From assembly GCA_963753345.1 (NCBI GenBank), contig CAVWBU010000034.1, forward strand, positions 1 through 64,000: a DNA stretch of 64,000 nucleotides, in the 5' to 3' direction. The position numbers and the translations under genes are program-made. Of this stretch, positions 1 through 64,000 are shown in pieces (the stretch's first letter is position 1; the number at the start of each line of letters is the position of its first letter). The DNA comes from an uncultured Fibrobacterota bacterium (GTDB lineage Bacteria; Fibrobacterota; Chitinivibrionia; Chitinivibrionales; FEN-1185). Below the pieces are notes generated by a model that saw nothing but the letters and a program-made list of their open reading frames with translations, did no database searches and had not been told where the DNA came from.

Positions 1-39
1 GGAAGGAGGGCCGCCGCTGCGAAAGCAGCGGGGCGCCCA
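1..39 (-). repeat. Family A structured intergenic repeat, truncated by the window edge
   Basis: GGGCCGCCGCTGCGAAAGCAGCGGGGCGCCCA matches the ends of the copies at 28085-28252 and 31272-31422. Confidence 0.75.
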
Positions 40-75
40 TATCTTTCTTTGTATTTAGTATTTGTTGTCTAGTAT

Positions 76-963
76 TTAATACTCACCATTTATCGTCCAA
101 TAATAACCATTAGTAAACGCCATTATCGTCCCCTCCGTACTCGTCAAATACAACTTCACATGCATCTGAAACAGTAAATCAAGCACATTTTGCGCCGGAT
201 GTCCGTACGTGTTATCCGCGGAACAAGAAATAACTGCTATCGACGGCGCAACGTATCCATAGAACACCGGATCAACGGAGTATGCCGACCCATGGTGCGG
301 GACTATAATTACATCTGAAGCCAGTCCGAAGCCGTATTCCGCGGCGAGCGCCTGTTCTGCGGCCGTGTCGATGTCCGATGTGACAAGGACCGTGTTGGAT
401 TGGTACCGTACGAGGAAACAAAGGCTGTAGGTGTTTTTGTATTCGTCAACAATAGGCATCGTGACCGCGGCGCTCCTGGGCGGCCACACGCACACCGCAA
501 ACGCATCCGAAGGTCCTGCCACGGTGTCTCCCCGCGCCACGGTCCTGAACCGGACGCGCGAGGCCCACGTGCCGCAGGTGCTGCGGATCAGCGCGGTGTC
601 TTCGAATACGCTCGCGACAATCTCTCCGGAGAAATTGATGGAGTCGGGCAGGTTTCTGAGTCCGCCCATGTGGTCGACGTGGCTGTGGGAGATCACGATG
701 TCGCGGATGCGCGGCCCGCCCGCGCGGCCGTAGGCCTCGATCCATTGCGGCGTGGCGTCGGTGTCGCCCATGTCAAAGACGACGGCTTCGCCGCCCGAGG
801 ATGCGATCTGCGACAGCCCCTCGCCCACGTTTACGACCGCGAAGCGCAGGCCGGTTCCCGACCCCAAAGGCGCCTGCGTCCCGCAGGACGCGCCCAACAG
901 CGCGCACAGCAGCGCGCACGCCGTCGCCAATCTAAAAACAGAAATAGGCTCGCGCATCGACAT
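76..963 (-). CDS. ComEC/Rec2-type metallo-beta-lactamase fold hydrolase, probable lipoprotein
   Basis: Motifs NVGEG, SHSHVDHMGG, PHHGS and NTYGHP typical of the ComEC MBL domain; lipobox-like LGASC; ATG at 963 has a GGAG RBS. Confidence 0.8.
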   Translation of the reverse strand: MSMREPISVFRLATACALLCALLGASCGTQAPLGSGTGLRFAVVNVGEGLSQIASSGGEAVVFDMGDTDATPQWIEAYGRAGGPRIRDIVISHSHVDHMGGLRNLPDSINFSGEIVASVFEDTALIRSTCGTWASRVRFRTVARGDTVAGPSDAFAVCVWPPRSAAVTMPIVDEYKNTYSLCFLVRYQSNTVLVTSDIDTAAEQALAAEYGFGLASDVIIVPHHGSAYSVDPVFYGYVAPSIAVISCSADNTYGHPAQNVLDLLFQMHVKLYLTSTEGTIMAFTNGYYWTINGEY

Positions 964-2569
964 TCCACTCCTGTCTGTTGTTTTCGTCCAACGACGTTGA
1001 CGCATCACAATCGCACCATGTCTCGCCGGTGATGCGGAACTCTTCCTTGAGGCCCGCCGTGTAACTCCGGTCCCGTGAGGTATTCGCGTAGATCGCAGCG
1101 TACGGCGTGATGTTCATGCCGCCCGGCAGCGACACGACCACCGGCAGCCTGGTGTTCACGCTGCCGAATCCGTCGTTTCTCACATACCCATTGCATGAAA
1201 ACTCGGGCTTGACATACCGCGATAATGCGCGCTCGACAAAGAGCTGCGCCTTGTGGGTCTCCTGCGCCGCGGCCGTGGACATGCGGTAGTCGTACGACAG
1301 CCGGTACTTGACCAGCCACGTTCCCGCAACGCCCGCTCCCGCGGCCAGCGCGGCCCGGCTCCCCGACGTCACGTACGAAAGCGAGGCCGAGGTCGCGAAG
1401 GATTTCGACAGCGCGAGCGATGTGCGGCAATCGGCAAGGGTGATGTCCGAAGCCGAAGCGCTGTCGCTTAAGTCAAGCTCGTTGCGGCAGTCGAAGGCGA
1501 TCTTGCTCCGCGGCAGCGCGCAGCCGGCGGGCAGCCGCGCGACCAGGACCGAGAATGACGCGCCGTCCCGGGCCCTGCGCGAGCATTGCGCCTCGACCGG
1601 CACCACAAGCGGGCTGCTGCGTGCCGTGCCAGCGTTTACCCGGTACGAAAATCCGGCCGCATCGCCGGACAGGCCGTAGTGGACAAAATAGTCGTCGGTC
1701 AATCGGCTTGTGTCCAACGGGCCGCGGTCGAGGCGCGACACGCCCGCCGTTACGCGCACCGCTTCCGATGCGCCGGCGTCGCAGAATACGCCGAACGCCC
1801 TTTCGGTGGGCCTTTCGTGGAAAAAAGCGGATATGCGCGCGTTGTCCCACCGGGCCGATTTGAGGCACAGCCCGTTCCACGCGCGCGACCCGGCAAATTC
1901 CCAGTTCGACAAGGTGGTGACCGGTGCTGCGGCGGCATCGGGGAAATATCCGTAAAACAGGCCGTTGTCGGCATTGAGCGAAAAGTTTCCGGCATCGAGC
2001 GAGACAATCCCCGGCACCGACGCCGAGACCCTGCGCTTCACCCACAGTGCTGTTGTGTCGGCGTGAGCGATGCTGCCCGAAACGTCAACGCCCGGCGCGA
2101 GCCTCAGGATAAAGCGCGACAGCGCCGAGGTCCTGAGATCGTTGTCGACCGAGATCGCAAGGCCTGCGTCCGACAGGCGGCGGCCGTTGCCCTCGGAAAA
2201 AGACAGGATAGGTTCGTATTTGGCAAGTTCCGGATAATCCCGGAAAAACCGCTCCTGTGCCGTGGCATCCCACGGCCGGTACGCCGCGAGCTGGTCCCGC
2301 GAAAGCGGCAGGTTTTCAACCCTCATGTCGAACAAATCGTTCAGGAGCGAAAGTTCGCCGCGCGGAACGTTTATCGGCTGCACGTAGTACGGCTGCAGAA
2401 GCTCCCATTCCAGGGAATCGAGCGAGCCTTCACGGAGCATTATTTCCGCCTCGTGCATGTCGCGCGGCAACGAGGTTGTCTTGAGCGACAGGGGCCACGC
2501 GGCAATCACAAGCACCAGGATGAGTATTTGTGATGCAAACCAGAATGGATTCTTATCAAGAACAATCAC
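932..2569 (-). CDS. Hypothetical exported/outer-membrane protein, probable C-terminal beta-barrel
   Basis: 545 aa ORF with an N-terminal hydrophobic segment, amphipathic beta-like segments and a terminal Phe; overlaps the downstream MBL gene. Confidence 0.6.
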   Translation of the reverse strand: MIVLDKNPFWFASQILILVLVIAAWPLSLKTTSLPRDMHEAEIMLREGSLDSLEWELLQPYYVQPINVPRGELSLLNDLFDMRVENLPLSRDQLAAYRPWDATAQERFFRDYPELAKYEPILSFSEGNGRRLSDAGLAISVDNDLRTSALSRFILRLAPGVDVSGSIAHADTTALWVKRRVSASVPGIVSLDAGNFSLNADNGLFYGYFPDAAAAPVTTLSNWEFAGSRAWNGLCLKSARWDNARISAFFHERPTERAFGVFCDAGASEAVRVTAGVSRLDRGPLDTSRLTDDYFVHYGLSGDAAGFSYRVNAGTARSSPLVVPVEAQCSRRARDGASFSVLVARLPAGCALPRSKIAFDCRNELDLSDSASASDITLADCRTSLALSKSFATSASLSYVTSGSRAALAAGAGVAGTWLVKYRLSYDYRMSTAAAQETHKAQLFVERALSRYVKPEFSCNGYVRNDGFGSVNTRLPVVVSLPGGMNITPYAAIYANTSRDRSYTAGLKEEFRITGETWCDCDASTSLDENNRQEWNVDARAYFCF

Positions 2570-2704
2570 GCATCACCTTCTTCAGACAAATACACATCTT
2601 TTGAAAATACGAAAAAGCAATCGGGGACAAAAGGCGTTTGCTGCATTGCGGAAAGTATTTTTACTAAGCAGTTCATTAGTATGAGTATGATCACATAGCT
2701 TCGA

Positions 2705-2767
2705 TGTCACCCTGAGCTTGTCGAAGGGTCTATCGGTGAGAGACGGTTCGACAGGCTCACCGTGACA
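2705..2767. repeat. REP-like inverted repeat
   Basis: TGTCACCCTGAGCTTGTCGAA ... TTCGACAGGCTCACCGTGACA forms an imperfect 21 bp stem in an intergenic gap. Confidence 0.7.
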
Positions 2768-2775
2768 GATTCAAT

Positions 2776-4377
2776 GTGGTATTACTTATGAACTGCTTCG
2801 TAAGCGGGTCACCATCAATCGATTCCGACTTCCCTACTCCTCTCCTGCAACGCGGGGTTCGTATCAACATCCAACAGGAAACAATCTCATCGGGTCCAGG
2901 GTCGGACCGCGCGACCGTTTTCGGCACCGACCTCGCGATATACACGCTGTTTGCGGGCGTGTTCGTCTTCCGGTTGATCTATGCGTCTTTTCTCGGCCTG
3001 CTTCCGGACGAAGCCTACTATTGGGACTGGTCGAGGAGCCTTTCTTTCGGCTACCTCGACCATCCGCCCATGGTCGCCTGGTTCATCGCGCTTTCCCGCG
3101 CCATGTTCGGTGACACCCTCCTTGGGGTGCGGTTCTTCATGTGCACGGCGGCGCTCGCCGCATCCGTTGCATCGTATCTCCTGCTCAAGCGGTATATCTC
3201 GGATCGTTTTGCGCTGATCTCGTGGGCCCTGCTTTCGAACGTTGTTCTGCTGTTCGGCGTGGGATCGATGCTCGCAACGCCCGACCTTCCACAGGTGCTG
3301 TTCTGGTCGCTTGCGCTTTTCGCCGGTTACCGGGCCGTTTTCGAATCGAAGACGCTGTGGTGGCTCCTGCTCGGGGTGTTTTGCGGCCTGGGCATGCTGT
3401 CGAAGTACACGTTCGCGCTGTTTCCGGTTTCGCTGGCGGTCTTTCTTCTTGTGTCAAGGGATTCACGGCACTGGCTGGTGCGATGGCAATGCTGGGCGTC
3501 TGCGGGCATAGGGCTTCTGGTGTGGCTGCCCAATCTTTTGTGGAACCAGCGCCATCACTGGTGCGGCATCCTGTTCCAGATGAAGCACGGCGTGGGTGCG
3601 CACGCCGCCCTGCACCCGGCATTCCTGGGCGAATTTATTGCCGGCCAGATCGGGGTTCTTTCGCTCGTGCCTGCGGCGCTTCTCGCCTACGCCGCGTTTC
3701 TGGTCATCGGAAAAAAAACCGCTCAAGGGCACGCCGCCTATCTCACGACATTCTTTCTGGTTCCGTTCTGTTTCTTTTTCATTGCAAGCCTCCAGAAGAA
3801 AGTGGAAGCGAACTGGGCTGCGGCCGCGTACCTCAGCGGTCTCATGCTCATTCCGATAGCCCTGCAACAGCTTGACATAAAGAAGAAACCGTTTTTCCGC
3901 GGGTTTGTCCTTGCTTCCGTCGCGTTCGCCGCGATAACCACCGTCGCCGTCCTTGTGCAGGTGCAGAAGCCGATTATCCATCTTCCGCCGCAGAGCGACC
4001 CGGCCGCGCAGTCGCGCGGGTGGCGGGAGCTCGCCCGCCAGGTTGACGCCGTAAGAATCCGCATCGATCCGGTCCGTGCGCGCCCCGTGTGCGTGAACCG
4101 GTACCAGGAGGCCGCGCTGCTGGCGTTTTATCTTCCCGGGCACCCACGGACCTTCACCCTCAATTTCGAATCGCGCGACAATCAGTACTCCCTGTGGCCG
4201 GAAAGGCGGCCGCAATCGCGGGCCGATGTTATTTTTATTCATCCGGCCGACAATCTCCACCTGACCGACCTGTGCGAGAAGAATTTTTTCTCGTACGGCC
4301 TGTTGGCGAAGGTCTCCCTTTGGCGTGGCCCGAAGGACACGGAAATCTGGGCCGTCATCATCGGTGCATTGAGGTAA
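2776..4377 (+). CDS. Glycosyltransferase family 39/ArnT-like (PMT-type) membrane protein; start uncertain
   Basis: DEAYYWDW and YLDHPPMVAW motifs, LSKYT, many transmembrane segments. Confidence 0.85.
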   Translation: MVLLMNCFVSGSPSIDSDFPTPLLQRGVRINIQQETISSGPGSDRATVFGTDLAIYTLFAGVFVFRLIYASFLGLLPDEAYYWDWSRSLSFGYLDHPPMVAWFIALSRAMFGDTLLGVRFFMCTAALAASVASYLLLKRYISDRFALISWALLSNVVLLFGVGSMLATPDLPQVLFWSLALFAGYRAVFESKTLWWLLLGVFCGLGMLSKYTFALFPVSLAVFLLVSRDSRHWLVRWQCWASAGIGLLVWLPNLLWNQRHHWCGILFQMKHGVGAHAALHPAFLGEFIAGQIGVLSLVPAALLAYAAFLVIGKKTAQGHAAYLTTFFLVPFCFFFIASLQKKVEANWAAAAYLSGLMLIPIALQQLDIKKKPFFRGFVLASVAFAAITTVAVLVQVQKPIIHLPPQSDPAAQSRGWRELARQVDAVRIRIDPVRARPVCVNRYQEAALLAFYLPGHPRTFTLNFESRDNQYSLWPERRPQSRADVIFIHPADNLHLTDLCEKNFFSYGLLAKVSLWRGPKDTEIWAVIIGALR

Positions 4378-4383
4378 GCCACG

Positions 4384-6849
4384 ATGAACCTGCCAGGCCG
4401 CACAACGGCGACGACGTGCTTCTGCCTCCTGCTTGCGGCGGCGCTCGTCGCGCCTTTATTTCCGTCCGCGCGAAAACCGTTCGTGCTCGCCCTGAGCGGC
4501 GGCGGCGCGCGCGGCCTTTCCCAGATCGGAATGCTCAAGGCGCTTGACGAGCAGGGACTCAGGCCGGACGCCATCGTGGGCACGAGCATGGGCGCGATTG
4601 TAGGCAGCCTCTACGCAGCCGGCTTTGCGCCGGACAGCATCCTGCGGTTCGCCAAATCGCTCGACTGGTCCACCATCTACAACAATTCGGCCCCGCGCAA
4701 AGACCTGCTCATGAGCCAGAAAGCGGAGTCCGGCAATTATCTCTTTGAAGCGCGCATCGGCAGAAACTTCAACATACTCCTGCCGCAATCCATATCCGAC
4801 GGTCAGGTGTTTTACCGGGCGCTCGGGCCGCTTCTGGCGCCGGCCCAGTGCCGCTGCGGCGGCAACTTCGACAGCCTGTCGGTTCCTCTGCGCATCGTGT
4901 CAACCGACATCCTCGCCGGGAAAAGAGTGGCCTTTTCGAGCGGCGACCTGATGGCCGCCGTCCGCGCGTCATGCGGCTTCCCGCTCATCTTCTCGCCGGT
5001 CGCCATCGACTCCATGGTGCTCATGGACGGCGGGCTGCTGTCCAACATCCCCGTGGAAGCCTGCCGCGACCAGTTTCCCGATTATGCCATTGTCGCGGTG
5101 GACGTCACCTCCCCGCTCTGGAGCAGGCAGGACATGGACAACCCCGTTCGCCTGATGGACCAGGTGGTGAACATAGGATTGACAAAGCAGAAAGCGGCCG
5201 AGCGCGGCCTCGCGTCGGTCCTTGTTGCGCCCGATCTGGCGGGATTCCGCAACACCGACTTTTCGAACATCGACAGCCTTGCCGGGCGCGGATACCAGGC
5301 CGTCATGCATAGCCTGTCCCGCATCCGCGCCGCCATCGGAACCGATTCGGCGGGCCGCGGCGACACGGTGCGCCGGCCGGTGAAGTTCCAGAACGCGCCC
5401 CCGGCGGCCGCCGGGGCGCTGGCCGCCGCGCTCGGCGGTAAAGGACCGCTGGCGAAACGCGAATTTCTGAATACCGCGTTCAGGGTCCTCCGGGGCTGCG
5501 GTTACCCGTTTGCGCGCATCCGGATCCTGCGCGAAACGGATTCCGGCACCGTCGCCGATGTTTCGACCGTTAGGGTGCGGCGTTTTACCGTGCGCGGCAA
5601 CGAGGTGACGCGTTTGTCCACGGTGCAATCCATGGTCGGCATTCACCTCGGCGACACCCTTACCGAACGCGCAATCGGCAAAGCGATTTCCGCTCTGTAC
5701 GCATCGGCGCTGTTCAAGAACGTGGAGGTGGTTCCGGATTCCAACGGCACGGTTGCCATTGTGTTGACGGAAAAGGAATTCTGGCGAGTTCGTCTCGGCC
5801 TCAGGTTCGACGAGTACCATCTTCTCGAAGGCTATCTCCAACCGGCCTACGAAAACCTTTTCGGGCTCGGCATCGAAGCCTCACTGTACGCTCAGTACGG
5901 CCCTCTGCGGGAAAAGTACGCCCTGGCATTCGAGCAATCGCATGTTTTTTCCTCGGCCTTTGCGAACATGGCGCAGGTGCAGGCATACATCTCCCGGGAA
6001 GGAGTGGTGACGCGCACCGAATACCAAGATTCACTCGATTCGACTATCACCCGGGTGAAGCTGGAGGAACAGACGCTCAGCAGAGGCGGGGTGCTTGCGC
6101 TTGTGGGAATGCAGCTCGGCAGATTCATGATGCTCGAAGGCGGGATCCGCGCCGAGAAATTTTCGGTCTACGAATCCCCGGGATTCAAGAACCCCTTCGG
6201 CGGGTTCGAGCAGGGCATGCAGTACCTGATGGCGCGCCTGACCGGCGACAATCTTGACAGATTTCCCTTTCCAGAAAAAGGTCAAAAGACCTATATTTCC
6301 CTGGGCGTCGCCCACGACGTGGTCACGGGCAAGGAAAGCTTCGCAAAGGTCGACGGCGGGGTCGCCCCGTACTTTACGTTTGCAAAAATTCACACGTTTT
6401 CTCCGCAGCTGCAGTTCGTCTGGTCGACGACGTCAATGCCCGATGTGGAAAAGGTGTATCTCGGAGGAACGGTCCCGGAGGAACAGTATAAAGACATCGA
6501 TGTGTACAACTGTCTTCCGTTTTTCGGGCTGCGGCCGAGGACGCTTCCCGGCGACATCGCGTTTCTCCTCCACGGAAATTACCGTCTGAGGATCCAGCAG
6601 GGGCTGTATTTCCTCTGTTCGCTCGACTGGGGGTACGCGTGGCCGTGGAGCGGCAGAAACATCGGCGCATTCGGCAGGGATTTTCTTGACAAAGCGCCCG
6701 TGGGCATGGGCGTGGGGGTCGCCTACGAAATCCCCGTGGTCGGTCCCATCCGCTTTTTCTGGGGAAGGCTCCTGAGCAACAAACTCGATCCGGATCTTAA
6801 CATCCTGTCCGAGAACCTGTTCTACCTCTCGGTGGGGCACGATTTCTAG
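4384..6849 (+). CDS. Patatin-like phospholipase with POTRA and Omp85-like barrel (PlpD/type Vd-like)
   Basis: Signal peptide, GGGARG, GTSMG and DGG patatin motifs; POTRA-like VRGNEVT...LFKNV; C-terminal barrel ending SVGHDF. Confidence 0.85.
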   Translation: MNLPGRTTATTCFCLLLAAALVAPLFPSARKPFVLALSGGGARGLSQIGMLKALDEQGLRPDAIVGTSMGAIVGSLYAAGFAPDSILRFAKSLDWSTIYNNSAPRKDLLMSQKAESGNYLFEARIGRNFNILLPQSISDGQVFYRALGPLLAPAQCRCGGNFDSLSVPLRIVSTDILAGKRVAFSSGDLMAAVRASCGFPLIFSPVAIDSMVLMDGGLLSNIPVEACRDQFPDYAIVAVDVTSPLWSRQDMDNPVRLMDQVVNIGLTKQKAAERGLASVLVAPDLAGFRNTDFSNIDSLAGRGYQAVMHSLSRIRAAIGTDSAGRGDTVRRPVKFQNAPPAAAGALAAALGGKGPLAKREFLNTAFRVLRGCGYPFARIRILRETDSGTVADVSTVRVRRFTVRGNEVTRLSTVQSMVGIHLGDTLTERAIGKAISALYASALFKNVEVVPDSNGTVAIVLTEKEFWRVRLGLRFDEYHLLEGYLQPAYENLFGLGIEASLYAQYGPLREKYALAFEQSHVFSSAFANMAQVQAYISREGVVTRTEYQDSLDSTITRVKLEEQTLSRGGVLALVGMQLGRFMMLEGGIRAEKFSVYESPGFKNPFGGFEQGMQYLMARLTGDNLDRFPFPEKGQKTYISLGVAHDVVTGKESFAKVDGGVAPYFTFAKIHTFSPQLQFVWSTTSMPDVEKVYLGGTVPEEQYKDIDVYNCLPFFGLRPRTLPGDIAFLLHGNYRLRIQQGLYFLCSLDWGYAWPWSGRNIGAFGRDFLDKAPVGMGVGVAYEIPVVGPIRFFWGRLLSNKLDPDLNILSENLFYLSVGHDF

Positions 6850-6910
6850 GGACAGCGCCTCCCGGCATGCGGGAAGGCGAACACAACCTTCACGGCAAAC
6901 GGGCACCGCC

Positions 6911-8044
6911 ATGAGACTCACCATTTCGCCGAAACTTTTCCTCGGATTCCTGTTTGTCATTTTCCTGAACGTGGTCTACGTCGTCATCGTCAACAAGCTG
7001 TCCGATCTGAACGGCGTGGCCAACATCCTCAAACGCCAGGACGAGGTGAAGAACGGTCTTTTGCGCGTCGCGAACATGCAGAGCGACAAGCGCAGGAGCA
7101 CGACGTCGTACGAGGCAATCGGAAAATCGGAATCGGTGGAGAACTTCCGGCAGACCGGCAGGGTAGTGCTTTCGCTTCTCGACTCGGTGACCGGCGAGCT
7201 GAACCTGATTTCGGCGCTCGATTCGGCGGTGTTCCGCAAGAACGTCGCCGGCTCCTCGCATTACGAGAACCACCTGAAGCTCCTGTCAATCATGACCGCC
7301 GTCGTCCGCAACACAGCCTTGTACGACACGGCGTTCGCCGCGCTCGCATTCTCCAGGAAGCCCCCCGACTCCATGAAGTTCGTGCTCAACAGCAAGGGGG
7401 TCCCGCTCATTGCGGTGCTCGATTCCGCCGACCGGGAGATAAGCAAATCGCTCGCCGCGACCGACGCCATGATCGACGAGCAGACCAAGAGCGTGATAAG
7501 GGACGCGGAACAGCGGATCAGCGACATCAAGCAGATGACCATCGTGATTCTCATCATCGTGATCCTCGTGGCCAGCGGGTTCGCCCTCTTTTTCTCACGC
7601 GCCATCACTAATTCGCTGCGCCGGCTCAAGGTCTCGGCAAGCGCGATCGGCAAAGGCGATTTTTCGTTCGATCCTTCGGGCTATCCGAGCGACGAGATCG
7701 GCGATCTTGCCAACGCGTTCCACGACATGGCCACCGACCTCAAAAGAACGCAGGAGGAATTGGTGAAATCAAAACGGCTGGCGGCCATCGGCGAAGTCGT
7801 CGCATCGGTAAATCATGAGATCAACAACCCCCTCATGATCATTTCGGGAAATGCGCAGTTCCTCGAAATGTCGATGAAAGACTTCCCCGAGGAAATGCGG
7901 GAGCGGGTGAAGGTCATTCTCCAGGAAACCGACCGTATCTCCCTCGTAACCAGGAAACTCCGCGACATACGGAACCCCGTGGTGGAAGAATACACCTCGA
8001 GCGGCGAACAGATGATCAACCTCGACAAGTCTTCGAAAACCTGA
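6911..8044 (+). CDS. Membrane sensor with HAMP and HisKA (DHp) domains, lacking an ATPase domain
   Basis: Two TM segments, HAMP (DEIGDLANAFHDM), H-box HEINNPL; protein ends about 75 aa after the His with no N/G1/F/G2 boxes. Confidence 0.8.
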   Translation: MRLTISPKLFLGFLFVIFLNVVYVVIVNKLSDLNGVANILKRQDEVKNGLLRVANMQSDKRRSTTSYEAIGKSESVENFRQTGRVVLSLLDSVTGELNLISALDSAVFRKNVAGSSHYENHLKLLSIMTAVVRNTALYDTAFAALAFSRKPPDSMKFVLNSKGVPLIAVLDSADREISKSLAATDAMIDEQTKSVIRDAEQRISDIKQMTIVILIIVILVASGFALFFSRAITNSLRRLKVSASAIGKGDFSFDPSGYPSDEIGDLANAFHDMATDLKRTQEELVKSKRLAAIGEVVASVNHEINNPLMIISGNAQFLEMSMKDFPEEMRERVKVILQETDRISLVTRKLRDIRNPVVEEYTSSGEQMINLDKSSKT

Positions 8045-8083
8045 CATGCGGGAACACGGCGAGGGGAAGGAAACGGAATTGTA

Positions 8084-8680
8084 ATGATGCCAAAGGCGAC
8101 CCTGCCGGGCTGGATTCGTCTCGTTCTCGCGCTCTCGTGTGCGGTTGCATGCGGGTGCGCCGCGAACCGCGTGGCGGCATTTACCTACGAGCGCCGGCTT
8201 CTCTCCGACGCCGAAGAGAAATTCGCGCAGAAACAATACGCGGAAGCGCTCCGGATCTACCAGGAACTCGTGACTTCTCCCTCATACTCGCAGACGCCCG
8301 CAGCCAAGCAGGCCTTGTTCAGGATAGGATACCTTAACATCTATTACGACAATCCCAAGGCCGATCCCAGGATGGCGCTCGAAGCGTTCAACTCGTTCCG
8401 CGTCCGCTACCCCGACGATGCTCTTATCGGCGAGGTAAACACCTTCATGAAAATTCTCGTGGTGCTCAAGAGCTTCGAACAGCAGTACGACGAAACCACG
8501 GCGCGCATCAGGCGGCTCCAGACCAAGTCGGCCGCCACAAACGGCAGTCTCGACTCGCTGCTCGAGTCGGTCCAGCGCTGCTCCACGGAACGCGATTCGC
8601 TGGACTTGGAGCGGTCGGCGCTGCTCAAGAGGATCAACGATCTTGAACAGACCATTGTCAAAATGGAAAAAACGAAGTAG
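8084..8680 (+). CDS. TPR/BamD-like lipoprotein with C-terminal coiled coil
   Basis: Lipobox-like ACGC; TPR-like AEEKFAQKQYAEALRIYQEL and QALFRIGY; F..RYPD. Confidence 0.65.
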   Translation: MMPKATLPGWIRLVLALSCAVACGCAANRVAAFTYERRLLSDAEEKFAQKQYAEALRIYQELVTSPSYSQTPAAKQALFRIGYLNIYYDNPKADPRMALEAFNSFRVRYPDDALIGEVNTFMKILVVLKSFEQQYDETTARIRRLQTKSAATNGSLDSLLESVQRCSTERDSLDLERSALLKRINDLEQTIVKMEKTK

Positions 8681-8701
8681 CATCCCTAAGGAAACCCTCC
8701 C

Positions 8702-9820
8702 GTGCTTCGCCAGGAAATCGCGCACAGCGAAACCATCGTTGTAAAGGTCGGGAGCAGGATCCTCACCTCCCAGGAAAATGTTCCCCAGAGCGGGAGGATG
8801 CGTTCCCTGGTGGATTCCATCGCGGCGCTCATGCGCTCGGGAAAGCGGGTGCTTCTGGTTTCATCGGGCGCGATCGCGCACGGCATGCAGACGCTCCGCC
8901 TTAAAAGGCGGCCTTCCACGATCCCGGTGAAGCAGGCCTGCGCCTCCATAGGCCAGATCCGCCTCATGAACGCCTACGACGCCTGTTTCGCCAGGCACCG
9001 GATACCCATCGGCCAGGTGCTGCTCACCTGGGACGACCTGCGCGACAAGGAACGGTATCTCAATCTCAGGAACACGCTTTTTCAGCTCGCCGACTGCGGC
9101 GCGATCCCCATTATCAACGAGAACGACTCGGTGGGCGTCGAGGAGATCAGATTCGGGGAAAACGACACGCTTGCGGCGCAGATCTCGCTGCTTGTCCAGG
9201 CGGACTTGTTTGTCAACCTTACCGACATCAACGGGCTGTACGACGCCGATCCCTCGGCGAACCCCGGCGCGCGCCACATTCCGCTCGTGGAAAACATCAC
9301 CGCCGCGGTGCACGGGTTCGCGTCCGGCAAGGCCGGCGCCATAGGCGTGGGCGGCATGGCGACAAAACTGCGCGCCGCCGAAACCGTCACCAAGGCGGGC
9401 ATTTTCGCGCTCATCGGAGACGGCTACCGCCACACCCTGATCGAGACGCTTTCGGACCGCAGGTTCGGCACGCTGTTTCTCCCCAACGCAAAGAAAATGT
9501 CCTCCCGCCACCGCTGGATAGCGTTCACCGGCCAGCCGAGCGGCGCGCTTGTCATCGACGACGGGGCCGCGCGCGCCGTTGTCAAGAACGGAAAAAGCCT
9601 CCTTCCCGCAGGCGTGCGGAAGGTTTCGGGTTCCTTCAACGTCGGCGACATGGTCGACATCCAGAACGAGAGGAAGCAGACGGTCGCGCGCGGGCTCGTC
9701 AACTATTCTTCGGAAGAAGCGCAGAAGATTGCGGGATGCAAAACGGTTGACATAGCGCAAAGGATCGGTCAGAAGACCTTCGACGAGATCGTCCACCGCG
9801 ACAATCTGGTTGTCCTGTAG
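8702..9820 (+). CDS. proB: Glutamate 5-kinase with PUA domain
   Basis: VVKVGS, VSSGAIA, PIINEND, FGENDTLAA, GGMATK, C-terminal IVHRDNLV. Confidence 0.96.
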   Translation: MLRQEIAHSETIVVKVGSRILTSQENVPQSGRMRSLVDSIAALMRSGKRVLLVSSGAIAHGMQTLRLKRRPSTIPVKQACASIGQIRLMNAYDACFARHRIPIGQVLLTWDDLRDKERYLNLRNTLFQLADCGAIPIINENDSVGVEEIRFGENDTLAAQISLLVQADLFVNLTDINGLYDADPSANPGARHIPLVENITAAVHGFASGKAGAIGVGGMATKLRAAETVTKAGIFALIGDGYRHTLIETLSDRRFGTLFLPNAKKMSSRHRWIAFTGQPSGALVIDDGAARAVVKNGKSLLPAGVRKVSGSFNVGDMVDIQNERKQTVARGLVNYSSEEAQKIAGCKTVDIAQRIGQKTFDEIVHRDNLVVL

Positions 9821-9869
9821 CGTCCTCAACAAGGTATTTTTATCCGCGTCGCACCGTACGGAGGCAACC

Positions 9870-11135
9870 ATGCCCGTCTCTTTGCTTCAGAAAAAAATCG
9901 ACGCCATGGCGCGCAGTGCCCTCGCCGCCAGCCGTTGCCTCGTCGATATTCCACGCGCCAAGGTGGACGACTGCCTTTGTGCGATGGCCGCCCTGCTCGA
10001 CGAGCAAAAGGATGCCATTGTCAAGGCAAACCGGAAAGACCTTGCGCTGGCGGAAAAGAAACATCTTGCGGGTCCCATGATCGAGCGGCTCACGCTTTCG
10101 GACAAGACCTTCGAGTCCATGAAGCGCGGGCTTGTCGACGTGGCGGCGCTGACCGCGCCCGTCGGCGAATCGTTCGACGAACGCGTGCGGCCCAACGGCC
10201 TGGTTATTTACAAGATGCGCGTCCCCATCGGCGTCATCGCCATCATTTACGAATCCCGTCCCAACGTGACGGTCGACGCCGCCGCGCTGTGCCTCAAGTC
10301 GCGAAACAGCGTAATCCTCCGCGGCGGCAGCGAGGCGTTCTATTCCAACAAGGCCCTGGCCGCGCTCTTCTCGCTCGCCTGCGAACGCAGCGGTCTCCCC
10401 TGCCGCGCAGTGCAGCTCGTGCCCACCATCGACCGCAAGGCGGTCGATTTACTTCTGCGCAAGGACCGGGAAATCGACCTGGTGATTCCCCGCGGCGGCG
10501 AAGGCCTCATCCGCGCCGTGGTGGAGAAATCGCGCATTCCCGTCATCAAGCACTACAAGGGCGTGTGCCACGTGTTCGTTTCCCGCAACGCGGATATGGC
10601 AAAGGCCGCCGCAATCGTCGTGAACGCCAAGGTGCAGCGTCCCGCGGTGTGCAACGCGATGGAGACCCTGCTCCTCGACGCGGGACTTCCCGATGCCGAC
10701 AAAAAGGCAATTCTCGATGCACTGATCGTCAAAGGGGTAACGCTGATCGGCGACCCGGCCGTGCGGCAGCTTGTCAAAGGCGTAAAGCCCGCAACGGAAG
10801 CGGACTGGTACGCAGAGTACCTCGATCTGCGGCTCGCCGTATGCGTGGTGGACGGCGTGAACAAGGCAATCGCTCATATCAACAAATTCGGCTCGCGCCA
10901 CACCGACGCCATTGTCACCGAATCGCAGGAGGAGGCGGACCTGTTCTTGCGCCTCGTGGATTCCTCGTCGGTGATGCACAACGCCAGCACCCGTTTCTCC
11001 GACGGCGGCGAATACGGTTTGGGCGCGGAAATCGGCATCTCCACCGACAAGCTCCATGCGCGCGGGCCTATGGGACTGGGTGAGTTGACAACGTATAAGT
11101 GGATTGTCAAGGGCAATGGGCAGGTTAGAAATTAG
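9870..11135 (+). CDS. proA: Gamma-glutamyl phosphate reductase
   Basis: IYESRPNVT, LRGGSEA, PRGGEGLI, CNAMETLL, GAEIGISTDKLHARGPMG; GGAGG RBS before the ATG at 9870. Confidence 0.96.
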   Translation: MPVSLLQKKIDAMARSALAASRCLVDIPRAKVDDCLCAMAALLDEQKDAIVKANRKDLALAEKKHLAGPMIERLTLSDKTFESMKRGLVDVAALTAPVGESFDERVRPNGLVIYKMRVPIGVIAIIYESRPNVTVDAAALCLKSRNSVILRGGSEAFYSNKALAALFSLACERSGLPCRAVQLVPTIDRKAVDLLLRKDREIDLVIPRGGEGLIRAVVEKSRIPVIKHYKGVCHVFVSRNADMAKAAAIVVNAKVQRPAVCNAMETLLLDAGLPDADKKAILDALIVKGVTLIGDPAVRQLVKGVKPATEADWYAEYLDLRLAVCVVDGVNKAIAHINKFGSRHTDAIVTESQEEADLFLRLVDSSSVMHNASTRFSDGGEYGLGAEIGISTDKLHARGPMGLGELTTYKWIVKGNGQVRN

Positions 11136-11154
11136 TTTTGTCAATAAAGATCTC

Positions 11155-11280
11155 GGGGGAGAAGGCTCTCCCCCGGCCTCGGTCAGCTTGCGCTGTCCTC
11201 GGCACTCCCCTCTCCAGGGTGCACCCCTAGAGGGAGCAGTCGCAAGCATAAACCTTCGGCTGGGGGGCACCCACGAAGAG
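11155..11280 (-). repeat. Family B structured intergenic repeat
   Basis: GGGGGA..TCCCCC hairpin at one end and GGGGGCACCCACGAAGAG at the other, as in the copies at 52910 and 48814. Confidence 0.75.
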
Positions 11281-11429
11281 TCGTTGTTGAGTGAAAAATC
11301 AAATGATTTCCTTCTTGTTTCTTGACTTTGTTTGTTTTTATTGCCGCGCAGCGGCATACCGCAGCGGTTGCGTTGCGAAGGGGCGACGCCGCGCGAGCGC
11401 AAGTCGAGCGCCTTAGGCGCCCCCCTTTG

Positions 11430-11511
11430 CTGGAGGGGGGAGCGGAGGACATCGCAGGCCGTAGGCCGAGGAGGCCGCAGCGAGGGGGAAACGCGAAGCG
11501 GTGCCCCCACC
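11430..11511 (+). repeat. Family B repeat, partial copy in opposite orientation
   Basis: GAGGGGGGAGCGGAGGACATCGCAGGCCGTAGGCCGAGGAGGCCGCAGCGAGGGGGA is nearly identical to 18738-18794. Confidence 0.7.
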
Positions 11512-11543
11512 AAAAGTAATAATTTCAAATTATCGACTAACCT

Positions 11544-11900
11544 ATGAATATCATTGATAGCATCAAATTCGATTCCAACGGTCTGGTTACCGCTATCGCC
11601 CAAGATGTAAAAACCAATCGCGTGCTCATGGTTGCGTACATGAACCGCGAAACCCTCGATGAAACGCTCGCCACCGGCACCATGGTCTATTACAGCCGCA
11701 GCAGGAAAAAACGATGGCGCAAGGGCGATACCTCGGGCCATTTCCAAACCGTGCGCGAGGCGCGCATCGACTGCGACGGCGACGCACTGCTGTTTCTCGT
11801 GGACCAGACGGGCGCGGCCTGCCACGAGGGGTATTTCTCGTGTTTTTTCCGCAAACGTACCGGCGATGAGTGGACCATTGCCGACACAAAACCTTCCTGA
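11544..11900 (+). CDS. hisI: Phosphoribosyl-AMP cyclohydrolase
   Basis: [39 protein letters not shown]. Confidence 0.95.
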
Positions 11901-11912
11901 TGCGGCCGGCGA

Positions 11913-12575
11913 ATGGGCACACCATCATCCGATACCCTTGGACGCCTGCTTGACATCGGCATTATCCCCATCGTTCGGTTTTCCGATGCGGAAAAGGCCG
12001 CGCATGTAGCCGAAGCGCTCATCGCAGGAAACGTGCCGGCCCTCGAAATCTCCCTGTCCCTTCCGGAATCGCTTGCCGTGCTTGAATCGGTTGCTGCCAG
12101 ATTTGGCCACAGGCTCCTTCTGGGTGCAGGAACGGTTCTCGATGCAAGGATGGTGCGCGATGCAATCTCGGCCGGCGCGCGTTACATCGTTGCCCCGAAT
12201 ACCGACCCGTCGGTAATTGACGAATGCAAAAAGGCATCAGTGCCGGTATTCCCCGGCGCTCTCACGCCCACCGAAATCGCAGCCGCAATGCGCGCCGGCG
12301 CAGACGCAATAAAAGTCTTCCCGTGCAATGCGGTGGGAGGACCCGATTACATCCGCTCGCTGCTCGCGCCCTTTCCCGATGCAATCCTGTTTCCCTGCGG
12401 CGGGGTAAGTGCAAAAAACGCCGCAGCCTATTTTGCGGCGGGCGCGCGTGCGCTGTTCACCGGAACGCAGCTTGTCGACCGGGAAACCGTGAACAGCGGC
12501 CGCTATAACGACATCACCCAAAAAGCCCTTAACCTCTCGGCAATAGCCGCCGCGTCGAGAAAGAAGGCCGCATGA
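11913..12575 (+). CDS. eda: KHG/KDPG aldolase
   Basis: IPIVR, GAGTVL, GARYIVAP, PGALTPTEI, IKVFP, PCGGV. Confidence 0.88.
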   Translation: MGTPSSDTLGRLLDIGIIPIVRFSDAEKAAHVAEALIAGNVPALEISLSLPESLAVLESVAARFGHRLLLGAGTVLDARMVRDAISAGARYIVAPNTDPSVIDECKKASVPVFPGALTPTEIAAAMRAGADAIKVFPCNAVGGPDYIRSLLAPFPDAILFPCGGVSAKNAAAYFAAGARALFTGTQLVDRETVNSGRYNDITQKALNLSAIAAASRKKAA

Positions 12576-13720
12576 ACTGCCAGCACCCCTGCATCGAGGT
12601 TTCGCTCGACAACGTCCTGCACAACGTTTCTGAAATCCGCCGCGCCGCAGGCAAGGGAAAAGGCATAATGGCGGTTGTAAAGGACCTTGCGTACGGCTGC
12701 GGGTCTGTTGTGGTGAGCAGGGCGCTTGCCTCGTGCGGCGTTGAATGGCTGGCGGTGGCGACCGCGGCCGAAGCGCGTGCGCTGCGGGACGGCGGGATCA
12801 CGCTCCCCGTGCTGGTGCTTGGCGCATGCGACACCGATGAACTGGCATGGGCAGGTGCACACAAGGTGAGCGTCTCGCTCAACGATGTTGCCGATCTCGG
12901 CGTGATGACCCGCGCAGGCACGCCTGTCCGGATTCACGTTAATGTTGACACCGGCATGACCAGGCTCGGGCTGCTCCCGACCGAACTCGGCGCGCTCGTG
13001 TCCGCTTTGCAAAACAACTCGAAGCTCGTGTGTGAAGGCGCGTACACGCACCTTGCGTGCGCCGATGTTCCGGGAACCGGCACAGTTGACATTCAGACAA
13101 GCAAGTTCAGGGCCGCGCTGGATATTCTTCGCAAGAACGGCATTTCTCCCAAGTTCATTCATTACGCAAACAGCGCGGCCATCATGAGACACCCGCTTTC
13201 TTCTGAATGCACGCTGGTGCGTCCCGGGATCACCATTTACGGATGCAAGCCTGACCCGCTCCAGGATTTCCCGCTTGCACTCAAGCCTGTGGTTACGCTC
13301 AAGGCGCCGGTCACCAAGATCAAGAAAGTCTCGGCCGGCACCGCCATAAGCTATGGCGCGCGATACGTAACCTCAGCCGAAACGCATATCGCAACGATCC
13401 CGCTCGGCTACGGTATCGGCCTCCCGCGAAAACTCACGGGCGCGGGATCGGTGCTCATCCGCGGCAGGCGCTACGCCATTGCGGGAACGGTTACCATGGA
13501 TTACATCATGGCCGACGTGGGATTAAACACGGATGTTTGCGTCGGCGACGAGGCGGTGGCTATCGGATGTCAAGGGAGCGAATGCATTTCACCGGATGAG
13601 GTTGCCGCAAAATGCGGTACCATTGCCTATGAAATTCTATGCGGACTGAGCACGAGGCTTGACAGATACTTTGTTTTGAAGGGCGAGGTGGTGGGAAGGC
13701 AAGAGGGACATTATTTCTAA
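12572..13720 (+). CDS. alr: Alanine racemase family PLP enzyme
   Basis: AVVK..AYG.G, VDTGMTRLG, NSAA, VRPGI, ISYG, TMD, GTIAYEI. Confidence 0.9.
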   Translation: MNCQHPCIEVSLDNVLHNVSEIRRAAGKGKGIMAVVKDLAYGCGSVVVSRALASCGVEWLAVATAAEARALRDGGITLPVLVLGACDTDELAWAGAHKVSVSLNDVADLGVMTRAGTPVRIHVNVDTGMTRLGLLPTELGALVSALQNNSKLVCEGAYTHLACADVPGTGTVDIQTSKFRAALDILRKNGISPKFIHYANSAAIMRHPLSSECTLVRPGITIYGCKPDPLQDFPLALKPVVTLKAPVTKIKKVSAGTAISYGARYVTSAETHIATIPLGYGIGLPRKLTGAGSVLIRGRRYAIAGTVTMDYIMADVGLNTDVCVGDEAVAIGCQGSECISPDEVAAKCGTIAYEILCGLSTRLDRYFVLKGEVVGRQEGHYF

Positions 13721-13735
13721 ACTTAAGAAAAGATC

Positions 13736-13909
13736 TGGGCGCCCCGCTGCTTCGCAGCGGCGGCCGTCCTTCCGGTCCACCCCTTCGGGTGCTTCCAAGG
13801 GTCGTCGGCCTTCGGCCTCGGGCGGCCCTGCCACGAGGGCCTTATGGCCGTGGACAGGCCGCACCGCGCTCTGGCGCGGCCTCCGTTCCGGCCTGGCGCT
13901 GGGCAGAAG
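13736..13909 (+). repeat. Family A structured intergenic repeat (GGGCGCC...GGCGC subtype)
   Basis: TGGGCGCCCCGCTGCTTCGCAGCGGCGGCC...GGCCTTCGGCC...GGCCTCCGTTCCGGCCTGGCGC; reverse complement of 31272-31422 at both ends. Confidence 0.8.
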
Positions 13910-14139
13910 AAAGAGTGCCATCTTGACTGTATTCGCCTAAGCAGCAGGGGTATTTCTCTTAGAACCGCTGGTTTTCCTGCAGAAAACACTTTATTGATAA
14001 CTCCGTAGCAGAATCCTCAAGATTTGATTATATTACTTAAATGACGTGGCAACGCCGTCTGCACCCCTTGGTTTCCTTCGGACACGTCCAGGTTTGGGGG
14101 CAACTACCAGACAATCTCCTTTTCACGGGAGGATGAAGC

Positions 14140-15901
14140 ATGATTAGGACTATCTCCTTGGGACTTCTTCTTCTGTGTCAATCTGCCCTTGGCCAGCTTC
14201 AGGCGCCATACCTGTATACTGCCACTGCAGTTGGGGATGCGGTTTTCGGAGATACAGCCGTTTCCCTCACGTGGAGGAACAACAGTACGGCCTACCAGGG
14301 TATAACTATTCTGCGAAAAGACTCCACCGACCTTCAGTACACCGTAGTGACCACTGTTTCTGGAACCGCAACGTCATTCACCGATATTTGCAAACCTCTG
14401 TCGCAGATTACCTATACCTATGCCCTCACCGCAATTTCGCAGACTGAGCATGCAGACACTTCCAACACCATCTCGGTTACCGTAGTGCCCAAGCAGGTCA
14501 TAACGCTGCCGATCTTTGCTGCACCGCTGCAGTTCAACGTAACTTACGGCATCTGGACGCAGCATGCCAGTCAAATCACGTTTTTCCAGTTCGACCATCG
14601 AAGCCGGCTACAAGATCTACAGGGCCTTGAACTTTGGCACCTTCGAGCTACTAAAGGATATTCCTTCAGCTATTCCCTCTCAAGAAGGCTTGGTTATTGA
14701 CACAGATTTCACGGTTCCTCCGAACACCTGGTGCCAGTACTACGTCGCTGCATACATGGGTCAGCAGACGCTTGCGTCGCCCATGGATACCCTGTACACT
14801 CTTGACGCGGATGCGATGAGGGCTAACGCCTCAAGAAAAGCTGTCGGGCTGACCAAAATCGCAAGCTTCCCGATACAACCCGTTGGCTGGAGTTTAAGAT
14901 CAGGCGACTCGATAGTTTTTCCCGAGCAACCCACACCAGATACAGTTTTCTCCATAATAGACGTATCCAATCCGCAAAACCCAAGGTTTTCAGGCCTAGG
15001 GGCAATCAGGCCGCTTTTTGGCCTTATAGGAAAGGCTTTTACAACCGGGAGAGATCTATTTCAGGGTATGGAAGGCGGGGTAGCATACCTCCGTTGGTAC
15101 CAGTATCAATCCGGGGTACTTCGTTTGATGGATACTATCGGCCGCACTAGCGCCGGGACACATATGATCTACGACCCTTGTGTATCGCTCGGGGACTCCA
15201 CCTTAATTGTTCCTTCGATGTTCGGGACGGGGTGCAAACTCGTGGGATGCTGTGTGTATGATTCCTTTTGCTTGGATAGGGTTACCTACAAACAAAACAA
15301 ACTCTCTCTTGCAAACAGCAATCTGATTTTTGACTACTATACGAGTCGCATTTGCGCAAACCAATATGGTAGCGCGGGCTATTGGTATAACGGGACGATG
15401 GTGTTGGAGGGGTCTCCGAACATGGCTGTCGATTTCAACTTTCCTGGTTTGCCTAATCACTCTGTTTTCTTAACCGGTACTGCCCAATTGCCATGCTTTG
15501 CAGACGGAATTCTCATTGATAGCCTTACGATCGCCGATGCTTTTTTTGGGGTCTTTATCGACAGTGTGAGAAACCTCGTCTTCGTCCTTTCCGATTCCGA
15601 CCTCACGGTGTGGACCTGTCAAATCCAGGTAAAAACCGTGCAACCTATCACCCGCGCCGGACTCCCATCGCCGTTTATGCGCATCGGCAGCAGCGCCGGG
15701 GCAATCATCATTCTTCTTCCCCACCATACTCAGCCGGCTGAGGTTTCCGTTTATGATATCTCAGGTAGGCGCATGGCTTCCCTCAAAGGAATTCTCGAGG
15801 AGAAGGCAGTCTGGCATCATCCTGTTGGATCGGGGTTATTCGTCGTGAGGGCAACGGTCGACGGCAAAAGCTATTCCGAAAAGGTAGTTTTGACGAGATA
15901 G
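14140..15901 (+). pseudogene. Secreted FN3-repeat protein with T9SS-type CTD, split by a frameshift near 14581-14587
   Basis: ORF 14140-14700 has a signal peptide and FN3 (LTWRNNS...SFTD...YTYAL); ORF 14564-15901 continues the second FN3 (SSTIEAGYKIYR) and ends in VYDISGR...GLFVV...KVVL. Confidence 0.7.
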
Positions 15902-16094
15902 AACGACTCAAGGACAAACAGTAACAATGTGTTACATTTTTTAATGTGACGGGGCCCTTGCATCGTCCCTGGTTCTGCCTGGCGCGTGGCATCTGGGATA
16001 TTCCACCATCAATACACACCTAAAAAAAACTCACTTGCGTTGTTACATACTAAAATAGCGCAAATGTTAATTCTTGACAGAATATGTTTCTGTT

Positions 16095-16234
16095 GCCGCG
16101 CGTTAGGTGGACCGAAGGGTGAGCCAGAGCGAATTGACGGACGACCCGGCCGCAAGGCGTAGGGCGGACGGCAACGAGGCGAATAGCCGAGCCCGAAGGG
16201 AGACCGGCCCGAGCTTCGCGAGGGCAACGCCCAG
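16095..16234 (-). repeat. Family A structured intergenic repeat
   Basis: GCCGCGCGTTAGGTGGACCG...GAGGGCAACGCCCA; reverse complement of 18400-18541 and 24789-24930; abuts the folC stop codon. Confidence 0.85.
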
Positions 16235-17527
16235 CTACTTTTCATTGTCACGCTGCGGCGGCATCTTTCCATATGGCTCTATCCCAAGCGCCTTCATCGC
16301 CTCCCCGACCGTAAAGAACGACCCAGCGACACAGATCACATCTTCTCCTGATTCAATCCCTGCATTTACAGCTTCCGATACGAATGGAATTTCAACAATA
16401 TCTCCAGTAAAATTTGCCGGCAATTTCGCTTTTAACTCCGCCGTTCCCGCACTGCGCTCGACGTCAGGTCTTGTCAGGATGATTTTGGAAGCGACACTGC
16501 AATAACATCTCAGTATTCCCGCCGCATCTTTGTCTTTCATGATTCCTGTAACTAGACATGCTTTCCTGCCCGGGAAATTCGCCTCGTACGTTTCTGCAAA
16601 CGCCTTTGCGGCGTCGGGATTATGACTCACGTCGAACACAACGGTTTTTCCTTTGACCTCAACTGTCTCGAACCGGCCGGGCAAAAATGCACTTTTTATT
16701 CCTTCTGCAATAGCTACCTTATTCTCAAATCCTACAGCATTAAGTGCGCATATCGCAACCAACGCATTTGCGATCTGGTAAGTCCCGGCCAGCGGCAGAT
16801 CGTACCGCTGATTATCATACGTAAACCAGGACGTTCCCCCGGCCTGCCCTATTTCCCGCGCCATGGATGCCGACACGAACTGGCACCTGTTTCCGTTCTG
16901 CAGGCACAAGTCAAGGGCGAGTTTTCGGATTTCGAGCTCATCCGGCTCGGCCATGACAAGCGGCATTCCTGCCTTGACAATGCCGAGTTTTTCCCGTGCA
17001 ATAGCGACAAGGTCGTTGCCGAGCAAATCCATGTGGTCCATTGCCAGCCGCGTGACCACAGCGGCTTCCGGCCTGATAATGTTCGTGGCGTCGAGACGGC
17101 CGCCCAGGCCTGTCTCGAACACCGCCCATTCCACCTTTTCGCGCTTGAAAAGCTCAAAGGCGATGAGCGTCGCAGCCTCGAAGAATGTGAGGCCGAGTTC
17201 CTCGATAACGGGTTCTATGTCCCGGTACACCGCCACCCACGATTCGCTGGCCACCGGCCTTCCGTTGATGATGAACCGCTCCTCGAAATCAACAATGTGC
17301 GGGGACGTGAAGAGGCCGGTCTTGAAACCCATGCGTCGCAGGCATGAATCGAGATACGCGCAAACCGAGCCTTTCCCGTTGGTGCCCGCGACGTGAACCG
17401 AAGGATATTGGTCTTGCGGATTGCCGATTCTGTCGGCCGCAGCACGCATTCTGTCAAGACCGAGCTTGATGCCGTGCGTGGTGCGGAGAAATAGACGTTG
17501 GGAGATTATTTTTGATGAGGTTTCCAT
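16235..17527 (-). CDS. folC: Folylpolyglutamate synthase/dihydrofolate synthase
   Basis: HVAGTNGKGS, FTSPH, ETGLGGRLDATN, DH..LG, PGRFE, D..HNP, GSFFTVG. Confidence 0.95.
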   Translation of the reverse strand: METSSKIISQRLFLRTTHGIKLGLDRMRAAADRIGNPQDQYPSVHVAGTNGKGSVCAYLDSCLRRMGFKTGLFTSPHIVDFEERFIINGRPVASESWVAVYRDIEPVIEELGLTFFEAATLIAFELFKREKVEWAVFETGLGGRLDATNIIRPEAAVVTRLAMDHMDLLGNDLVAIAREKLGIVKAGMPLVMAEPDELEIRKLALDLCLQNGNRCQFVSASMAREIGQAGGTSWFTYDNQRYDLPLAGTYQIANALVAICALNAVGFENKVAIAEGIKSAFLPGRFETVEVKGKTVVFDVSHNPDAAKAFAETYEANFPGRKACLVTGIMKDKDAAGILRCYCSVASKIILTRPDVERSAGTAELKAKLPANFTGDIVEIPFVSEAVNAGIESGEDVICVAGSFFTVGEAMKALGIEPYGKMPPQRDNEK

Positions 17528-17561
17528 AATATCAATATCACTTGACTTAATCAATTTTTGT

Positions 17562-17684
17562 GGGGGGGAAGGTTCCCCCTCGCTCCGGCCGTACCGTCCT
17601 CCGCTACCCCCTCCTGGGTGACCCCCTTGGTAGTGCAGCAGCAAGTGCGACACACTCGTGTGGGGCACCCACAAGCGGCAGTTG
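17562..17684 (-). repeat. Family B structured intergenic repeat
   Basis: GGGGGGGAAGGTTCCCCCTCGCTCCGGCC...TCCGCTACCCCCTCCTGGGTG...GGGGCACCC. Confidence 0.75.
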
Positions 17685-17730
17685 AAAAGATCCTGTTATC
17701 TCAACGTTCGGCGGGAATAAAATCAACCTA

Positions 17731-18384
17731 TCAAGCAATCAGTTCTTCAAGGTTTCCAAACGATATTCGTTCCAAACTGTCAACAATCAAATCCGCTACT
17801 TTCAATTCATTACTCGGATATGTATTGGTCACTGCAATCACCTTCATCCCTGCGGCCTTGCCTGCGGTCACCCCAACCTTTGCGTCTTCAAACACCACGC
17901 AACGGTCCGGTGAGGCTCCAAGCCGGCGAGCTGATTCGAGAAATATTTGAGGGGAAGGTTTTCCGAGTTTCACGTCATCGCCGGAAACCACAACGGCAAA
18001 GTACTTTTCAAAGCCGAGTATTTCAAGTCCGACGGTGATATTCTCTCTTGGCGCCGATGACCCGATGGCACATGGAACTCCGCGTTGTGTGAGTTTATCA
18101 AGTATGGAAGCGACTCCCGGCAACGCAGTGAGGCCTTTCTCCCGCATGATGTCCCGGTACATGGCCTCCTTCTTCCTGTCGATGCGCCGTATCTCGGAAA
18201 TATCGTTTGTCCATTTCCACAACTGCGGGATGATCTCTTCGTTCTTCATGCCGAAGCTCTGTTTGAACAGATGCTCGGGAAAAGCAAGATGTTCCTCTTT
18301 GGCAAGCCTCCGCCATCCCTCGATGTGATGTTCGGAGGAATCGATGATGATGCCGTCCCAGTCGAAGATACAGAATAAATTCAT
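17731..18384 (-). CDS. HAD superfamily phosphatase (beta-phosphoglucomutase-like)
   Basis: FDWDG motif I, GKPSPQIF, VFED motif IV. Confidence 0.9.
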   Translation of the reverse strand: MNLFCIFDWDGIIIDSSEHHIEGWRRLAKEEHLAFPEHLFKQSFGMKNEEIIPQLWKWTNDISEIRRIDRKKEAMYRDIMREKGLTALPGVASILDKLTQRGVPCAIGSSAPRENITVGLEILGFEKYFAVVVSGDDVKLGKPSPQIFLESARRLGASPDRCVVFEDAKVGVTAGKAAGMKVIAVTNTYPSNELKVADLIVDSLERISFGNLEELIA

Positions 18385-18399
18385 AGGTATTAGATCAAG

Positions 18400-18541
18400 T
18401 TGGGCGTTGCCCTCGCCACGCTCGGGCCGGTCTCACTTCGGGCTCAGCCGTTCGGCCTCGTTGCCGGACCGCCCTATGCCTTGCGGCCGGGTCGGCCGGC
18501 AATTCGCTCTCGCTCACCCTCCGATCCACCTAACGCGCGGC
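18400..18541 (+). repeat. Family A repeat (first half of composite 18400-18804)
   Basis: TTGGGCGTTGCCCTCG...CTTCGGGCTC...CCACCTAACGCGCGGC. Confidence 0.85.
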
Positions 18542-18670
18542 AGAGGAAATTTTGTCGGGTAACTACTTCTATCCGCGCCAATTGGGTATCCTTGAGAAGT
18601 GAGAATTGCCTATCTCTTTCTTCTCAACTGCTCAACTTCCCAACTTTTCAACTCTTCAACGTTTCAACAG

Positions 18671-18804
18671 CTCTTCGGGGGTGCCCCCCCAACCGAGGTT
18701 CCATTCTCGCCAATCAACTTCCTTGGGGGCCACCCAGGAGGGGGTAGCGGAGGACACCGCAGGCCGAAGGCCGAGGTGGCCGGAGCGAGGGGGATACATC
18801 CCCC
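18671..18804 (+). repeat. Family B repeat, preceded by a degenerate 8-mer TTCAAC tandem at 18621-18668
   Basis: CTCTTCGGGGGTGCCCCC...GGGGGCCACCCAGGAGGGGGT...AGGGGGATACATCCCCC. Confidence 0.8.
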
Positions 18805-18816
18805 TTTAAGAAAATT

Positions 18817-19407
18817 TTATTTTACAAACAGCAACATTATCCCCTTCCTCACCATCATCACCCCTATGGCGGCGAGGAGAAGACTCGCAAGCTTTGAGAC
18901 CGCTTTTGCACCTGTTGACCCGATCACTTTTATAATGGCGCCGGAGAACCACAGCACCACGCCGGCGATAATCACGTTTATCGCGGCCGCTGCGGCAACA
19001 ATGACCGGCGCGTCGGGATATTGACGAAGGAGAAGAATGGTGGTGGTGAGGACCGCCGGCCCCACGATAAGAGGCACGCCGACAGGCACCGCGCCCAGGC
19101 TCTGGACATCGACGCGGCGATGGTGCTTTTCAACCGCGATCAGATCGTACAGCGACAGGGCGAACAGGAGCGCGCCGCCCGCGATCATGAAATCGGACAC
19201 CGTGATATTGAGGAGGCTGAGAATGAACTCGCCGAGCGCGCAGAACACCAGCGCCACGGCCATGGCCGTAACCACCGACTGGACAACAATCTTCCGCACC
19301 CTGCGGCTGTCCACGCCGGCAGTCAGGTTCATAAAGAGCGGCAGGACTCCTATTGCGTCAACCGCCACAAACAGCGGGACAAAACAGAGCCAGAAAGTTT
19401 TCATCAT
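18817..19407 (-). CDS. MarC family membrane protein
   Basis: LFVAVDAIG.LP.F, FMIAGG, VPVGVPLIVGPA, LLLAAIGV. Confidence 0.9.
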   Translation of the reverse strand: MMKTFWLCFVPLFVAVDAIGVLPLFMNLTAGVDSRRVRKIVVQSVVTAMAVALVFCALGEFILSLLNITVSDFMIAGGALLFALSLYDLIAVEKHHRRVDVQSLGAVPVGVPLIVGPAVLTTTILLLRQYPDAPVIVAAAAAINVIIAGVVLWFSGAIIKVIGSTGAKAVSKLASLLLAAIGVMMVRKGIMLLFVK

Positions 19408-19495
19408 GTCGGGGTACCGCAATGTTGATGACGGTCGGCAGCAACCGCGCTGACTTCACACTTTCAACTTTCAACCTGTCAACTTCCAACTCTTT

Positions 19496-21355
19496 TCACG
19501 CTTCTTTGAAATCGTAGGTAATATGATACATGTCTTCCATCTTCTTGGTGGAGACCTTGAACCCCGAATTGTAAAATACCGCGAGCATGGGCTGGTTCTG
19601 TTCGAGCACCTCGGCGTCGAACCCGAGCACGCCGCGCTTCCGGGCGATGTCGGTGAGCAGATTGAGAAGGTCGGTGCCCATGCCCTTGTCCTGCCATTCA
19701 TCGCGCACGAGAAACGACACCTCTGCCTTGTTAGTAGATTTGTTCAAATGGTAGCTGCCGAGCCCCACCATCTGCTCCCCGCCCATGTCCTGGATGAGCC
19801 CCACGATCACCATGTCCTTGGAAAAATCGCAGTTTGTAAAGTCCTGCACGAACTTGTGGGGAAACGCCTTGACGGGCTTGAAGAACCGGAACGCGATCGA
19901 CCGTTCCGACAGGGCATAGCACATGTCGCGGAGGAGCTTGTCGTCGGTGGGACGGATGGGCCGGAAATACAGCTGTGTGCCGTCGGCAAGGGCCTTTTCC
20001 AACTCGAATTCCCCCGGCTTGGGCGCGTTGGCCGACGGTAGTTCTTTCTGGTGCGGGTAAATGTAGTTGCGCAGTTTGGCCTCTTTGAGGATCTCGTTGC
20101 GGAAGTCGGGATGGGCCACCTGGGCGAGGGCGAGCACGCGCTCGCGTATGTTCTTGCCGAACAATTCGGCGATGCCGTACTCGGTCACCACGTAATGCAC
20201 GTCGGCGCGCGTGAGCACCACGCCGGCGCCCTCGGTGAGGCGCGGAACGATGCGCGATTTGGTCCAATGCTTTGCCGTCGACGGCAGGGCGATGATGGCC
20301 TTGCCTTCCTTTGCCCGCACCGCGCCGCGGTTGAAATCCACCTGGCCGCCCACCCCGCTGTAAAAATTGAACCCGATGGAATCGGAGCAGACCTGGCCGG
20401 TCATGTCGACCTCGAGCGCCACGTTGATTGCGATCATCTTGTTGTGCTGGGCGATCACGAAGGGGTCGTTGACATATTCGGAAGGCCGGAACTCGAATAC
20501 GGTGTTTTCGTGGATGTAATCGTACAGCCGGCGCGTGCCGAGGCAGAAGCTCGCCGTCACCCGCCCGCGGTTGATAGTCTTGTGGCTGCCGTTGATCACT
20601 CCCTTTTCGACAAGCGGCATGATGGCGTCGTTGAACATCTCGGTGTGGATGCCGATGTCGTTCTTTTCCCCCAGGTACCGCAGCACGGCCTGCGGTATGT
20701 TGCCGATGCCGACCTCGACGGTGGAGCCGTCGTCCACGAGCGAGGCCACGTTCCGCGCGATGGCGTCGATGGTGGCGTCGGATTCCGGAAGGCTGTATTC
20801 GAGGATGTCGCGGTCGCTTATCACCATGGCGTCCACGAGGTCGGCGGGGATAAAAGAATCGCCGTAGGTGCGCGGCATCTTTTCGTTGATTTCCGCGATC
20901 ACCATGAGACTGTTCTCGGCCGCGGCCTTCACGATGTCCACCGAGATCCCGAGGCTCAGGTTGCCGTTTTTGTCCGGCGGGCTGGTCTGGATGAGCGCAA
21001 CGTCGAGCGGGATCCTGCCAAGCTTGAACAGCGAGGGAATTTCCGAAAGGAAAATGGGGACATAATCGCCGCGTCCGCTTACGATGCCCTCGCGCACGTT
21101 GGGCGCCAGAAAAAAGCTGCACGTGCGGAATTTCTTGGCGTATTCTTCGCTGATGTACGGCGCTTCGCCCTGAGTCAGCAGGTGGTAGATTTCCGCGTCC
21201 ACGATTTCGTTGTTGCTCGAAACAAGCTCCTGCACCAGCAATTGGGGCTGGCCGCACCCGGTGCCGATGAGGATGCGCGCGCCGGGCCTAATCCTCGAAA
21301 TGGCCTGGTTCGCTGTTGTCAACTTTGCCTTGTACCGTTCCTTCCAGTCGGTCAC
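19496..21355 (-). CDS. Acetyl-CoA hydrolase/CoA-transferase domain fused to a C-terminal GNAT acetyltransferase
   Basis: VGIGNIP, GIHTEM, SGVGGQVDF, VVTEYG, AHPDFR; C-terminal GNAT RPIRPTD...AEVSFLVRDEWQDKGMG. Confidence 0.9.
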   Translation of the reverse strand: MTDWKERYKAKLTTANQAISRIRPGARILIGTGCGQPQLLVQELVSSNNEIVDAEIYHLLTQGEAPYISEEYAKKFRTCSFFLAPNVREGIVSGRGDYVPIFLSEIPSLFKLGRIPLDVALIQTSPPDKNGNLSLGISVDIVKAAAENSLMVIAEINEKMPRTYGDSFIPADLVDAMVISDRDILEYSLPESDATIDAIARNVASLVDDGSTVEVGIGNIPQAVLRYLGEKNDIGIHTEMFNDAIMPLVEKGVINGSHKTINRGRVTASFCLGTRRLYDYIHENTVFEFRPSEYVNDPFVIAQHNKMIAINVALEVDMTGQVCSDSIGFNFYSGVGGQVDFNRGAVRAKEGKAIIALPSTAKHWTKSRIVPRLTEGAGVVLTRADVHYVVTEYGIAELFGKNIRERVLALAQVAHPDFRNEILKEAKLRNYIYPHQKELPSANAPKPGEFELEKALADGTQLYFRPIRPTDDKLLRDMCYALSERSIAFRFFKPVKAFPHKFVQDFTNCDFSKDMVIVGLIQDMGGEQMVGLGSYHLNKSTNKAEVSFLVRDEWQDKGMGTDLLNLLTDIARKRGVLGFDAEVLEQNQPMLAVFYNSGFKVSTKKMEDMYHITYDFKEA

Positions 21356-23457
21356 GCCTGCTCCTTTGCAAGGATTATCCTTGCGTCAACCACCACGGCG
21401 CCGTCGCCCTCCTGCCCCGCCTTGAGCGGGTTGATGTCGATCTCTTCTATTTCCGGGAAATCCATCACGAGCTGCGAAAGCCTCTGCAGGTTGAGCACGA
21501 TGGCGTCGATGTCGACCGGTTTCTCGCCCCGCACGCCCTTGAGCAGTTTGAAGGTCTTTACGGATTCGATCATCGCCCGGCATTCCTCGGCGGTCACCGG
21601 CGCGAGGGAAAACGTGACGTCCTTGAGCACCTCCACGAAGATCCCGCCCAGGCCGAACATGAGCATGGGACCGAACTGCGGGTCGCGCTTCATGCCGAGG
21701 ATCACTTCCCTGCCGCCCATGGCCATTTTTTCGAGCAGCATGCCGCGGATGTCGGCCTCGGGCATCTTGCGCTTGATGCGCAGCATCATGAGCTCGAACG
21801 CGTCTTCGACGGCCGATGCGCTGGCAAGGCCGATTCTCACCCCGCCGACGTCCGATTTGTGAAGGATGTCGGGACTCGAGATCTTCATGGCGAGCGGGTA
21901 CCCGGCCTCGTTCGCGAAGCGCACCGCCTCGCCGACCGTTGTCGCCAGAATGCCGCGCGGCACATCGAAATTGTACGCCTTGAGGATTGCCTTGGCATCG
22001 AATTCGCCGATCTCATACATTTTTCTGTAGCGGTAGGAACGCAGGAGCTTGATCACCGGGTTGCGGTTGACGGCGAACCGCTCGACCATCCTGAGCCGGC
22101 GCGCCTTGTACCGCGCGTACGCCACCATCTCGTTCATCGTTTTCGCGGTGCGCTCGGGAATCGGGTACTGCGGAATCCGGTTTTCGCGCAGGATGGCCAC
22201 GCCCTTCGAAATGATATCGGCGCCCATGAAGCAGGCAAGGACCGGCTTCTTGAATTTCTTCGACATGCGCACGATCTCCTGCGCCGCGCCGACGTCGTCG
22301 GTGACCTTCTGCGGGGTGAGGATGACCACCAGGCCGTCCACCGCCTCGCTCGACAGCAGGATTTCCATGGCCTTGCCGTAGGTTTCGCCGGTCGCATCGC
22401 CCAGCACGTCCACGGGATTGTGCACCGACGCCGCGGGCGGCAGCAGCTTCTGAAGCTTCGCGCAGGTGTCGTCGTCGAGCTTCGCCATTGCGAGGCCTGC
22501 CATTTCAATGGCGTCGGTCATCATGATGCCGGGGCCGCCCGCGTTCGTGACGACGGCGATCCTGTCGCCGGCAGGCAGCGGCTGGTATGCCAGGGCGGTG
22601 ACGACGTCGAACAGGTGCTCTATGGATTCGACCCGGATAACGCCCGTGCGCTCGAACGCGCTGTCGTACGCCGCGTCGGCGCCCGCCAGGCTTCCCGTGT
22701 GCGACGACGCCGCCGCCGCGCCCGCCTGGGTGCGGCCCGCCTTGAGGATAACAAGGGGCTTCTGTTTGCCGAGGCGTTCCGCGACCCGCATGAAGTCCTG
22801 GCCGCGCGGTATGTCTTCGAGGTATGCGGCGACGACCTTCGTGTTTTCCTCGTTGCGAAGGTTTTCAAGCAATTGCACTTCGTCAAGGGCCGCCTTGTTG
22901 CCCATCGAAACGAGGAGCGAGAAGCCGACGCGATTGCTGGACGCGATGTCCTGAATCGCCGTGATGAGCGCGCCCGACTGCGACACAAAGGCAATGTTTC
23001 CCGGCTCTCCCAGGGGCTGGCCGAACGAGGCATTGAACCGCTGCACGGGGTTGATGATCCCCAGACAGTTCGGCCCAAGCAGGGTGATGCCCGCCTGCCG
23101 CGCCATCTGCGCGATTTCGTGCTGGAGCTTCTTCCCCTCTTCGCCGGTTTCCGCGAATCCCGCGGTAATGATGATGACGGCCTTAGTGTTCTTTTCAATG
23201 CAATCCTTGAGGACCGCGGTCACCTGGTCGCGTTTGACGACAATCACCGCGCATTCGACGTCGCCGGGTATTTCCGCAAGGGACTTGTAACATTTTTTCC
23301 CGAGGATTTCGTCCACCTTCGGGTTCACGGGGTACACGGCGCCCGTAAACCCTCCGGCAATGATGTTATTCACCACCGCATAGCCCACTTTGTCCGGTTT
23401 TGCCGAGGCGCCGACAACGGCGACCGATGCGGGGTTGAGCAGCTTGTCAAAACTCAT
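21352..23457 (-). CDS. Acetate-CoA ligase (ADP-forming), fused alpha-beta (AcdAB-type)
   Basis: AVVGAS, GPNCLG, SQSGA, SHTGSLAG (catalytic His present), NPVD, HKSDVGGV, FGLGG, DINPL. Confidence 0.9.
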   Translation of the reverse strand: MSFDKLLNPASVAVVGASAKPDKVGYAVVNNIIAGGFTGAVYPVNPKVDEILGKKCYKSLAEIPGDVECAVIVVKRDQVTAVLKDCIEKNTKAVIIITAGFAETGEEGKKLQHEIAQMARQAGITLLGPNCLGIINPVQRFNASFGQPLGEPGNIAFVSQSGALITAIQDIASSNRVGFSLLVSMGNKAALDEVQLLENLRNEENTKVVAAYLEDIPRGQDFMRVAERLGKQKPLVILKAGRTQAGAAAASSHTGSLAGADAAYDSAFERTGVIRVESIEHLFDVVTALAYQPLPAGDRIAVVTNAGGPGIMMTDAIEMAGLAMAKLDDDTCAKLQKLLPPAASVHNPVDVLGDATGETYGKAMEILLSSEAVDGLVVILTPQKVTDDVGAAQEIVRMSKKFKKPVLACFMGADIISKGVAILRENRIPQYPIPERTAKTMNEMVAYARYKARRLRMVERFAVNRNPVIKLLRSYRYRKMYEIGEFDAKAILKAYNFDVPRGILATTVGEAVRFANEAGYPLAMKISSPDILHKSDVGGVRIGLASASAVEDAFELMMLRIKRKMPEADIRGMLLEKMAMGGREVILGMKRDPQFGPMLMFGLGGIFVEVLKDVTFSLAPVTAEECRAMIESVKTFKLLKGVRGEKPVDIDAIVLNLQRLSQLVMDFPEIEEIDINPLKAGQEGDGAVVVDARIILAKEQA

Positions 23458-23637
23458 TTTGGTCGACCTTTTGGCGGGAGATTCGCGTATATTTCATGTT
23501 TGGCGCCGAACGCGGTTTCGCATGTCGCGCTTTGAAAAGGGTATCAAAATACATCGTGCGCCGCTGCTTTTCATGCATAGGTGAGACGTGCAGTCGGCGG
23601 CATGGTTTTCATCCGTCAACAACCGTCCCGGACGTTC

Positions 23638-24774
23638 ATGGGCCAGACGCAGTTCGCATTCATCCACTCGGCCGAAATCGAGAACTACCACTATCCTGAA
23701 TCATGCCCGTTCAAGACCGAACGTGCGGCGCTGACCAGGTCGATCCTCATTTCGGGCGGGTCGTTTACCGGCGGGAACCGCGCGGAAATCGCGCCGCGGC
23801 CGCTTTCCGACAAGGAAATCGCGCTGTTCCACACGGCCGATTACATTGGCCGCCTCAAACGCGTTTCGTCGGGAAGCATCGACGCGTCCGACCTTTTTGC
23901 CGGCCTCGGCACGCCCGACACTCCCATCTTTGGCGGCCTGTATTCCTATGCGGCCCTTGCCGGAGGAGGAACGTTCACCGCAGCCGGGCTCATCCTCGAT
24001 TCCGGCATCACCATGGCCTTCAACCCGTCCGGAGGTTACCATCACGCTCTGGCCGACAAAGCGGGCGGGTTCTGTTATGTCAACGACGTCGTCCTCGGCT
24101 GCATGGCGCTTGTCAAGGCGGGCAAAAAGGTGTTCTGCCTCGACCTCGACGTGCACCACGGCAACGGAACGCAGGCAGCATTTTACCGGGACCCGCGCGT
24201 GTTTACCGTATCGCTGCACGAGAGCGGCGCAACGCTGTTTCCGTGGGGCGGGTTCGAAACCGAAATCGGCGAAGGCGAGGGCCGCGGCTTTAACGTGAAC
24301 GTCCCGCTTCCGGCCGGCACCGACGATACCCTGTACTGCCGTGCGTTCAAGGAAATTGTCCCGCCGCTTCTTGCCGCGTACAAACCCGACGTGATCGTAC
24401 TCGAGCTCGGCATGGATGTGCTGTCCACCGACCCGCTTGCGCATTTCAAGATGACCAACAACGCCTTCGCCGACCTCCTCCCCCACGTCGCGAAGCAGGG
24501 CGCGCCCATCCTCGCCGTGGGCGGCGGCGGCTACAACCCGGAAAACACCGCACGCGGCTGGGCGCTGTTGTGGACCGTGCTGTGCGGCATAGAGCCGGAG
24601 TCCGACATGTCAATAGGCATGGGGGGCGTTTTTCTCGGAAACGCCGAGTGGAACGCGGGGCTGCGCGACATGAAGATTTATGTGACCGGGGATGACAAAG
24701 AGAGAAATGAGAAGGAAGCGGACCGGGTTGTTGAGTATATCAAGAAGACTGTTTTTCCGATTCATGGGATTTAG
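23638..24774 (+). CDS. acuC: AcuC/histone deacetylase family Zn-dependent deacetylase
   Basis: GGYHHA, GFCYVND, DLDVHHGNGTQ, SLHE, NVPL, GGGGY. Confidence 0.88.
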   Translation: MGQTQFAFIHSAEIENYHYPESCPFKTERAALTRSILISGGSFTGGNRAEIAPRPLSDKEIALFHTADYIGRLKRVSSGSIDASDLFAGLGTPDTPIFGGLYSYAALAGGGTFTAAGLILDSGITMAFNPSGGYHHALADKAGGFCYVNDVVLGCMALVKAGKKVFCLDLDVHHGNGTQAAFYRDPRVFTVSLHESGATLFPWGGFETEIGEGEGRGFNVNVPLPAGTDDTLYCRAFKEIVPPLLAAYKPDVIVLELGMDVLSTDPLAHFKMTNNAFADLLPHVAKQGAPILAVGGGGYNPENTARGWALLWTVLCGIEPESDMSIGMGGVFLGNAEWNAGLRDMKIYVTGDDKERNEKEADRVVEYIKKTVFPIHGI

Positions 24775-24788
24775 ATAAACATTAGAAA

Positions 24789-24930
24789 TTGGGCGTTCCC
24801 CTCGCTTAGCTCGGGTCGGTCTCCCTTCGGGCTCGGCTATTCGCCTCGTTGCCGGACCGCCCTAGTCGCCTGAGGCGAGGGTCGGCCGGCAATTCGCTCT
24901 AGCTCACCCTCCGGTCCACCTAACGCGCAG
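24789..24930 (+). repeat. Family A repeat (first half of composite 24789-25213)
   Basis: TTGGGCGTTCCCCTCG...GGTCCACCTAACGCG. Confidence 0.85.
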
Positions 24931-25038
24931 CAACAGAATTCCATTCAGTCAATCAATTCTTCTCGTGCCGCATGGCATCCGCAACAAATCAATTAGGGTT
25001 TACGCTTTGAATCTTACATTTTTCAACTTCTCAACTCC

Positions 25039-25213
25039 CTTTCTCGGTGCCCCCGCAGCAGAAGCTGCTTGCTCGCAGCTCAGCTCACTCGGGGGGTCAC
25101 CCACGAGGGGGTGTGGGTCCAGACAGCCGGCGCGACAATAAAAAGCAAGGGCACATTCTCATGTGCCCCTATATTGCGCCGGTTGGCTGGACCCCAGGGG
25201 GAAACTTCCCCCT
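25039..25213 (+). repeat. Family B repeat
   Basis: CTTTCTCGGTGCCCCCGCAGC...GGGGGGTCACCCACGAGGGGGT-GGGTCCAG...CTGGACCC-AGGGGGAAACTTCCCCC. Confidence 0.85.
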
Positions 25214-25241
25214 CCAGGATATCTTTTTGCAAAACGATATT

Positions 25242-27662
25242 CTATTCTCTTAGCGAATCCACACTAACCTGGGTATAGAGCCCGTCTTCGGCATGCAGGG
25301 TATCCCCCTTGTAATTAAGGCCGAAACCGAACGGCCATTGCGGCACTTTGGTGCCGTACGCCGCCTTGCCGTTAAAAGGATATCCCCAGTTGATCGGCTC
25401 CTGGCTCAGGTTGGCGCGGCAGGCATAGGATAGATTGCCGGTAAAATCTTACTTGCCAAGCAGGTCGGTAATTCCTTCTCCCTCCGATCCCGGCCACATG
25501 GCAATGATGATCGCATCGCAATTGGGCACTGCGGCCGTGATGTCGACCGGCCGTCCGCTCACGACCACCAATACGACTTTTTTTCCCTGGCTTTTGTAGG
25601 TGCCGGGCTGGTCTGTTCCCGCAATGTTGATATCGGGGAAAGCTGTTTCGGCATAGGGGCTCTCGCCGATGCCGACGATCACGACATCCGCGGCGCCGGT
25701 GTTTCCCAGGGTAACGGGAGCATTGGCACCCGCGACCTGCTGCATCCCTTGGTAGAACGTGGTCCCGCCCGGAACCTGGACCAGGCTTTGCCAGGAGAGC
25801 GTCCATCCGCCGCATTGCAGACCGACGCTGTTCATATAGTCGCCGACGAGCGCGACTTTTGAGGCAGCGGTGAGAGGGAGAACGCCGTTGTTTTTTACAA
25901 GAACGGCAGCCTTTCTTACCGCCTCGCGGCCGATGGCGCGGTCATCGGCGCAACCGATGAGGGCGGCCATTCGATCGTCAATCGGTTTGTTGTAGAAGCC
26001 GTGATCGCCAAACATCCACATCTTGGGTGTGAGCACGCCCTTGACGCCCTGGATTCCTCTCGCCGCAGTGGGGTTGGCGGTGAACCAAGTCGTGGCCTGG
26101 CCGCGCGAATCCAACCCGTTGCTGACGTTCATGCCGCAATCGAGCCCGTATTGAAAGTTACCCCAACTAGTGCCCCAGTCGCCGTTGACAAACCCCTGGA
26201 AATGCTGTTCCCCTCTGAGCCAGTCGATATTCATTGCCGTATTCTGGGAGCACGTGGTGCCCATCCATGATCCGAACTGGTCCATGATCGAAATGGCATA
26301 CACCTTGAAGCACTCGATGTATGGAAGTAGATGAATATATTTGAGCTGTTCATAGGTGACGTGTTCGTATGACGTGTCGCAGGGGCCGGCCATCGTGCCG
26401 TTGGTGCTTCCGCCGTCTCCGCAAAAGTGTTTGCAGCAAACGCCGACGGCGTTCGGGTGTCCCAGGTCGCCTGTTGACAGACCGAGAACTGCCGACTTTG
26501 CAATTGCCGCGGTCAGATCCGGATTTTCGCTGTATCCTTCGTACAACCTGCCGTAGCGGTCGTCGCGGCACACGGCCACGCATGGCGCGAGCATCCAGTC
26601 CTGTCCGGTGCCCCGTATTTCGCAGCCGACCATTCTATATGCCTTTTCGCAGAATTGCGGGTCCCAGGTGCAGCCCATAGCGCAGTTGTGCGGGAGAATC
26701 ACACCATTATTGCATGTGCAAAGTCCATGAACGTTGTCGACGCCGCATATAATGGGAATATGCAGGCGGGTTGCATTTACCAAGGGAATTTGAGCTTTCG
26801 TAAATGTCGTCCAATTGCTGATGTCGTGTCCGCCCGGCCCATCGGCGCCGCCGGCATAAAGGAGCCCGACTCCACTTGCGTTTGCGCCATCGTCAAAATT
26901 CCCTTCGGTTACGGCCATCCCCTTTTCCGCCGGGGTCATCAGGGCGAAAATGGAGTCTACCTTGCCCGCGACGTCCATTTTGACAATCTTGATTGTGCCG
27001 ACAGGATCAGTATAGTTTGAAATTGGAACGATGTTTGAATAATATCCGGTTTTCCCGACTCGAACGGTGTCGATGAATGCCGCAATCTTACCGAGTTTAT
27101 TTATTTCGCGGGGATCGGACTGCGAAAACGCATGACCGGACACCGCGCCGAACTGGTTTACCATCTTGACGCATTCGGACTTGCCGTCAACCGAAACCTT
27201 TGCCGTGTACACCGTATGGGCCCATTGTTTTTTTGAACCGGCAAAAGGGGAAAAAGAGAAATATCCCTGCTGGTCCATGGTCTTGTCCAGGACTGCGCCG
27301 AGGCTGCGGCCTTGTATATCAAACAGCTCGACCGATGCGTGCGATCCCCGGGAAACGAAAAAGGAAAGCCTGTTTCCCTGGACCGACAAACGAAGCGCGC
27401 TTGCCGGCAGGGCGGCGGGGAGCTGATGTCCGATTCCCACGGTGCCGCCGAAATTGCCGTTGTTGTCGCTCCACGACCAGGTAAAACGTTTGGGAAGGGT
27501 CACATAGGAGATGTAGGCGTTCCTTACGGGGTTGCCGCTCGAATCCACCACCGTTCCGGGGTTGGTTACATAGCCCCGCGGAACATCCGCATTCGTGATG
27601 AAGAACAACGACAACAGAAGCAGAACGGGACTGAAAAAAATCGGAGACTTCATAAGACCCAT
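25242..27662 (-). pseudogene. Secreted glycoside hydrolase family 3 protein with an in-frame TAA at 25449-25451
   Basis: GH3 motifs DNVHG, RYGR.YEGYSE, KHF.GDG, FQGFVNGDW, VLVKNN, GESPYAE, WPGSEG; the same frame continues past the stop as DFTGNLSY...WPFGFGLNY to a TAG at 25242. Confidence 0.8.
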
Positions 27663-27846
27663 CCTTCCTTGAATTGAATGTTTATCAAGGACACCCCAAT
27701 CGTTAATCTTCAATCTTCGGACTTGAGGACACGAATGAGAATATAAGATTTCCTTATGTTAATAGCAACTATACATAGTGTAAAAAAAACTCACAAATAA
27801 TCAAGATTTTTTTGGGGGGAAAGCGTGTCAAGACAAGAATAAAGAG

Positions 27847-28003
27847 TTGGGCGTTCCCCTCGACCTCGCAAAAGCTCGGTCTCGGGTCGGTCTCCCTCCG
27901 GGCTCGGCTATCCGCCTCGTTGCCGGTACGCCCCGATGGCCTTCGGCCGGGGTCGTCCGGCAATCCCGCTATGGCGGGACCACTCCGGTCCACCTAACGC
28001 GGC
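27847..28003 (+). repeat. Family A repeat
   Basis: TTGGGCGTTCCCCTCG...CCGGTCCACCTAACGCGGC. Confidence 0.85.
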
Positions 28004-28084
28004 AAGTATGTCAATCGCCCAATACATGCAATGTGTTTGTCAAAGCACTAATAATGAGAAATGGATTGGGCGATTGACTTACTA

Positions 28085-28252
28085 GCCGCGTTAGGTGGAC
28101 CGGAGGCTGCGCAAGAGCGCATTGCCGGCCGGACCCCTTTCGCAGAAAGGCGACTCGGGGCGTATCTACAAAAGGAATAGGCCGTGGCGGCCAGAGGCCG
28201 AAGGCCGAGACCGGAAGGACGGCCGCCGCCTCAAAGCGGCGGGGCGCCCAAA
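28085..28252 (-). repeat. Family A repeat, inverted relative to 27847-28003
   Basis: GCCGCGTTAGGTGGACCGGA...GGCCGAAGGCC...GGGGCGCCCAA. Confidence 0.85.
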
Positions 28253-28272
28253 TTCTTCTCTTCTATCAACTA

Positions 28273-28863
28273 TTACTTTTTTACTAATCCCAACGGCAAC
28301 ACTGTCTTCCCGTACACTTCATTCAGGATTTGCGCGATGGCGGCATACATGGCCGAAAGCCCGCAGACGATCCCTTCCCACCCGGTGAATGTCTTGAGAC
28401 CCGCGTTCCCGGTGGCGTCGCCGGCGGCGAGCAGGAAGAACAGAAGGGTAAGCGTGCCGAATACCACCTGGAGCGCTTTGTTGATCTTGAGCGTTCCGAT
28501 AAAGAGCAGCAGGGTGAAGATTCCCCACATGCCGAGGTAGCAGATCATTCCCTTGCTGGAAGCGGCATCGACCCACCCCATCTTCGGCATCACAATAAGG
28601 GCCACCAGGGAAAGCCAGAAGAGCCCGTAGGAGGTAAACGCTACCGTGCCGAACGTGTTCTTCTTTTTCCATTCCATAATTCCCGCTATGATCTGCGCCA
28701 GCCCGCCATAGCAGATCCCCATGGCGAGGATCATGGAGCTCATCTCGTAGATTCCCGCATTGTGAATGTTGAGCAGCACCGTGGTCATGCCGAAACCGAA
28801 CAGGCCGAGCGGCGCGGGATTCGCCGTCGTGTCTTTTATCTCCAGAATTCCATTCTCGCTCAT
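28273..28863 (-). CDS. satP: Acetate uptake transporter (GPR1/FUN34/YaaH family)
   Basis: Signature [29 protein letters not shown]. Confidence 0.93.
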
Positions 28864-28884
28864 ACTTCCTCCTGTAAATGATGG

Positions 28885-30864
<1,980 letters not shown>

Positions 30865-30971
30865 AGCAGCTCCCTTTTTTGTGAATATTTGAATTTTTAT
30901 GATATGAAAGGTGAAGATTGAGATTGTGAAATTTTTCGAAAGTCTATAAATATAATACAATCAATGATGAT

Positions 30972-31130
30972 GGTGGGGGAAGTGTCCCCCTTGGGTGCCA
31001 TGTCGAGACTAATGGCCAAAACCAAGAATCCAGCGTCTCGACATTGGCACCCACACCCCCTCGTGGGTAGCCCCCCAGAGAGTTGGATTGCGAGAAAGCT
31101 GCCTCGGCTGCGGGGGCACCAAGAAAGAGA
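30972..31130 (-). repeat. Family B repeat, adjoining a GTTGAAAM 8-mer tandem at 31131-31162
   Basis: GGTGGGGGAAGTGTCCCCC...CCCCCTCGTGGGTAGCCCCC...GGGGGCACCAAGAAAGAG. Confidence 0.85.
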
Positions 31131-31271
31131 GTTGAAACGTTGAAAAGTTGAAACGTTGAAAAGCAAAGACCAAAAAGCTGAACAAAAGAAAGCAAGTGTC
31201 ATGGCGAGTGAGCGAAGTAATCTTCTGTTAATTTTTCAAAATAATAATCCCTAATGCAAATTGGGCAGTGC

Positions 31272-31422
31272 CTTCTGCCCCGCGCCAGGCCGGAACGGAG
31301 GCCGAGTTAGAACGAGGTGCCGCCCGGACCCGGCCGCTACCGCGGCATAGGGCCGAGGCGGCCGGAGGCCGAAGGCCGAGACCGAAGCGAGGGCCGCCGC
31401 TGCGGAGCAGCGGGGCGCCCAA
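31272..31422 (-). repeat. Family A repeat (composite with 30972-31130)
   Basis: CTTCTGCCC.GCGCCAGGCCGGAACGGAGGCC...GCAGCGGGGCGCCCAA. Confidence 0.8.
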
Positions 31423-31494
31423 TTCTAGCATTAGTATCGCGTCTAGGCAGGGCGAAATCGATTTCGTTGACATTGGAACCGGCAATAGGTAGAA

Positions 31495-31588
31495 TTGATA
31501 GTTGAGAAGTAGAGAAGTAGATGCGTGAAAGCGTGAAAGCGTGGATGCGTGAATGTGTGGATGAGAAGATGAGGATGTGCGGGGATGC
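31495..31588 (+). repeat. Degenerate 8-mer tandem repeat (GCGTGAAA/GAGAAGTA type)
   Basis: GAGAAGTAGAGAAGTAGATGCGTGAAAGCGTGAAAGCGTGGATGCGTGAATG. Confidence 0.6.
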
Positions 31589-31599
31589 AGGTGATACCA

Positions 31600-32580
31600 A
31601 TGAAACGATATAACATCTGCTTTCATTTGTTAAGTGTTGTTGTCTTGCTCAACACTGCTCTAGCATTTTGCGAAAATTGGAAAGATACCGTTGAACCAAA
31701 CTACCAGCAGGCAGTAATCGATTATATCGAAAACAAAATGCCTTACAGGAATGAAGGAAAAACATTTGCCTATTGTGACTTTTTCGGCGAGACACCTTAC
31801 AATAACGGATTGACAATCTGCGCAGAGTGTTCTTATCTTACCTACCTGTTGAAATATGGTCAGATTATTTCAACCGGCGGCGGCAGTTTTGACGGGCTTT
31901 TTCATGTCAAGACCGTGGACAACAATCCATCCGTAGACTCAATGAAATGGAACTTGATAGCAAAATATTCCAGCGGCTTTTTCCCCAACCGGTACTATGA
32001 TCGTTATCTATCGCATGTAAAAAATCCCACTCCAGATTTTGTCTCCAAAAGAAAAGAAAACAGAGAAAGGATCATCTCCTATTTCACACCGCTCATGTTG
32101 AAAACCCGTTTGGTTAAAGTCAAGCCTCCGGATAACCGTCATGACCCGCACAATCACCCGGTGGATATTTACAGCTTTATGAATCTCCGGGATTCGTACA
32201 AATATCTCTCTTTTGTTCTTTTGTCCGACAGCGCAAGGCAGCACATGAAACCCGGCTTCGGGAACATCAGTTCATTCAAGTTCGATGTCTGGGAGACAGC
32301 AGACCCGAACGGACGTCTTTACTTCCGAGATAGAACGCGAAATGACAAGGTGTATGAAATTGTCGATCAGGTCAACTGGAGGCTCAGCGACATAAAGTGG
32401 AAGGACAATAGCACACTGGTTTTTGACCAGGACAACGGGACCAACCCGTTTGATGAAAAGGCCGTTTCGCCTGACGTTTACGGGGTTCATTTTGAAGTGG
32501 ACCTGGAAAAAAGGAAAGTCGTTTGGGCTGCGCCGTTTGGATTGCTCGGTTTTCCGGAAAGGATTCCAGCGGATCGATAA
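31600..32580 (+). CDS. Hypothetical exported protein
   Basis: Long AT-richer ORF with a signal-peptide-like N-terminus; no family recognised. Confidence 0.65.
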   Translation: MKRYNICFHLLSVVVLLNTALAFCENWKDTVEPNYQQAVIDYIENKMPYRNEGKTFAYCDFFGETPYNNGLTICAECSYLTYLLKYGQIISTGGGSFDGLFHVKTVDNNPSVDSMKWNLIAKYSSGFFPNRYYDRYLSHVKNPTPDFVSKRKENRERIISYFTPLMLKTRLVKVKPPDNRHDPHNHPVDIYSFMNLRDSYKYLSFVLLSDSARQHMKPGFGNISSFKFDVWETADPNGRLYFRDRTRNDKVYEIVDQVNWRLSDIKWKDNSTLVFDQDNGTNPFDEKAVSPDVYGVHFEVDLEKRKVVWAAPFGLLGFPERIPADR

Positions 32581-32818
32581 AAAGGACGGCGGCACGCGGA
32601 AAAGGCAGGAATGAAGAAATCGTCATTGGTCATTGGGAATGGGGGGAAGAAGGTGAGGTGTTTGGTGAATGGGAGAAAAGTGGGAGATGGGGATATTAAT
32701 CGGGGAAAATTGCAAGAGTTAAGATGATTGAAAACAGATGAATGGATGTCCTATGGCTCAGCAGGTTTGTATAAAACTGCGACTTGTTAATACCGTTTTT
32801 ATTTACCGGAGCTTATAA

Positions 32819-34174
32819 GTGGAAAAGTTTTTTGATTTCTTCATTAGCAAGCTTGAAAGCATATGGCACAATTTCTACTCATCCATTTTGCTTTCCGCGG
32901 TCGTTATTTTGAGTATAATTGCTTTTTTTAATAGCTCTCCTCATTGGTGTTTAATTTCATTGTGCCTAGGTGCTGCTGTAATTGTCATTTTCCTGTGGTT
33001 TGCTACGCATCATTTGCCAAAAGTACCTAAAGGTAAAATCGGAATTGCTATTTCCTTAATTTATGACCGGGAGTCTGAAGCCAAACAGGTCGAATTGGAT
33101 TTCATTACTGCTTTACGCAATTTACTTCAAAGAGATCCTGATTGTGCAAATATCGGAATGGTTGTCTTGCCAGAATATGTGTCGCTGAAACTGCAAGATA
33201 CTGCCAAATTTGAAAAGATTCTCAGAAAATGCAGAGCGCATATGCTTCTATATGGATCTGTTAAGCGGCGCAACATACAAGGGAAGGAAATGCATTTATT
33301 GAATGTTGAAGGTTTTATAAGACATGCTCCAATTCCGGTCGAGATAAGCAAGAGATTTGCCGAGGATTTTGCATGCTCAATACCGCGAAAGTTAATGCTC
33401 CCGACCGAAAATGATGCTCTCATCTTTGAAAGCGCATCTACTTGGTTTGATTTGAGTGCACGTTATGTAATTGGTGTTGCTGCATATCTTTCGGGATCGG
33501 TGGCGTATGCTGAGAAAATGTTTCTTCAAGTTGAAGACTCACTAAGGAAGTTAAAGTCGGCCCCTCCTTTCCTTCAAACGATTGCTAAGAAACTGCCATT
33601 CCGCTTTATCGAATTATATCAAATTTGGCAAAGTGCAGTTCATAGTGCTTACATCGCATCAGAGGATATTAATCTTCTTACATTCGAGGATACTCTGAAC
33701 GACAAACTCTTAGCAAGAGACCCAAAACACTATAGCGCTTGCCTTGCGAAATCGATTTCTGAATTTGTCTTACGCAGAAACATCAAAAAGGCAAAAGAAT
33801 ATTTACTCAATGTAGGTAGCAATAAAGATGCGACATGGCTTTATAACCTTGCTTTTTTATTCTGTTATGAAGGTGATTTGCCCAATGCACATGAGCATTA
33901 CCGAAAAGCATTTAGAATTGCAGTTGGAAATGTAACTGTCCCTCTTCAGTGCGAGGAATTTATTCAAAAAATATTGATAAAAGAGCCTGGAAAAGACCAA
34001 TTGTATTTCTCCTTAGGTCTTATAAACTACAATGCAAAAAAAGACTACTATGCCGCAAAAGATGATTTTACACAATTCATTGGAACAAAATGGGCAAATA
34101 ATTTTCCGAATGAAAAGACTTTGTCTGAGAAACTGATAAAGCGGTGCAACGAAAGAATAGAGAAAATGACTTAG
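32819..34174 (+). CDS. Hypothetical protein with two N-terminal TM helices and C-terminal TPR-like repeats
   Basis: 451 aa AT-rich ORF; YNLAFLFCYEGDLPNAHEHYRKA and YFSLGLINY...AKDDF are TPR-like. Confidence 0.7.
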   Translation: MEKFFDFFISKLESIWHNFYSSILLSAVVILSIIAFFNSSPHWCLISLCLGAAVIVIFLWFATHHLPKVPKGKIGIAISLIYDRESEAKQVELDFITALRNLLQRDPDCANIGMVVLPEYVSLKLQDTAKFEKILRKCRAHMLLYGSVKRRNIQGKEMHLLNVEGFIRHAPIPVEISKRFAEDFACSIPRKLMLPTENDALIFESASTWFDLSARYVIGVAAYLSGSVAYAEKMFLQVEDSLRKLKSAPPFLQTIAKKLPFRFIELYQIWQSAVHSAYIASEDINLLTFEDTLNDKLLARDPKHYSACLAKSISEFVLRRNIKKAKEYLLNVGSNKDATWLYNLAFLFCYEGDLPNAHEHYRKAFRIAVGNVTVPLQCEEFIQKILIKEPGKDQLYFSLGLINYNAKKDYYAAKDDFTQFIGTKWANNFPNEKTLSEKLIKRCNERIEKMT

Positions 34175-34294
34175 AAGGCCACCGCGATAGCAAATAGAGG
34201 AATCACAGCCAACAACACGCAATGGAATACCATTTCCGCTGTCGCCTTGTCGCATTGCTGATGGTGTCATGTCAGGCAATAGAAAGTCAAATTT

Positions 34295-35389
34295 ATGAAA
34301 AGTCACATTACAGTTGGAACCAATCAAGATGACCAATATCTAGTTGACCATTTTTTAACAGGCGATCAAATACGCTGGCCTGTTCCAAAAGATGCAGAAA
34401 TTGGTGATACTGTGTATTTACTTATTCCCTCATTATCCGGTTCTATTATTGCCAAAGGAATTGTTGCGACAACTCCTATCAAAAGCAATACTTGGCAATC
34501 AAAATATGAGTGCGCCTTGGAAAAGATTCGGTTCTCAGTCAACCAGCCGTATATTGAGGAAATTGCGGAAAGTATTCCAGAATGGGAGTATCCTAAATAC
34601 GCTCGTTCCTACACAACAATACCCGATGCACATGTAAATAACTTTGTTTCAATAGTTGGGGATTTTGATGATAGACCGCGTCTTTTTAGAGAAGTGAAAG
34701 AAGAAGAAATCATGAATGCTCTGGAAAATAATCTTTTCAGCAAAGTTGAAATAAAACTTCTTGGCTATTTTCTTGCAGCGCCAAACAACACATTAAACGC
34801 GATGCAAATGGCATCACTCATGGGGTATCCCAAATTTAATTCCGTCAATCCAATTATTGGATCGATTGGAAAGAAAATCAGCGAAAAGTATATGATTCAT
34901 CCAAGTTGGTGGTCTCAAGAGGACCCCAATTGGTGGTCAGTAATTGCTGACGGAGAAGAAGATGAATACTTTTTTTGGACACTAAAGCCGCAAATCGTGA
35001 AGGCTTTGAAGAATGCAAATTTCCCCATCAAAGACGGATTAGAGTATGAGCCTGATGAAATCGCAACCATTGAAGATGGTAATGAAGAAGGTAGAAGAAT
35101 AAACGTCTTTGTGAGCATTTATGAACGCGATGCAGCCAATCGCAAGGCATGCATAGCGTTCCATGGGTACAAGTGCTCGATTTGTAACTTTGATTTTGAA
35201 AAGGCCTACGGAAAGATTGGGAAAGGTTACATTCAAGTTCATCATATCATTCCCCTAAATGAAACAAAAACCATTGTAAAGGTGAATCCCAAGACCGATT
35301 TGGTTCCAGTATGCGCAAATTGTCATGCGATGATACATAGAAAAAAACCTGCATATTCCCTATTGGAAATGAAGTCCGAGTTGACTTAG
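34295..35389 (+). CDS. HNH endonuclease, McrA-like, with a possible EVE/PUA-like N-terminal domain
   Basis: YERD..NRKACI..HGYKCSICNFDF..YG.IGKGYIQVHH..PL...DLVPVCANCHAMIH. Confidence 0.85.
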   Translation: MKSHITVGTNQDDQYLVDHFLTGDQIRWPVPKDAEIGDTVYLLIPSLSGSIIAKGIVATTPIKSNTWQSKYECALEKIRFSVNQPYIEEIAESIPEWEYPKYARSYTTIPDAHVNNFVSIVGDFDDRPRLFREVKEEEIMNALENNLFSKVEIKLLGYFLAAPNNTLNAMQMASLMGYPKFNSVNPIIGSIGKKISEKYMIHPSWWSQEDPNWWSVIADGEEDEYFFWTLKPQIVKALKNANFPIKDGLEYEPDEIATIEDGNEEGRRINVFVSIYERDAANRKACIAFHGYKCSICNFDFEKAYGKIGKGYIQVHHIIPLNETKTIVKVNPKTDLVPVCANCHAMIHRKKPAYSLLEMKSELT

Positions 35390-35409
35390 TCATAACTCCT
35401 ACATTCCCC

Positions 35410-35583
35410 CGCCGGGTGCCCTGCCCCTCTTACCAAACTCCAACATGACCCGTGTGCCACAATTATCCCTGCTCATGCATCATCAATCCCGCACACTCTT
35501 TTCATTCCCCCGCCGTCAACCCCCCTCCTAAAACCCACAATTCCCCCGGTCTTCATTTATTGTAACGAAAGACAAAGGAGCAC
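35410..35583 (+). repeat. Direct repeat R1 (cassette-delimiting family)
   Basis: CGGGTGCC...CGTGTGCCAC...CATTCCCCCGCCGTCAACCCC...CCGGTCTTCATTTATTGTAAC...GGAGCAC. Confidence 0.85.
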
Positions 35584-36025
35584 ATCGCCGTCGCTCATTC
35601 TCTGCTCCTCGCTCCCCGCATCCCTCGCCTATTTCTGTTTCTCCGTCCTCACATAGATCCCATTCGCACTGCGCCCCGACACCTTTCCCGCTTGTGTTGC
35701 GTCCCGACGGGTGGCCGGATCTTCTCTCTAATTTTGAGACAGGCTGCACATCCCCCGTCAGGATATTTCTTTTGTTAGTATTTTGTTCTTGGCCTATTTT
35801 GCTTTGTGAAGCGAGATGGAATTACTATATTATCCAATGCACCCGCAAAAGGCAATACAGCGGATGTGTCCAGCCTACGCAAGAAATCATTCGCACGCCG
35901 CCCGGCAGAGTGCCGTTTGTTCGTCTTGACCGATTTCATTTGAAGACGGGCAGGAGCCCGCCTGGTCCCGAACGGCCGGACCCATTCGGGAAAACGAACG
36001 TCACCGGAGAGGAGTTGAGTATTCC

Positions 36026-36490
36026 ATGGAACCCCAAAAAACAACCTTGTTGAGACAGGCTGTTGCAGCCGGAACGATCGTCGTTGCCGTTGCCCTGTGC
36101 GGCGCGAATTCGCTGGCCGCGACGCCGGCTTCGATGGCTGTTTACAAGAAAGGGTCTGCCCCGCTGGTTTTCAATCTATCTTCCGTAAAGAATGTGACCT
36201 TCGGCCCGACGGCTGCCGGAAAGCTGAGACCTGTTGCCAGGGTCGTGCATTCGATCAGGTTGCTTTCATCCGCTGCCGGCTGCAAGTTCAGCCTTACGGG
36301 CGAACCAGGGACCACGGCCCTGTTCAAGCTCTTCGATCTCAAAGGGCGCGAAATACTCTCCAAAGATCTGCTGTTGGGCAATGAAGGCGTCGGAAGAATG
36401 ACGGTCCCTCCCATTGCCACCGGCCTGTACCTGGCCCAGCTCAAGAACGGCGCATCGTCAATCATGCAGCGCATCACTCTCGGTGAATAA
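36026..36490 (+). CDS. Small secreted protein consisting mostly of a T9SS-type C-terminal domain
   Basis: Signal peptide, short FNLSSVKNVTF module, CTD motifs LFDLKGR and ATGLYLAQL...QRI. Confidence 0.7.
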   Translation: MEPQKTTLLRQAVAAGTIVVAVALCGANSLAATPASMAVYKKGSAPLVFNLSSVKNVTFGPTAAGKLRPVARVVHSIRLLSSAAGCKFSLTGEPGTTALFKLFDLKGREILSKDLLLGNEGVGRMTVPPIATGLYLAQLKNGASSIMQRITLGE

Positions 36491-36501
36491 GGAAAACCCT
36501 T

Positions 36502-39500
36502 ATGAAAAAAATCAACTTCGCGGCCCTTCTCGTTTTCGTTGCCGCGTGCTCCGTCCTGGCGGCCAGAATGACCATCACCAGCTACGGCGTGCCGCACCGC
36601 TATCCCATCGGGCCTTTTGACCAGATCACGTTCGACGCAACCGGCCTGGTTGCCACCATCACCAGCCCGGGTTCACCGCAGCCCGTCGTTACGAAATATT
36701 ACCTTGGCTATTCGAATTCCGTCGTCCTGGACACGGTTGGCGGGCCGATTACTTCGCTCAATGTCAACGCTACGGATAACACCACCATTGCAATAGATTT
36801 CAACAGCATCGACAGCATCGTGTTCAGGCCGTCCGTTGATTCCACGGGCGACGACGACGCGGACGGGCTCAGCAACTATCTCGAACTCATGCTCTATCAT
36901 ACCGACCCGGAAAAGAGTTCCACCTCGGGCGACGGCATAGTGGACAAATGGAAAGTGTCGCATCAAAGCAACGGCATGCTCGTTGCGGACCTTCCGGAGC
37001 TTTCGGTCGCCATGGCAAAATTCCCGCAGGTATGGCTGGTGACCTCGTTGGATTCCACGGCGTCGGTTGAAAACACCGTTTCAAATACGTCCGGTTGGGG
37101 AAATCAGGAGCAATCCACCACGTCCACGACGGGCTCGCAGACCGCCAGCAACGAATTCGGCGTCAGTTTTGCCGAAGAGATGGGGTATTCATGGCAGTTT
37201 GGGTCGGTGGGGGCGCACGTTACTTTCACCATGGGCCAGCAATACAGTCATACCTGGCAGCAGGAAGTTTCCCAGGAAGTCGCGTCCTCCCGGCAGAGTT
37301 CGTACAACCAGACGCTCGGCCAGACCCAAACCGCAATAAGGCAGGCAGGCAAGACGATAAGCGGCGGTAAAATCACCGCGATGCTCAATCTCAAGAACAC
37401 CGGCGCCGTCGGTTTTACCATGACGGACCCGCAATTCACGCTCTATGGAATCACGTTTGTCAACGGCGTTGTGGCGGAAACCCCCATTTGCAATCTGGCG
37501 ACCGCCCCGGAGCTCAACGGCAGCAGCAGTGTGTTCAGCATCAATCCGGGCGCGACGGCCGTGGCCGGCGTGCAAGGCAGTCTGACGCTTGCGGAAGTGG
37601 CATATATCGGCACCTTCCCCATTCTCAAGGTCTCGTGCACGAGCGAGAACATATCCTACAACCCCACGCTTTCCGCAACGCCCATGAATCTGTCCGACGT
37701 GATGACCAATGTCAGGTCGGCGACCGCGCAGGTGATCGTTGATTTCGACAACGAATTGGCCGGCCAGCAGTCTCCCCTGTCGCGGTACGTGGCCACGCTT
37801 AACAAATACAACCCCGCAAACCCGACGGTAGCCGGGTACGGCCCGGTCTACCTCGGTGAAATGCTGACGGAAATGGGGCTCACCTATCATTTCGACTCTC
37901 TCGGATTCGTCGATGTAAACGGGCTCAAGCGCGGCGCGGCAAACGATTTCTTCAGCCGCCGATGGATTACAATGATCATCCACGCAGCGGGCGGCGCACA
38001 ACCGGGCGATACCGGTGTGGTGAACGTAGGGGCAAACGGCGGCCCGGACAGCGTCGTGGTAAAAACGGGCGACATAGTTTACGTATGCTATTCGGGCGAC
38101 GACGACCGGGATTCGGTCCCGAACTGCGTGGCGAAACTCTATGGGATTTCGGACACGACAAAGTCCAAGAAATGGCATGATTTTGACGGCGACGGCGTTT
38201 CGAACTTCCAAGAGATTTACGGTTGGGTGCCGATAGGAGGCACAGACACGGTCCACACCGACCCGGCAAACCCGGACTGCGACGGGGACGGTATCCTGGA
38301 CGGCGCGGATCCCTATCCGCTCATTCCACACTTGACAAACGCGTCGAATCTGCTGTCCTTCTCCACGCTCGACAACACCGTGCTCATCGAAACGATCCAA
38401 ATTTCCCCGCAATCCTCATTCGGCGCCCTTACCCGACCCCTCCCGGCGTTCCCGCGATATTATGCGGACCTCGATTCAATGCCTCTGCACTGCGTTGTAG
38501 TGCAGAACAGTATCGATTCCATCCCCATGGTGTACGATACCACGTTCAAAGACACGGTATCGACCTCGCCGCTCACCACCCGGTCGCGCTACAGGTTGAT
38601 GTCCACATCTCTCGCTCAGCATGTCTTGGCGCTCGGGCCGGATACGCTTACCGTGGTGACGCAACCGATGACCGGCGGCTCTCCGAAAACATGGAAGATA
38701 TCCGGTATTTCAACGCTTGAGAATGTGATGGGCGCTCCGCAGGCTTCCAACCTGCTTCCCGCAAACGTCTCCTCTACGGGGAGCCGATGGGCACGGATCG
38801 ATATTTCCGTTCAAATGGTTTCCGAGCAAATCGCGGCCGATCCAAGGACAAGCGGCATCATCGTATTCCGATCGAGCGGTCCGAACTCCGACACGTTCGA
38901 TCTCACCTCTCGAAACAGTCCCCTTGGCGCCGGAGAAAAGATAGGCACTCAGTCAAGCTGGGAAGTAGACACGGTTCTGTCCGCCCTAACGGCAAATGTC
39001 TCGTACACGTCGACGAACTTGAATTCCGGCACCGTGTGGAACTACCGCTCGGTACCGTACAATGTCGCAAATGGGAATATCTATTACTACGGAGCCAGTG
39101 CGGGTTTCACGTCCGCAAAGACATGGGAAATCTGGGTGTCCACAACTTGGGACTCCTTTACGTGCGCTCTCAGCAATTTCGGCTCGGCAACCGTGCTTGC
39201 GATGAACATGCGTTACCGGAATGTCAACGGAGACACCGGCGCACTTTCCACGGCGTGGGTGAGCGGGCCGTATTCCTATATTTGCGCCAACGGGACCAAG
39301 TATCCGGTGAAGTGGGTCGATTCGGCGCAAGTGCATGTGCATGACAGCGTCTGGACCAATATCAGCATGCTCAATTTTACCCAAAACGTGCAGCTTCTGA
39401 CAATCAATGTCGACAATCTTGCCGCGGGAGGTTTTACCGATCCGCTCAAGGTATTCAGCGGCGGCGTCGTGGCGGGGCAAGGCGCGTTCTGGGAACCCGG

Positions 39501-39678
39501 TCGAGACGGAAGCGCAACGTGCACCAATGTGCAGTTTACAAACAATATCGCCGTGCCCACGGCATCCAGCCCCAACGCGGTTACATTCCAGTCCACTACC
39601 CATACGGAAACAAACTGGGGGGCCGGAACCTGGGCGGCCAATATCGGTCCGATGAAATTCAGGTGGTGGTTCAAGTAA
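36502..39678 (+). CDS. Large secreted protein with binary toxin B/anthrax protective antigen-like Ca-binding and pore-forming region
   Basis: Signal peptide; DDDADGLSNYLE..YHTDPEKSSTSGDG..D.WKV; LVADLPELSVAM; Ser/Thr-rich hairpin; LNLKNTGAV; second Ca-binding cluster DFDGDG..N.QE..TDP.NPDCDGDG. Confidence 0.7.
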   Translation: MKKINFAALLVFVAACSVLAARMTITSYGVPHRYPIGPFDQITFDATGLVATITSPGSPQPVVTKYYLGYSNSVVLDTVGGPITSLNVNATDNTTIAIDFNSIDSIVFRPSVDSTGDDDADGLSNYLELMLYHTDPEKSSTSGDGIVDKWKVSHQSNGMLVADLPELSVAMAKFPQVWLVTSLDSTASVENTVSNTSGWGNQEQSTTSTTGSQTASNEFGVSFAEEMGYSWQFGSVGAHVTFTMGQQYSHTWQQEVSQEVASSRQSSYNQTLGQTQTAIRQAGKTISGGKITAMLNLKNTGAVGFTMTDPQFTLYGITFVNGVVAETPICNLATAPELNGSSSVFSINPGATAVAGVQGSLTLAEVAYIGTFPILKVSCTSENISYNPTLSATPMNLSDVMTNVRSATAQVIVDFDNELAGQQSPLSRYVATLNKYNPANPTVAGYGPVYLGEMLTEMGLTYHFDSLGFVDVNGLKRGAANDFFSRRWITMIIHAAGGAQPGDTGVVNVGANGGPDSVVVKTGDIVYVCYSGDDDRDSVPNCVAKLYGISDTTKSKKWHDFDGDGVSNFQEIYGWVPIGGTDTVHTDPANPDCDGDGILDGADPYPLIPHLTNASNLLSFSTLDNTVLIETIQISPQSSFGALTRPLPAFPRYYADLDSMPLHCVVVQNSIDSIPMVYDTTFKDTVSTSPLTTRSRYRLMSTSLAQHVLALGPDTLTVVTQPMTGGSPKTWKISGISTLENVMGAPQASNLLPANVSSTGSRWARIDISVQMVSEQIAADPRTSGIIVFRSSGPNSDTFDLTSRNSPLGAGEKIGTQSSWEVDTVLSALTANVSYTSTNLNSGTVWNYRSVPYNVANGNIYYYGASAGFTSAKTWEIWVSTTWDSFTCALSNFGSATVLAMNMRYRNVNGDTGALSTAWVSGPYSYICANGTKYPVKWVDSAQVHVHDSVWTNISMLNFTQNVQLLTINVDNLAAGGFTDPLKVFSGGVVAGQGAFWEPGRDGSATCTNVQFTNNIAVPTASSPNAVTFQSTTHTETNWGAGTWAANIGPMKFRWWFK

Positions 39679-39718
39679 CGAGGGCGCCCTGGTGCTCCCA
39701 AAGAGATATTTTGGCGGA

Positions 39719-39882
39719 CGGGTGCCTGCCCCATTCCTCCGTGTGCCACTATCATCCCTGATCGTGCATCATCAACCCTGCACCCTCTTTTCATTCCCCC
39801 GCCGTCAACCCCTCTCCTAAAATCCACAATTTCCCCTTAATTTTCCCGGTCTTCATTTATTTTAACAAAAGACAAAGGAACA
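39719..39882 (+). repeat. Direct repeat R2
   Basis: Same blocks as R1; supplies the AAGGA RBS for the ATG at 39889. Confidence 0.85.
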
Positions 39883-39888
39883 TCCTGC

Positions 39889-40722
39889 ATGCTTGTCGAA
39901 AACGACGGTCTTGTCATTCCGGAAGTCGGCGCCTGGGCAAAAGAGAAGTACGGCCTGGTCCAAACCTATTGCAGCATGTTTACTGGAGCGATGAAACCTC
40001 CCAAATGGCAGGCGCTTGTCTATATTGATTTGTTTGCGGGCGCTGGTTTTGGAAGGATAAAGAACACTTCGGAAATCGTCCCCACTTCGGCGCTGCTTGC
40101 CATTGACATCCCTGTGCGTTTTACGCGATACATTTCTTGTGACATAAACGCCGACAACATCGCGGCACTTCGGAACAGGGTTTCGCGTCTCTTTCCCGGT
40201 GTTGATTCCCGCTTTCTCTGCTGCGAAGTAAATACGGCTGTTGACCAGATCATCGCGGAAATGCCCGCGGCGGGCAAGGACCATAAGGTACTCGCTTTCT
40301 GCTTCGTCGATCCATTCAAGCTCGACGACCTTGCATTCTCAACCATTGAGAGAATGTCCAAGCGGTTCATGGATTTCCTTGTTCTTGTAGCTACCGACAT
40401 GGATGCCAACAGGAATGTCGCGCCATACATGGCCCCGGAAAATACGACCGTTGCCCGTTTCACCGGAAAAAAGGATTGGCGAACAAGGTGGGACCCGCTA
40501 TCAAATAAATCGTTCGGCCTATTTGTTCTTCACGAATTCTCCGCCCACATGCAGGACTTAAATTATAAACCGCAGCCAGTCGAGGAATCGGTCCTTGTAC
40601 GGAATTTTCAAAAGAACGCGCCATTGTACCGGCTGGCATACTTTAGTCGGCACGATCTCGGCAAGAAATTCTGGAGAGAAACGAAGAAGTCTGCCGACCC
40701 TCAGCTGAACTTATTTGAATAA
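39889..40722 (+). CDS. Three-Cys-motif partner protein (TcmP family, methyltransferase-like)
   Basis: VGAWAKEK, YIDLFAGAG, FVDPF, N.KNAPLYRLAYFSRH.LG.KFW; adjacent to a DUF5131 gene. Confidence 0.85.
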   Translation: MLVENDGLVIPEVGAWAKEKYGLVQTYCSMFTGAMKPPKWQALVYIDLFAGAGFGRIKNTSEIVPTSALLAIDIPVRFTRYISCDINADNIAALRNRVSRLFPGVDSRFLCCEVNTAVDQIIAEMPAAGKDHKVLAFCFVDPFKLDDLAFSTIERMSKRFMDFLVLVATDMDANRNVAPYMAPENTTVARFTGKKDWRTRWDPLSNKSFGLFVLHEFSAHMQDLNYKPQPVEESVLVRNFQKNAPLYRLAYFSRHDLGKKFWRETKKSADPQLNLFE

Positions 40723-40731
40723 GGACGACGC

Positions 40732-41454
40732 ATGTCTTCCAACTCCCGCATCGAATGGACCGAAAGCACCTGGAACCCCATAACCGGATGCACCAAAATC
40801 AGTCCGGGGTGCAAGAACTGCTATGCCGAACGCATGGCGAGACGCCTGCGGGCCATGCGGCAGCCCAACTATCGAAACGGGTTCAAGGTCACCATTCACC
40901 CGCACGCACTGGGACTCCCGCTCGCATGGAAGAAGCCCCAGATGGTTTTTGTAAATTCAATGAGCGACCTGTTTCATGCCCAGGCGCCGAGGGAATTCAT
41001 TCTCGAAGTCTTTGGCATCATGAACAGGGCGTGTTGGCACGTGTACCAGATCCTCACCAAACGAGCGGATCGGCTTTCAACTATGGATTCTTCTTTGCCG
41101 TGGTCGGAGAACATCTGGGCAGGCGTGACGGTCGAAAACCGGGAGTATTTGCAACGGGTCGAAAACCTTCGTAGGTGTCAGGCAAAGAACAAATTCATTT
41201 CCTTTGAACCCCTGCTGGGCAGCGTTGGACCTGTCAACCTTGACGGAATCAACTGGGTGATCGCAGGCGGCGAATCCGGCCCCCATGCGCGTCCCGTCCA
41301 AAAGGAATGGATCACCGAAATCCGCGACCAATGTATTGCCCAGGACAAGCCCTTTTTCTTCAAACAATGGGGCGGAGTTCGAAAAAAGAAGAACGGCCGA
41401 GAACTTGACGGCCGCGTCTGGAGCGAGTTTCCGGCGCGCTTGACAGTCGCGTAG
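40732..41454 (+). CDS. Phage Gp37/Gp68 family protein (DUF5131, three-Cys radical-SAM-like)
   Basis: IEWT..TWNPITGCTKISPGCKNCYA, FVNSMSDLFH, LTKR, SFEPLL, WVIAGGESG, FFFKQWGG. Confidence 0.92.
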   Translation: MSSNSRIEWTESTWNPITGCTKISPGCKNCYAERMARRLRAMRQPNYRNGFKVTIHPHALGLPLAWKKPQMVFVNSMSDLFHAQAPREFILEVFGIMNRACWHVYQILTKRADRLSTMDSSLPWSENIWAGVTVENREYLQRVENLRRCQAKNKFISFEPLLGSVGPVNLDGINWVIAGGESGPHARPVQKEWITEIRDQCIAQDKPFFFKQWGGVRKKKNGRELDGRVWSEFPARLTVA

Positions 41455-41539
41455 GTAGACAGCCTTCACCTTGTACCCTGACCGCAACCTCGGTTTACTT
41501 TAGGCAAGACATGTCATCGTCGAGAATTCACTCCCATGC

Positions 41540-41624
41540 TCCCCCGCCGTCACCCCCTCTCCTCCCGCCCGCAATTTCCCCTCAATTTTCCCGGTCTTCA
41601 TTTATTTTAACGCCGGAGGAGCAC
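41540..41624 (+). repeat. Direct repeat R3 (5'-truncated)
   Basis: TCCCCCGCCGTCACCCCC...CAATTTCCCCTCAATTTTCCCGGTCTTCATTTATTTTAACGCCGGAGGAGCAC. Confidence 0.85.
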
Positions 41625-41681
41625 TGGAAATTCGATCAAGCGGTGCATGAACTTTACATTTAACGTCATATGAGGATGTCT

Positions 41682-42239
41682 ATGAGAAAGGTTGTTTTTG
41701 CGATCAATATTACCACCGACGGGTACTGCAACCACACGGACATGATTGCCGACGATGAGTTGCTCAACTTCTATGCCGGGCTGCTGGGCAATGCAGGCAT
41801 CATCCTCTTCGGCCGGATCACCTATCAACTCATGGTTCCCTATTGGCCCGACGTCGCCAGGAACCAATCCGGGGCAGGGCCAACCAAGGAGTTCGCTCGC
41901 GTGTTCGACTCGCTCGACAAGGTCGTATTCTCCACCACGTTGAAACATGTTGAGGGAAACAACACGAGAATCGTGCGCGCAAACCTTGCGGAAGAGGTGC
42001 TCACGCTCAAGCAGCAGCCTGGAAAAGACATTTTCATAGATAGTTTGAGCATTGCGTCCCAGCTTTCGGACCGCGGTTTGATTGACGAGTATCATTTCGT
42101 GGTTCACCCGGTTGTTGCCGGTAAAGGACCGCGGTTATTCGACACCGTAACGCTGCAGGAGAGGCTTCTGCTAGACTTTATCGGTTTGAAAACCTTTCAA
42201 TCCGGCGTCGTTGCCCTTCACTACAGAAAGCATACGTGA
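41682..42239 (+). CDS. Dihydrofolate reductase family (RibD C-terminal-like) protein
   Basis: [36 protein letters not shown]...PVVAGKG.RLF, SGVV.LHY. Confidence 0.88.
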
Positions 42240-42301
42240 GGAGAAACGCCGTACGAAACCTGGCGTATTCGAAAATTGAGAGCAAAAAGATGAAAGGAAC
42301 G

Positions 42302-42482
42302 CGCCGGGTGCCCTCTCCCTCATCTCGGTCTCAACCATAACTCGTGTGCCACTATCATCCTCAATCGTGCATCGTCCCGCCTAAACACTCTCCGCATTCC
42401 CCCGCCGTCAACCCCTCGCCCTTGTCCCACAATTTCCCCTCAATTTTCCCGGTCTTCATTTATTTTAACGCCGTAGGAGCAC
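42302..42482 (+). repeat. Direct repeat R4
   Basis: CGCCGGGTGCCC...CGTGTGCCACTATCATCC...CATTCCCCCGCCGTCAACCCC...CCCGGTCTTCATTTATTTTAACGCCGTAGGAGCAC. Confidence 0.85.
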
Positions 42483-42546
42483 AGTGCCGATGATTACCAA
42501 AACACCAACCATCAGCAACGTTACCTTCGCGCGAAAGGGGGCTTGC

Positions 42547-44649
42547 ATGAAAAAATCTCCGGTGCAGCTTATTCTTGGTATCGGGTTGCTGATTTTATTT
42601 ACGAGCGCGGGGCATGCCCAATGGGTGCAGACAAACGGGCCGTATGGCGGGGACATCAACGCCCTCGCATTCAACGGCGCCACTATTCTTGCCGGCACTG
42701 AAGGAAGCGGCGTTTTTCTCTCCACCAACAATGGAGCAAGCTGGTCTCCGGCCAATAACGGGCTCTTGGTCGGCTATATCTCTTGTCTTATGGTGAGCGG
42801 AGATACCATTTACGCCGGAACCAACGGCGGGGTCTTTTTCTCCACCGATAACGGAACAAGCTGGGCCGCGAGCACCAGCGGTCTCACACGTCTCAGCGTC
42901 ACGGCCCTTGCGAAGAGTGGCGGCACTATCTTTGCCGGAACCGGCGGCGGGGTCTTTCTATCCACCAATAACGGAACAAGCTGGACTGCGGCCGATAGCG
43001 GGCTTTCGAGCGCCAATATCTACGCTCTTGCAGTAAGCGGGAGTGCCATCTTCGCCGGAACCTGGGGCGGCGGCGTTTTTCTATCCGCCAATAATGGAAC
43101 GAGCTGGACCGCGGTGAATAGTGGGCTCACGAGCCTTAATGTTATGGCTCTTGCGGTGAACGGGAGCGCCATCTTTGCCGGGACCAGTGGCGGCGGCGTC
43201 TTCCGTTCAACAAATAACGGAACAAGCTGGACTGCGGTTGATTCTGGACTTACGTCGACAAGTGTCCGATGTTTTGCGGTAAACGGCAGCGACATCTTTG
43301 CCGGGACAAATGGCAACGACCCTGTTTTTCTCTCCACCAACAACGGATCAAGCTGGACCGCGGTCGACAGCGGCATTACCATTGCCAATGTCTTGTCCCT
43401 CGCAGTAAAAGGCAGCGACATTTTTGCCGGAACTTTTTACGGCGGCGGCGTCTTCCATTCAGCCAATAATGGAACAAGCTGGACCACTGTCAACAATGGT
43501 ATTACGAATAGCCGCATACTTTCCATCGCGACAGGTGACAGCGGCGTCTATGCAGGTACGTGGGGCGGCGGAATTCTGTTTTCCGCGGACAAAGGAACAA
43601 ACTGGGCCGCGGTCAATGCCGGCAATCCGGCTTACAAAAATGGTTTATACGCCCAAGTGCTTTCTCTTATCGCAAGCGGCGGAAAAGTGTTCGCTGGCAT
43701 TGAAGCATGGGGCGTTTTCCTTTCTACGGATAAGGGGTTGAGCTGGACTTCGGAAAGTATTTCGAGTGCAAGCGTCGAGTGTTTTGCCGCCAAAAGCGAC
43801 ACCCTCTTTGCCGGGGCTTACCAGGGCGGCGTTTTTCTTTCCACCAACAGCGGTACAAGCTGGACCGCGGACAATAACGGACTAACGGACTCTGATGTCG
43901 TGTCTCTTACAGTGAGCGGCGGCAATATTTTTGCCGGGACCTCCGGCGGCGGCATCTTTCGTTCAGTCAATAACGGATCAAGCTGGACCGCGGTTGATTC
44001 CGGACTTACGAGCCTGACTATCAACGCTCTTGCGGCAGTCAGCGGCATTGTCTTTGCAGGGACGACTAGCGGGGTTTTTATATCCGCCGATAACGGCGGC
44101 CATTGGACCGCAAGCGATTCCGGCCTTACCCGTCTTTACGTCACATCTTTTGCCGTGATCGGCAGCAACATTTTTGCGGGGACTGATGGCGGCCGTGTTT
44201 TTCTCTCCGCCAATAACGGCGTAAGTTGGATTGCGGAGGACAGCGGGCTTCCGAATGCCTCCGAAACATATCTTGCCGTAGGCGACAGCACGCTCTATGC
44301 CGGAATTTACGGCAGCTGCGTGTGGCGGCGACCGCTCCCTGAAATGACGACGGCAATCGATAAAAGCACCAAGCGAGCGGCTTCACAGCAATTACTTATC
44401 AAGATACGCTCGCTTGGCCATGGGAGCACGGCCGCTAGGATTGATTTTTCACTGCCACATTCCGAGCGGGTCACGATGAGCATTTACAACCTTGCCGGCC
44501 GTGAAATAGCATCTCTTGTCAATGACTTTCTTGGATCGGGCCCGCATAGCATACTTTGGAATACCCAGAACATTGCCGCAGGTTGTTATACAGTAAGAAT
44601 GAAAGCGGGATCGGATACATTCATAAGAAGTATTCCGATTTTACGTTAG
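42547..44649 (+). CDS. BNR/Asp-box repeat beta-propeller protein with T9SS-type CTD
   Basis: About 14 repeats of IFAGT.GGGVFLSTNNGTSWTAVDSGL; CTD IYNLAGREI...AGCYTVRM. Confidence 0.85.
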   Translation: MKKSPVQLILGIGLLILFTSAGHAQWVQTNGPYGGDINALAFNGATILAGTEGSGVFLSTNNGASWSPANNGLLVGYISCLMVSGDTIYAGTNGGVFFSTDNGTSWAASTSGLTRLSVTALAKSGGTIFAGTGGGVFLSTNNGTSWTAADSGLSSANIYALAVSGSAIFAGTWGGGVFLSANNGTSWTAVNSGLTSLNVMALAVNGSAIFAGTSGGGVFRSTNNGTSWTAVDSGLTSTSVRCFAVNGSDIFAGTNGNDPVFLSTNNGSSWTAVDSGITIANVLSLAVKGSDIFAGTFYGGGVFHSANNGTSWTTVNNGITNSRILSIATGDSGVYAGTWGGGILFSADKGTNWAAVNAGNPAYKNGLYAQVLSLIASGGKVFAGIEAWGVFLSTDKGLSWTSESISSASVECFAAKSDTLFAGAYQGGVFLSTNSGTSWTADNNGLTDSDVVSLTVSGGNIFAGTSGGGIFRSVNNGSSWTAVDSGLTSLTINALAAVSGIVFAGTTSGVFISADNGGHWTASDSGLTRLYVTSFAVIGSNIFAGTDGGRVFLSANNGVSWIAEDSGLPNASETYLAVGDSTLYAGIYGSCVWRRPLPEMTTAIDKSTKRAASQQLLIKIRSLGHGSTAARIDFSLPHSERVTMSIYNLAGREIASLVNDFLGSGPHSILWNTQNIAAGCYTVRMKAGSDTFIRSIPILR

Positions 44650-44782
44650 CTTTCTTTTTTCGCAAGAGCCCCTGCGAAGAGAGGAGATCGTTGCAGGTTA
44701 AGAACTTCGGCCAACAAATAAAGGAACGCCATTTTTGCTGGACACTCAATTTGTAAATTAATGTAGATAAGGGCGCGGTATA

Positions 44783-45727
44783 ATGGAGTTCATTGCTTTA
44801 TTGGTTTTCATCATCACCCAGATTGTAATTATTCCCTTGGTGATTATCGGCGCAATCATCGCTACATATAAACAGGTCTTTGTCAGCAAGAAGTTGGGTG
44901 TCTCTAGCACGGCCATTTCCGTTATCAGCGCCAGGTGGTTAATGGATGTTTTTGGCCTTAGAAAGGACACGGCTTCGGTTAGGTTATACCGCGTTCTTCC
45001 CAATGCTTACGTATTTGGCATGTGGCTCCTTTTTTTCCCCGCCTACCTGCGGTACAAAATCAGCGGAAAACATAGAGGCTTTGCATCAATTAAAGAAGAG
45101 GGCAAGGAGGGCATGGCAAACGTAGCCATTACCAGAACAGTTCATTTTGATAGCCTGGTCAATAACTCAATAAATCAAGTAAGGCAATTTGTCGTTATGG
45201 GAGCCGGATACGACACAAGGTGTTATGGACATCTTAAGCAAAACAACGTAACGTTTTTCGAGCTTGACCAGCCGGCGACACAAAGACTAAAAGTAAAATG
45301 CCTGAAACAAGCCGGCATTGACGTATCTCATGTTACGTTTCTTGAAGTGGATTTTTCCAAGGATAACTGGCTTGAAAAGCTAAAGGATGCCGGTTTTAGT
45401 CCGGACAAAAAAACCATCTTTTTATGGGAAGGCGTAACACTTTACATCTCTGAAAATGATGTCCGAAAAACAATACACGCGGTCAAGGAGCATTCTTCTC
45501 GTGGCAGCATACTGATCACAGATTTGTATTCTAAAAGATTAATCGCTCTCAGAGGTGTGAAAGCGACAAATGAGCAGTTTAATTTTGCACTGGACTTCTC
45601 ATCTGACAGAGAAAATGTTCTAAAAACATTCCTGGAAAGTGAAAATGTAAAAGCAGGCAACTTTTATTTTATGGGGCACAAAACCAAGAAAGGTGCGTTT
45701 GGGGTAGTCGTTGAAATTATTCTGTAG
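44783..45727 (+). CDS. SAM-dependent methyltransferase (leucine carboxyl methyltransferase/TIGR00027-like) with a membrane N-terminus
   Basis: RTVHFD, VVMGAGYDTR, FELDQP, VDF, LWEGVTLY. Confidence 0.85.
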   Translation: MEFIALLVFIITQIVIIPLVIIGAIIATYKQVFVSKKLGVSSTAISVISARWLMDVFGLRKDTASVRLYRVLPNAYVFGMWLLFFPAYLRYKISGKHRGFASIKEEGKEGMANVAITRTVHFDSLVNNSINQVRQFVVMGAGYDTRCYGHLKQNNVTFFELDQPATQRLKVKCLKQAGIDVSHVTFLEVDFSKDNWLEKLKDAGFSPDKKTIFLWEGVTLYISENDVRKTIHAVKEHSSRGSILITDLYSKRLIALRGVKATNEQFNFALDFSSDRENVLKTFLESENVKAGNFYFMGHKTKKGAFGVVVEIIL

Positions 45728-45866
45728 GGTTTTATTCTTAATTGATTTTCTCGAAATAAAAGTGTGCGCCTCCTCTCTCTCCTCTGCATTTTCTTTTTCT
45801 TTCTCATAACCCCGCCCTCCCTGTTGCGGATTGTGGATTTCGGATTGCTTCATAAAAAGATATCAC

Positions 45867-46006
45867 GGTGGGGGATGTCTCCCCCTGGCCCCCGGCTTCC
45901 GGCACTGCGCGCCGGTGATCCGGGGGCACACCCCCTCGTGGGTAGCCCCCAAGCAAGTTTGGTTACAAGATAGACACATCGGCTGCGGGGGCACCGAGAA
46001 AGAGAG
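45867..46006 (-). repeat. Family B repeat (composite with 46110-46295)
   Basis: GGTGGGGGATGTCTCCCCC...CCCCCTCGTGGGTAGCCCCC...GGGGGCACCGAGAAAGAG. Confidence 0.85.
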
Positions 46007-46109
46007 TTGAATAGTTGAAGAGTTTCAAATTCAAAGAGGAATCCCCGCCTGATTCATTGCGGATACCGATTTGCGCGAGAAAAAGTAATTGACTGAATAG
46101 AATTCCGTT

Positions 46110-46295
46110 GCCGCGCGTTAGGGGCGACTGGAGGGCGTGCTGGAGCACGATGCCGCCCGGACCCGCCGCGCAAGCGGTATTGGGGGCCGTGGCGGCCCGG
46201 GGCCGAAGGCCGACGACCCTTGGAAGTACCCGACGGGGTAAACCTCCTCCGCTTTGAAATCTTTGATATCTCTAACGCAGCAGCAGGGTGCCCAA
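46110..46295 (-). repeat. Family A repeat, divergent copy
   Basis: GCCGCGCGTTAGGGGCGACTGGAGG...GGCCGAAGGCCGACGACCCTTGGAAG...GGGTGCCCAA; middle matches 13790-13820. Confidence 0.75.
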
Positions 46296-46322
46296 ATCTT
46301 GATACCACAGCCTTGTTAGGCA

Positions 46323-47009
46323 TTATCTAATTAAATTCACTTGTTTTGCAAAGGTGTGATTCCCAATCGTAAGCTGGAAAAAATATGCGCCATTTCTAAA
46401 GCCCCTTGCATCAAATAACAAATTATATGATCCTGCATCACAAATACTGCTGATTAATGTCTCTAGTTTTCTACCCTTGGAATCAAATACATTGAGCTTA
46501 ATAAAAGCTCTTTCAGGAATTGACAACCTAAAAGTCATGGTTCGCTCAATTTGATTGGGATAGCATTGGAATTGTATAGACGTTTGTGAGATTTCAGTTC
46601 TATTTCTTTCTATCCCGGATGTTACTCTATCATAAGTTGTGGGTGTATTGAATGAAGTTGGTGTTGCAACTTGCGGTAGGCCGGTATGCCAATAACCTTC
46701 TATCTGCAGACCTGAGGAATCTGATGAAATTTGATATATTCCTTTCCACCCTACTATACCGCTTTGTCCTAAGTCGATTTCTCTTAGGCCGGAAGAAGGA
46801 ATCGATAAAGTTGCATAGTTGGCCGTCTCCGGCGGTGTTGTTTGAAATTGAATGATTACCGTTGAATCATTCAAAAAGATATATCTGATCGGGTCGCCGG
46901 GACCGGAGACGTTGTCCCAGGTTCCTGTCAAAGATTGGGAGGAAGCGTAATTGGTGATTCCTAAGACTAGGAGTAACAACAAGTAGATTGAAGATAATGA
47001 TTTTTTCAT
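46323..47009 (-). CDS. Secreted protein with T9SS-type CTD
   Basis: Signal peptide; CYPN...VFDSKGRKL...NGAYFFQL...KQV; AT-rich; AAGGAG RBS. Confidence 0.8.
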   Translation of the reverse strand: MKKSLSSIYLLLLLVLGITNYASSQSLTGTWDNVSGPGDPIRYIFLNDSTVIIQFQTTPPETANYATLSIPSSGLREIDLGQSGIVGWKGIYQISSDSSGLQIEGYWHTGLPQVATPTSFNTPTTYDRVTSGIERNRTEISQTSIQFQCYPNQIERTMTFRLSIPERAFIKLNVFDSKGRKLETLISSICDAGSYNLLFDARGFRNGAYFFQLTIGNHTFAKQVNLIR

Positions 47010-47329
47010 ACAACGAGTCTCCTTGAGGTTGATGATGAGTGTATAATGTCAGGCGAGCCTGTAGAAATCCCCACTTTTGACTAGGGTTAGATGCGGTGTA
47101 ATTGTATCATGATCCAAGTGGACATACCAGACGTAATGAATCTATCGTGCTTTGGGCACAATCAACAGTAGGTTCGCTTCGCGGCTACAACTGTAGGATT
47201 ACGTTTTCTCTCTTCAATCCGCATTCCGCAATCATCAATCAAAATGCTCCATTCTTTCTTGAACCTTGTCCTCGGTTTCATCGACTATTATTTATATTAA
47301 ACCTCAAAGGGCGGACTGCGGGGGCACGT

Positions 47330-48688
47330 ATGAAAAAATCGAAGATTCCTGTCGTTGCCATTGGTTTGCTGCTTTTATTTACGCATGCGTCAAATGCTCA
47401 GTGGGTGCAAACAAACGGGGTGTTTGGTTCGGGCCCGACTGCGCTTGCCGTCAGTGGCAGTAACATCTTTGCCGGAACTCTTGATAACGGCATTTACCGT
47501 TCCACCAATAACGGAACAGACTGGATTGCGGTTGATTCGGGACTGCCTTATTGCCAGTGCCCCCCGCACATGAACTGCCTCGTTCTCATGAGAAGCAATA
47601 TCCTTTGTCTTGCCGCAAGCGGCAGCAATATCTTTGCCGGGACTTCCTGCGGCGGCGTTCTTCTTTCGGCCAATAATGGAACCAGCTGGACCGCGGTTGA
47701 TTCAGGACTCCCGATTTATTCTGTTCTGTCTCTTGCCGTGAGCGGCAGCACTATCTTTGCAGGGACCACGGGTGATTTTTACCGTTCTACCAATAATGGA
47801 ACAAGCTGGACTGCGGTTGATTCAGGACTCACGAATTATCCTGTTTTGTGTCTTGGCGGGAACGATAGCCATATCTTTGCCGGGACAAATGGTGGTGGTG
47901 TTTTTCTCTCCACAAATAACGGAACAAGTTGGACCGCGGTCAATTCAGGACTCCCGAGCAGTACTGTATCGTGTCTTGCAGCATGCGGCGCCAATATCTT
48001 TGCGGTGGTGCAGCCCACGATTTATAACGGGCCGAATATCCCGGTAATTTCCGTCGATTCCAGGAATGGCGGCACTACTGCCGTTGCGCCGGACACTGTT
48101 GGAATGGAAAGCGGTCTTTACGTTTCCGCCGACAACGGCGCAAGCTGGACCGCGGTCGATTTCGGGCCGCCAAGCGCGGAGGTCTCTTGTCTTGCCGCGA
48201 CCGGCAACAATATCTTTGCCGCTACCTGGGGCGGGGTTTACCTTTCCACCAATAACGGAACAAGCTGGGCTTCGGTCAATGCCGGACTTACGGTCAGTAC
48301 TGTTTCATCAATTACGGTTATTCCCGTTTCATCTTTTGCCATAAGCGGAAACACTGTTTTTGCCGCGGCCGGCAACGCCGTATGGCGCAGGCCGCTTTCG
48401 GAAATGATACCGACAAATAACCGTGAGTTTCACAATAAGCAACCGTCCGTCGGCAATCTCAGAATCAACATCAACAAAACCAGCGTCGCCGTATCCTTTC
48501 CCTCGTCCGATGGCCCGGTCACGGTCGGATTGTTTACCATCGCAGGGAAGAGAATTTATTCAGCCACGCATGAAGCTGATAACGGAATCCTGAGTATTCC
48601 GCTATCGGGATTGTCGGCAGGCGCCTATCTAATGTCAATTACCGGCAGGAATGGCGTACTTCGTTCGTCGTTTGTTGTGACGAAATAA
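47330..48688 (+). CDS. BNR/Asp-box repeat beta-propeller protein with T9SS-type CTD (paralog of 42547-44649)
   Basis: AQWVQTNG N-terminus and STNNGTSWTAVDSGL repeats; CTD LFTIAGKRI...AGAYLM. Confidence 0.85.
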   Translation: MKKSKIPVVAIGLLLLFTHASNAQWVQTNGVFGSGPTALAVSGSNIFAGTLDNGIYRSTNNGTDWIAVDSGLPYCQCPPHMNCLVLMRSNILCLAASGSNIFAGTSCGGVLLSANNGTSWTAVDSGLPIYSVLSLAVSGSTIFAGTTGDFYRSTNNGTSWTAVDSGLTNYPVLCLGGNDSHIFAGTNGGGVFLSTNNGTSWTAVNSGLPSSTVSCLAACGANIFAVVQPTIYNGPNIPVISVDSRNGGTTAVAPDTVGMESGLYVSADNGASWTAVDFGPPSAEVSCLAATGNNIFAATWGGVYLSTNNGTSWASVNAGLTVSTVSSITVIPVSSFAISGNTVFAAAGNAVWRRPLSEMIPTNNREFHNKQPSVGNLRININKTSVAVSFPSSDGPVTVGLFTIAGKRIYSATHEADNGILSIPLSGLSAGAYLMSITGRNGVLRSSFVVTK

Positions 48689-48739
48689 TGGATTGGCAAG
48701 ACCTCAGCTCCCGTCATGTGTATGCAGTCAAAGTCGCGG

Positions 48740-48760
48740 TCCCGCTTTCGCGGGAATGAC
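48740..48760. repeat. REP-like half site
   Basis: TCCCGCTTTCGCGGGAATGAC palindromic motif. Confidence 0.5.
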
Positions 48761-48813
48761 AAGGCCGAACCTTGCCGCTTTGGTGTCTTCATTTCTTTGT
48801 CTTTCTCCAACCG

Positions 48814-48977
48814 CTCTTCGTGGTGCCCCCGCAGCCGAAGTGTCTATCTCGCAAACGAACTTTCTAGGGGGCTACCCACGAGGGGGTATGGGTGCAGACC
48901 CCGCAGGAAAGCTTTACAAATCATGAAAACATACGCTTTCCGAGGAGGCTGCACCCTAGGGGGACGCCTCCCCCACC
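48814..48977 (+). repeat. Family B repeat
   Basis: CTCTTCGTGGTGCCCCC...GGGGGCTACCCACGAGGGGGT-GGGTGCAG...CTGCACCC-AGGGGGACGCCTCCCCCACC. Confidence 0.85.
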
Positions 48978-49008
48978 AAATGCTTTTATTTTGTTAGCAA
49001 TAGCAAAT

Positions 49009-49037
49009 AAAAAAGGGCGGCTAACTTCACCGCCCTT
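49009..49037 (-). terminator. Rho-independent terminator of the ctpA-ppiD unit
   Basis: Minus strand AAGGGCGG-loop-CCGCCCTT with a T tract, about 30 nt after the ppiD stop. Confidence 0.75.
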
Positions 49038-49069
49038 CAAATCAGAACCATCAAAAATATTATCGCATC

Positions 49070-50893
49070 TTAATCAAGATAAAATTGATTCACATTGTCT
49101 ACTATTTTCGACGAATTCTTCAAGCTGTTGTACCAATTTTCGAAGTTCTTCTCCGCCGTCTCGGTGACAAGCCTTACTTTGATGGCGTTGATTTCCGGCG
49201 AATCCCACTTGATCGCGGCCGGCGCTTTTTTGTGAAACACCGGTTTCACGACGCAGAACGCGCCGCTCACCGCTATCATATCCGACACCTTGCCGTCGGG
49301 CAACGCGAAAGCGGCCGCCACCGCCTGATTGTCGAATCCCACCGCCGTGTACTGCAGGTGCGCGACCGTGTCGGTGACGCCCGAGGCCACGAGCGTGTCG
49401 TATTTCGAATAGTGGGCCACGTCGTTCTTATCCGGCACCTTGGCGAGAAAATCCTCGAAATGTTTCTTCGCCTTTGCCAGCCTGCTTTCCTCGCTGAGAA
49501 TGGATTCGATGTGGTCCTTGGCAACCTCGAGGGGCAGGATCCCCTTCTTCACCTTGCGCTTCACCTGGAAAATGTAGTACCCGTCGTCGTTTTCGAGCAG
49601 GTCCGACACCTCGCCCTCGGCGCGGTTGAACGCGTGCGATGCGGCGCCGTTGACGATCCCCACTTTCGGGACCAGGTCGCCGCGCTTGAAAAGCCCCGTG
49701 GAATCGACAATGGCGACGGGGATCCTTTTCGATACGTTCTTTATTCCTTCGGAAGCAATGACGGCGTGCGCGCTGTCGGCCAGGGCGTTAAGGCGGTCTA
49801 TGGTCTCCCCGGACGGCGCGATCTTCCGGAGAATGTGGCGCGCCTTGACCATCTGCTTGCCGTCCTTCGTCTCCTTTTTATCAACATACACCAGGTGGTA
49901 GCCGAGCTTGGTGCGCACGGGCATGGAAACCTGGCCGGCGGGAGTCGCGAAAAGGACCGAATCAAACTCCGGCATCATGGGTAGCGAGCCCTTGGCGATC
50001 CACCCGAGATCGCCGCCTTGCGGCGACGTCGACTCGTCGTCGGATTCGAGCTTGGCTTCCTCGGCGAACGAGGAATCGCCGGGTTTGATCTTCACCCGCA
50101 GGTTCATCATCTCCTTATAGATGGAGTCGATGTCGGCCTTGGTGGGGGTCTTGGGGATCTTTACAAAGTAGAGATCGGCCTGGTCGGGCGTGGCGAAGGA
50201 GTCCTGGTGCGCCTCGTAGTACGCGGCGATCGCGGCGTCGGCAATCTTGTCGGGCGAAAATGAGCTCACGTTCACCCGCGCGTACTCGAACCTCGCTTTC
50301 TCGTTCTCCAATTTGAATTCGTAGGCGAGCTCCGCGTTGGTGGGGAAATCCTGCACCGAGAGCAGGAGCCGCAGGGTCTGGACCGGGACCGAGAAATCGC
50401 GGATGGTATGCTCGAATTCCAGCATTCCCTGGTTCTCGTAGATTTCCGGCTTGTTAAGGAACGACACGAACTTCGCGGTGTCGAACACGCCATTGGTCTG
50501 GAATTCCTTGGCCGCGGTCACCTCCGGCGGAGGATTCCGCCGGATAAATTCGAACACTTCGTCGGCCGACGCGCCGATCTTCATCGCGTCGAACACGTCG
50601 CGGAGAAGGATCCGTTTCACCTCGGTCTCCCACACCTGGTGCGGGATCATCCTGCTCTGGTACGCGGCGGCCTCGGGGCCGCCGGTCTGGTCGCGCTCCT
50701 TCTCGCGCGCCATGCTCACTTCCCGCTCGAACGTCCGCAGCGAAATTTCCTTGCCGTTCACCTTCCCGATGGCGTCCTTCACCCGGTTGCGGGACGAAAG
50801 GTCCATGCCCCAGGCGAACACGATGGTCGCGATGAACGCGACGATCACCACCCACATTATTATCGCGGCATTGTTTCTCAAATACTGGATCAT
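49070..50893 (-). CDS. ppiD: PpiD/SurA-like peptidyl-prolyl isomerase (N-terminal TM anchor, parvulin domain)
   Basis: GKVNGKEIS, FAEEAKLESDD, GGDLGW, VSMPVRTKLGYHL, KARHIL. Confidence 0.85.
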   Translation of the reverse strand: MIQYLRNNAAIIMWVVIVAFIATIVFAWGMDLSSRNRVKDAIGKVNGKEISLRTFEREVSMAREKERDQTGGPEAAAYQSRMIPHQVWETEVKRILLRDVFDAMKIGASADEVFEFIRRNPPPEVTAAKEFQTNGVFDTAKFVSFLNKPEIYENQGMLEFEHTIRDFSVPVQTLRLLLSVQDFPTNAELAYEFKLENEKARFEYARVNVSSFSPDKIADAAIAAYYEAHQDSFATPDQADLYFVKIPKTPTKADIDSIYKEMMNLRVKIKPGDSSFAEEAKLESDDESTSPQGGDLGWIAKGSLPMMPEFDSVLFATPAGQVSMPVRTKLGYHLVYVDKKETKDGKQMVKARHILRKIAPSGETIDRLNALADSAHAVIASEGIKNVSKRIPVAIVDSTGLFKRGDLVPKVGIVNGAASHAFNRAEGEVSDLLENDDGYYIFQVKRKVKKGILPLEVAKDHIESILSEESRLAKAKKHFEDFLAKVPDKNDVAHYSKYDTLVASGVTDTVAHLQYTAVGFDNQAVAAAFALPDGKVSDMIAVSGAFCVVKPVFHKKAPAAIKWDSPEINAIKVRLVTETAEKNFENWYNSLKNSSKIVDNVNQFYLD

Positions 50894-50929
50894 GGCGTCA
50901 CTCCCGTAAGCGTTCCTATGGAACGTTAG

Positions 50930-52798
50930 CTACTTCTTCGAGGACTCCAGCTGCTTCGTTTTCACCTTCGGCTTGAGCAGGTTCTCGTACATCGTCTTGT
51001 TCGACATAATGGCGAGCGCGCTCTTGAACTGATCGTCGTTCTGCAGTTTGGCGCGGTACACGGCATCGTTGTCCTGGCCCAGCTCCCTCACCATGAGCGA
51101 CTCGCGGAGGTAGTTGCGGATCTCCGCGTCGTCCTTGACGAGCTCGCGCCTGCTCTCTTCGGCGAGGATCGCGGCCATCTGCTGCGACACCTTCTTGAGG
51201 ACGCCGGCCTCCTCTTTGGTCCATTCCGGTTTCTTAACAAGAGAGTACGCCGACGAATCGGCGGCCTTCTTCGCCGTGTCCTTCGAGGAATCGGCGATGC
51301 CCGCCCTGTTCTTGAATTCGTCGAACACGAGCTGCGCATAGCTCTGGTACTTGAACCCGATGGAATCCGTGAAATGATTGTAGTCCTTCATCACCTGGTC
51401 GGTGACGGTGAACTTCTCGTCGGCCTTCAGGTGCCTTGCCGCGAGCCTGGGGTACTCGTAATTCGCGAATGAAAAGAACACGTCCTTGAGGAACAGCGTG
51501 CGGATCGCGAGATCGGGCATTTTCCACTGCACGATGGTGTCGGGAATGATGCCGCCGCCGCCGTGCACGATGCGCAGGTTCTTGGTGCGGTAGGTGGTGG
51601 TGTCCTTGCCGGAGGTCTTCGACGTGTCGGCGGCCTTTCCGGTTGAGTCCTTGCCCGCGCCCTCCTCCTCGTCGTCCTCGGATTTCTTGTTCTTGCCCCT
51701 AATGCCGTTCTCCGGTTTGTTAATGCACCGGCCCGACGGCGTGTAGTAGAACGCGGTGGTGAGCTTGAGGTGGTTCACCTCGTCGATGGGAAGAATGCTC
51801 TGGACCGACCCCTTGCCGAACGTTGTGTCTCCCACGATGAGCCCGCGGTCCCAGTCCTGGATGGCGCCCGACACGATTTCGGATGCGCTGGCGCTGCCGT
51901 TGTTGACAAGCACGATAAGCGGGATGTCGGGCGGCAGCACCGGATTGGAGCCCGCGAAATATTCGTGGTTCTGCCCGGGCACGCGGCCCCGCGTGTACAC
52001 CACCAGCGATTTTCTGGGCAGGAATTTCTCCGCCACATCGATGGCCTCGGGAAGCAGCCCGCCGGGATTGTACCGCAGGTCGAAGATCACGCCCTTGACA
52101 TTGTGCTTAAGCAGCTCGCGGAGCGCCTTCTCCACTTCGCTGCCGGCGTCCTGCGAAAACTGCTTGAGCGAAAGGTAGCCTATGCCGTCCCCGAAAACGC
52201 CGGCGTACGGCACCGACTTGATGCGGATGATGGCCCGCGTGATCTTGTAGTCGAGGTCCTTGGGTTCACCGCGCCTGCGTATGGTGATGCCCACCTCGGT
52301 GTCCGGGGCGCCGCGCAGTTTCGACACCGCTTCGTCAATCGTTATGCCCTCGGTGGATTTGCCGTTTATTTTGAGAATCTGGTCGCCGGATTGAATGCCC
52401 GCGCGTTCGGCCGGCGTGCCCGGAATCGGCGTCATCACGGTGAGCACCTTGTCGCGAATCGCAATCTGGATGCCCAGGCCGCCGAATTTTCCCTCGGTCT
52501 GGATCATCAGTTCGTCGAACTGTTTCTTCTCAAAGTAGTTGCTGTGGGGGTCAAGAATGGAAAGCATGCCCTCGATCGCGTTGTCCACGAGCTTCTTGGA
52601 ATCGATTGCTTCGACATAATTCTGGTGCACCTTGGTGAACACGCGGTCGAACCGCTGGACGTCTTCATAGAAGTTGTCGCTGTCCGCCTTGGTGACGTCG
52701 AAGGCGAGGCCGGCGATAATAACAAAGAAAACCACGATTCCTATGAAAGGAATGCGGCCACCCAAGACTCCGTAATCCCGATTGGCGTTCTTCTGCAT
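50930..52798 (-). CDS. ctpA: Carboxyl-terminal processing protease (S41A, PDZ)
   Basis: LDPHS, FGGLGI, DLRYNPGG, SASASEIVSGAIQD, TFGKGSVQ, YYTPSGR. Confidence 0.92.
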   Translation of the reverse strand: MQKNANRDYGVLGGRIPFIGIVVFFVIIAGLAFDVTKADSDNFYEDVQRFDRVFTKVHQNYVEAIDSKKLVDNAIEGMLSILDPHSNYFEKKQFDELMIQTEGKFGGLGIQIAIRDKVLTVMTPIPGTPAERAGIQSGDQILKINGKSTEGITIDEAVSKLRGAPDTEVGITIRRRGEPKDLDYKITRAIIRIKSVPYAGVFGDGIGYLSLKQFSQDAGSEVEKALRELLKHNVKGVIFDLRYNPGGLLPEAIDVAEKFLPRKSLVVYTRGRVPGQNHEYFAGSNPVLPPDIPLIVLVNNGSASASEIVSGAIQDWDRGLIVGDTTFGKGSVQSILPIDEVNHLKLTTAFYYTPSGRCINKPENGIRGKNKKSEDDEEEGAGKDSTGKAADTSKTSGKDTTTYRTKNLRIVHGGGGIIPDTIVQWKMPDLAIRTLFLKDVFFSFANYEYPRLAARHLKADEKFTVTDQVMKDYNHFTDSIGFKYQSYAQLVFDEFKNRAGIADSSKDTAKKAADSSAYSLVKKPEWTKEEAGVLKKVSQQMAAILAEESRRELVKDDAEIRNYLRESLMVRELGQDNDAVYRAKLQNDDQFKSALAIMSNKTMYENLLKPKVKTKQLESSKK

Positions 52799-52909
52799 TA
52801 ATGCTCCCCTGTTTCTTTGACGCGGCGCGAAAGGCTATAAAATACATTAGAATCAAAAGGTTCCCCACTACTATTTCTGGGGATGATTTCAATAATAACA
52901 TAGCAACTT

Positions 52910-53067
52910 GGTGGGGGAAGGATCCCCCTCGCTTCAGCCCGGCGCACTTCCGCAAAATCCAACTCATTACCAATCGTGCGCCGGTCTTCCGCTACCCCCT
53001 CCTGGGTGGCCGCCTTGACAAAGCAACTGCAAGACCATGCATTGTTGCGGCGGCACCCACGAAGAGC
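52910..53067 (-). repeat. Family B repeat
   Basis: GGTGGGGGAAGGATCCCCCTCGCT...CCGCTACCCCCTCCTGGGTGGC...GGCACCCACGAAGAG. Confidence 0.8.
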
Positions 53068-53129
53068 TGTGGTATGAAAATACCCCGCCTGACGTGCGTT
53101 CTTTCTTGGCAATTGTCAAGAGTATCGGT

Positions 53130-53156
53130 GTCATCGCGGGCGGAGCGAAGCAATCT
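53130..53156 (+). repeat. REP-like motif (second copy at 31198-31223)
   Basis: GTCATCGCGGGCGGAGCGAAGCAATCT versus GTCATGGCGAGTGAGCGAAGTAATCT. Confidence 0.55.
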
Positions 53157-53204
53157 ACATAAAATAGAACTCAAGTCATTCCAAGTCACTAAGCATCGGC
53201 GACA

Positions 53205-53243
53205 TCCCGCTCGAGCGGGACCTCCAGTCGCCCCTAACGCGGC
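53205..53243 (+). repeat. Family A repeat, 3' fragment
   Basis: TCCCGCTCGAGCGGGACCTCCAGTCGCCCCTAACGCGGC matches the end of 46110-46295 and of 27847-28003. Confidence 0.7.
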
Positions 53244-53290
53244 ACAGAAGAACATTGCCCAATCCGGGAAACCGCGTTTGCTTCTGTCAA

Positions 53291-53336
53291 CTCCCCTCTC
53301 CCCGTGGGAGAGGGGCGCCCAAAGGGCGGGGTGAGG
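53291..53336. repeat. REP-like palindrome
   Basis: CCCCTCTCCC-CGT-GGGAGAGGGG followed by GCCCAAAGGGC and GGGGTGAGG. Confidence 0.65.
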
Positions 53337-53378
53337 TTAAGCGAAATAACAAATGAGGGTTACACCCGACAGGGCATT

Positions 53379-54001
53379 TCAATCCCTCAACTTCTTCATT
53401 ATTCTTTCACACACAATCTTCGACAACTCCTCCGCCACCTTTGTCCCATCAAGCAATATTATTCTCTTCGGATCTGCCGCGGCGAGGGCCAGATACCCCT
53501 TGCGCACTTTCTCGTAGAATTCCCTGCCGCTGCCCTCTAAGCGGTCGGGGCGCTTGCCGGTTGTTGCGAGGCGTGAAAACGCCGTGGCAACGTCGATGTC
53601 GAACACGAAGGTGAGAGAGGGCGCGATGCCGCCGGTGGCGAAGCTGTTCATCCCGGCAAGGGTCTTGAGAGGAATGCCGCGGCCGTAACCCTGATAGGCG
53701 AAGGTTGCCTCCATGAACCTGTCGCACAGCACAACGTTTCCTTTGTCAAGCGCCGGCGCGATCGTTTCGCGCACGTGCTGGGCGCGCGCGGCAAAGTACA
53801 GGAGCACCTCGCACCCGTCGCTCATTGCGCCGTGGTCCGGCGAAAGCAGAATGTCGCGGATGCGCTCGGCAACGGGCGTGCCGCCCGGTTCGCGCGTGAC
53901 CGTGCACGGTATGTTCCTGCCGGCGAGCGTGCGCTGCGCAAGTCCCACCTGCGTGCTCTTCCCGCATCCGTCAATTCCCTCGAACGTCACGAACAGGCCG
54001 C

Positions 54002-54005
<4 letters not shown>
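53379..54005 (-). CDS. tmk: Thymidylate kinase
   Basis: [40 protein letters not shown] overlap with the secA stop. Confidence 0.95.
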
Positions 54006-57115
<3,110 letters not shown>

Positions 57116-57281
57116 GTCATTCCACCTTGTTGTATCGGAATCTTACGGATTTTCACTGTTGATGCAAACGGGACCTTGGGCGGCTTCGGCGGCACCGAGT
57201 GCCGTGAGGGTCATCGGCCGTGCGTCATTTTGCCCCCGCGCTTGCCCGAACCGGGCAGGTTCCGTTTTCCTGTTTCGGGAT

Positions 57282-57593
57282 CTACCCCTCGATGGAGCAG
57301 GATATCGGAATACCGCGGGAGAACTTGTCAACCAGGTCGCCCAGACCCGTCTTCTGGTCGGGCGTCAAATCACAGAACTGCATCCCCACCCTGAACCCGT
57401 CGGTGCGATCCTGGCAGTATATCACCTGCGCCTTGAGACGGACAGCGTTGATTTTGACAAAGGCAAATGCGCCCTTTTCAAGCTTCTTCGCGCTGAACCC
57501 GCACACGCCGGTCTTGCTCAGATCGAACAGCGTCGGCTCCGTGGTCCCGTTCAGTTGAAGGAACTCGATTCGTTCGCTTTTTCTGTCTTTCAT
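57282..57593 (-). CDS. Stand-alone PilZ domain protein
   Basis: RKSER (RxxxR) and DLSKTG (DxSxxG) c-di-GMP motifs; VGMQF. Confidence 0.75.
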   Translation of the reverse strand: MKDRKSERIEFLQLNGTTEPTLFDLSKTGVCGFSAKKLEKGAFAFVKINAVRLKAQVIYCQDRTDGFRVGMQFCDLTPDQKTGLGDLVDKFSRGIPISCSIEG

Positions 57594-57694
57594 AGATTTC
57601 TCCTACGTTCTCCTAGGTGTTCCAGACCGGCGGGAAGAACCATTGGCAACCTGCGTGAAAGATCCCGCCGCGCCGGATGCCGGGGCCCTTGCCC

Positions 57695-58768
57695 CTATGC
57701 CTGCGCTTCGAACACGAACGGATACACGACCTCAACCGGTCCGCCGCCTTCCATGACCGGGAAGGTCCAGCGTTGGATATACCGGACAAGATTGTCGTCA
57801 AAGTCCGAGTTCTTCGTGGAGGAGCTCATTACGGTGACGTTGGTGACTGATCCATTCGGCATTATCGTGAACTTGATCTTGATCTGTCCCGCAAGCGACG
57901 GGTCCCTCTTGAGCCACGTTTCGTATACACGTTTGAGCTGGTTGCTTTGAACGTCTATCACCTTCTTGATGGACGACTGGCTCCGCGCCTCCGCGTTGGT
58001 GGTGTTCCCGGTCACTACCGGTATCGCAGAGGAAATCGCCACGCCGCCTCCCGACGAAATGCGCTCGCTGCGGGCCCGGCCCACGCTCTCGCGGGTGATG
58101 TCGACTCCCTGCGTCACCGTGCCGCGCCTCGCCTTGAGTTCGCCTATGTCAACGTTGCCGCGGGTCGCGAAGGTGCCTTTGGACACCTGTATGCTTCCCA
58201 GGTCTCCAACCCCGCCGGCGGCGGCTCCGAGAAGGTCGGTAACGCTCCCGCCGGACGAAGGTCCGGCCTTGCCGCCGCCCGACGACGTGATGGCGGCGAA
58301 GATGCCGGCGGTCTGCACCGCGGCGGCCACGCGCTGGCGAACCGCCTGGCGCTCTTCCCTTGTGGCTTCCTGGCGGGCGTGGCGGTCCGCGAACGTCTCT
58401 TTTTCGTGGTCCACCTTCGCCGTCTTCGCCGTTTCCTTGGCCGCGGTCTTGCCGGTCTCGGCGGTTCCCGCGCCCTTTTCCGCCTTTTTTACCTCGGGAG
58501 GTTTGGCCTTGGGCTGGTTGAGCACAAGCTGCGCGTACCGTTCCTGAATCTTTGCAATGTCCTTTTCGTTCACCGTTTCGGTCACCTTGACGGAGGAGAG
58601 GATGGACACCGTCACAAAAGCCACAAGGAAAAACGATCCGAAAATAATGGTGAAACGGGGTTCCACCCGGGAAAGCAGGTTTCTTCGCAGGTCCTTGGGA
58701 AACACCTGGAGTGCGGCCCCGCCTGCGCCCTGAATGAAGAAAAGACCGGACTGCCCTGCGTTGGCCAT
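57695..58768 (-). CDS. TonB-like protein with AgmX/PglI-type C-terminal domain
   Basis: Single TM, Lys/Ala- and Gly-rich linker, YETWLKRDPSLAGQIKIKFTI.PNGSV...RWTFP...VVYPFVF. Confidence 0.8.
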   Translation of the reverse strand: MANAGQSGLFFIQGAGGAALQVFPKDLRRNLLSRVEPRFTIIFGSFFLVAFVTVSILSSVKVTETVNEKDIAKIQERYAQLVLNQPKAKPPEVKKAEKGAGTAETGKTAAKETAKTAKVDHEKETFADRHARQEATREERQAVRQRVAAAVQTAGIFAAITSSGGGKAGPSSGGSVTDLLGAAAGGVGDLGSIQVSKGTFATRGNVDIGELKARRGTVTQGVDITRESVGRARSERISSGGGVAISSAIPVVTGNTTNAEARSQSSIKKVIDVQSNQLKRVYETWLKRDPSLAGQIKIKFTIMPNGSVTNVTVMSSSTKNSDFDDNLVRYIQRWTFPVMEGGGPVEVVYPFVFEAQA

Positions 58769-59268
58769 TATGCCTTCCTGTACACAACAAGGTTCATCAC
58801 CGGGTATCCCGCCTGGCCGCAGGTGTACATGACCCTGGTGAGAACGTTGTACGGAATCGCAACGTCTCCCTGAATGGAAATTTTTCCGGAAAACTCCGTC
58901 TTGAACATTGCCGCCGATTTTTTCGCTTCGTCCGAGTACTTCTTGAGAACGTTGTACAGCGGTTCGATAAGAAAGTCTTTCTGCGTGAGAATCGCCTGGT
59001 ATGCCTTTTCGTCGATGACGACGGCATTTTCGACCATGATGTTGCCCGCGGACACCTTGACGCTCAGCGCCTCGCCCGCGTTCTTCTCGACGGAAGACGT
59101 CGGCAGCAGCAGGTTGGTTGCCGGCGTCACGAGCTGGCCCTGCGCGGAATAGTTCTTGAGCAGAAACACCACCATAAGCGTGAACATGTCGATCATGGAC
59201 GTAATGTTCAGCTTGACCGTGCCGTCGCTGCGTTTCCGGTGTTTTCGCCGGGTGGATTGCTGTGCCAT
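58768..59268 (-). CDS. ExbD/TolR family protein (AglS-like)
   Basis: LNITSMIDMFTLMVVFLLK TM with conserved Asp; IQGD..IPY..L.RVMYTCGQAGY. Confidence 0.88.
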   Translation of the reverse strand: MAQQSTRRKHRKRSDGTVKLNITSMIDMFTLMVVFLLKNYSAQGQLVTPATNLLLPTSSVEKNAGEALSVKVSAGNIMVENAVVIDEKAYQAILTQKDFLIEPLYNVLKKYSDEAKKSAAMFKTEFSGKISIQGDVAIPYNVLTRVMYTCGQAGYPVMNLVVYRKA

Positions 59269-60575
59269 TACTGGATTATGCCTCCCGCGATCGATACGTT
59301 CGGAAACATGGTGACATTGCCGTCGGGCGTGCGCGTGCCTCTGGCGGCATCCATCACCGCAATAACCGTCTGGTACTTGATCTTCTCCTCGCCCACAAGC
59401 TTGATCGCTTCGTGGTCGGAGAACAAGGGACTTCCGCTCATGTCTTTGGACGTGTATGCCTTGTACAGCTGATACAACGATGCGTCCGGCGGAATGGTCG
59501 GTGAGTAGGACTTGACAATTTCCAAAAGCGCCTTGCGCTTGACTTCCGCAAGCCGCGCGTTGAGCGTGTCGTAGTTGTACTGGCCATTGACAAGAGGGAT
59601 ATCGGGCGGCTTTTCCCCGAGGGTCTGGTTCGCCTGAGCCGCCTTCTCCGCCTGGTTGAAATAGTGGAAGATGTTGAATCCCTTGGCAGTGATGACGACC
59701 CCGAGCTCCAGCTTGCTCTGCTGCTGATTTTCGCCCCCGCCGCCCCCGCCGCCTGCCTGCGACGATTCGGGAAGCTTGAGCTCGATGGCGCCCATCTTGA
59801 CAAATTCTGACGATGTAAGGAGAAACGGGATGAGCATCACCATGAGGTTGAGCATGGGCGTCACGTCGGTGTCGGCGACTTCCTCATCGCCCGAGCGGCG
59901 TATCAGCGAATTGAGTTTCTTCTGTTCGCCGACGGGCGGATTGAGAAGGTTGAGAATGGCGACCGAATAGCGGTCCAGCTCGACAAGCGCCTGGTCCACG
60001 CGGGCGCGCAGAAACGCGAATGCCATGATGCAGGGCACGCTTATGGACAGCCCTACCAGCGTGGAGTTCATTGCCGTTGAAATGCCGGCTGCGAGCAGCG
60101 CGGATTTTTCCACCGCCGCCACGCCGGGCCTCCCCACGGCCGCAAACGACATGATGAGGCCGAACACCGTGCCCAGCAGCCCGAGAAGCGTGGACACGTT
60201 GCTGAACATCACGAGCAGCGAAAGCCGTTTTTCCATCTGCGCGGCCATGTGGGTCGATTCCTCGCCCATAGCGCCTTCGACAAGGTGGGGCTCCACCTGG
60301 GCCTTTTTTATTCCTGCGCCGAGGATCCGCGGCAGCGCCCTGTGGCCGCCCGACGCGCAGATCCGGAACGCCTCGTCGAGATTTTTCTCCACAATAAGAC
60401 GCTTTATCCGCTCAAAAAGGCTCGCGGCGTCGTAATCGGTGCGCTTGTTGGTGGACAGCCAGCGTTCCCCGGCGAGCAGCACGGCCGACAGGCCGAGCGC
60501 GGCGAGCAGCCACATGAATAAGAAAGCGTCGTTTGACGGAAGAAAACATTTGAGGAGTTCGGTAAAGATACCCAT
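59268..60575 (-). CDS. MotA/TolQ/ExbB domain fused to an ExbD/TolR domain
   Basis: N-terminal half has TLLGLLGTVFGLI and GISTAMNSTLVGL; C-terminal half has DVTPMLNLMVMLIPFLL, LKLP and YQTVIAVMDAAR. Confidence 0.85.
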   Translation of the reverse strand: MGIFTELLKCFLPSNDAFLFMWLLAALGLSAVLLAGERWLSTNKRTDYDAASLFERIKRLIVEKNLDEAFRICASGGHRALPRILGAGIKKAQVEPHLVEGAMGEESTHMAAQMEKRLSLLVMFSNVSTLLGLLGTVFGLIMSFAAVGRPGVAAVEKSALLAAGISTAMNSTLVGLSISVPCIMAFAFLRARVDQALVELDRYSVAILNLLNPPVGEQKKLNSLIRRSGDEEVADTDVTPMLNLMVMLIPFLLTSSEFVKMGAIELKLPESSQAGGGGGGGENQQQSKLELGVVITAKGFNIFHYFNQAEKAAQANQTLGEKPPDIPLVNGQYNYDTLNARLAEVKRKALLEIVKSYSPTIPPDASLYQLYKAYTSKDMSGSPLFSDHEAIKLVGEEKIKYQTVIAVMDAARGTRTPDGNVTMFPNVSIAGGIIQ

Positions 60576-60589
60576 AGCTACAAAGTCGA

Positions 60590-60628
60590 TTGTTGACAGT
60601 TGATGGTTGACAGTTGACGGTTGACAGA
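60590..60628. repeat. 7-mer tandem repeat (GTTGACA/GTTGAYG)
   Basis: GTTGACA GTTGATG GTTGACA GTTGACG GTTGACA; a similar 7-mer tandem lies at 19461-19492. Confidence 0.7.
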
Positions 60629-60679
60629 ATCAGAAACCGTATGCCGTACCTTGCAAAGGCCCGAAACCACAGGCCCTCA

Positions 60680-61447
60680 TCAGATGTTGATTTCCTTGAT
60701 AAGCTTGTTGTCGGTAAAGATCTTGATGTTGTTGTGCGTTATATGCAGGCCCACGCCTTCCTTGAGCTGCGAAGCGCTGATGTGGTACTTGTGGGTCTTG
60801 AACGATTTTTCGATGAGGGAATTAAGCACGCGGACCGAATATTCGTCGAGCTCGTCGATAATCCTCGTGGTCTTCGCCTTGAGAAATGCATAGACCATGA
60901 TGGAAACAATGGCCACCGACAGCCCCGTGAACGTGGAGTTCATGGCGGTGGCGATACCCGACGCGAGCAGTTCGGACTTCTGAGCCGCATCGATGCCGGG
61001 ACGGCCCACCGCGGCAAACGACATGATAAGACCGTACACCGTGCCGAGCAGTCCGAGCAAGGTTGCGACGTTGCCGATGACGGCAAGGTATCCGGTCCGT
61101 TTCTCAAGAAGGGGAATGATCTTGAGCATCGCCTCATCGATCGCGTTGCGGATGCGCTCGGCGCCCGTGTTCGCCTCGTCGAGGCCGGCCTTGATGACGT
61201 TTGCAAGCGCCATGCGTTTGCCCTTGTCGCATATTCTGATTGCGCTGTCGACATCGTCCTTCAGGATATCCTGCAATATGTCCCGGATGAACGACTCGGA
61301 TTTGCGGCCGGACTTTCTCTGCAGGTAGATGAACCGTTCGACGATTACCGATACGCTGAACACTCCCACCACGAGAATGGCCCACATGAACAAGAATGCA
61401 TCGGACTGCGGGCTGAAAGCATGCAGGAGCTTGGTTACAAATTCCAT
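60680..61447 (-). CDS. MotA/TolQ/ExbB proton channel family protein (AglR-like)
   Basis: GNVATLLGLLGTVYGLIMSF, GIATAMNSTFTGL; GGAGG RBS. Confidence 0.9.
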   Translation of the reverse strand: MEFVTKLLHAFSPQSDAFLFMWAILVVGVFSVSVIVERFIYLQRKSGRKSESFIRDILQDILKDDVDSAIRICDKGKRMALANVIKAGLDEANTGAERIRNAIDEAMLKIIPLLEKRTGYLAVIGNVATLLGLLGTVYGLIMSFAAVGRPGIDAAQKSELLASGIATAMNSTFTGLSVAIVSIMVYAFLKAKTTRIIDELDEYSVRVLNSLIEKSFKTHKYHISASQLKEGVGLHITHNNIKIFTDNKLIKEINI

Positions 61448-61930
61448 GTCAGGTCCTCCGTTCCTTGGGTGTCCATAATGAATAGGTCCGTCATGCTTTT
61501 TCGCCTCCATGCGGAAGCTGTTTGCACGAACGGACGCTTGTGATCGACCCGGGACCGACGCGCCCGGTTTTCTTAGAGCTTATCCTTATTCACGGATAAG
61601 CTCTTAGTCAACAGTCTATCAAAATATAATATTTCATGATTGCGGACGCGCATATTATGAAACGGTCTATCCCCCGTTTTCGTTTCAAATTTTCTTGAAT
61701 CCCACGCGAGCGCATTCCTCGAAGGTTCGCTGTTGCGGCTACCCCTGTAGTGTTGTATGCAGTTGTAGTCGTGGTGCTTCGGGGTTGGCGAGCGTCTATC
61801 GATATGTTTTATTCCATAGGGATGGAAAGATTCCTCGTCGCGCGGGACTGCGGGGTCTTTCAAATCCGCCGTTAAAAGACCTTTACACCGATTGCAGCCA
61901 ACCACGGCGAAGGCGCGCGGTCGGGGACCC

Positions 61931-63350
61931 CTATTTGTCGGCGACATATTCGATCTTTATCCTGCCCAGAAGCCTGATAAGGTTCACCGCGTTGCGGCCG
62001 CTGTCGTCCAGCACCAGGGGAACGCGGTCTTTGCAAGCAGGAAAGACCCCGAACGCGGGGTCGGCAAAGACCCAGGTTCCGGTCCAGACCATCACCCACG
62101 CGTGCCCGCCATAGGTTTTTTTTGCGGGGACGTAGATACAACCCGAGCACCACGCGCGCCGGAATGCCGGCGCTCCGAAGCAGCGCCGCCAGAAGCACGG
62201 CATGTTCCCCGCAGTCGCCGAACCCCGCCTTAAGGGTCTCCACCGCGTTTGAGAAGGTCGCGGTCGGCCGTTTTTCAAGGGACGAAAACACATGCATGTT
62301 GAAGGCAAGTGCAATTGCGCACGGGTCCGTCTCGTTTCCCTTGAGCTTGCGGGCGAGCTGAACGATTGACGGGTGGTTCGACTGGAGCGTGGCCGTGGGC
62401 CTGGTAAAAACGGAAAGAGCCGAATCCGGCGCGGCCTGCGTAACGCACGAGCAGGGCATCTGCGACGGTTCGAGCACCCACCGGTCTCCCGTGTGTGCAT
62501 ACATCGCCGCCACCGAACCGTCCAGTGCCGTGCCGGGCGGGAGCGCCAGGGCGATGCGCTCCCCGCTCTTGGCGGCCCTGGGCGCCGGGACCGAAAAGAG
62601 ATCGCTCAAATCCGATATGTCAATCGATTCGCCGCGTTTTTCCTTCCGGTCCCGTGCAGAGGCCCGCTTCGCCGTGAAAATGCCTTCAATTTCCTGCACG
62701 AGCGTTCTGCCGGACGCGTCGATCTGCCACGCCTGGTGCCGGCCCGAAATGTTGTCGGTGACGTCAAGCGTCACGTTTCTCGCGGCCGAGTCGACCGCGG
62801 TGCAGCAATAGGCGTTTGCAATGATTTTTCCCGAGACCAGGTCGATCTCCGTGTCGCGCCATGTCTCTCCCCGAGCAATGAGCATGCGTTTGAGGCGCTT
62901 TGTCATTTCCAGAGTCGGAAGAAGGCTCTCGTTGAAATCGTCGATGATGCTGGCCGTGGTTTCCCCGCCTGTTTCAACGCTCAGGCGCCAACCCTGCGGA
63001 CTCTTGAACAGCAGCCATGTGCTGGTCCCGCTCGTCGATTTGATTGTCTGGCGCGCACTGCGAAGCAGCCCGCAGGCATCGTAGCTCCGCTGTTCGAACA
63101 ATTCCATCTGGCTCACGCCCGTTTCCTGGCCTGCAACCGACAACGACATGGTGCTCACAACGGCCTGCATGCTGTCGGCAATGGACACACTGTGCACCAG
63201 GATCCCGGCGAGCCGCTCCTTGTAGAACACGTCGAGGGTCTCGGCCTGGACCATCGCCCGCCATTCGGAAAGAGGCAACGCGCATGACGCATGCGCACCC
63301 TGCCACGGGGCGAAAACGGCGATTATCGTTGTGTAAAGCAGACGTTTCAT
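61931..63350 (-). pseudogene. Exported transglutaminase-like protein with a frameshift near 62116-62141
   Basis: GDCGEHA..LAALLRSAGIPARVVLGL is in one frame; GHAWVMVW...WVFADP (catalytic His/Asp) continues in the frame of ORF 61931-62500. Confidence 0.78.
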
Positions 63351-63985
63351 GATTCCGGGGTGGGTTCCGCGCCGGGCGGCCGGGCGCCTTTTCCATCGGT
63401 TCTTGTGTAGGAGTCAAAGGATACTCCGGTGACCTTTCTGAACGTCGCGGCGAACAGCGCCGCATCGGCGAATCCGGCTTCCTGTGCAACCGATTCCATT
63501 GACGCGGCCGGGTTCCTGCCAAGGATCATTTTTGCGCCGTTGACCCTCACCTGCGAGATGAAATCGGAAAGACCCATGCCGAGGTTGCGCTCCATCAGGA
63601 CTTCCAGAAAAGATTCGCCGGTGACAAGCGCCTCGCACGCGCTCTTTGCGGTAAGGCCGGGATCGGCATAATGCTGCTCAATATAGCGGCACGCCTTCTG
63701 AACTTCCTTGTCCATCACGGAAAGCCTCGTTGTCGTCAGGAACCTGCGCCTGTCCCTGCTGTTCCGGACCGACATCACCACTGCCGCCGCGCCTGCGCCG
63801 GCAACGATTGCGATAATCAGAAAAATCGGCAGACGGGAGAGAATGGCCTTTCCCGAAAGAACGGCCCCGGGCAAGTTTTTTGCGGCCGCCACGGCGCTCA
63901 GGACGAGCGCGAAAAGGAAAAGAAGCAGGGCGATCCTCAGGCCGGAGGCAAGACGCCGCAGGAACGATTTCCTATACGGAAGCAT
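63347..63985 (-). CDS. Membrane-anchored AraC family HTH regulator (start may be uncertain near the window edge)
   Basis: Two TM segments, then YIEQHYADPGL...RVNGAK.IL...VAQEAGF....F...FRKVTGVS. Confidence 0.8.
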   Translation of the reverse strand: MLPYRKSFLRRLASGLRIALLLFLFALVLSAVAAAKNLPGAVLSGKAILSRLPIFLIIAIVAGAGAAAVVMSVRNSRDRRRFLTTTRLSVMDKEVQKACRYIEQHYADPGLTAKSACEALVTGESFLEVLMERNLGMGLSDFISQVRVNGAKMILGRNPAASMESVAQEAGFADAALFAATFRKVTGVSFDSYTRTDGKGARPPGAEPTPES

Positions 63986-64000
63986 GCCGGTCCATCTGTT

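Follow-up and report, generated by a model that had tools for sequence, protein, structure and literature searches.

A variable island between acs and surA

The window, that is the whole stretch of 64,000 nucleotides analysed here, belongs to the genome of an uncultured Fibrobacterota bacterium of the Chitinivibrionales (G000, 4.5 Mb). It contains a variable island of 18 kb (30971-48980) bordered on the left by acs (28885-30960, minus strand) and on the right by surA (49070-50893, minus strand). In the related genomes G002, G004, and G005, the gap between these two genes measures only a few hundred nucleotides. GC content is 41-57% across the island units vs. about 60% in the flanks. Inside the island, unrelated accessory genes are separated by four copies (R1-R4) of a non-coding repeat, R, of about 170-175 nt.

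Directly 5' of R1, an HNH endonuclease gene (34295-35389, plus strand) closes a block of low GC content (41-43%) located at 31.5-35.4 kb. The unit after R1 (36026-39678, plus strand) encodes a protein of 154 aa that ends in a T9SS sorting tail, followed by a 1058-aa protein that is secreted or a lipoprotein and carries TSP3-like Asp-rich repeats. The latter had been called a “PA-like toxin,” a name that found no support: searches of Pfam, NCBIfam, PADLOC, PDB sequences, and the Atlas assigned it to no known family. The unit after R2 (39889-41454, plus strand) is made up of TcmP (TIGR04474) and DUF5131, which match PADLOC PDC-M41 A/B, a candidate defence pair. R3 and R4 enclose a RibD_C unit with sharp borders (41629-42272, plus strand; ATG at 41682, stop at 42239), endowed with its own leader and Shine-Dalgarno (SD) sequence and with a 3' hairpin. 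The unit after R4 (42484-45727, plus strand) comprises a BNR/sortilin propeller with a T9SS tail and, as second gene, an LCM-type SAM methyltransferase (44783-45727, plus strand). The BNR protein may start at an ATG near 42553, about 70 nt downstream of the R4-proximal start. Each unit thus contains up to two genes, and the units (T9SS CTD protein plus 1058-aa protein, TcmP plus DUF5131, RibD_C, BNR propeller) are unrelated, as initially described; TcmP, RibD_C, and BNR share no relationship with one another.

Other repeated material is also present. A BNR-like fragment is found in the spacer between the BNR and LCM genes (44720-44742), and unrelated high-copy structured repeats occupy 30971-31427, 45867-46252, and 48805-48980 of the island. 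The REP/BIME-like high-copy families of G000 have 70-240 copies each, none of which falls within 31.5-45.8 kb.

Sequence and architecture of the repeat

The four direct repeats are real and lie at the places first reported. They were located in three ways, by repeat-family detection, by alignment, and with an nhmmer profile, and all of them are on the plus strand in direct orientation. R1 (35408-35592) is full-length and decayed, with an 11-nt deletion, TATTGT in place of TATTTT, and a lost start codon; about 440 nt without a gene follow it. R2 (39714-39888) abuts with its right end the ATG of TcmP (39889) and has AAGGA 9 nt before this ATG. R4 (42300-42489) is a full copy 5' of the BNR gene. 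R3 (41540-41626) consists of the right-hand part of R only, from block B to GGAGCAC. The preliminary description had called it truncated, which is too simple: the 85 nt directly to the left are the native 3' flank of DUF5131 (41455-41539), orthologous in the sister species G001. The profile matches are 35411-35598 for R1 (E 7e-41), 39716-39894 for R2 (E 2e-48), 41487-41639 for R3 (E 2e-36), and 42303-42494 for R4 (E 6e-47). The copies share the blocks originally listed and begin 21 (R1), 41 (R2), 86 (R3), and 63 nt (R4) after the preceding stop codon, in agreement with the interval of about 20-90 nt given at first. They are 75-85% identical to one another (83% over 127 nt for R2 and R4, 83% over 144 nt for R1 and R2), with 37-41% C and 13-16% G.

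Conservation is concentrated in blocks. Block B (TTCCCCCGCCGTCAACCCC; 39794-39812 in R2, plus strand), 19-21 nt in size, is embedded in an unstructured C-rich, G-poor tract and is invariant across the five full copies of the two species; its other sites are 35505, 42397, and 41539, the last with 2 mismatches. When up to 2 mismatches are allowed, the 4 matches in the whole genome are all inside R, and 4 more appear at 3 mismatches, isolated and devoid of R context. Block C (CCGGTCTTCATTTATTTTAAC; 39846-39866 in R2, plus strand) holds a -10-like TATTTT and recurs at 35546 (1 mismatch), 41591, and 42449; its near-matches in the whole genome (at most 1 mismatch) are confined to R. In the alignment of the five full copies, 102 of 192 columns are invariant and cluster in runs of 21, 15, 10, and 8, the run of 21 being reached in none of 20,000 column shuffles. 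The blocks are conserved identically in these copies, while the adjacent genes are only 88-91% identical between the species. Similarity had been thought to stop at GGARCA; it extends further (A-N-TGCC), up to the first in-frame GTG or ATG, in R2, R4, and the G001 copies.

The left 50-90 nt of R belong to a separate, conserved low-copy motif that bears a palindrome and is also found elsewhere. The palindromic motif (consensus GTGCCACGATCATCCTTGATCG) is at 39743-39764 (plus strand) inside R2, at 42346 in R4, and in degenerate form near 35455 in R1. With at most 2 mismatches, it is present in 5 of 61 related genomes (reversed-pattern control, 0) and in 6 copies in G000, 5 of them outside R; with at most 4 mismatches, G000 has 9 copies, 7 outside R. 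The palindrome has an 8-4-8 layout, without compensatory changes among copies. Outside R, the motif is mostly located just 3' of genes. Some of its copies have an inverted partner arm, AGAGCACTGTCG-WGGA-CGACAGTGGCACACG, and the right end of R, GGAGCACAGTGCC, is similar to the start of this arm.

The C-rich repeats had been said to lack attC-like dyad symmetry, and this holds. Minimum free energies compared with dinucleotide shuffles (four copies, both strands, DNA and RNA parameters) give z values of -1.1 to +2.2, and the alifold consensus (-7.9 kcal/mol) contains 1 compensated pair. R is unstructured, C-rich, and G-poor, hence not attC-like. No integrase had been seen either: among the 43 open reading frames of the window there is no recombinase, no transposase, and no PF00589 match, and the whole 95-kb contig is likewise free of PF00589. 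The 8 PF00589 tyrosine recombinases of G000 are all encoded on other contigs, and none was found on two R-bearing contigs of G001.

Several known classes of elements were considered. For integrons and CALINs, there is no adjacent IntI-type recombinase, and R has neither the inverted repeats nor the hairpin of attC sites. For MITEs, terminal inverted repeats, a fold, and target-site duplications are all missing, and the copies are not dispersed. REP, BIME, and REPIN sequences are palindromic hairpins in high copy number with a link to a RAYT transposase, whereas R is unstructured and has only 4 copies. For Xer sites, the internal palindrome, CACGATCA-TCCY-TGATCGTG, has a 4-nt spacer and R itself has no dyad. 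A loose resemblance to a XerD arm had been pointed out at first; the lack of a dyad, together with the direct orientation of all copies, makes a Xer-type site less likely.

Occurrence of R in genomes

Searches of the whole genome returned no full copy of R other than R1-R4, every one of which is inside the acs-surA island. The sister species G001 has three copies, on contigs carrying the same island genes, one of which reaches surA. A sequence-model search of 41 genomes detected R in G000 and G001 and not in the other 39, and BLAST did not detect it in 59 of 61 related genomes. Plasmids, phages, and viral contigs gave no match, nor did Rfam. Exact 22-mer scans returned one record in genome contigs and one in metagenome contigs, both of the G001 type. 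Contigs C28 and C18 of G000 harbour two further such local families of intergenic repeats, and the genes that follow the C28 copies are unrelated to one another.

Unit content and order in the island differ between G000 and G001, the sole R-bearing relative, and R is bound to unit borders, not scattered singly. The preliminary description had named two observations that would speak against its proposal, invariant gene order and single copies spread over the genome. With variable content and no genome-wide scatter, neither was made.

Breakpoints and hybrid copies

Three of the 4 mapped breakpoints between G000 and G001 are at or beside R copies. The remaining one is 57 nt inside the TcmP coding region, which counts against exchange by R only. 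In G001, restriction-modification genes and a copy of R are found between BNR and LCM; R precedes the LCM gene there and is absent from this place in G000 and G002. Another G001 copy, R3', is diverged and has no downstream gene.

The RibD_C unit is missing from the corresponding place in G001. Copies with 92% identity to it are present in G002 and G004 in other surroundings, where R is missing and the 5' borders differ. The two repeats that flank it in G000 are hybrids. R3 follows the orthologous flank of G001 up to column 145 of the alignment and, from column 152 on, the R consensus (informative sites 20:2 vs. 2:39; 0 of 5000 permutations). R4 follows the LCM-linked copy of G001 up to column 166 and the BNR-linked copy from column 175 (18:4 vs. 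1:8; 13 of 5000 permutations), its left two thirds being LCM-copy-like and its right third BNR-copy-like. In each of them, the non-native half points toward RibD_C, as predicted for a double crossover within R copies. Mosaic signals are weaker in R1 (54 of 5000) and in the BNR-linked copy of G001 (107 of 5000), where they could reflect uneven divergence.

Further switch points are found near columns 42 and 227-232. Switch points at several positions are the pattern given by homologous recombination or gene conversion. The two best-mapped ones (columns 145-152 and 166-175) are at most 30 nt apart and overlap if one informative site is discounted, which leaves room for a fixed crossover near block B.

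Putative expression signals

Several features of R resemble signals for gene expression. The arrangement GTCAAC-N16-ACAATT has a constant spacing in 6 copies and a variable spacer sequence. TATTTT is the top enriched hexamer (6.9-fold) upstream of 813 SD-anchored starts in G000, and TTGAC-17-TAnnnT upstream of G000 starts shows a spacing peak of 29 vs. about 4. TcmP in G000 and the LCM gene in G001 have the GGAG/AGGA of R 8-9 nt upstream of their ATG. In R1, which has no gene behind it, TATTTT, the spacing, and the ATG are all lost and the terminal GGAG is not used. The GGAG of R3 is not used either: RibD_C has its own SD sequence, and its true start is 58 nt away from this GGAG.

The portable promoter plus ribosome-binding site envisaged at first fits three features, namely conservation in clusters, the TATTTT box, and the use of GGAG as a Shine-Dalgarno sequence in two units. 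No TTGAC is present 16-18 nt before TATTTT in R, and a sigma-70 scan returned no plus-strand promoter in any copy. Hence, the promoter is putative, and its use would require either an activator or a different sigma factor. R is also rut-like in composition, C-rich and G-poor with no fold, and Rho is encoded in the genome; rut-like tracts, which measure about 80 nt or more, form 613 regions genome-wide (0.23% of windows), without bias toward the 3' side of co-directional genes (78 vs. 100).

A proposed expression module that may promote cassette exchange

The account that we prefer, with about even confidence, is that R is a propagated intergenic expression module which doubles as portable homology for RecA-type cassette exchange. 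From 5' to 3', R would consist of the low-copy palindromic left arm, the C-rich tract with block B, the AT box of block C, and a GGAG region reaching the start codon. We infer promoter activity and roles for blocks B and C: R would provide a putative promoter or activator site, a short leader, and a ribosome-binding site. It could thereby drive or re-initiate the expression of any gene placed behind it, in an island of separately acquired genes, and the R family would represent local “putative mobile promoters” (PMPs). Since the copies are direct and 75-85% identical, they may act as portable homology. Homologous recombination is the mechanism that we infer from the hybrid copies: genes lying between R copies would be inserted, deleted, or replaced when these copies undergo RecA-type recombination or gene conversion, either with one another in the same genome or with a related array on incoming DNA. 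The outcome would be a cassette-like array needing no dedicated recombinase. The integron-analogous capture array of the preliminary description is retained in that the repeats mark unit borders, but its site-specific system is unsupported. The junctions between the right end of R and unrelated genes are beyond the reach of homologous recombination, so an illegitimate or site-specific step would have made each R-gene fusion.

The conserved blocks could also result from recent gene conversion instead of selection. R copies would then be functionless remnants of old segmental duplications or conversion tracts in a hotspot, which we regard as unlikely. The hotspot does contain relics, such as the BNR-like fragment, the decayed R1, and the diverged R3' of G001; mosaicism shows that conversion happens, and other local intergenic repeat families exist. 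Against this, the same blocks are found in five full copies of two species whose adjacent genes are only 88-91% identical, and protein-binding sites typically combine a fixed spacing with a spacer of variable sequence. Moreover, decay has affected the two copies that no gene follows, R1 and R3', a pattern in line with a function of R that depends on the gene behind it. An integron-analogous system, in which a recombinase whose gene lies elsewhere in the genome acts on R, most likely in the region of block B, and excised circles of gene plus R are captured at further R copies, appears quite improbable. It would account for the direct, single-strand, cassette-like array of unrelated units, for the content that varies between G000 and G001, and for invariant blocks found nowhere else in the genome. 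Both best-mapped switch points adjoin block B, eight tyrosine recombinases are available elsewhere in the genome, and the G001 arrangement between BNR and LCM is not explained by homologous recombination between R copies alone. However, the window encodes neither a recombinase nor a transposase, tyrosine recombinases are missing from the 95-kb contig and from the two G001 contigs, and R has no dyad or fold, unlike attC, dif/pdif, lox/FRT-type, and att core sites. The further switch points (near columns 42 and 227-232), RibD_C units without R in G002 and G004 with differing 5' borders, and a breakpoint in a coding region also speak against such a system. That R represents a new kind of gene capture, with an asymmetric unstructured site, a crossover beside TTCCCCCGCCGTCAACCCC, a recombinase acting in trans, and units having their own promoter and ribosome-binding site, is very improbable; if true, it would be an “expression-ready integron” in Fibrobacterota that does without attC-like folding.

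We also hold it to be very doubtful that a small mobile element without autonomy, either MITE-like or one half of the low-copy palindromic element, inserted between genes to give R and by chance has an outward promoter comparable to that of Correia or ERIC sequences. The left arm shared with a low-copy element, the partner arm of some motif copies with the resemblance of its start to the R end, the presence of R before LCM in G001 but not in G000 or G002, and a genome rich in other interspersed repeats are in keeping with this idea. Yet none of the 7 copies shows a target-site duplication or a usable terminal inverted repeat, and they are all in one island and one orientation with none dispersed. 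There is no clean pair of filled and empty sites, because the neighbouring genes differ wherever the presence of R differs, and random insertion would not terminate at start codons.

If exchange through an expression module is what takes place, a bacterium can assemble and reshuffle an integron-like array of defence pairs, secreted proteins, and small enzymes with only a 175-nt module and ordinary homologous recombination, and the hybrid repeats flanking RibD_C are a concrete insertion footprint. R would then also be a tandem, lineage-restricted example of “mobile promoters.” It is a further instance of the unusual abundance of intergenic repeats in Chitinivibrionales genomes.

Relationships with known systems

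Promoter propagation, or promoter reuse, in prokaryotes was reportedly described by Matus-Garcia, Nijveen and van Passel in 2012 in NAR. In a commentary, PMPs are delineated by an identity of 80% or more over 50 nt or more, 5' of non-paralogous genes in one genome (PMC3575422), and R copies do show such identity over such a length before non-paralogous genes. According to the same text, PMPs, like R, are similar upstream non-coding DNA with no catalogued RNA and no known insertion sequence (PMC3575422). Most PMP families are there pairs scattered in a genome, whereas R has 4 + 3 copies, in one island and at unit borders. R also differs in reaching the start codon and in having two copies that are recombinant hybrids around an inserted gene.

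Correia elements, ERIC, and REPIN/BIME are named in that commentary as promoter-bearing interspersed repeats (PMC3575422). Like R, they are short intergenic repeats able to bring promoters or terminators to genes, and R owes its left arm to a low-copy element that bears a palindrome. In contrast, R as a whole is unstructured, has few copies, all at one locus, and shows neither inverted ends nor a target duplication.

The pdif sites of Acinetobacter plasmids are 28-bp XerC-spacer-XerD dyads with a spacer of 6 bp, arranged as inverted pairs that flank gene modules. As with R, a recurring short site bounds gene modules and no dedicated recombinase adjoins it, but R is about 175 nt long, directly oriented, and devoid of a dyad.

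In integrons, attC sites share structure, not sequence, and the cassettes are mostly promoterless; a CALIN is a cluster of two or more attC sites lacking an integrase. The R array is like them in its unrelated units of one direction, its recurring non-coding site, its content varying with respect to G001, and the lack of a nearby integrase. Unlike attC, R has no R''-L''/L'-R' dyad or fold, its copies are alike in sequence (75-85%), and its switch points vary in position. If our preferred account holds, cassette-like arrays without an integrase are not necessarily kin to integrons and should be annotated with caution. Finally, unlike promoterless integron cassettes, each unit of the array seems to receive putative expression signals from R.

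Copies of R and the units they border

R is an intergenic module of about 175 nt present in four copies, at 35408-35592 (R1), 39714-39888 (R2), 41540-41626 (R3, right part only) and 42300-42489 (R4). Repeat finding in the window returned a four-member direct family (D6) at 35451-35577, 39740-39866, 41485-41611 and 42343-42469 on the plus strand. Thus, the same-strand direct repeats with shared blocks reported in the preliminary description were recovered, by repeat search and by four-way alignment. The copies also start close after the preceding stop codon, as had been noticed (21, 41, 86, and 63 nt for R1 to R4, all on the plus strand). Family searches of the intervening genes bear out that the units between the repeats are unrelated. 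On the plus strand, R1 is followed by a 154-aa protein with a T9SS sorting tail and then a 1058-aa secreted protein, R2 by TcmP (TIGR04474) and DUF5131, which match the PADLOC candidate defence pair PDC-M41 A/B, R3 by a RibD_C reductase-like protein, and R4 by a BNR/sortilin propeller with a T9SS tail and then an LCM-type methyltransferase. The label "PA-like" first given to the 1058-aa protein gained no support from sequence comparison. The protein matched no known family in any of the sequence searches run (Pfam, even at an E-value of 5, NCBIfam, PADLOC, PDB sequences, and Atlas).

A profile built from the four copies, run against the whole 4.5-Mb assembly (55 contigs), found exactly R1-R4 (E 2e-36 to 2e-48). 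Beyond them it gave only weak partial matches (model positions 16-67), and BLAST agrees. When R2 was compared by BLAST with 61 related genomes, long matches were found only in the genome under study (G000) and in its same-genus sister species G001. A sequence-only covariance model made from seven copies located full R, among 41 genomes searched, only in G000 (four copies) and G001 (three copies). Exact scans with an invariant 22-mer hit a single genome record, that of G001, and a single metagenome contig, which is of the G001 type; viral contigs gave no hit, and R had no match in plasmid and phage collections. A scan of genome contigs with the 19-mer of block B, a conserved part of R (39794-39812 in R2), gave 41 loci, of which only two G001 contigs belong to Chitinivibrionales; the others are single matches in unrelated lineages, many typically GC-rich, and were taken as chance. 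Altogether, these BLAST, covariance-model, k-mer, and plasmid/phage searches restrict R to one lineage and one island. The R copies are real, lineage-restricted, and located at the borders of accessory units. Single copies are not scattered through the genome, and the content between copies varies with respect to G001.

Anatomy of R

R is rich in C (37-41%) and poor in G (13-16%). Computed for both strands of the four copies with DNA and RNA parameters, its folding is no better than that of shuffled sequences (z from -1.1 to +2.2), the consensus fold is negligible, and Rfam has no match in the window at gathering scores. An attC-like site is therefore ruled out; fold z-scores and composition confirm the initial reading of C-rich repeats devoid of attC-like dyad symmetry. 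Conservation is found in the primary sequence. Of the 192 columns in the alignment of five full copies, 102 do not vary. They cluster in runs of 21 (block B, ATTCCCCCGCCGTCAACCCC), 15 (block C, 39846-39866 in R2, CGGTCTTCATTTATT), 10 (GTGTGCCAC...), and 8 (CACAATT) columns; 20,000 column shuffles never gave a run of 21. A spacer of 16 nt between block B and CACAATT is constant in length and variable in sequence in six copies. No near-exact block B (up to two mismatches) or block C (up to one) occurs in the genome outside R. R was also considered as coding for a conserved minus-strand peptide, but the copies do not end at the same stops and the frame in R1 is shifted by an 11-nt deletion, so this reading was rejected.

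A genomic island with gene-sized mosaicism

The R copies lie in an 18-kb stretch of mixed GC content (~31.0-49.0 kb; 41-57% vs. ~60% in the flanks), bordered on the left by an acetyl-CoA synthetase gene (acs, 28885-30960, minus strand) and on the right by a SurA-like gene (surA, 49070-50893, minus strand). In three congeneric genomes (G002, G004, and G005), only a few hundred nucleotides separate the orthologues of acs and surA. Hence, the stretch is an island at a hotspot. Other intergenic repeats are abundant in the genome (70-240 copies each); in the window, they are found at 30971-31427, 45867-46252, and 48805-48980, and none lies within 31.5-45.8 kb. The island also carries a low-GC block (31585-35389, 41-43%) of three genes. 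Two of the products are an unknown protein of 331 aa and one of 451 aa that matches TPR weakly; the third is an HNH endonuclease similar to type IV restriction enzymes. Searches of five other congeneric genomes gave no DNA match to this block.

Among the public runs listed, ten of DNA and none of RNA contain this stretch, and the contigs of four of them, short and of low depth, were compared with the window. Several start or stop inside or beside R, and none of these short, low-depth contigs bridges an alternative R-R junction. The region 32.8-35.2 kb is uncovered in all four runs, and 35.2-35.8 kb is present as a trace in one of them only (X2). An island-less form suggested by joints from 31160/31163 to 46056/46057 was not counted, because sides of 22-25 nt fall inside high-copy repeats.

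G001 has the same island, on two contigs. Contig C124 reads high-copy repeats, R, LCM, repeats, a second BNR gene, and surA. Contig C256 reads a foreign AT-rich gene, a 5'-truncated TcmP, DUF5131, a diverged R copy (R3'), high-copy repeats, R, BNR, and an XhoI-type restriction enzyme with a DNA methylase; a metagenome contig is almost identical to it, with the same order. Comparison of the two islands shows that unit content differs between G000 and G001. The RibD_C unit, which occupies the R3-R4 interval in G000, is missing from G001, as are R2 and the unit of the 1058-aa gene, with a breakpoint 57 nt inside TcmP. The TcmP copy of G001 contains a stop codon. In G001, BNR and LCM are separated by the restriction-modification pair and an R copy. 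In G000, they are separated by a 96-nt spacer (44687-44782) with a BNR-like repeat relic (44720-44742, AAAGGAACGCCATTTTTGCTGGA), which suggests that an earlier gene may have been deleted there. On C256 (locus L019, 3784-5572), the XhoI-type endonuclease and the N6/N4 DNA methylase directly follow BNR, at the place held by LCM in G000.

The RibD_C segment (41629-42272) is 92% identical in G002 (L028, C33) and G004 (L029, C9) and 85% identical in G003 (L030, C6); in all three it has differing neighbours and is devoid of R. RibD_C is thus found in four chromosomal contexts in four species of the genus, with sharp borders. ATTCGA occurs at both ends of the shared segment, and the three closer copies share an end point, ...GGCGTATTCGA, just past a hairpin. 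In G002, RibD_C is again directly upstream of a BNR/T9SS gene. At the orthologous gene of G000, a variable spot, the upstream position is held by a 202-aa tyrosine-recombinase fragment (C31:8141-8566; L033 5076-5684) in place of RibD_C. As to LCM, its upstream regions are unrelated among G000, G001, and G002, and homology begins at the ATG. Taken together, the unit differences, RibD_C contexts, and LCM upstream regions indicate that gene-sized mosaicism is common in the genus and that R is found at only some of the junctions.

The LCM gene of G002 (L031, C27:1-7000; pieces 360-558, 1854-2053, 3697-3847, and 5045-5472) is broken by three different insertion sequences, each bounded by inverted ends of its own and by a separate target duplication (TTA, ATGAA, and GACGT). 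A link to R was rejected, as the three are ordinary IS elements and their ends show no relation to R. One, of 1643-1644 nt, has a 523-aa ORF without a Pfam family and matches G000 C18:14260-15903 at 100% identity, vs. only ~85-92% for genes shared by G000 and G002.

Hybrid R copies

Informative sites in an alignment of R copies (A4) were analyzed by a maximum-chi-square test with 5000 permutations. Up to column 145, R3 agrees with the orthologous flank of G001 (20 of 22 sites); from column 152 onward, it agrees with an R copy (39 of 41 sites; 0/5000 permutations). R4 follows the LCM-linked copy of G001 as far as column 166 (18 of 22 sites) and the BNR-linked one from column 175 onward (8 of 9 sites; 13/5000). 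Weaker changes were detected in R1 (54/5000) and in the BNR-linked copy of G001 (107/5000), near columns 42, 169-175, and 227-232. The native half is the left one in R3 and the right one in R4, and the non-native halves both face the RibD_C unit. This pattern is the apparent footprint of a double crossover around RibD_C, in which the DNA between two resident R copies would have been replaced by incoming R-RibD_C-R DNA. Homologous recombination, with R as the putative homology arm, is thereby supported.

The right half as a possible expression signal

Promoter words were counted over the whole genome upstream of 813 long ORFs with a Shine-Dalgarno-anchored start. The most enriched hexamers are TATTTT (6.9x), TATATT (5.2x), and TTGACA (4.0x). 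TATTTT peaks 40-70 nt before the ATG of these 813 starts, and the distance from TTGAC to TAnnnT shows a sharp preference for 17 nt (29 cases vs. ~4 at other spacings). From this enrichment and spacing, the promoters of the organism appear to be sigma-70-like, TTGAC(A)-17-TAT(A/T)TT. In R, 23-29 nt separate the TATTTT of block C from the first in-frame start codon downstream (GTG/ATG). TTGAC is absent 16-18 nt upstream of it, and a consensus scan gave no plus-strand promoter in R. Sigma-54, ECF-type, and minus-strand promoters (the latter via TTGACG in block B) were inspected by eye and rejected, with no consistent -10/-12 partner.

The 3' end of R, GGAG(C/A)AC, runs on to the start codon in R2 (TcmP), in R4, and in both gene-linked copies of G001. 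As read from the sequence, the GGAG/AGGA of R is the sole ribosome-binding site of TcmP and of the LCM gene of G001. The BNR protein may start at the ATG near 42553, ahead of the signal-peptide-like MKKSPVQLILG. RibD_C has its own leader and SD sequence, and comparison with three orthologues places its true ATG at 41682. R1, which alone among the G000 copies lacks a gene behind it (440 nt separate it from the next ORF), shows an 11-nt deletion, TATTGT for TATTTT, and GTCG for GATG. The copy that has diverged most (43-57% identity) is R3' of G001, behind which there are only high-copy repeats. Decay of exactly these two gene-less copies fits a function that would be tied to the downstream gene.

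The composition of the C-rich tract of R is that of a Rho loading site, and the genome encodes rho. A general role of such tracts as rut sites found no support: among 613 C-rich tracts genome-wide, the 3' side of co-directional genes is not preferred (78 vs. 100). Since the tracts show no orientation bias, the Rho-loading reading is given little weight.

A palindromic element in the left arm

The left 50-90 nt of R form a separate conserved motif, CGCAC-GGGTGCC ... GTGTGAA ... A-rich ... CGTGTGCCAC-GATCATCCYTGATC-GTG. It belongs to a low-copy element of ~90-200 nt with a hairpin, CACGATCA-TCCY-TGATCGTG, after CGTGTGCCAC. The motif core has nine copies in G000 at up to four mismatches; at up to two mismatches, it is found in 5 of 61 related genomes (reversed control, 0). 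The element has 1-6 copies per genome in four of the six genomes of the genus, and occurs in one genome of another family. Outside R, the G000 copies are at C23:63303, C52:24664, C40:91830, C48:29552(-), C49:95923, C22:5889(-), and C47:78379 (loci L039-L050). About five of these seven lie roughly 60-340 nt downstream of a same-strand gene, mostly between convergent genes; of the others, one is upstream of a gene and one has no clear context. A shared upstream gene was rejected, the 14 neighbouring ORFs being unrelated and three 331-aa ORFs only 25-26% alike.

Some copies have an inverted partner hairpin 40-110 nt onward, AGAGCACTGTCG-WGGA-CGACAGTGGCACACG, with a complementary loop; their folds are only modestly better than those of shuffled sequences (z from -0.65 to -2.65). 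Both full-length R copies of G001 (LCM- and BNR-linked) carry a 47-nt insertion in the palindrome loop, and stem variants are uncompensated. At E up to 1, Rfam gave nothing relevant for 13 loci with the motif: an Acido-Lenti-1 match (34.4 bits) is below the gathering score and 86 nt from the motif, and two others are at chance level.

Readings of R and known parallels

At roughly even chances, R would be a reused intergenic expression module doubling as portable homology for RecA-type cassette exchange. That the copies are non-functional leftovers kept similar by conversion is rather unlikely. It is improbable that R is the site of a site-specific, integron-like system with its recombinase in trans: the two best-mapped switch points, in R3 and R4, are both next to block B, no more than 30 nt apart and separated by one informative site, and are compatible with a fixed crossover there, but R folds no better than shuffled sequence and all eight PF00589 matches of G000 are on contigs other than that of R. 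In the window itself, the absence of an integrase noted at the outset holds, with no recombinase or transposase among 43 ORFs scanned (14 + 29). A MITE-like element is the least probable of the four readings, none of which accounts for the first joining of the right end of R to unrelated genes.

Self-comparison of the genome gave 85 pairs of other local low-copy direct repeats in intergenic DNA. One family, on contig C28 (419-564, 4105-4326, and 10024-10231), has three copies of 150-220 nt before unrelated genes (a DUF6057 gene, an unknown gene, and a trypsin-like gene). Another local intergenic set is at C18:21577-28476. Copies in these families are 83-98% identical; thus, local propagation of intergenic modules is not peculiar to the R island. 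Among the papers found on Chitinivibrionales and on promoter propagation, none deals, by its title or abstract opening, with such arrays in Chitinivibrionales. The closest published concept is that of putative mobile promoters, which requires an identity of at least 80% across 50 nt or more upstream of non-paralogous genes; over 4000 such families have been reported, and their mode of spread is unknown (PMC3575422). With 83% identity over 127 nt, R fits this definition as worded there.
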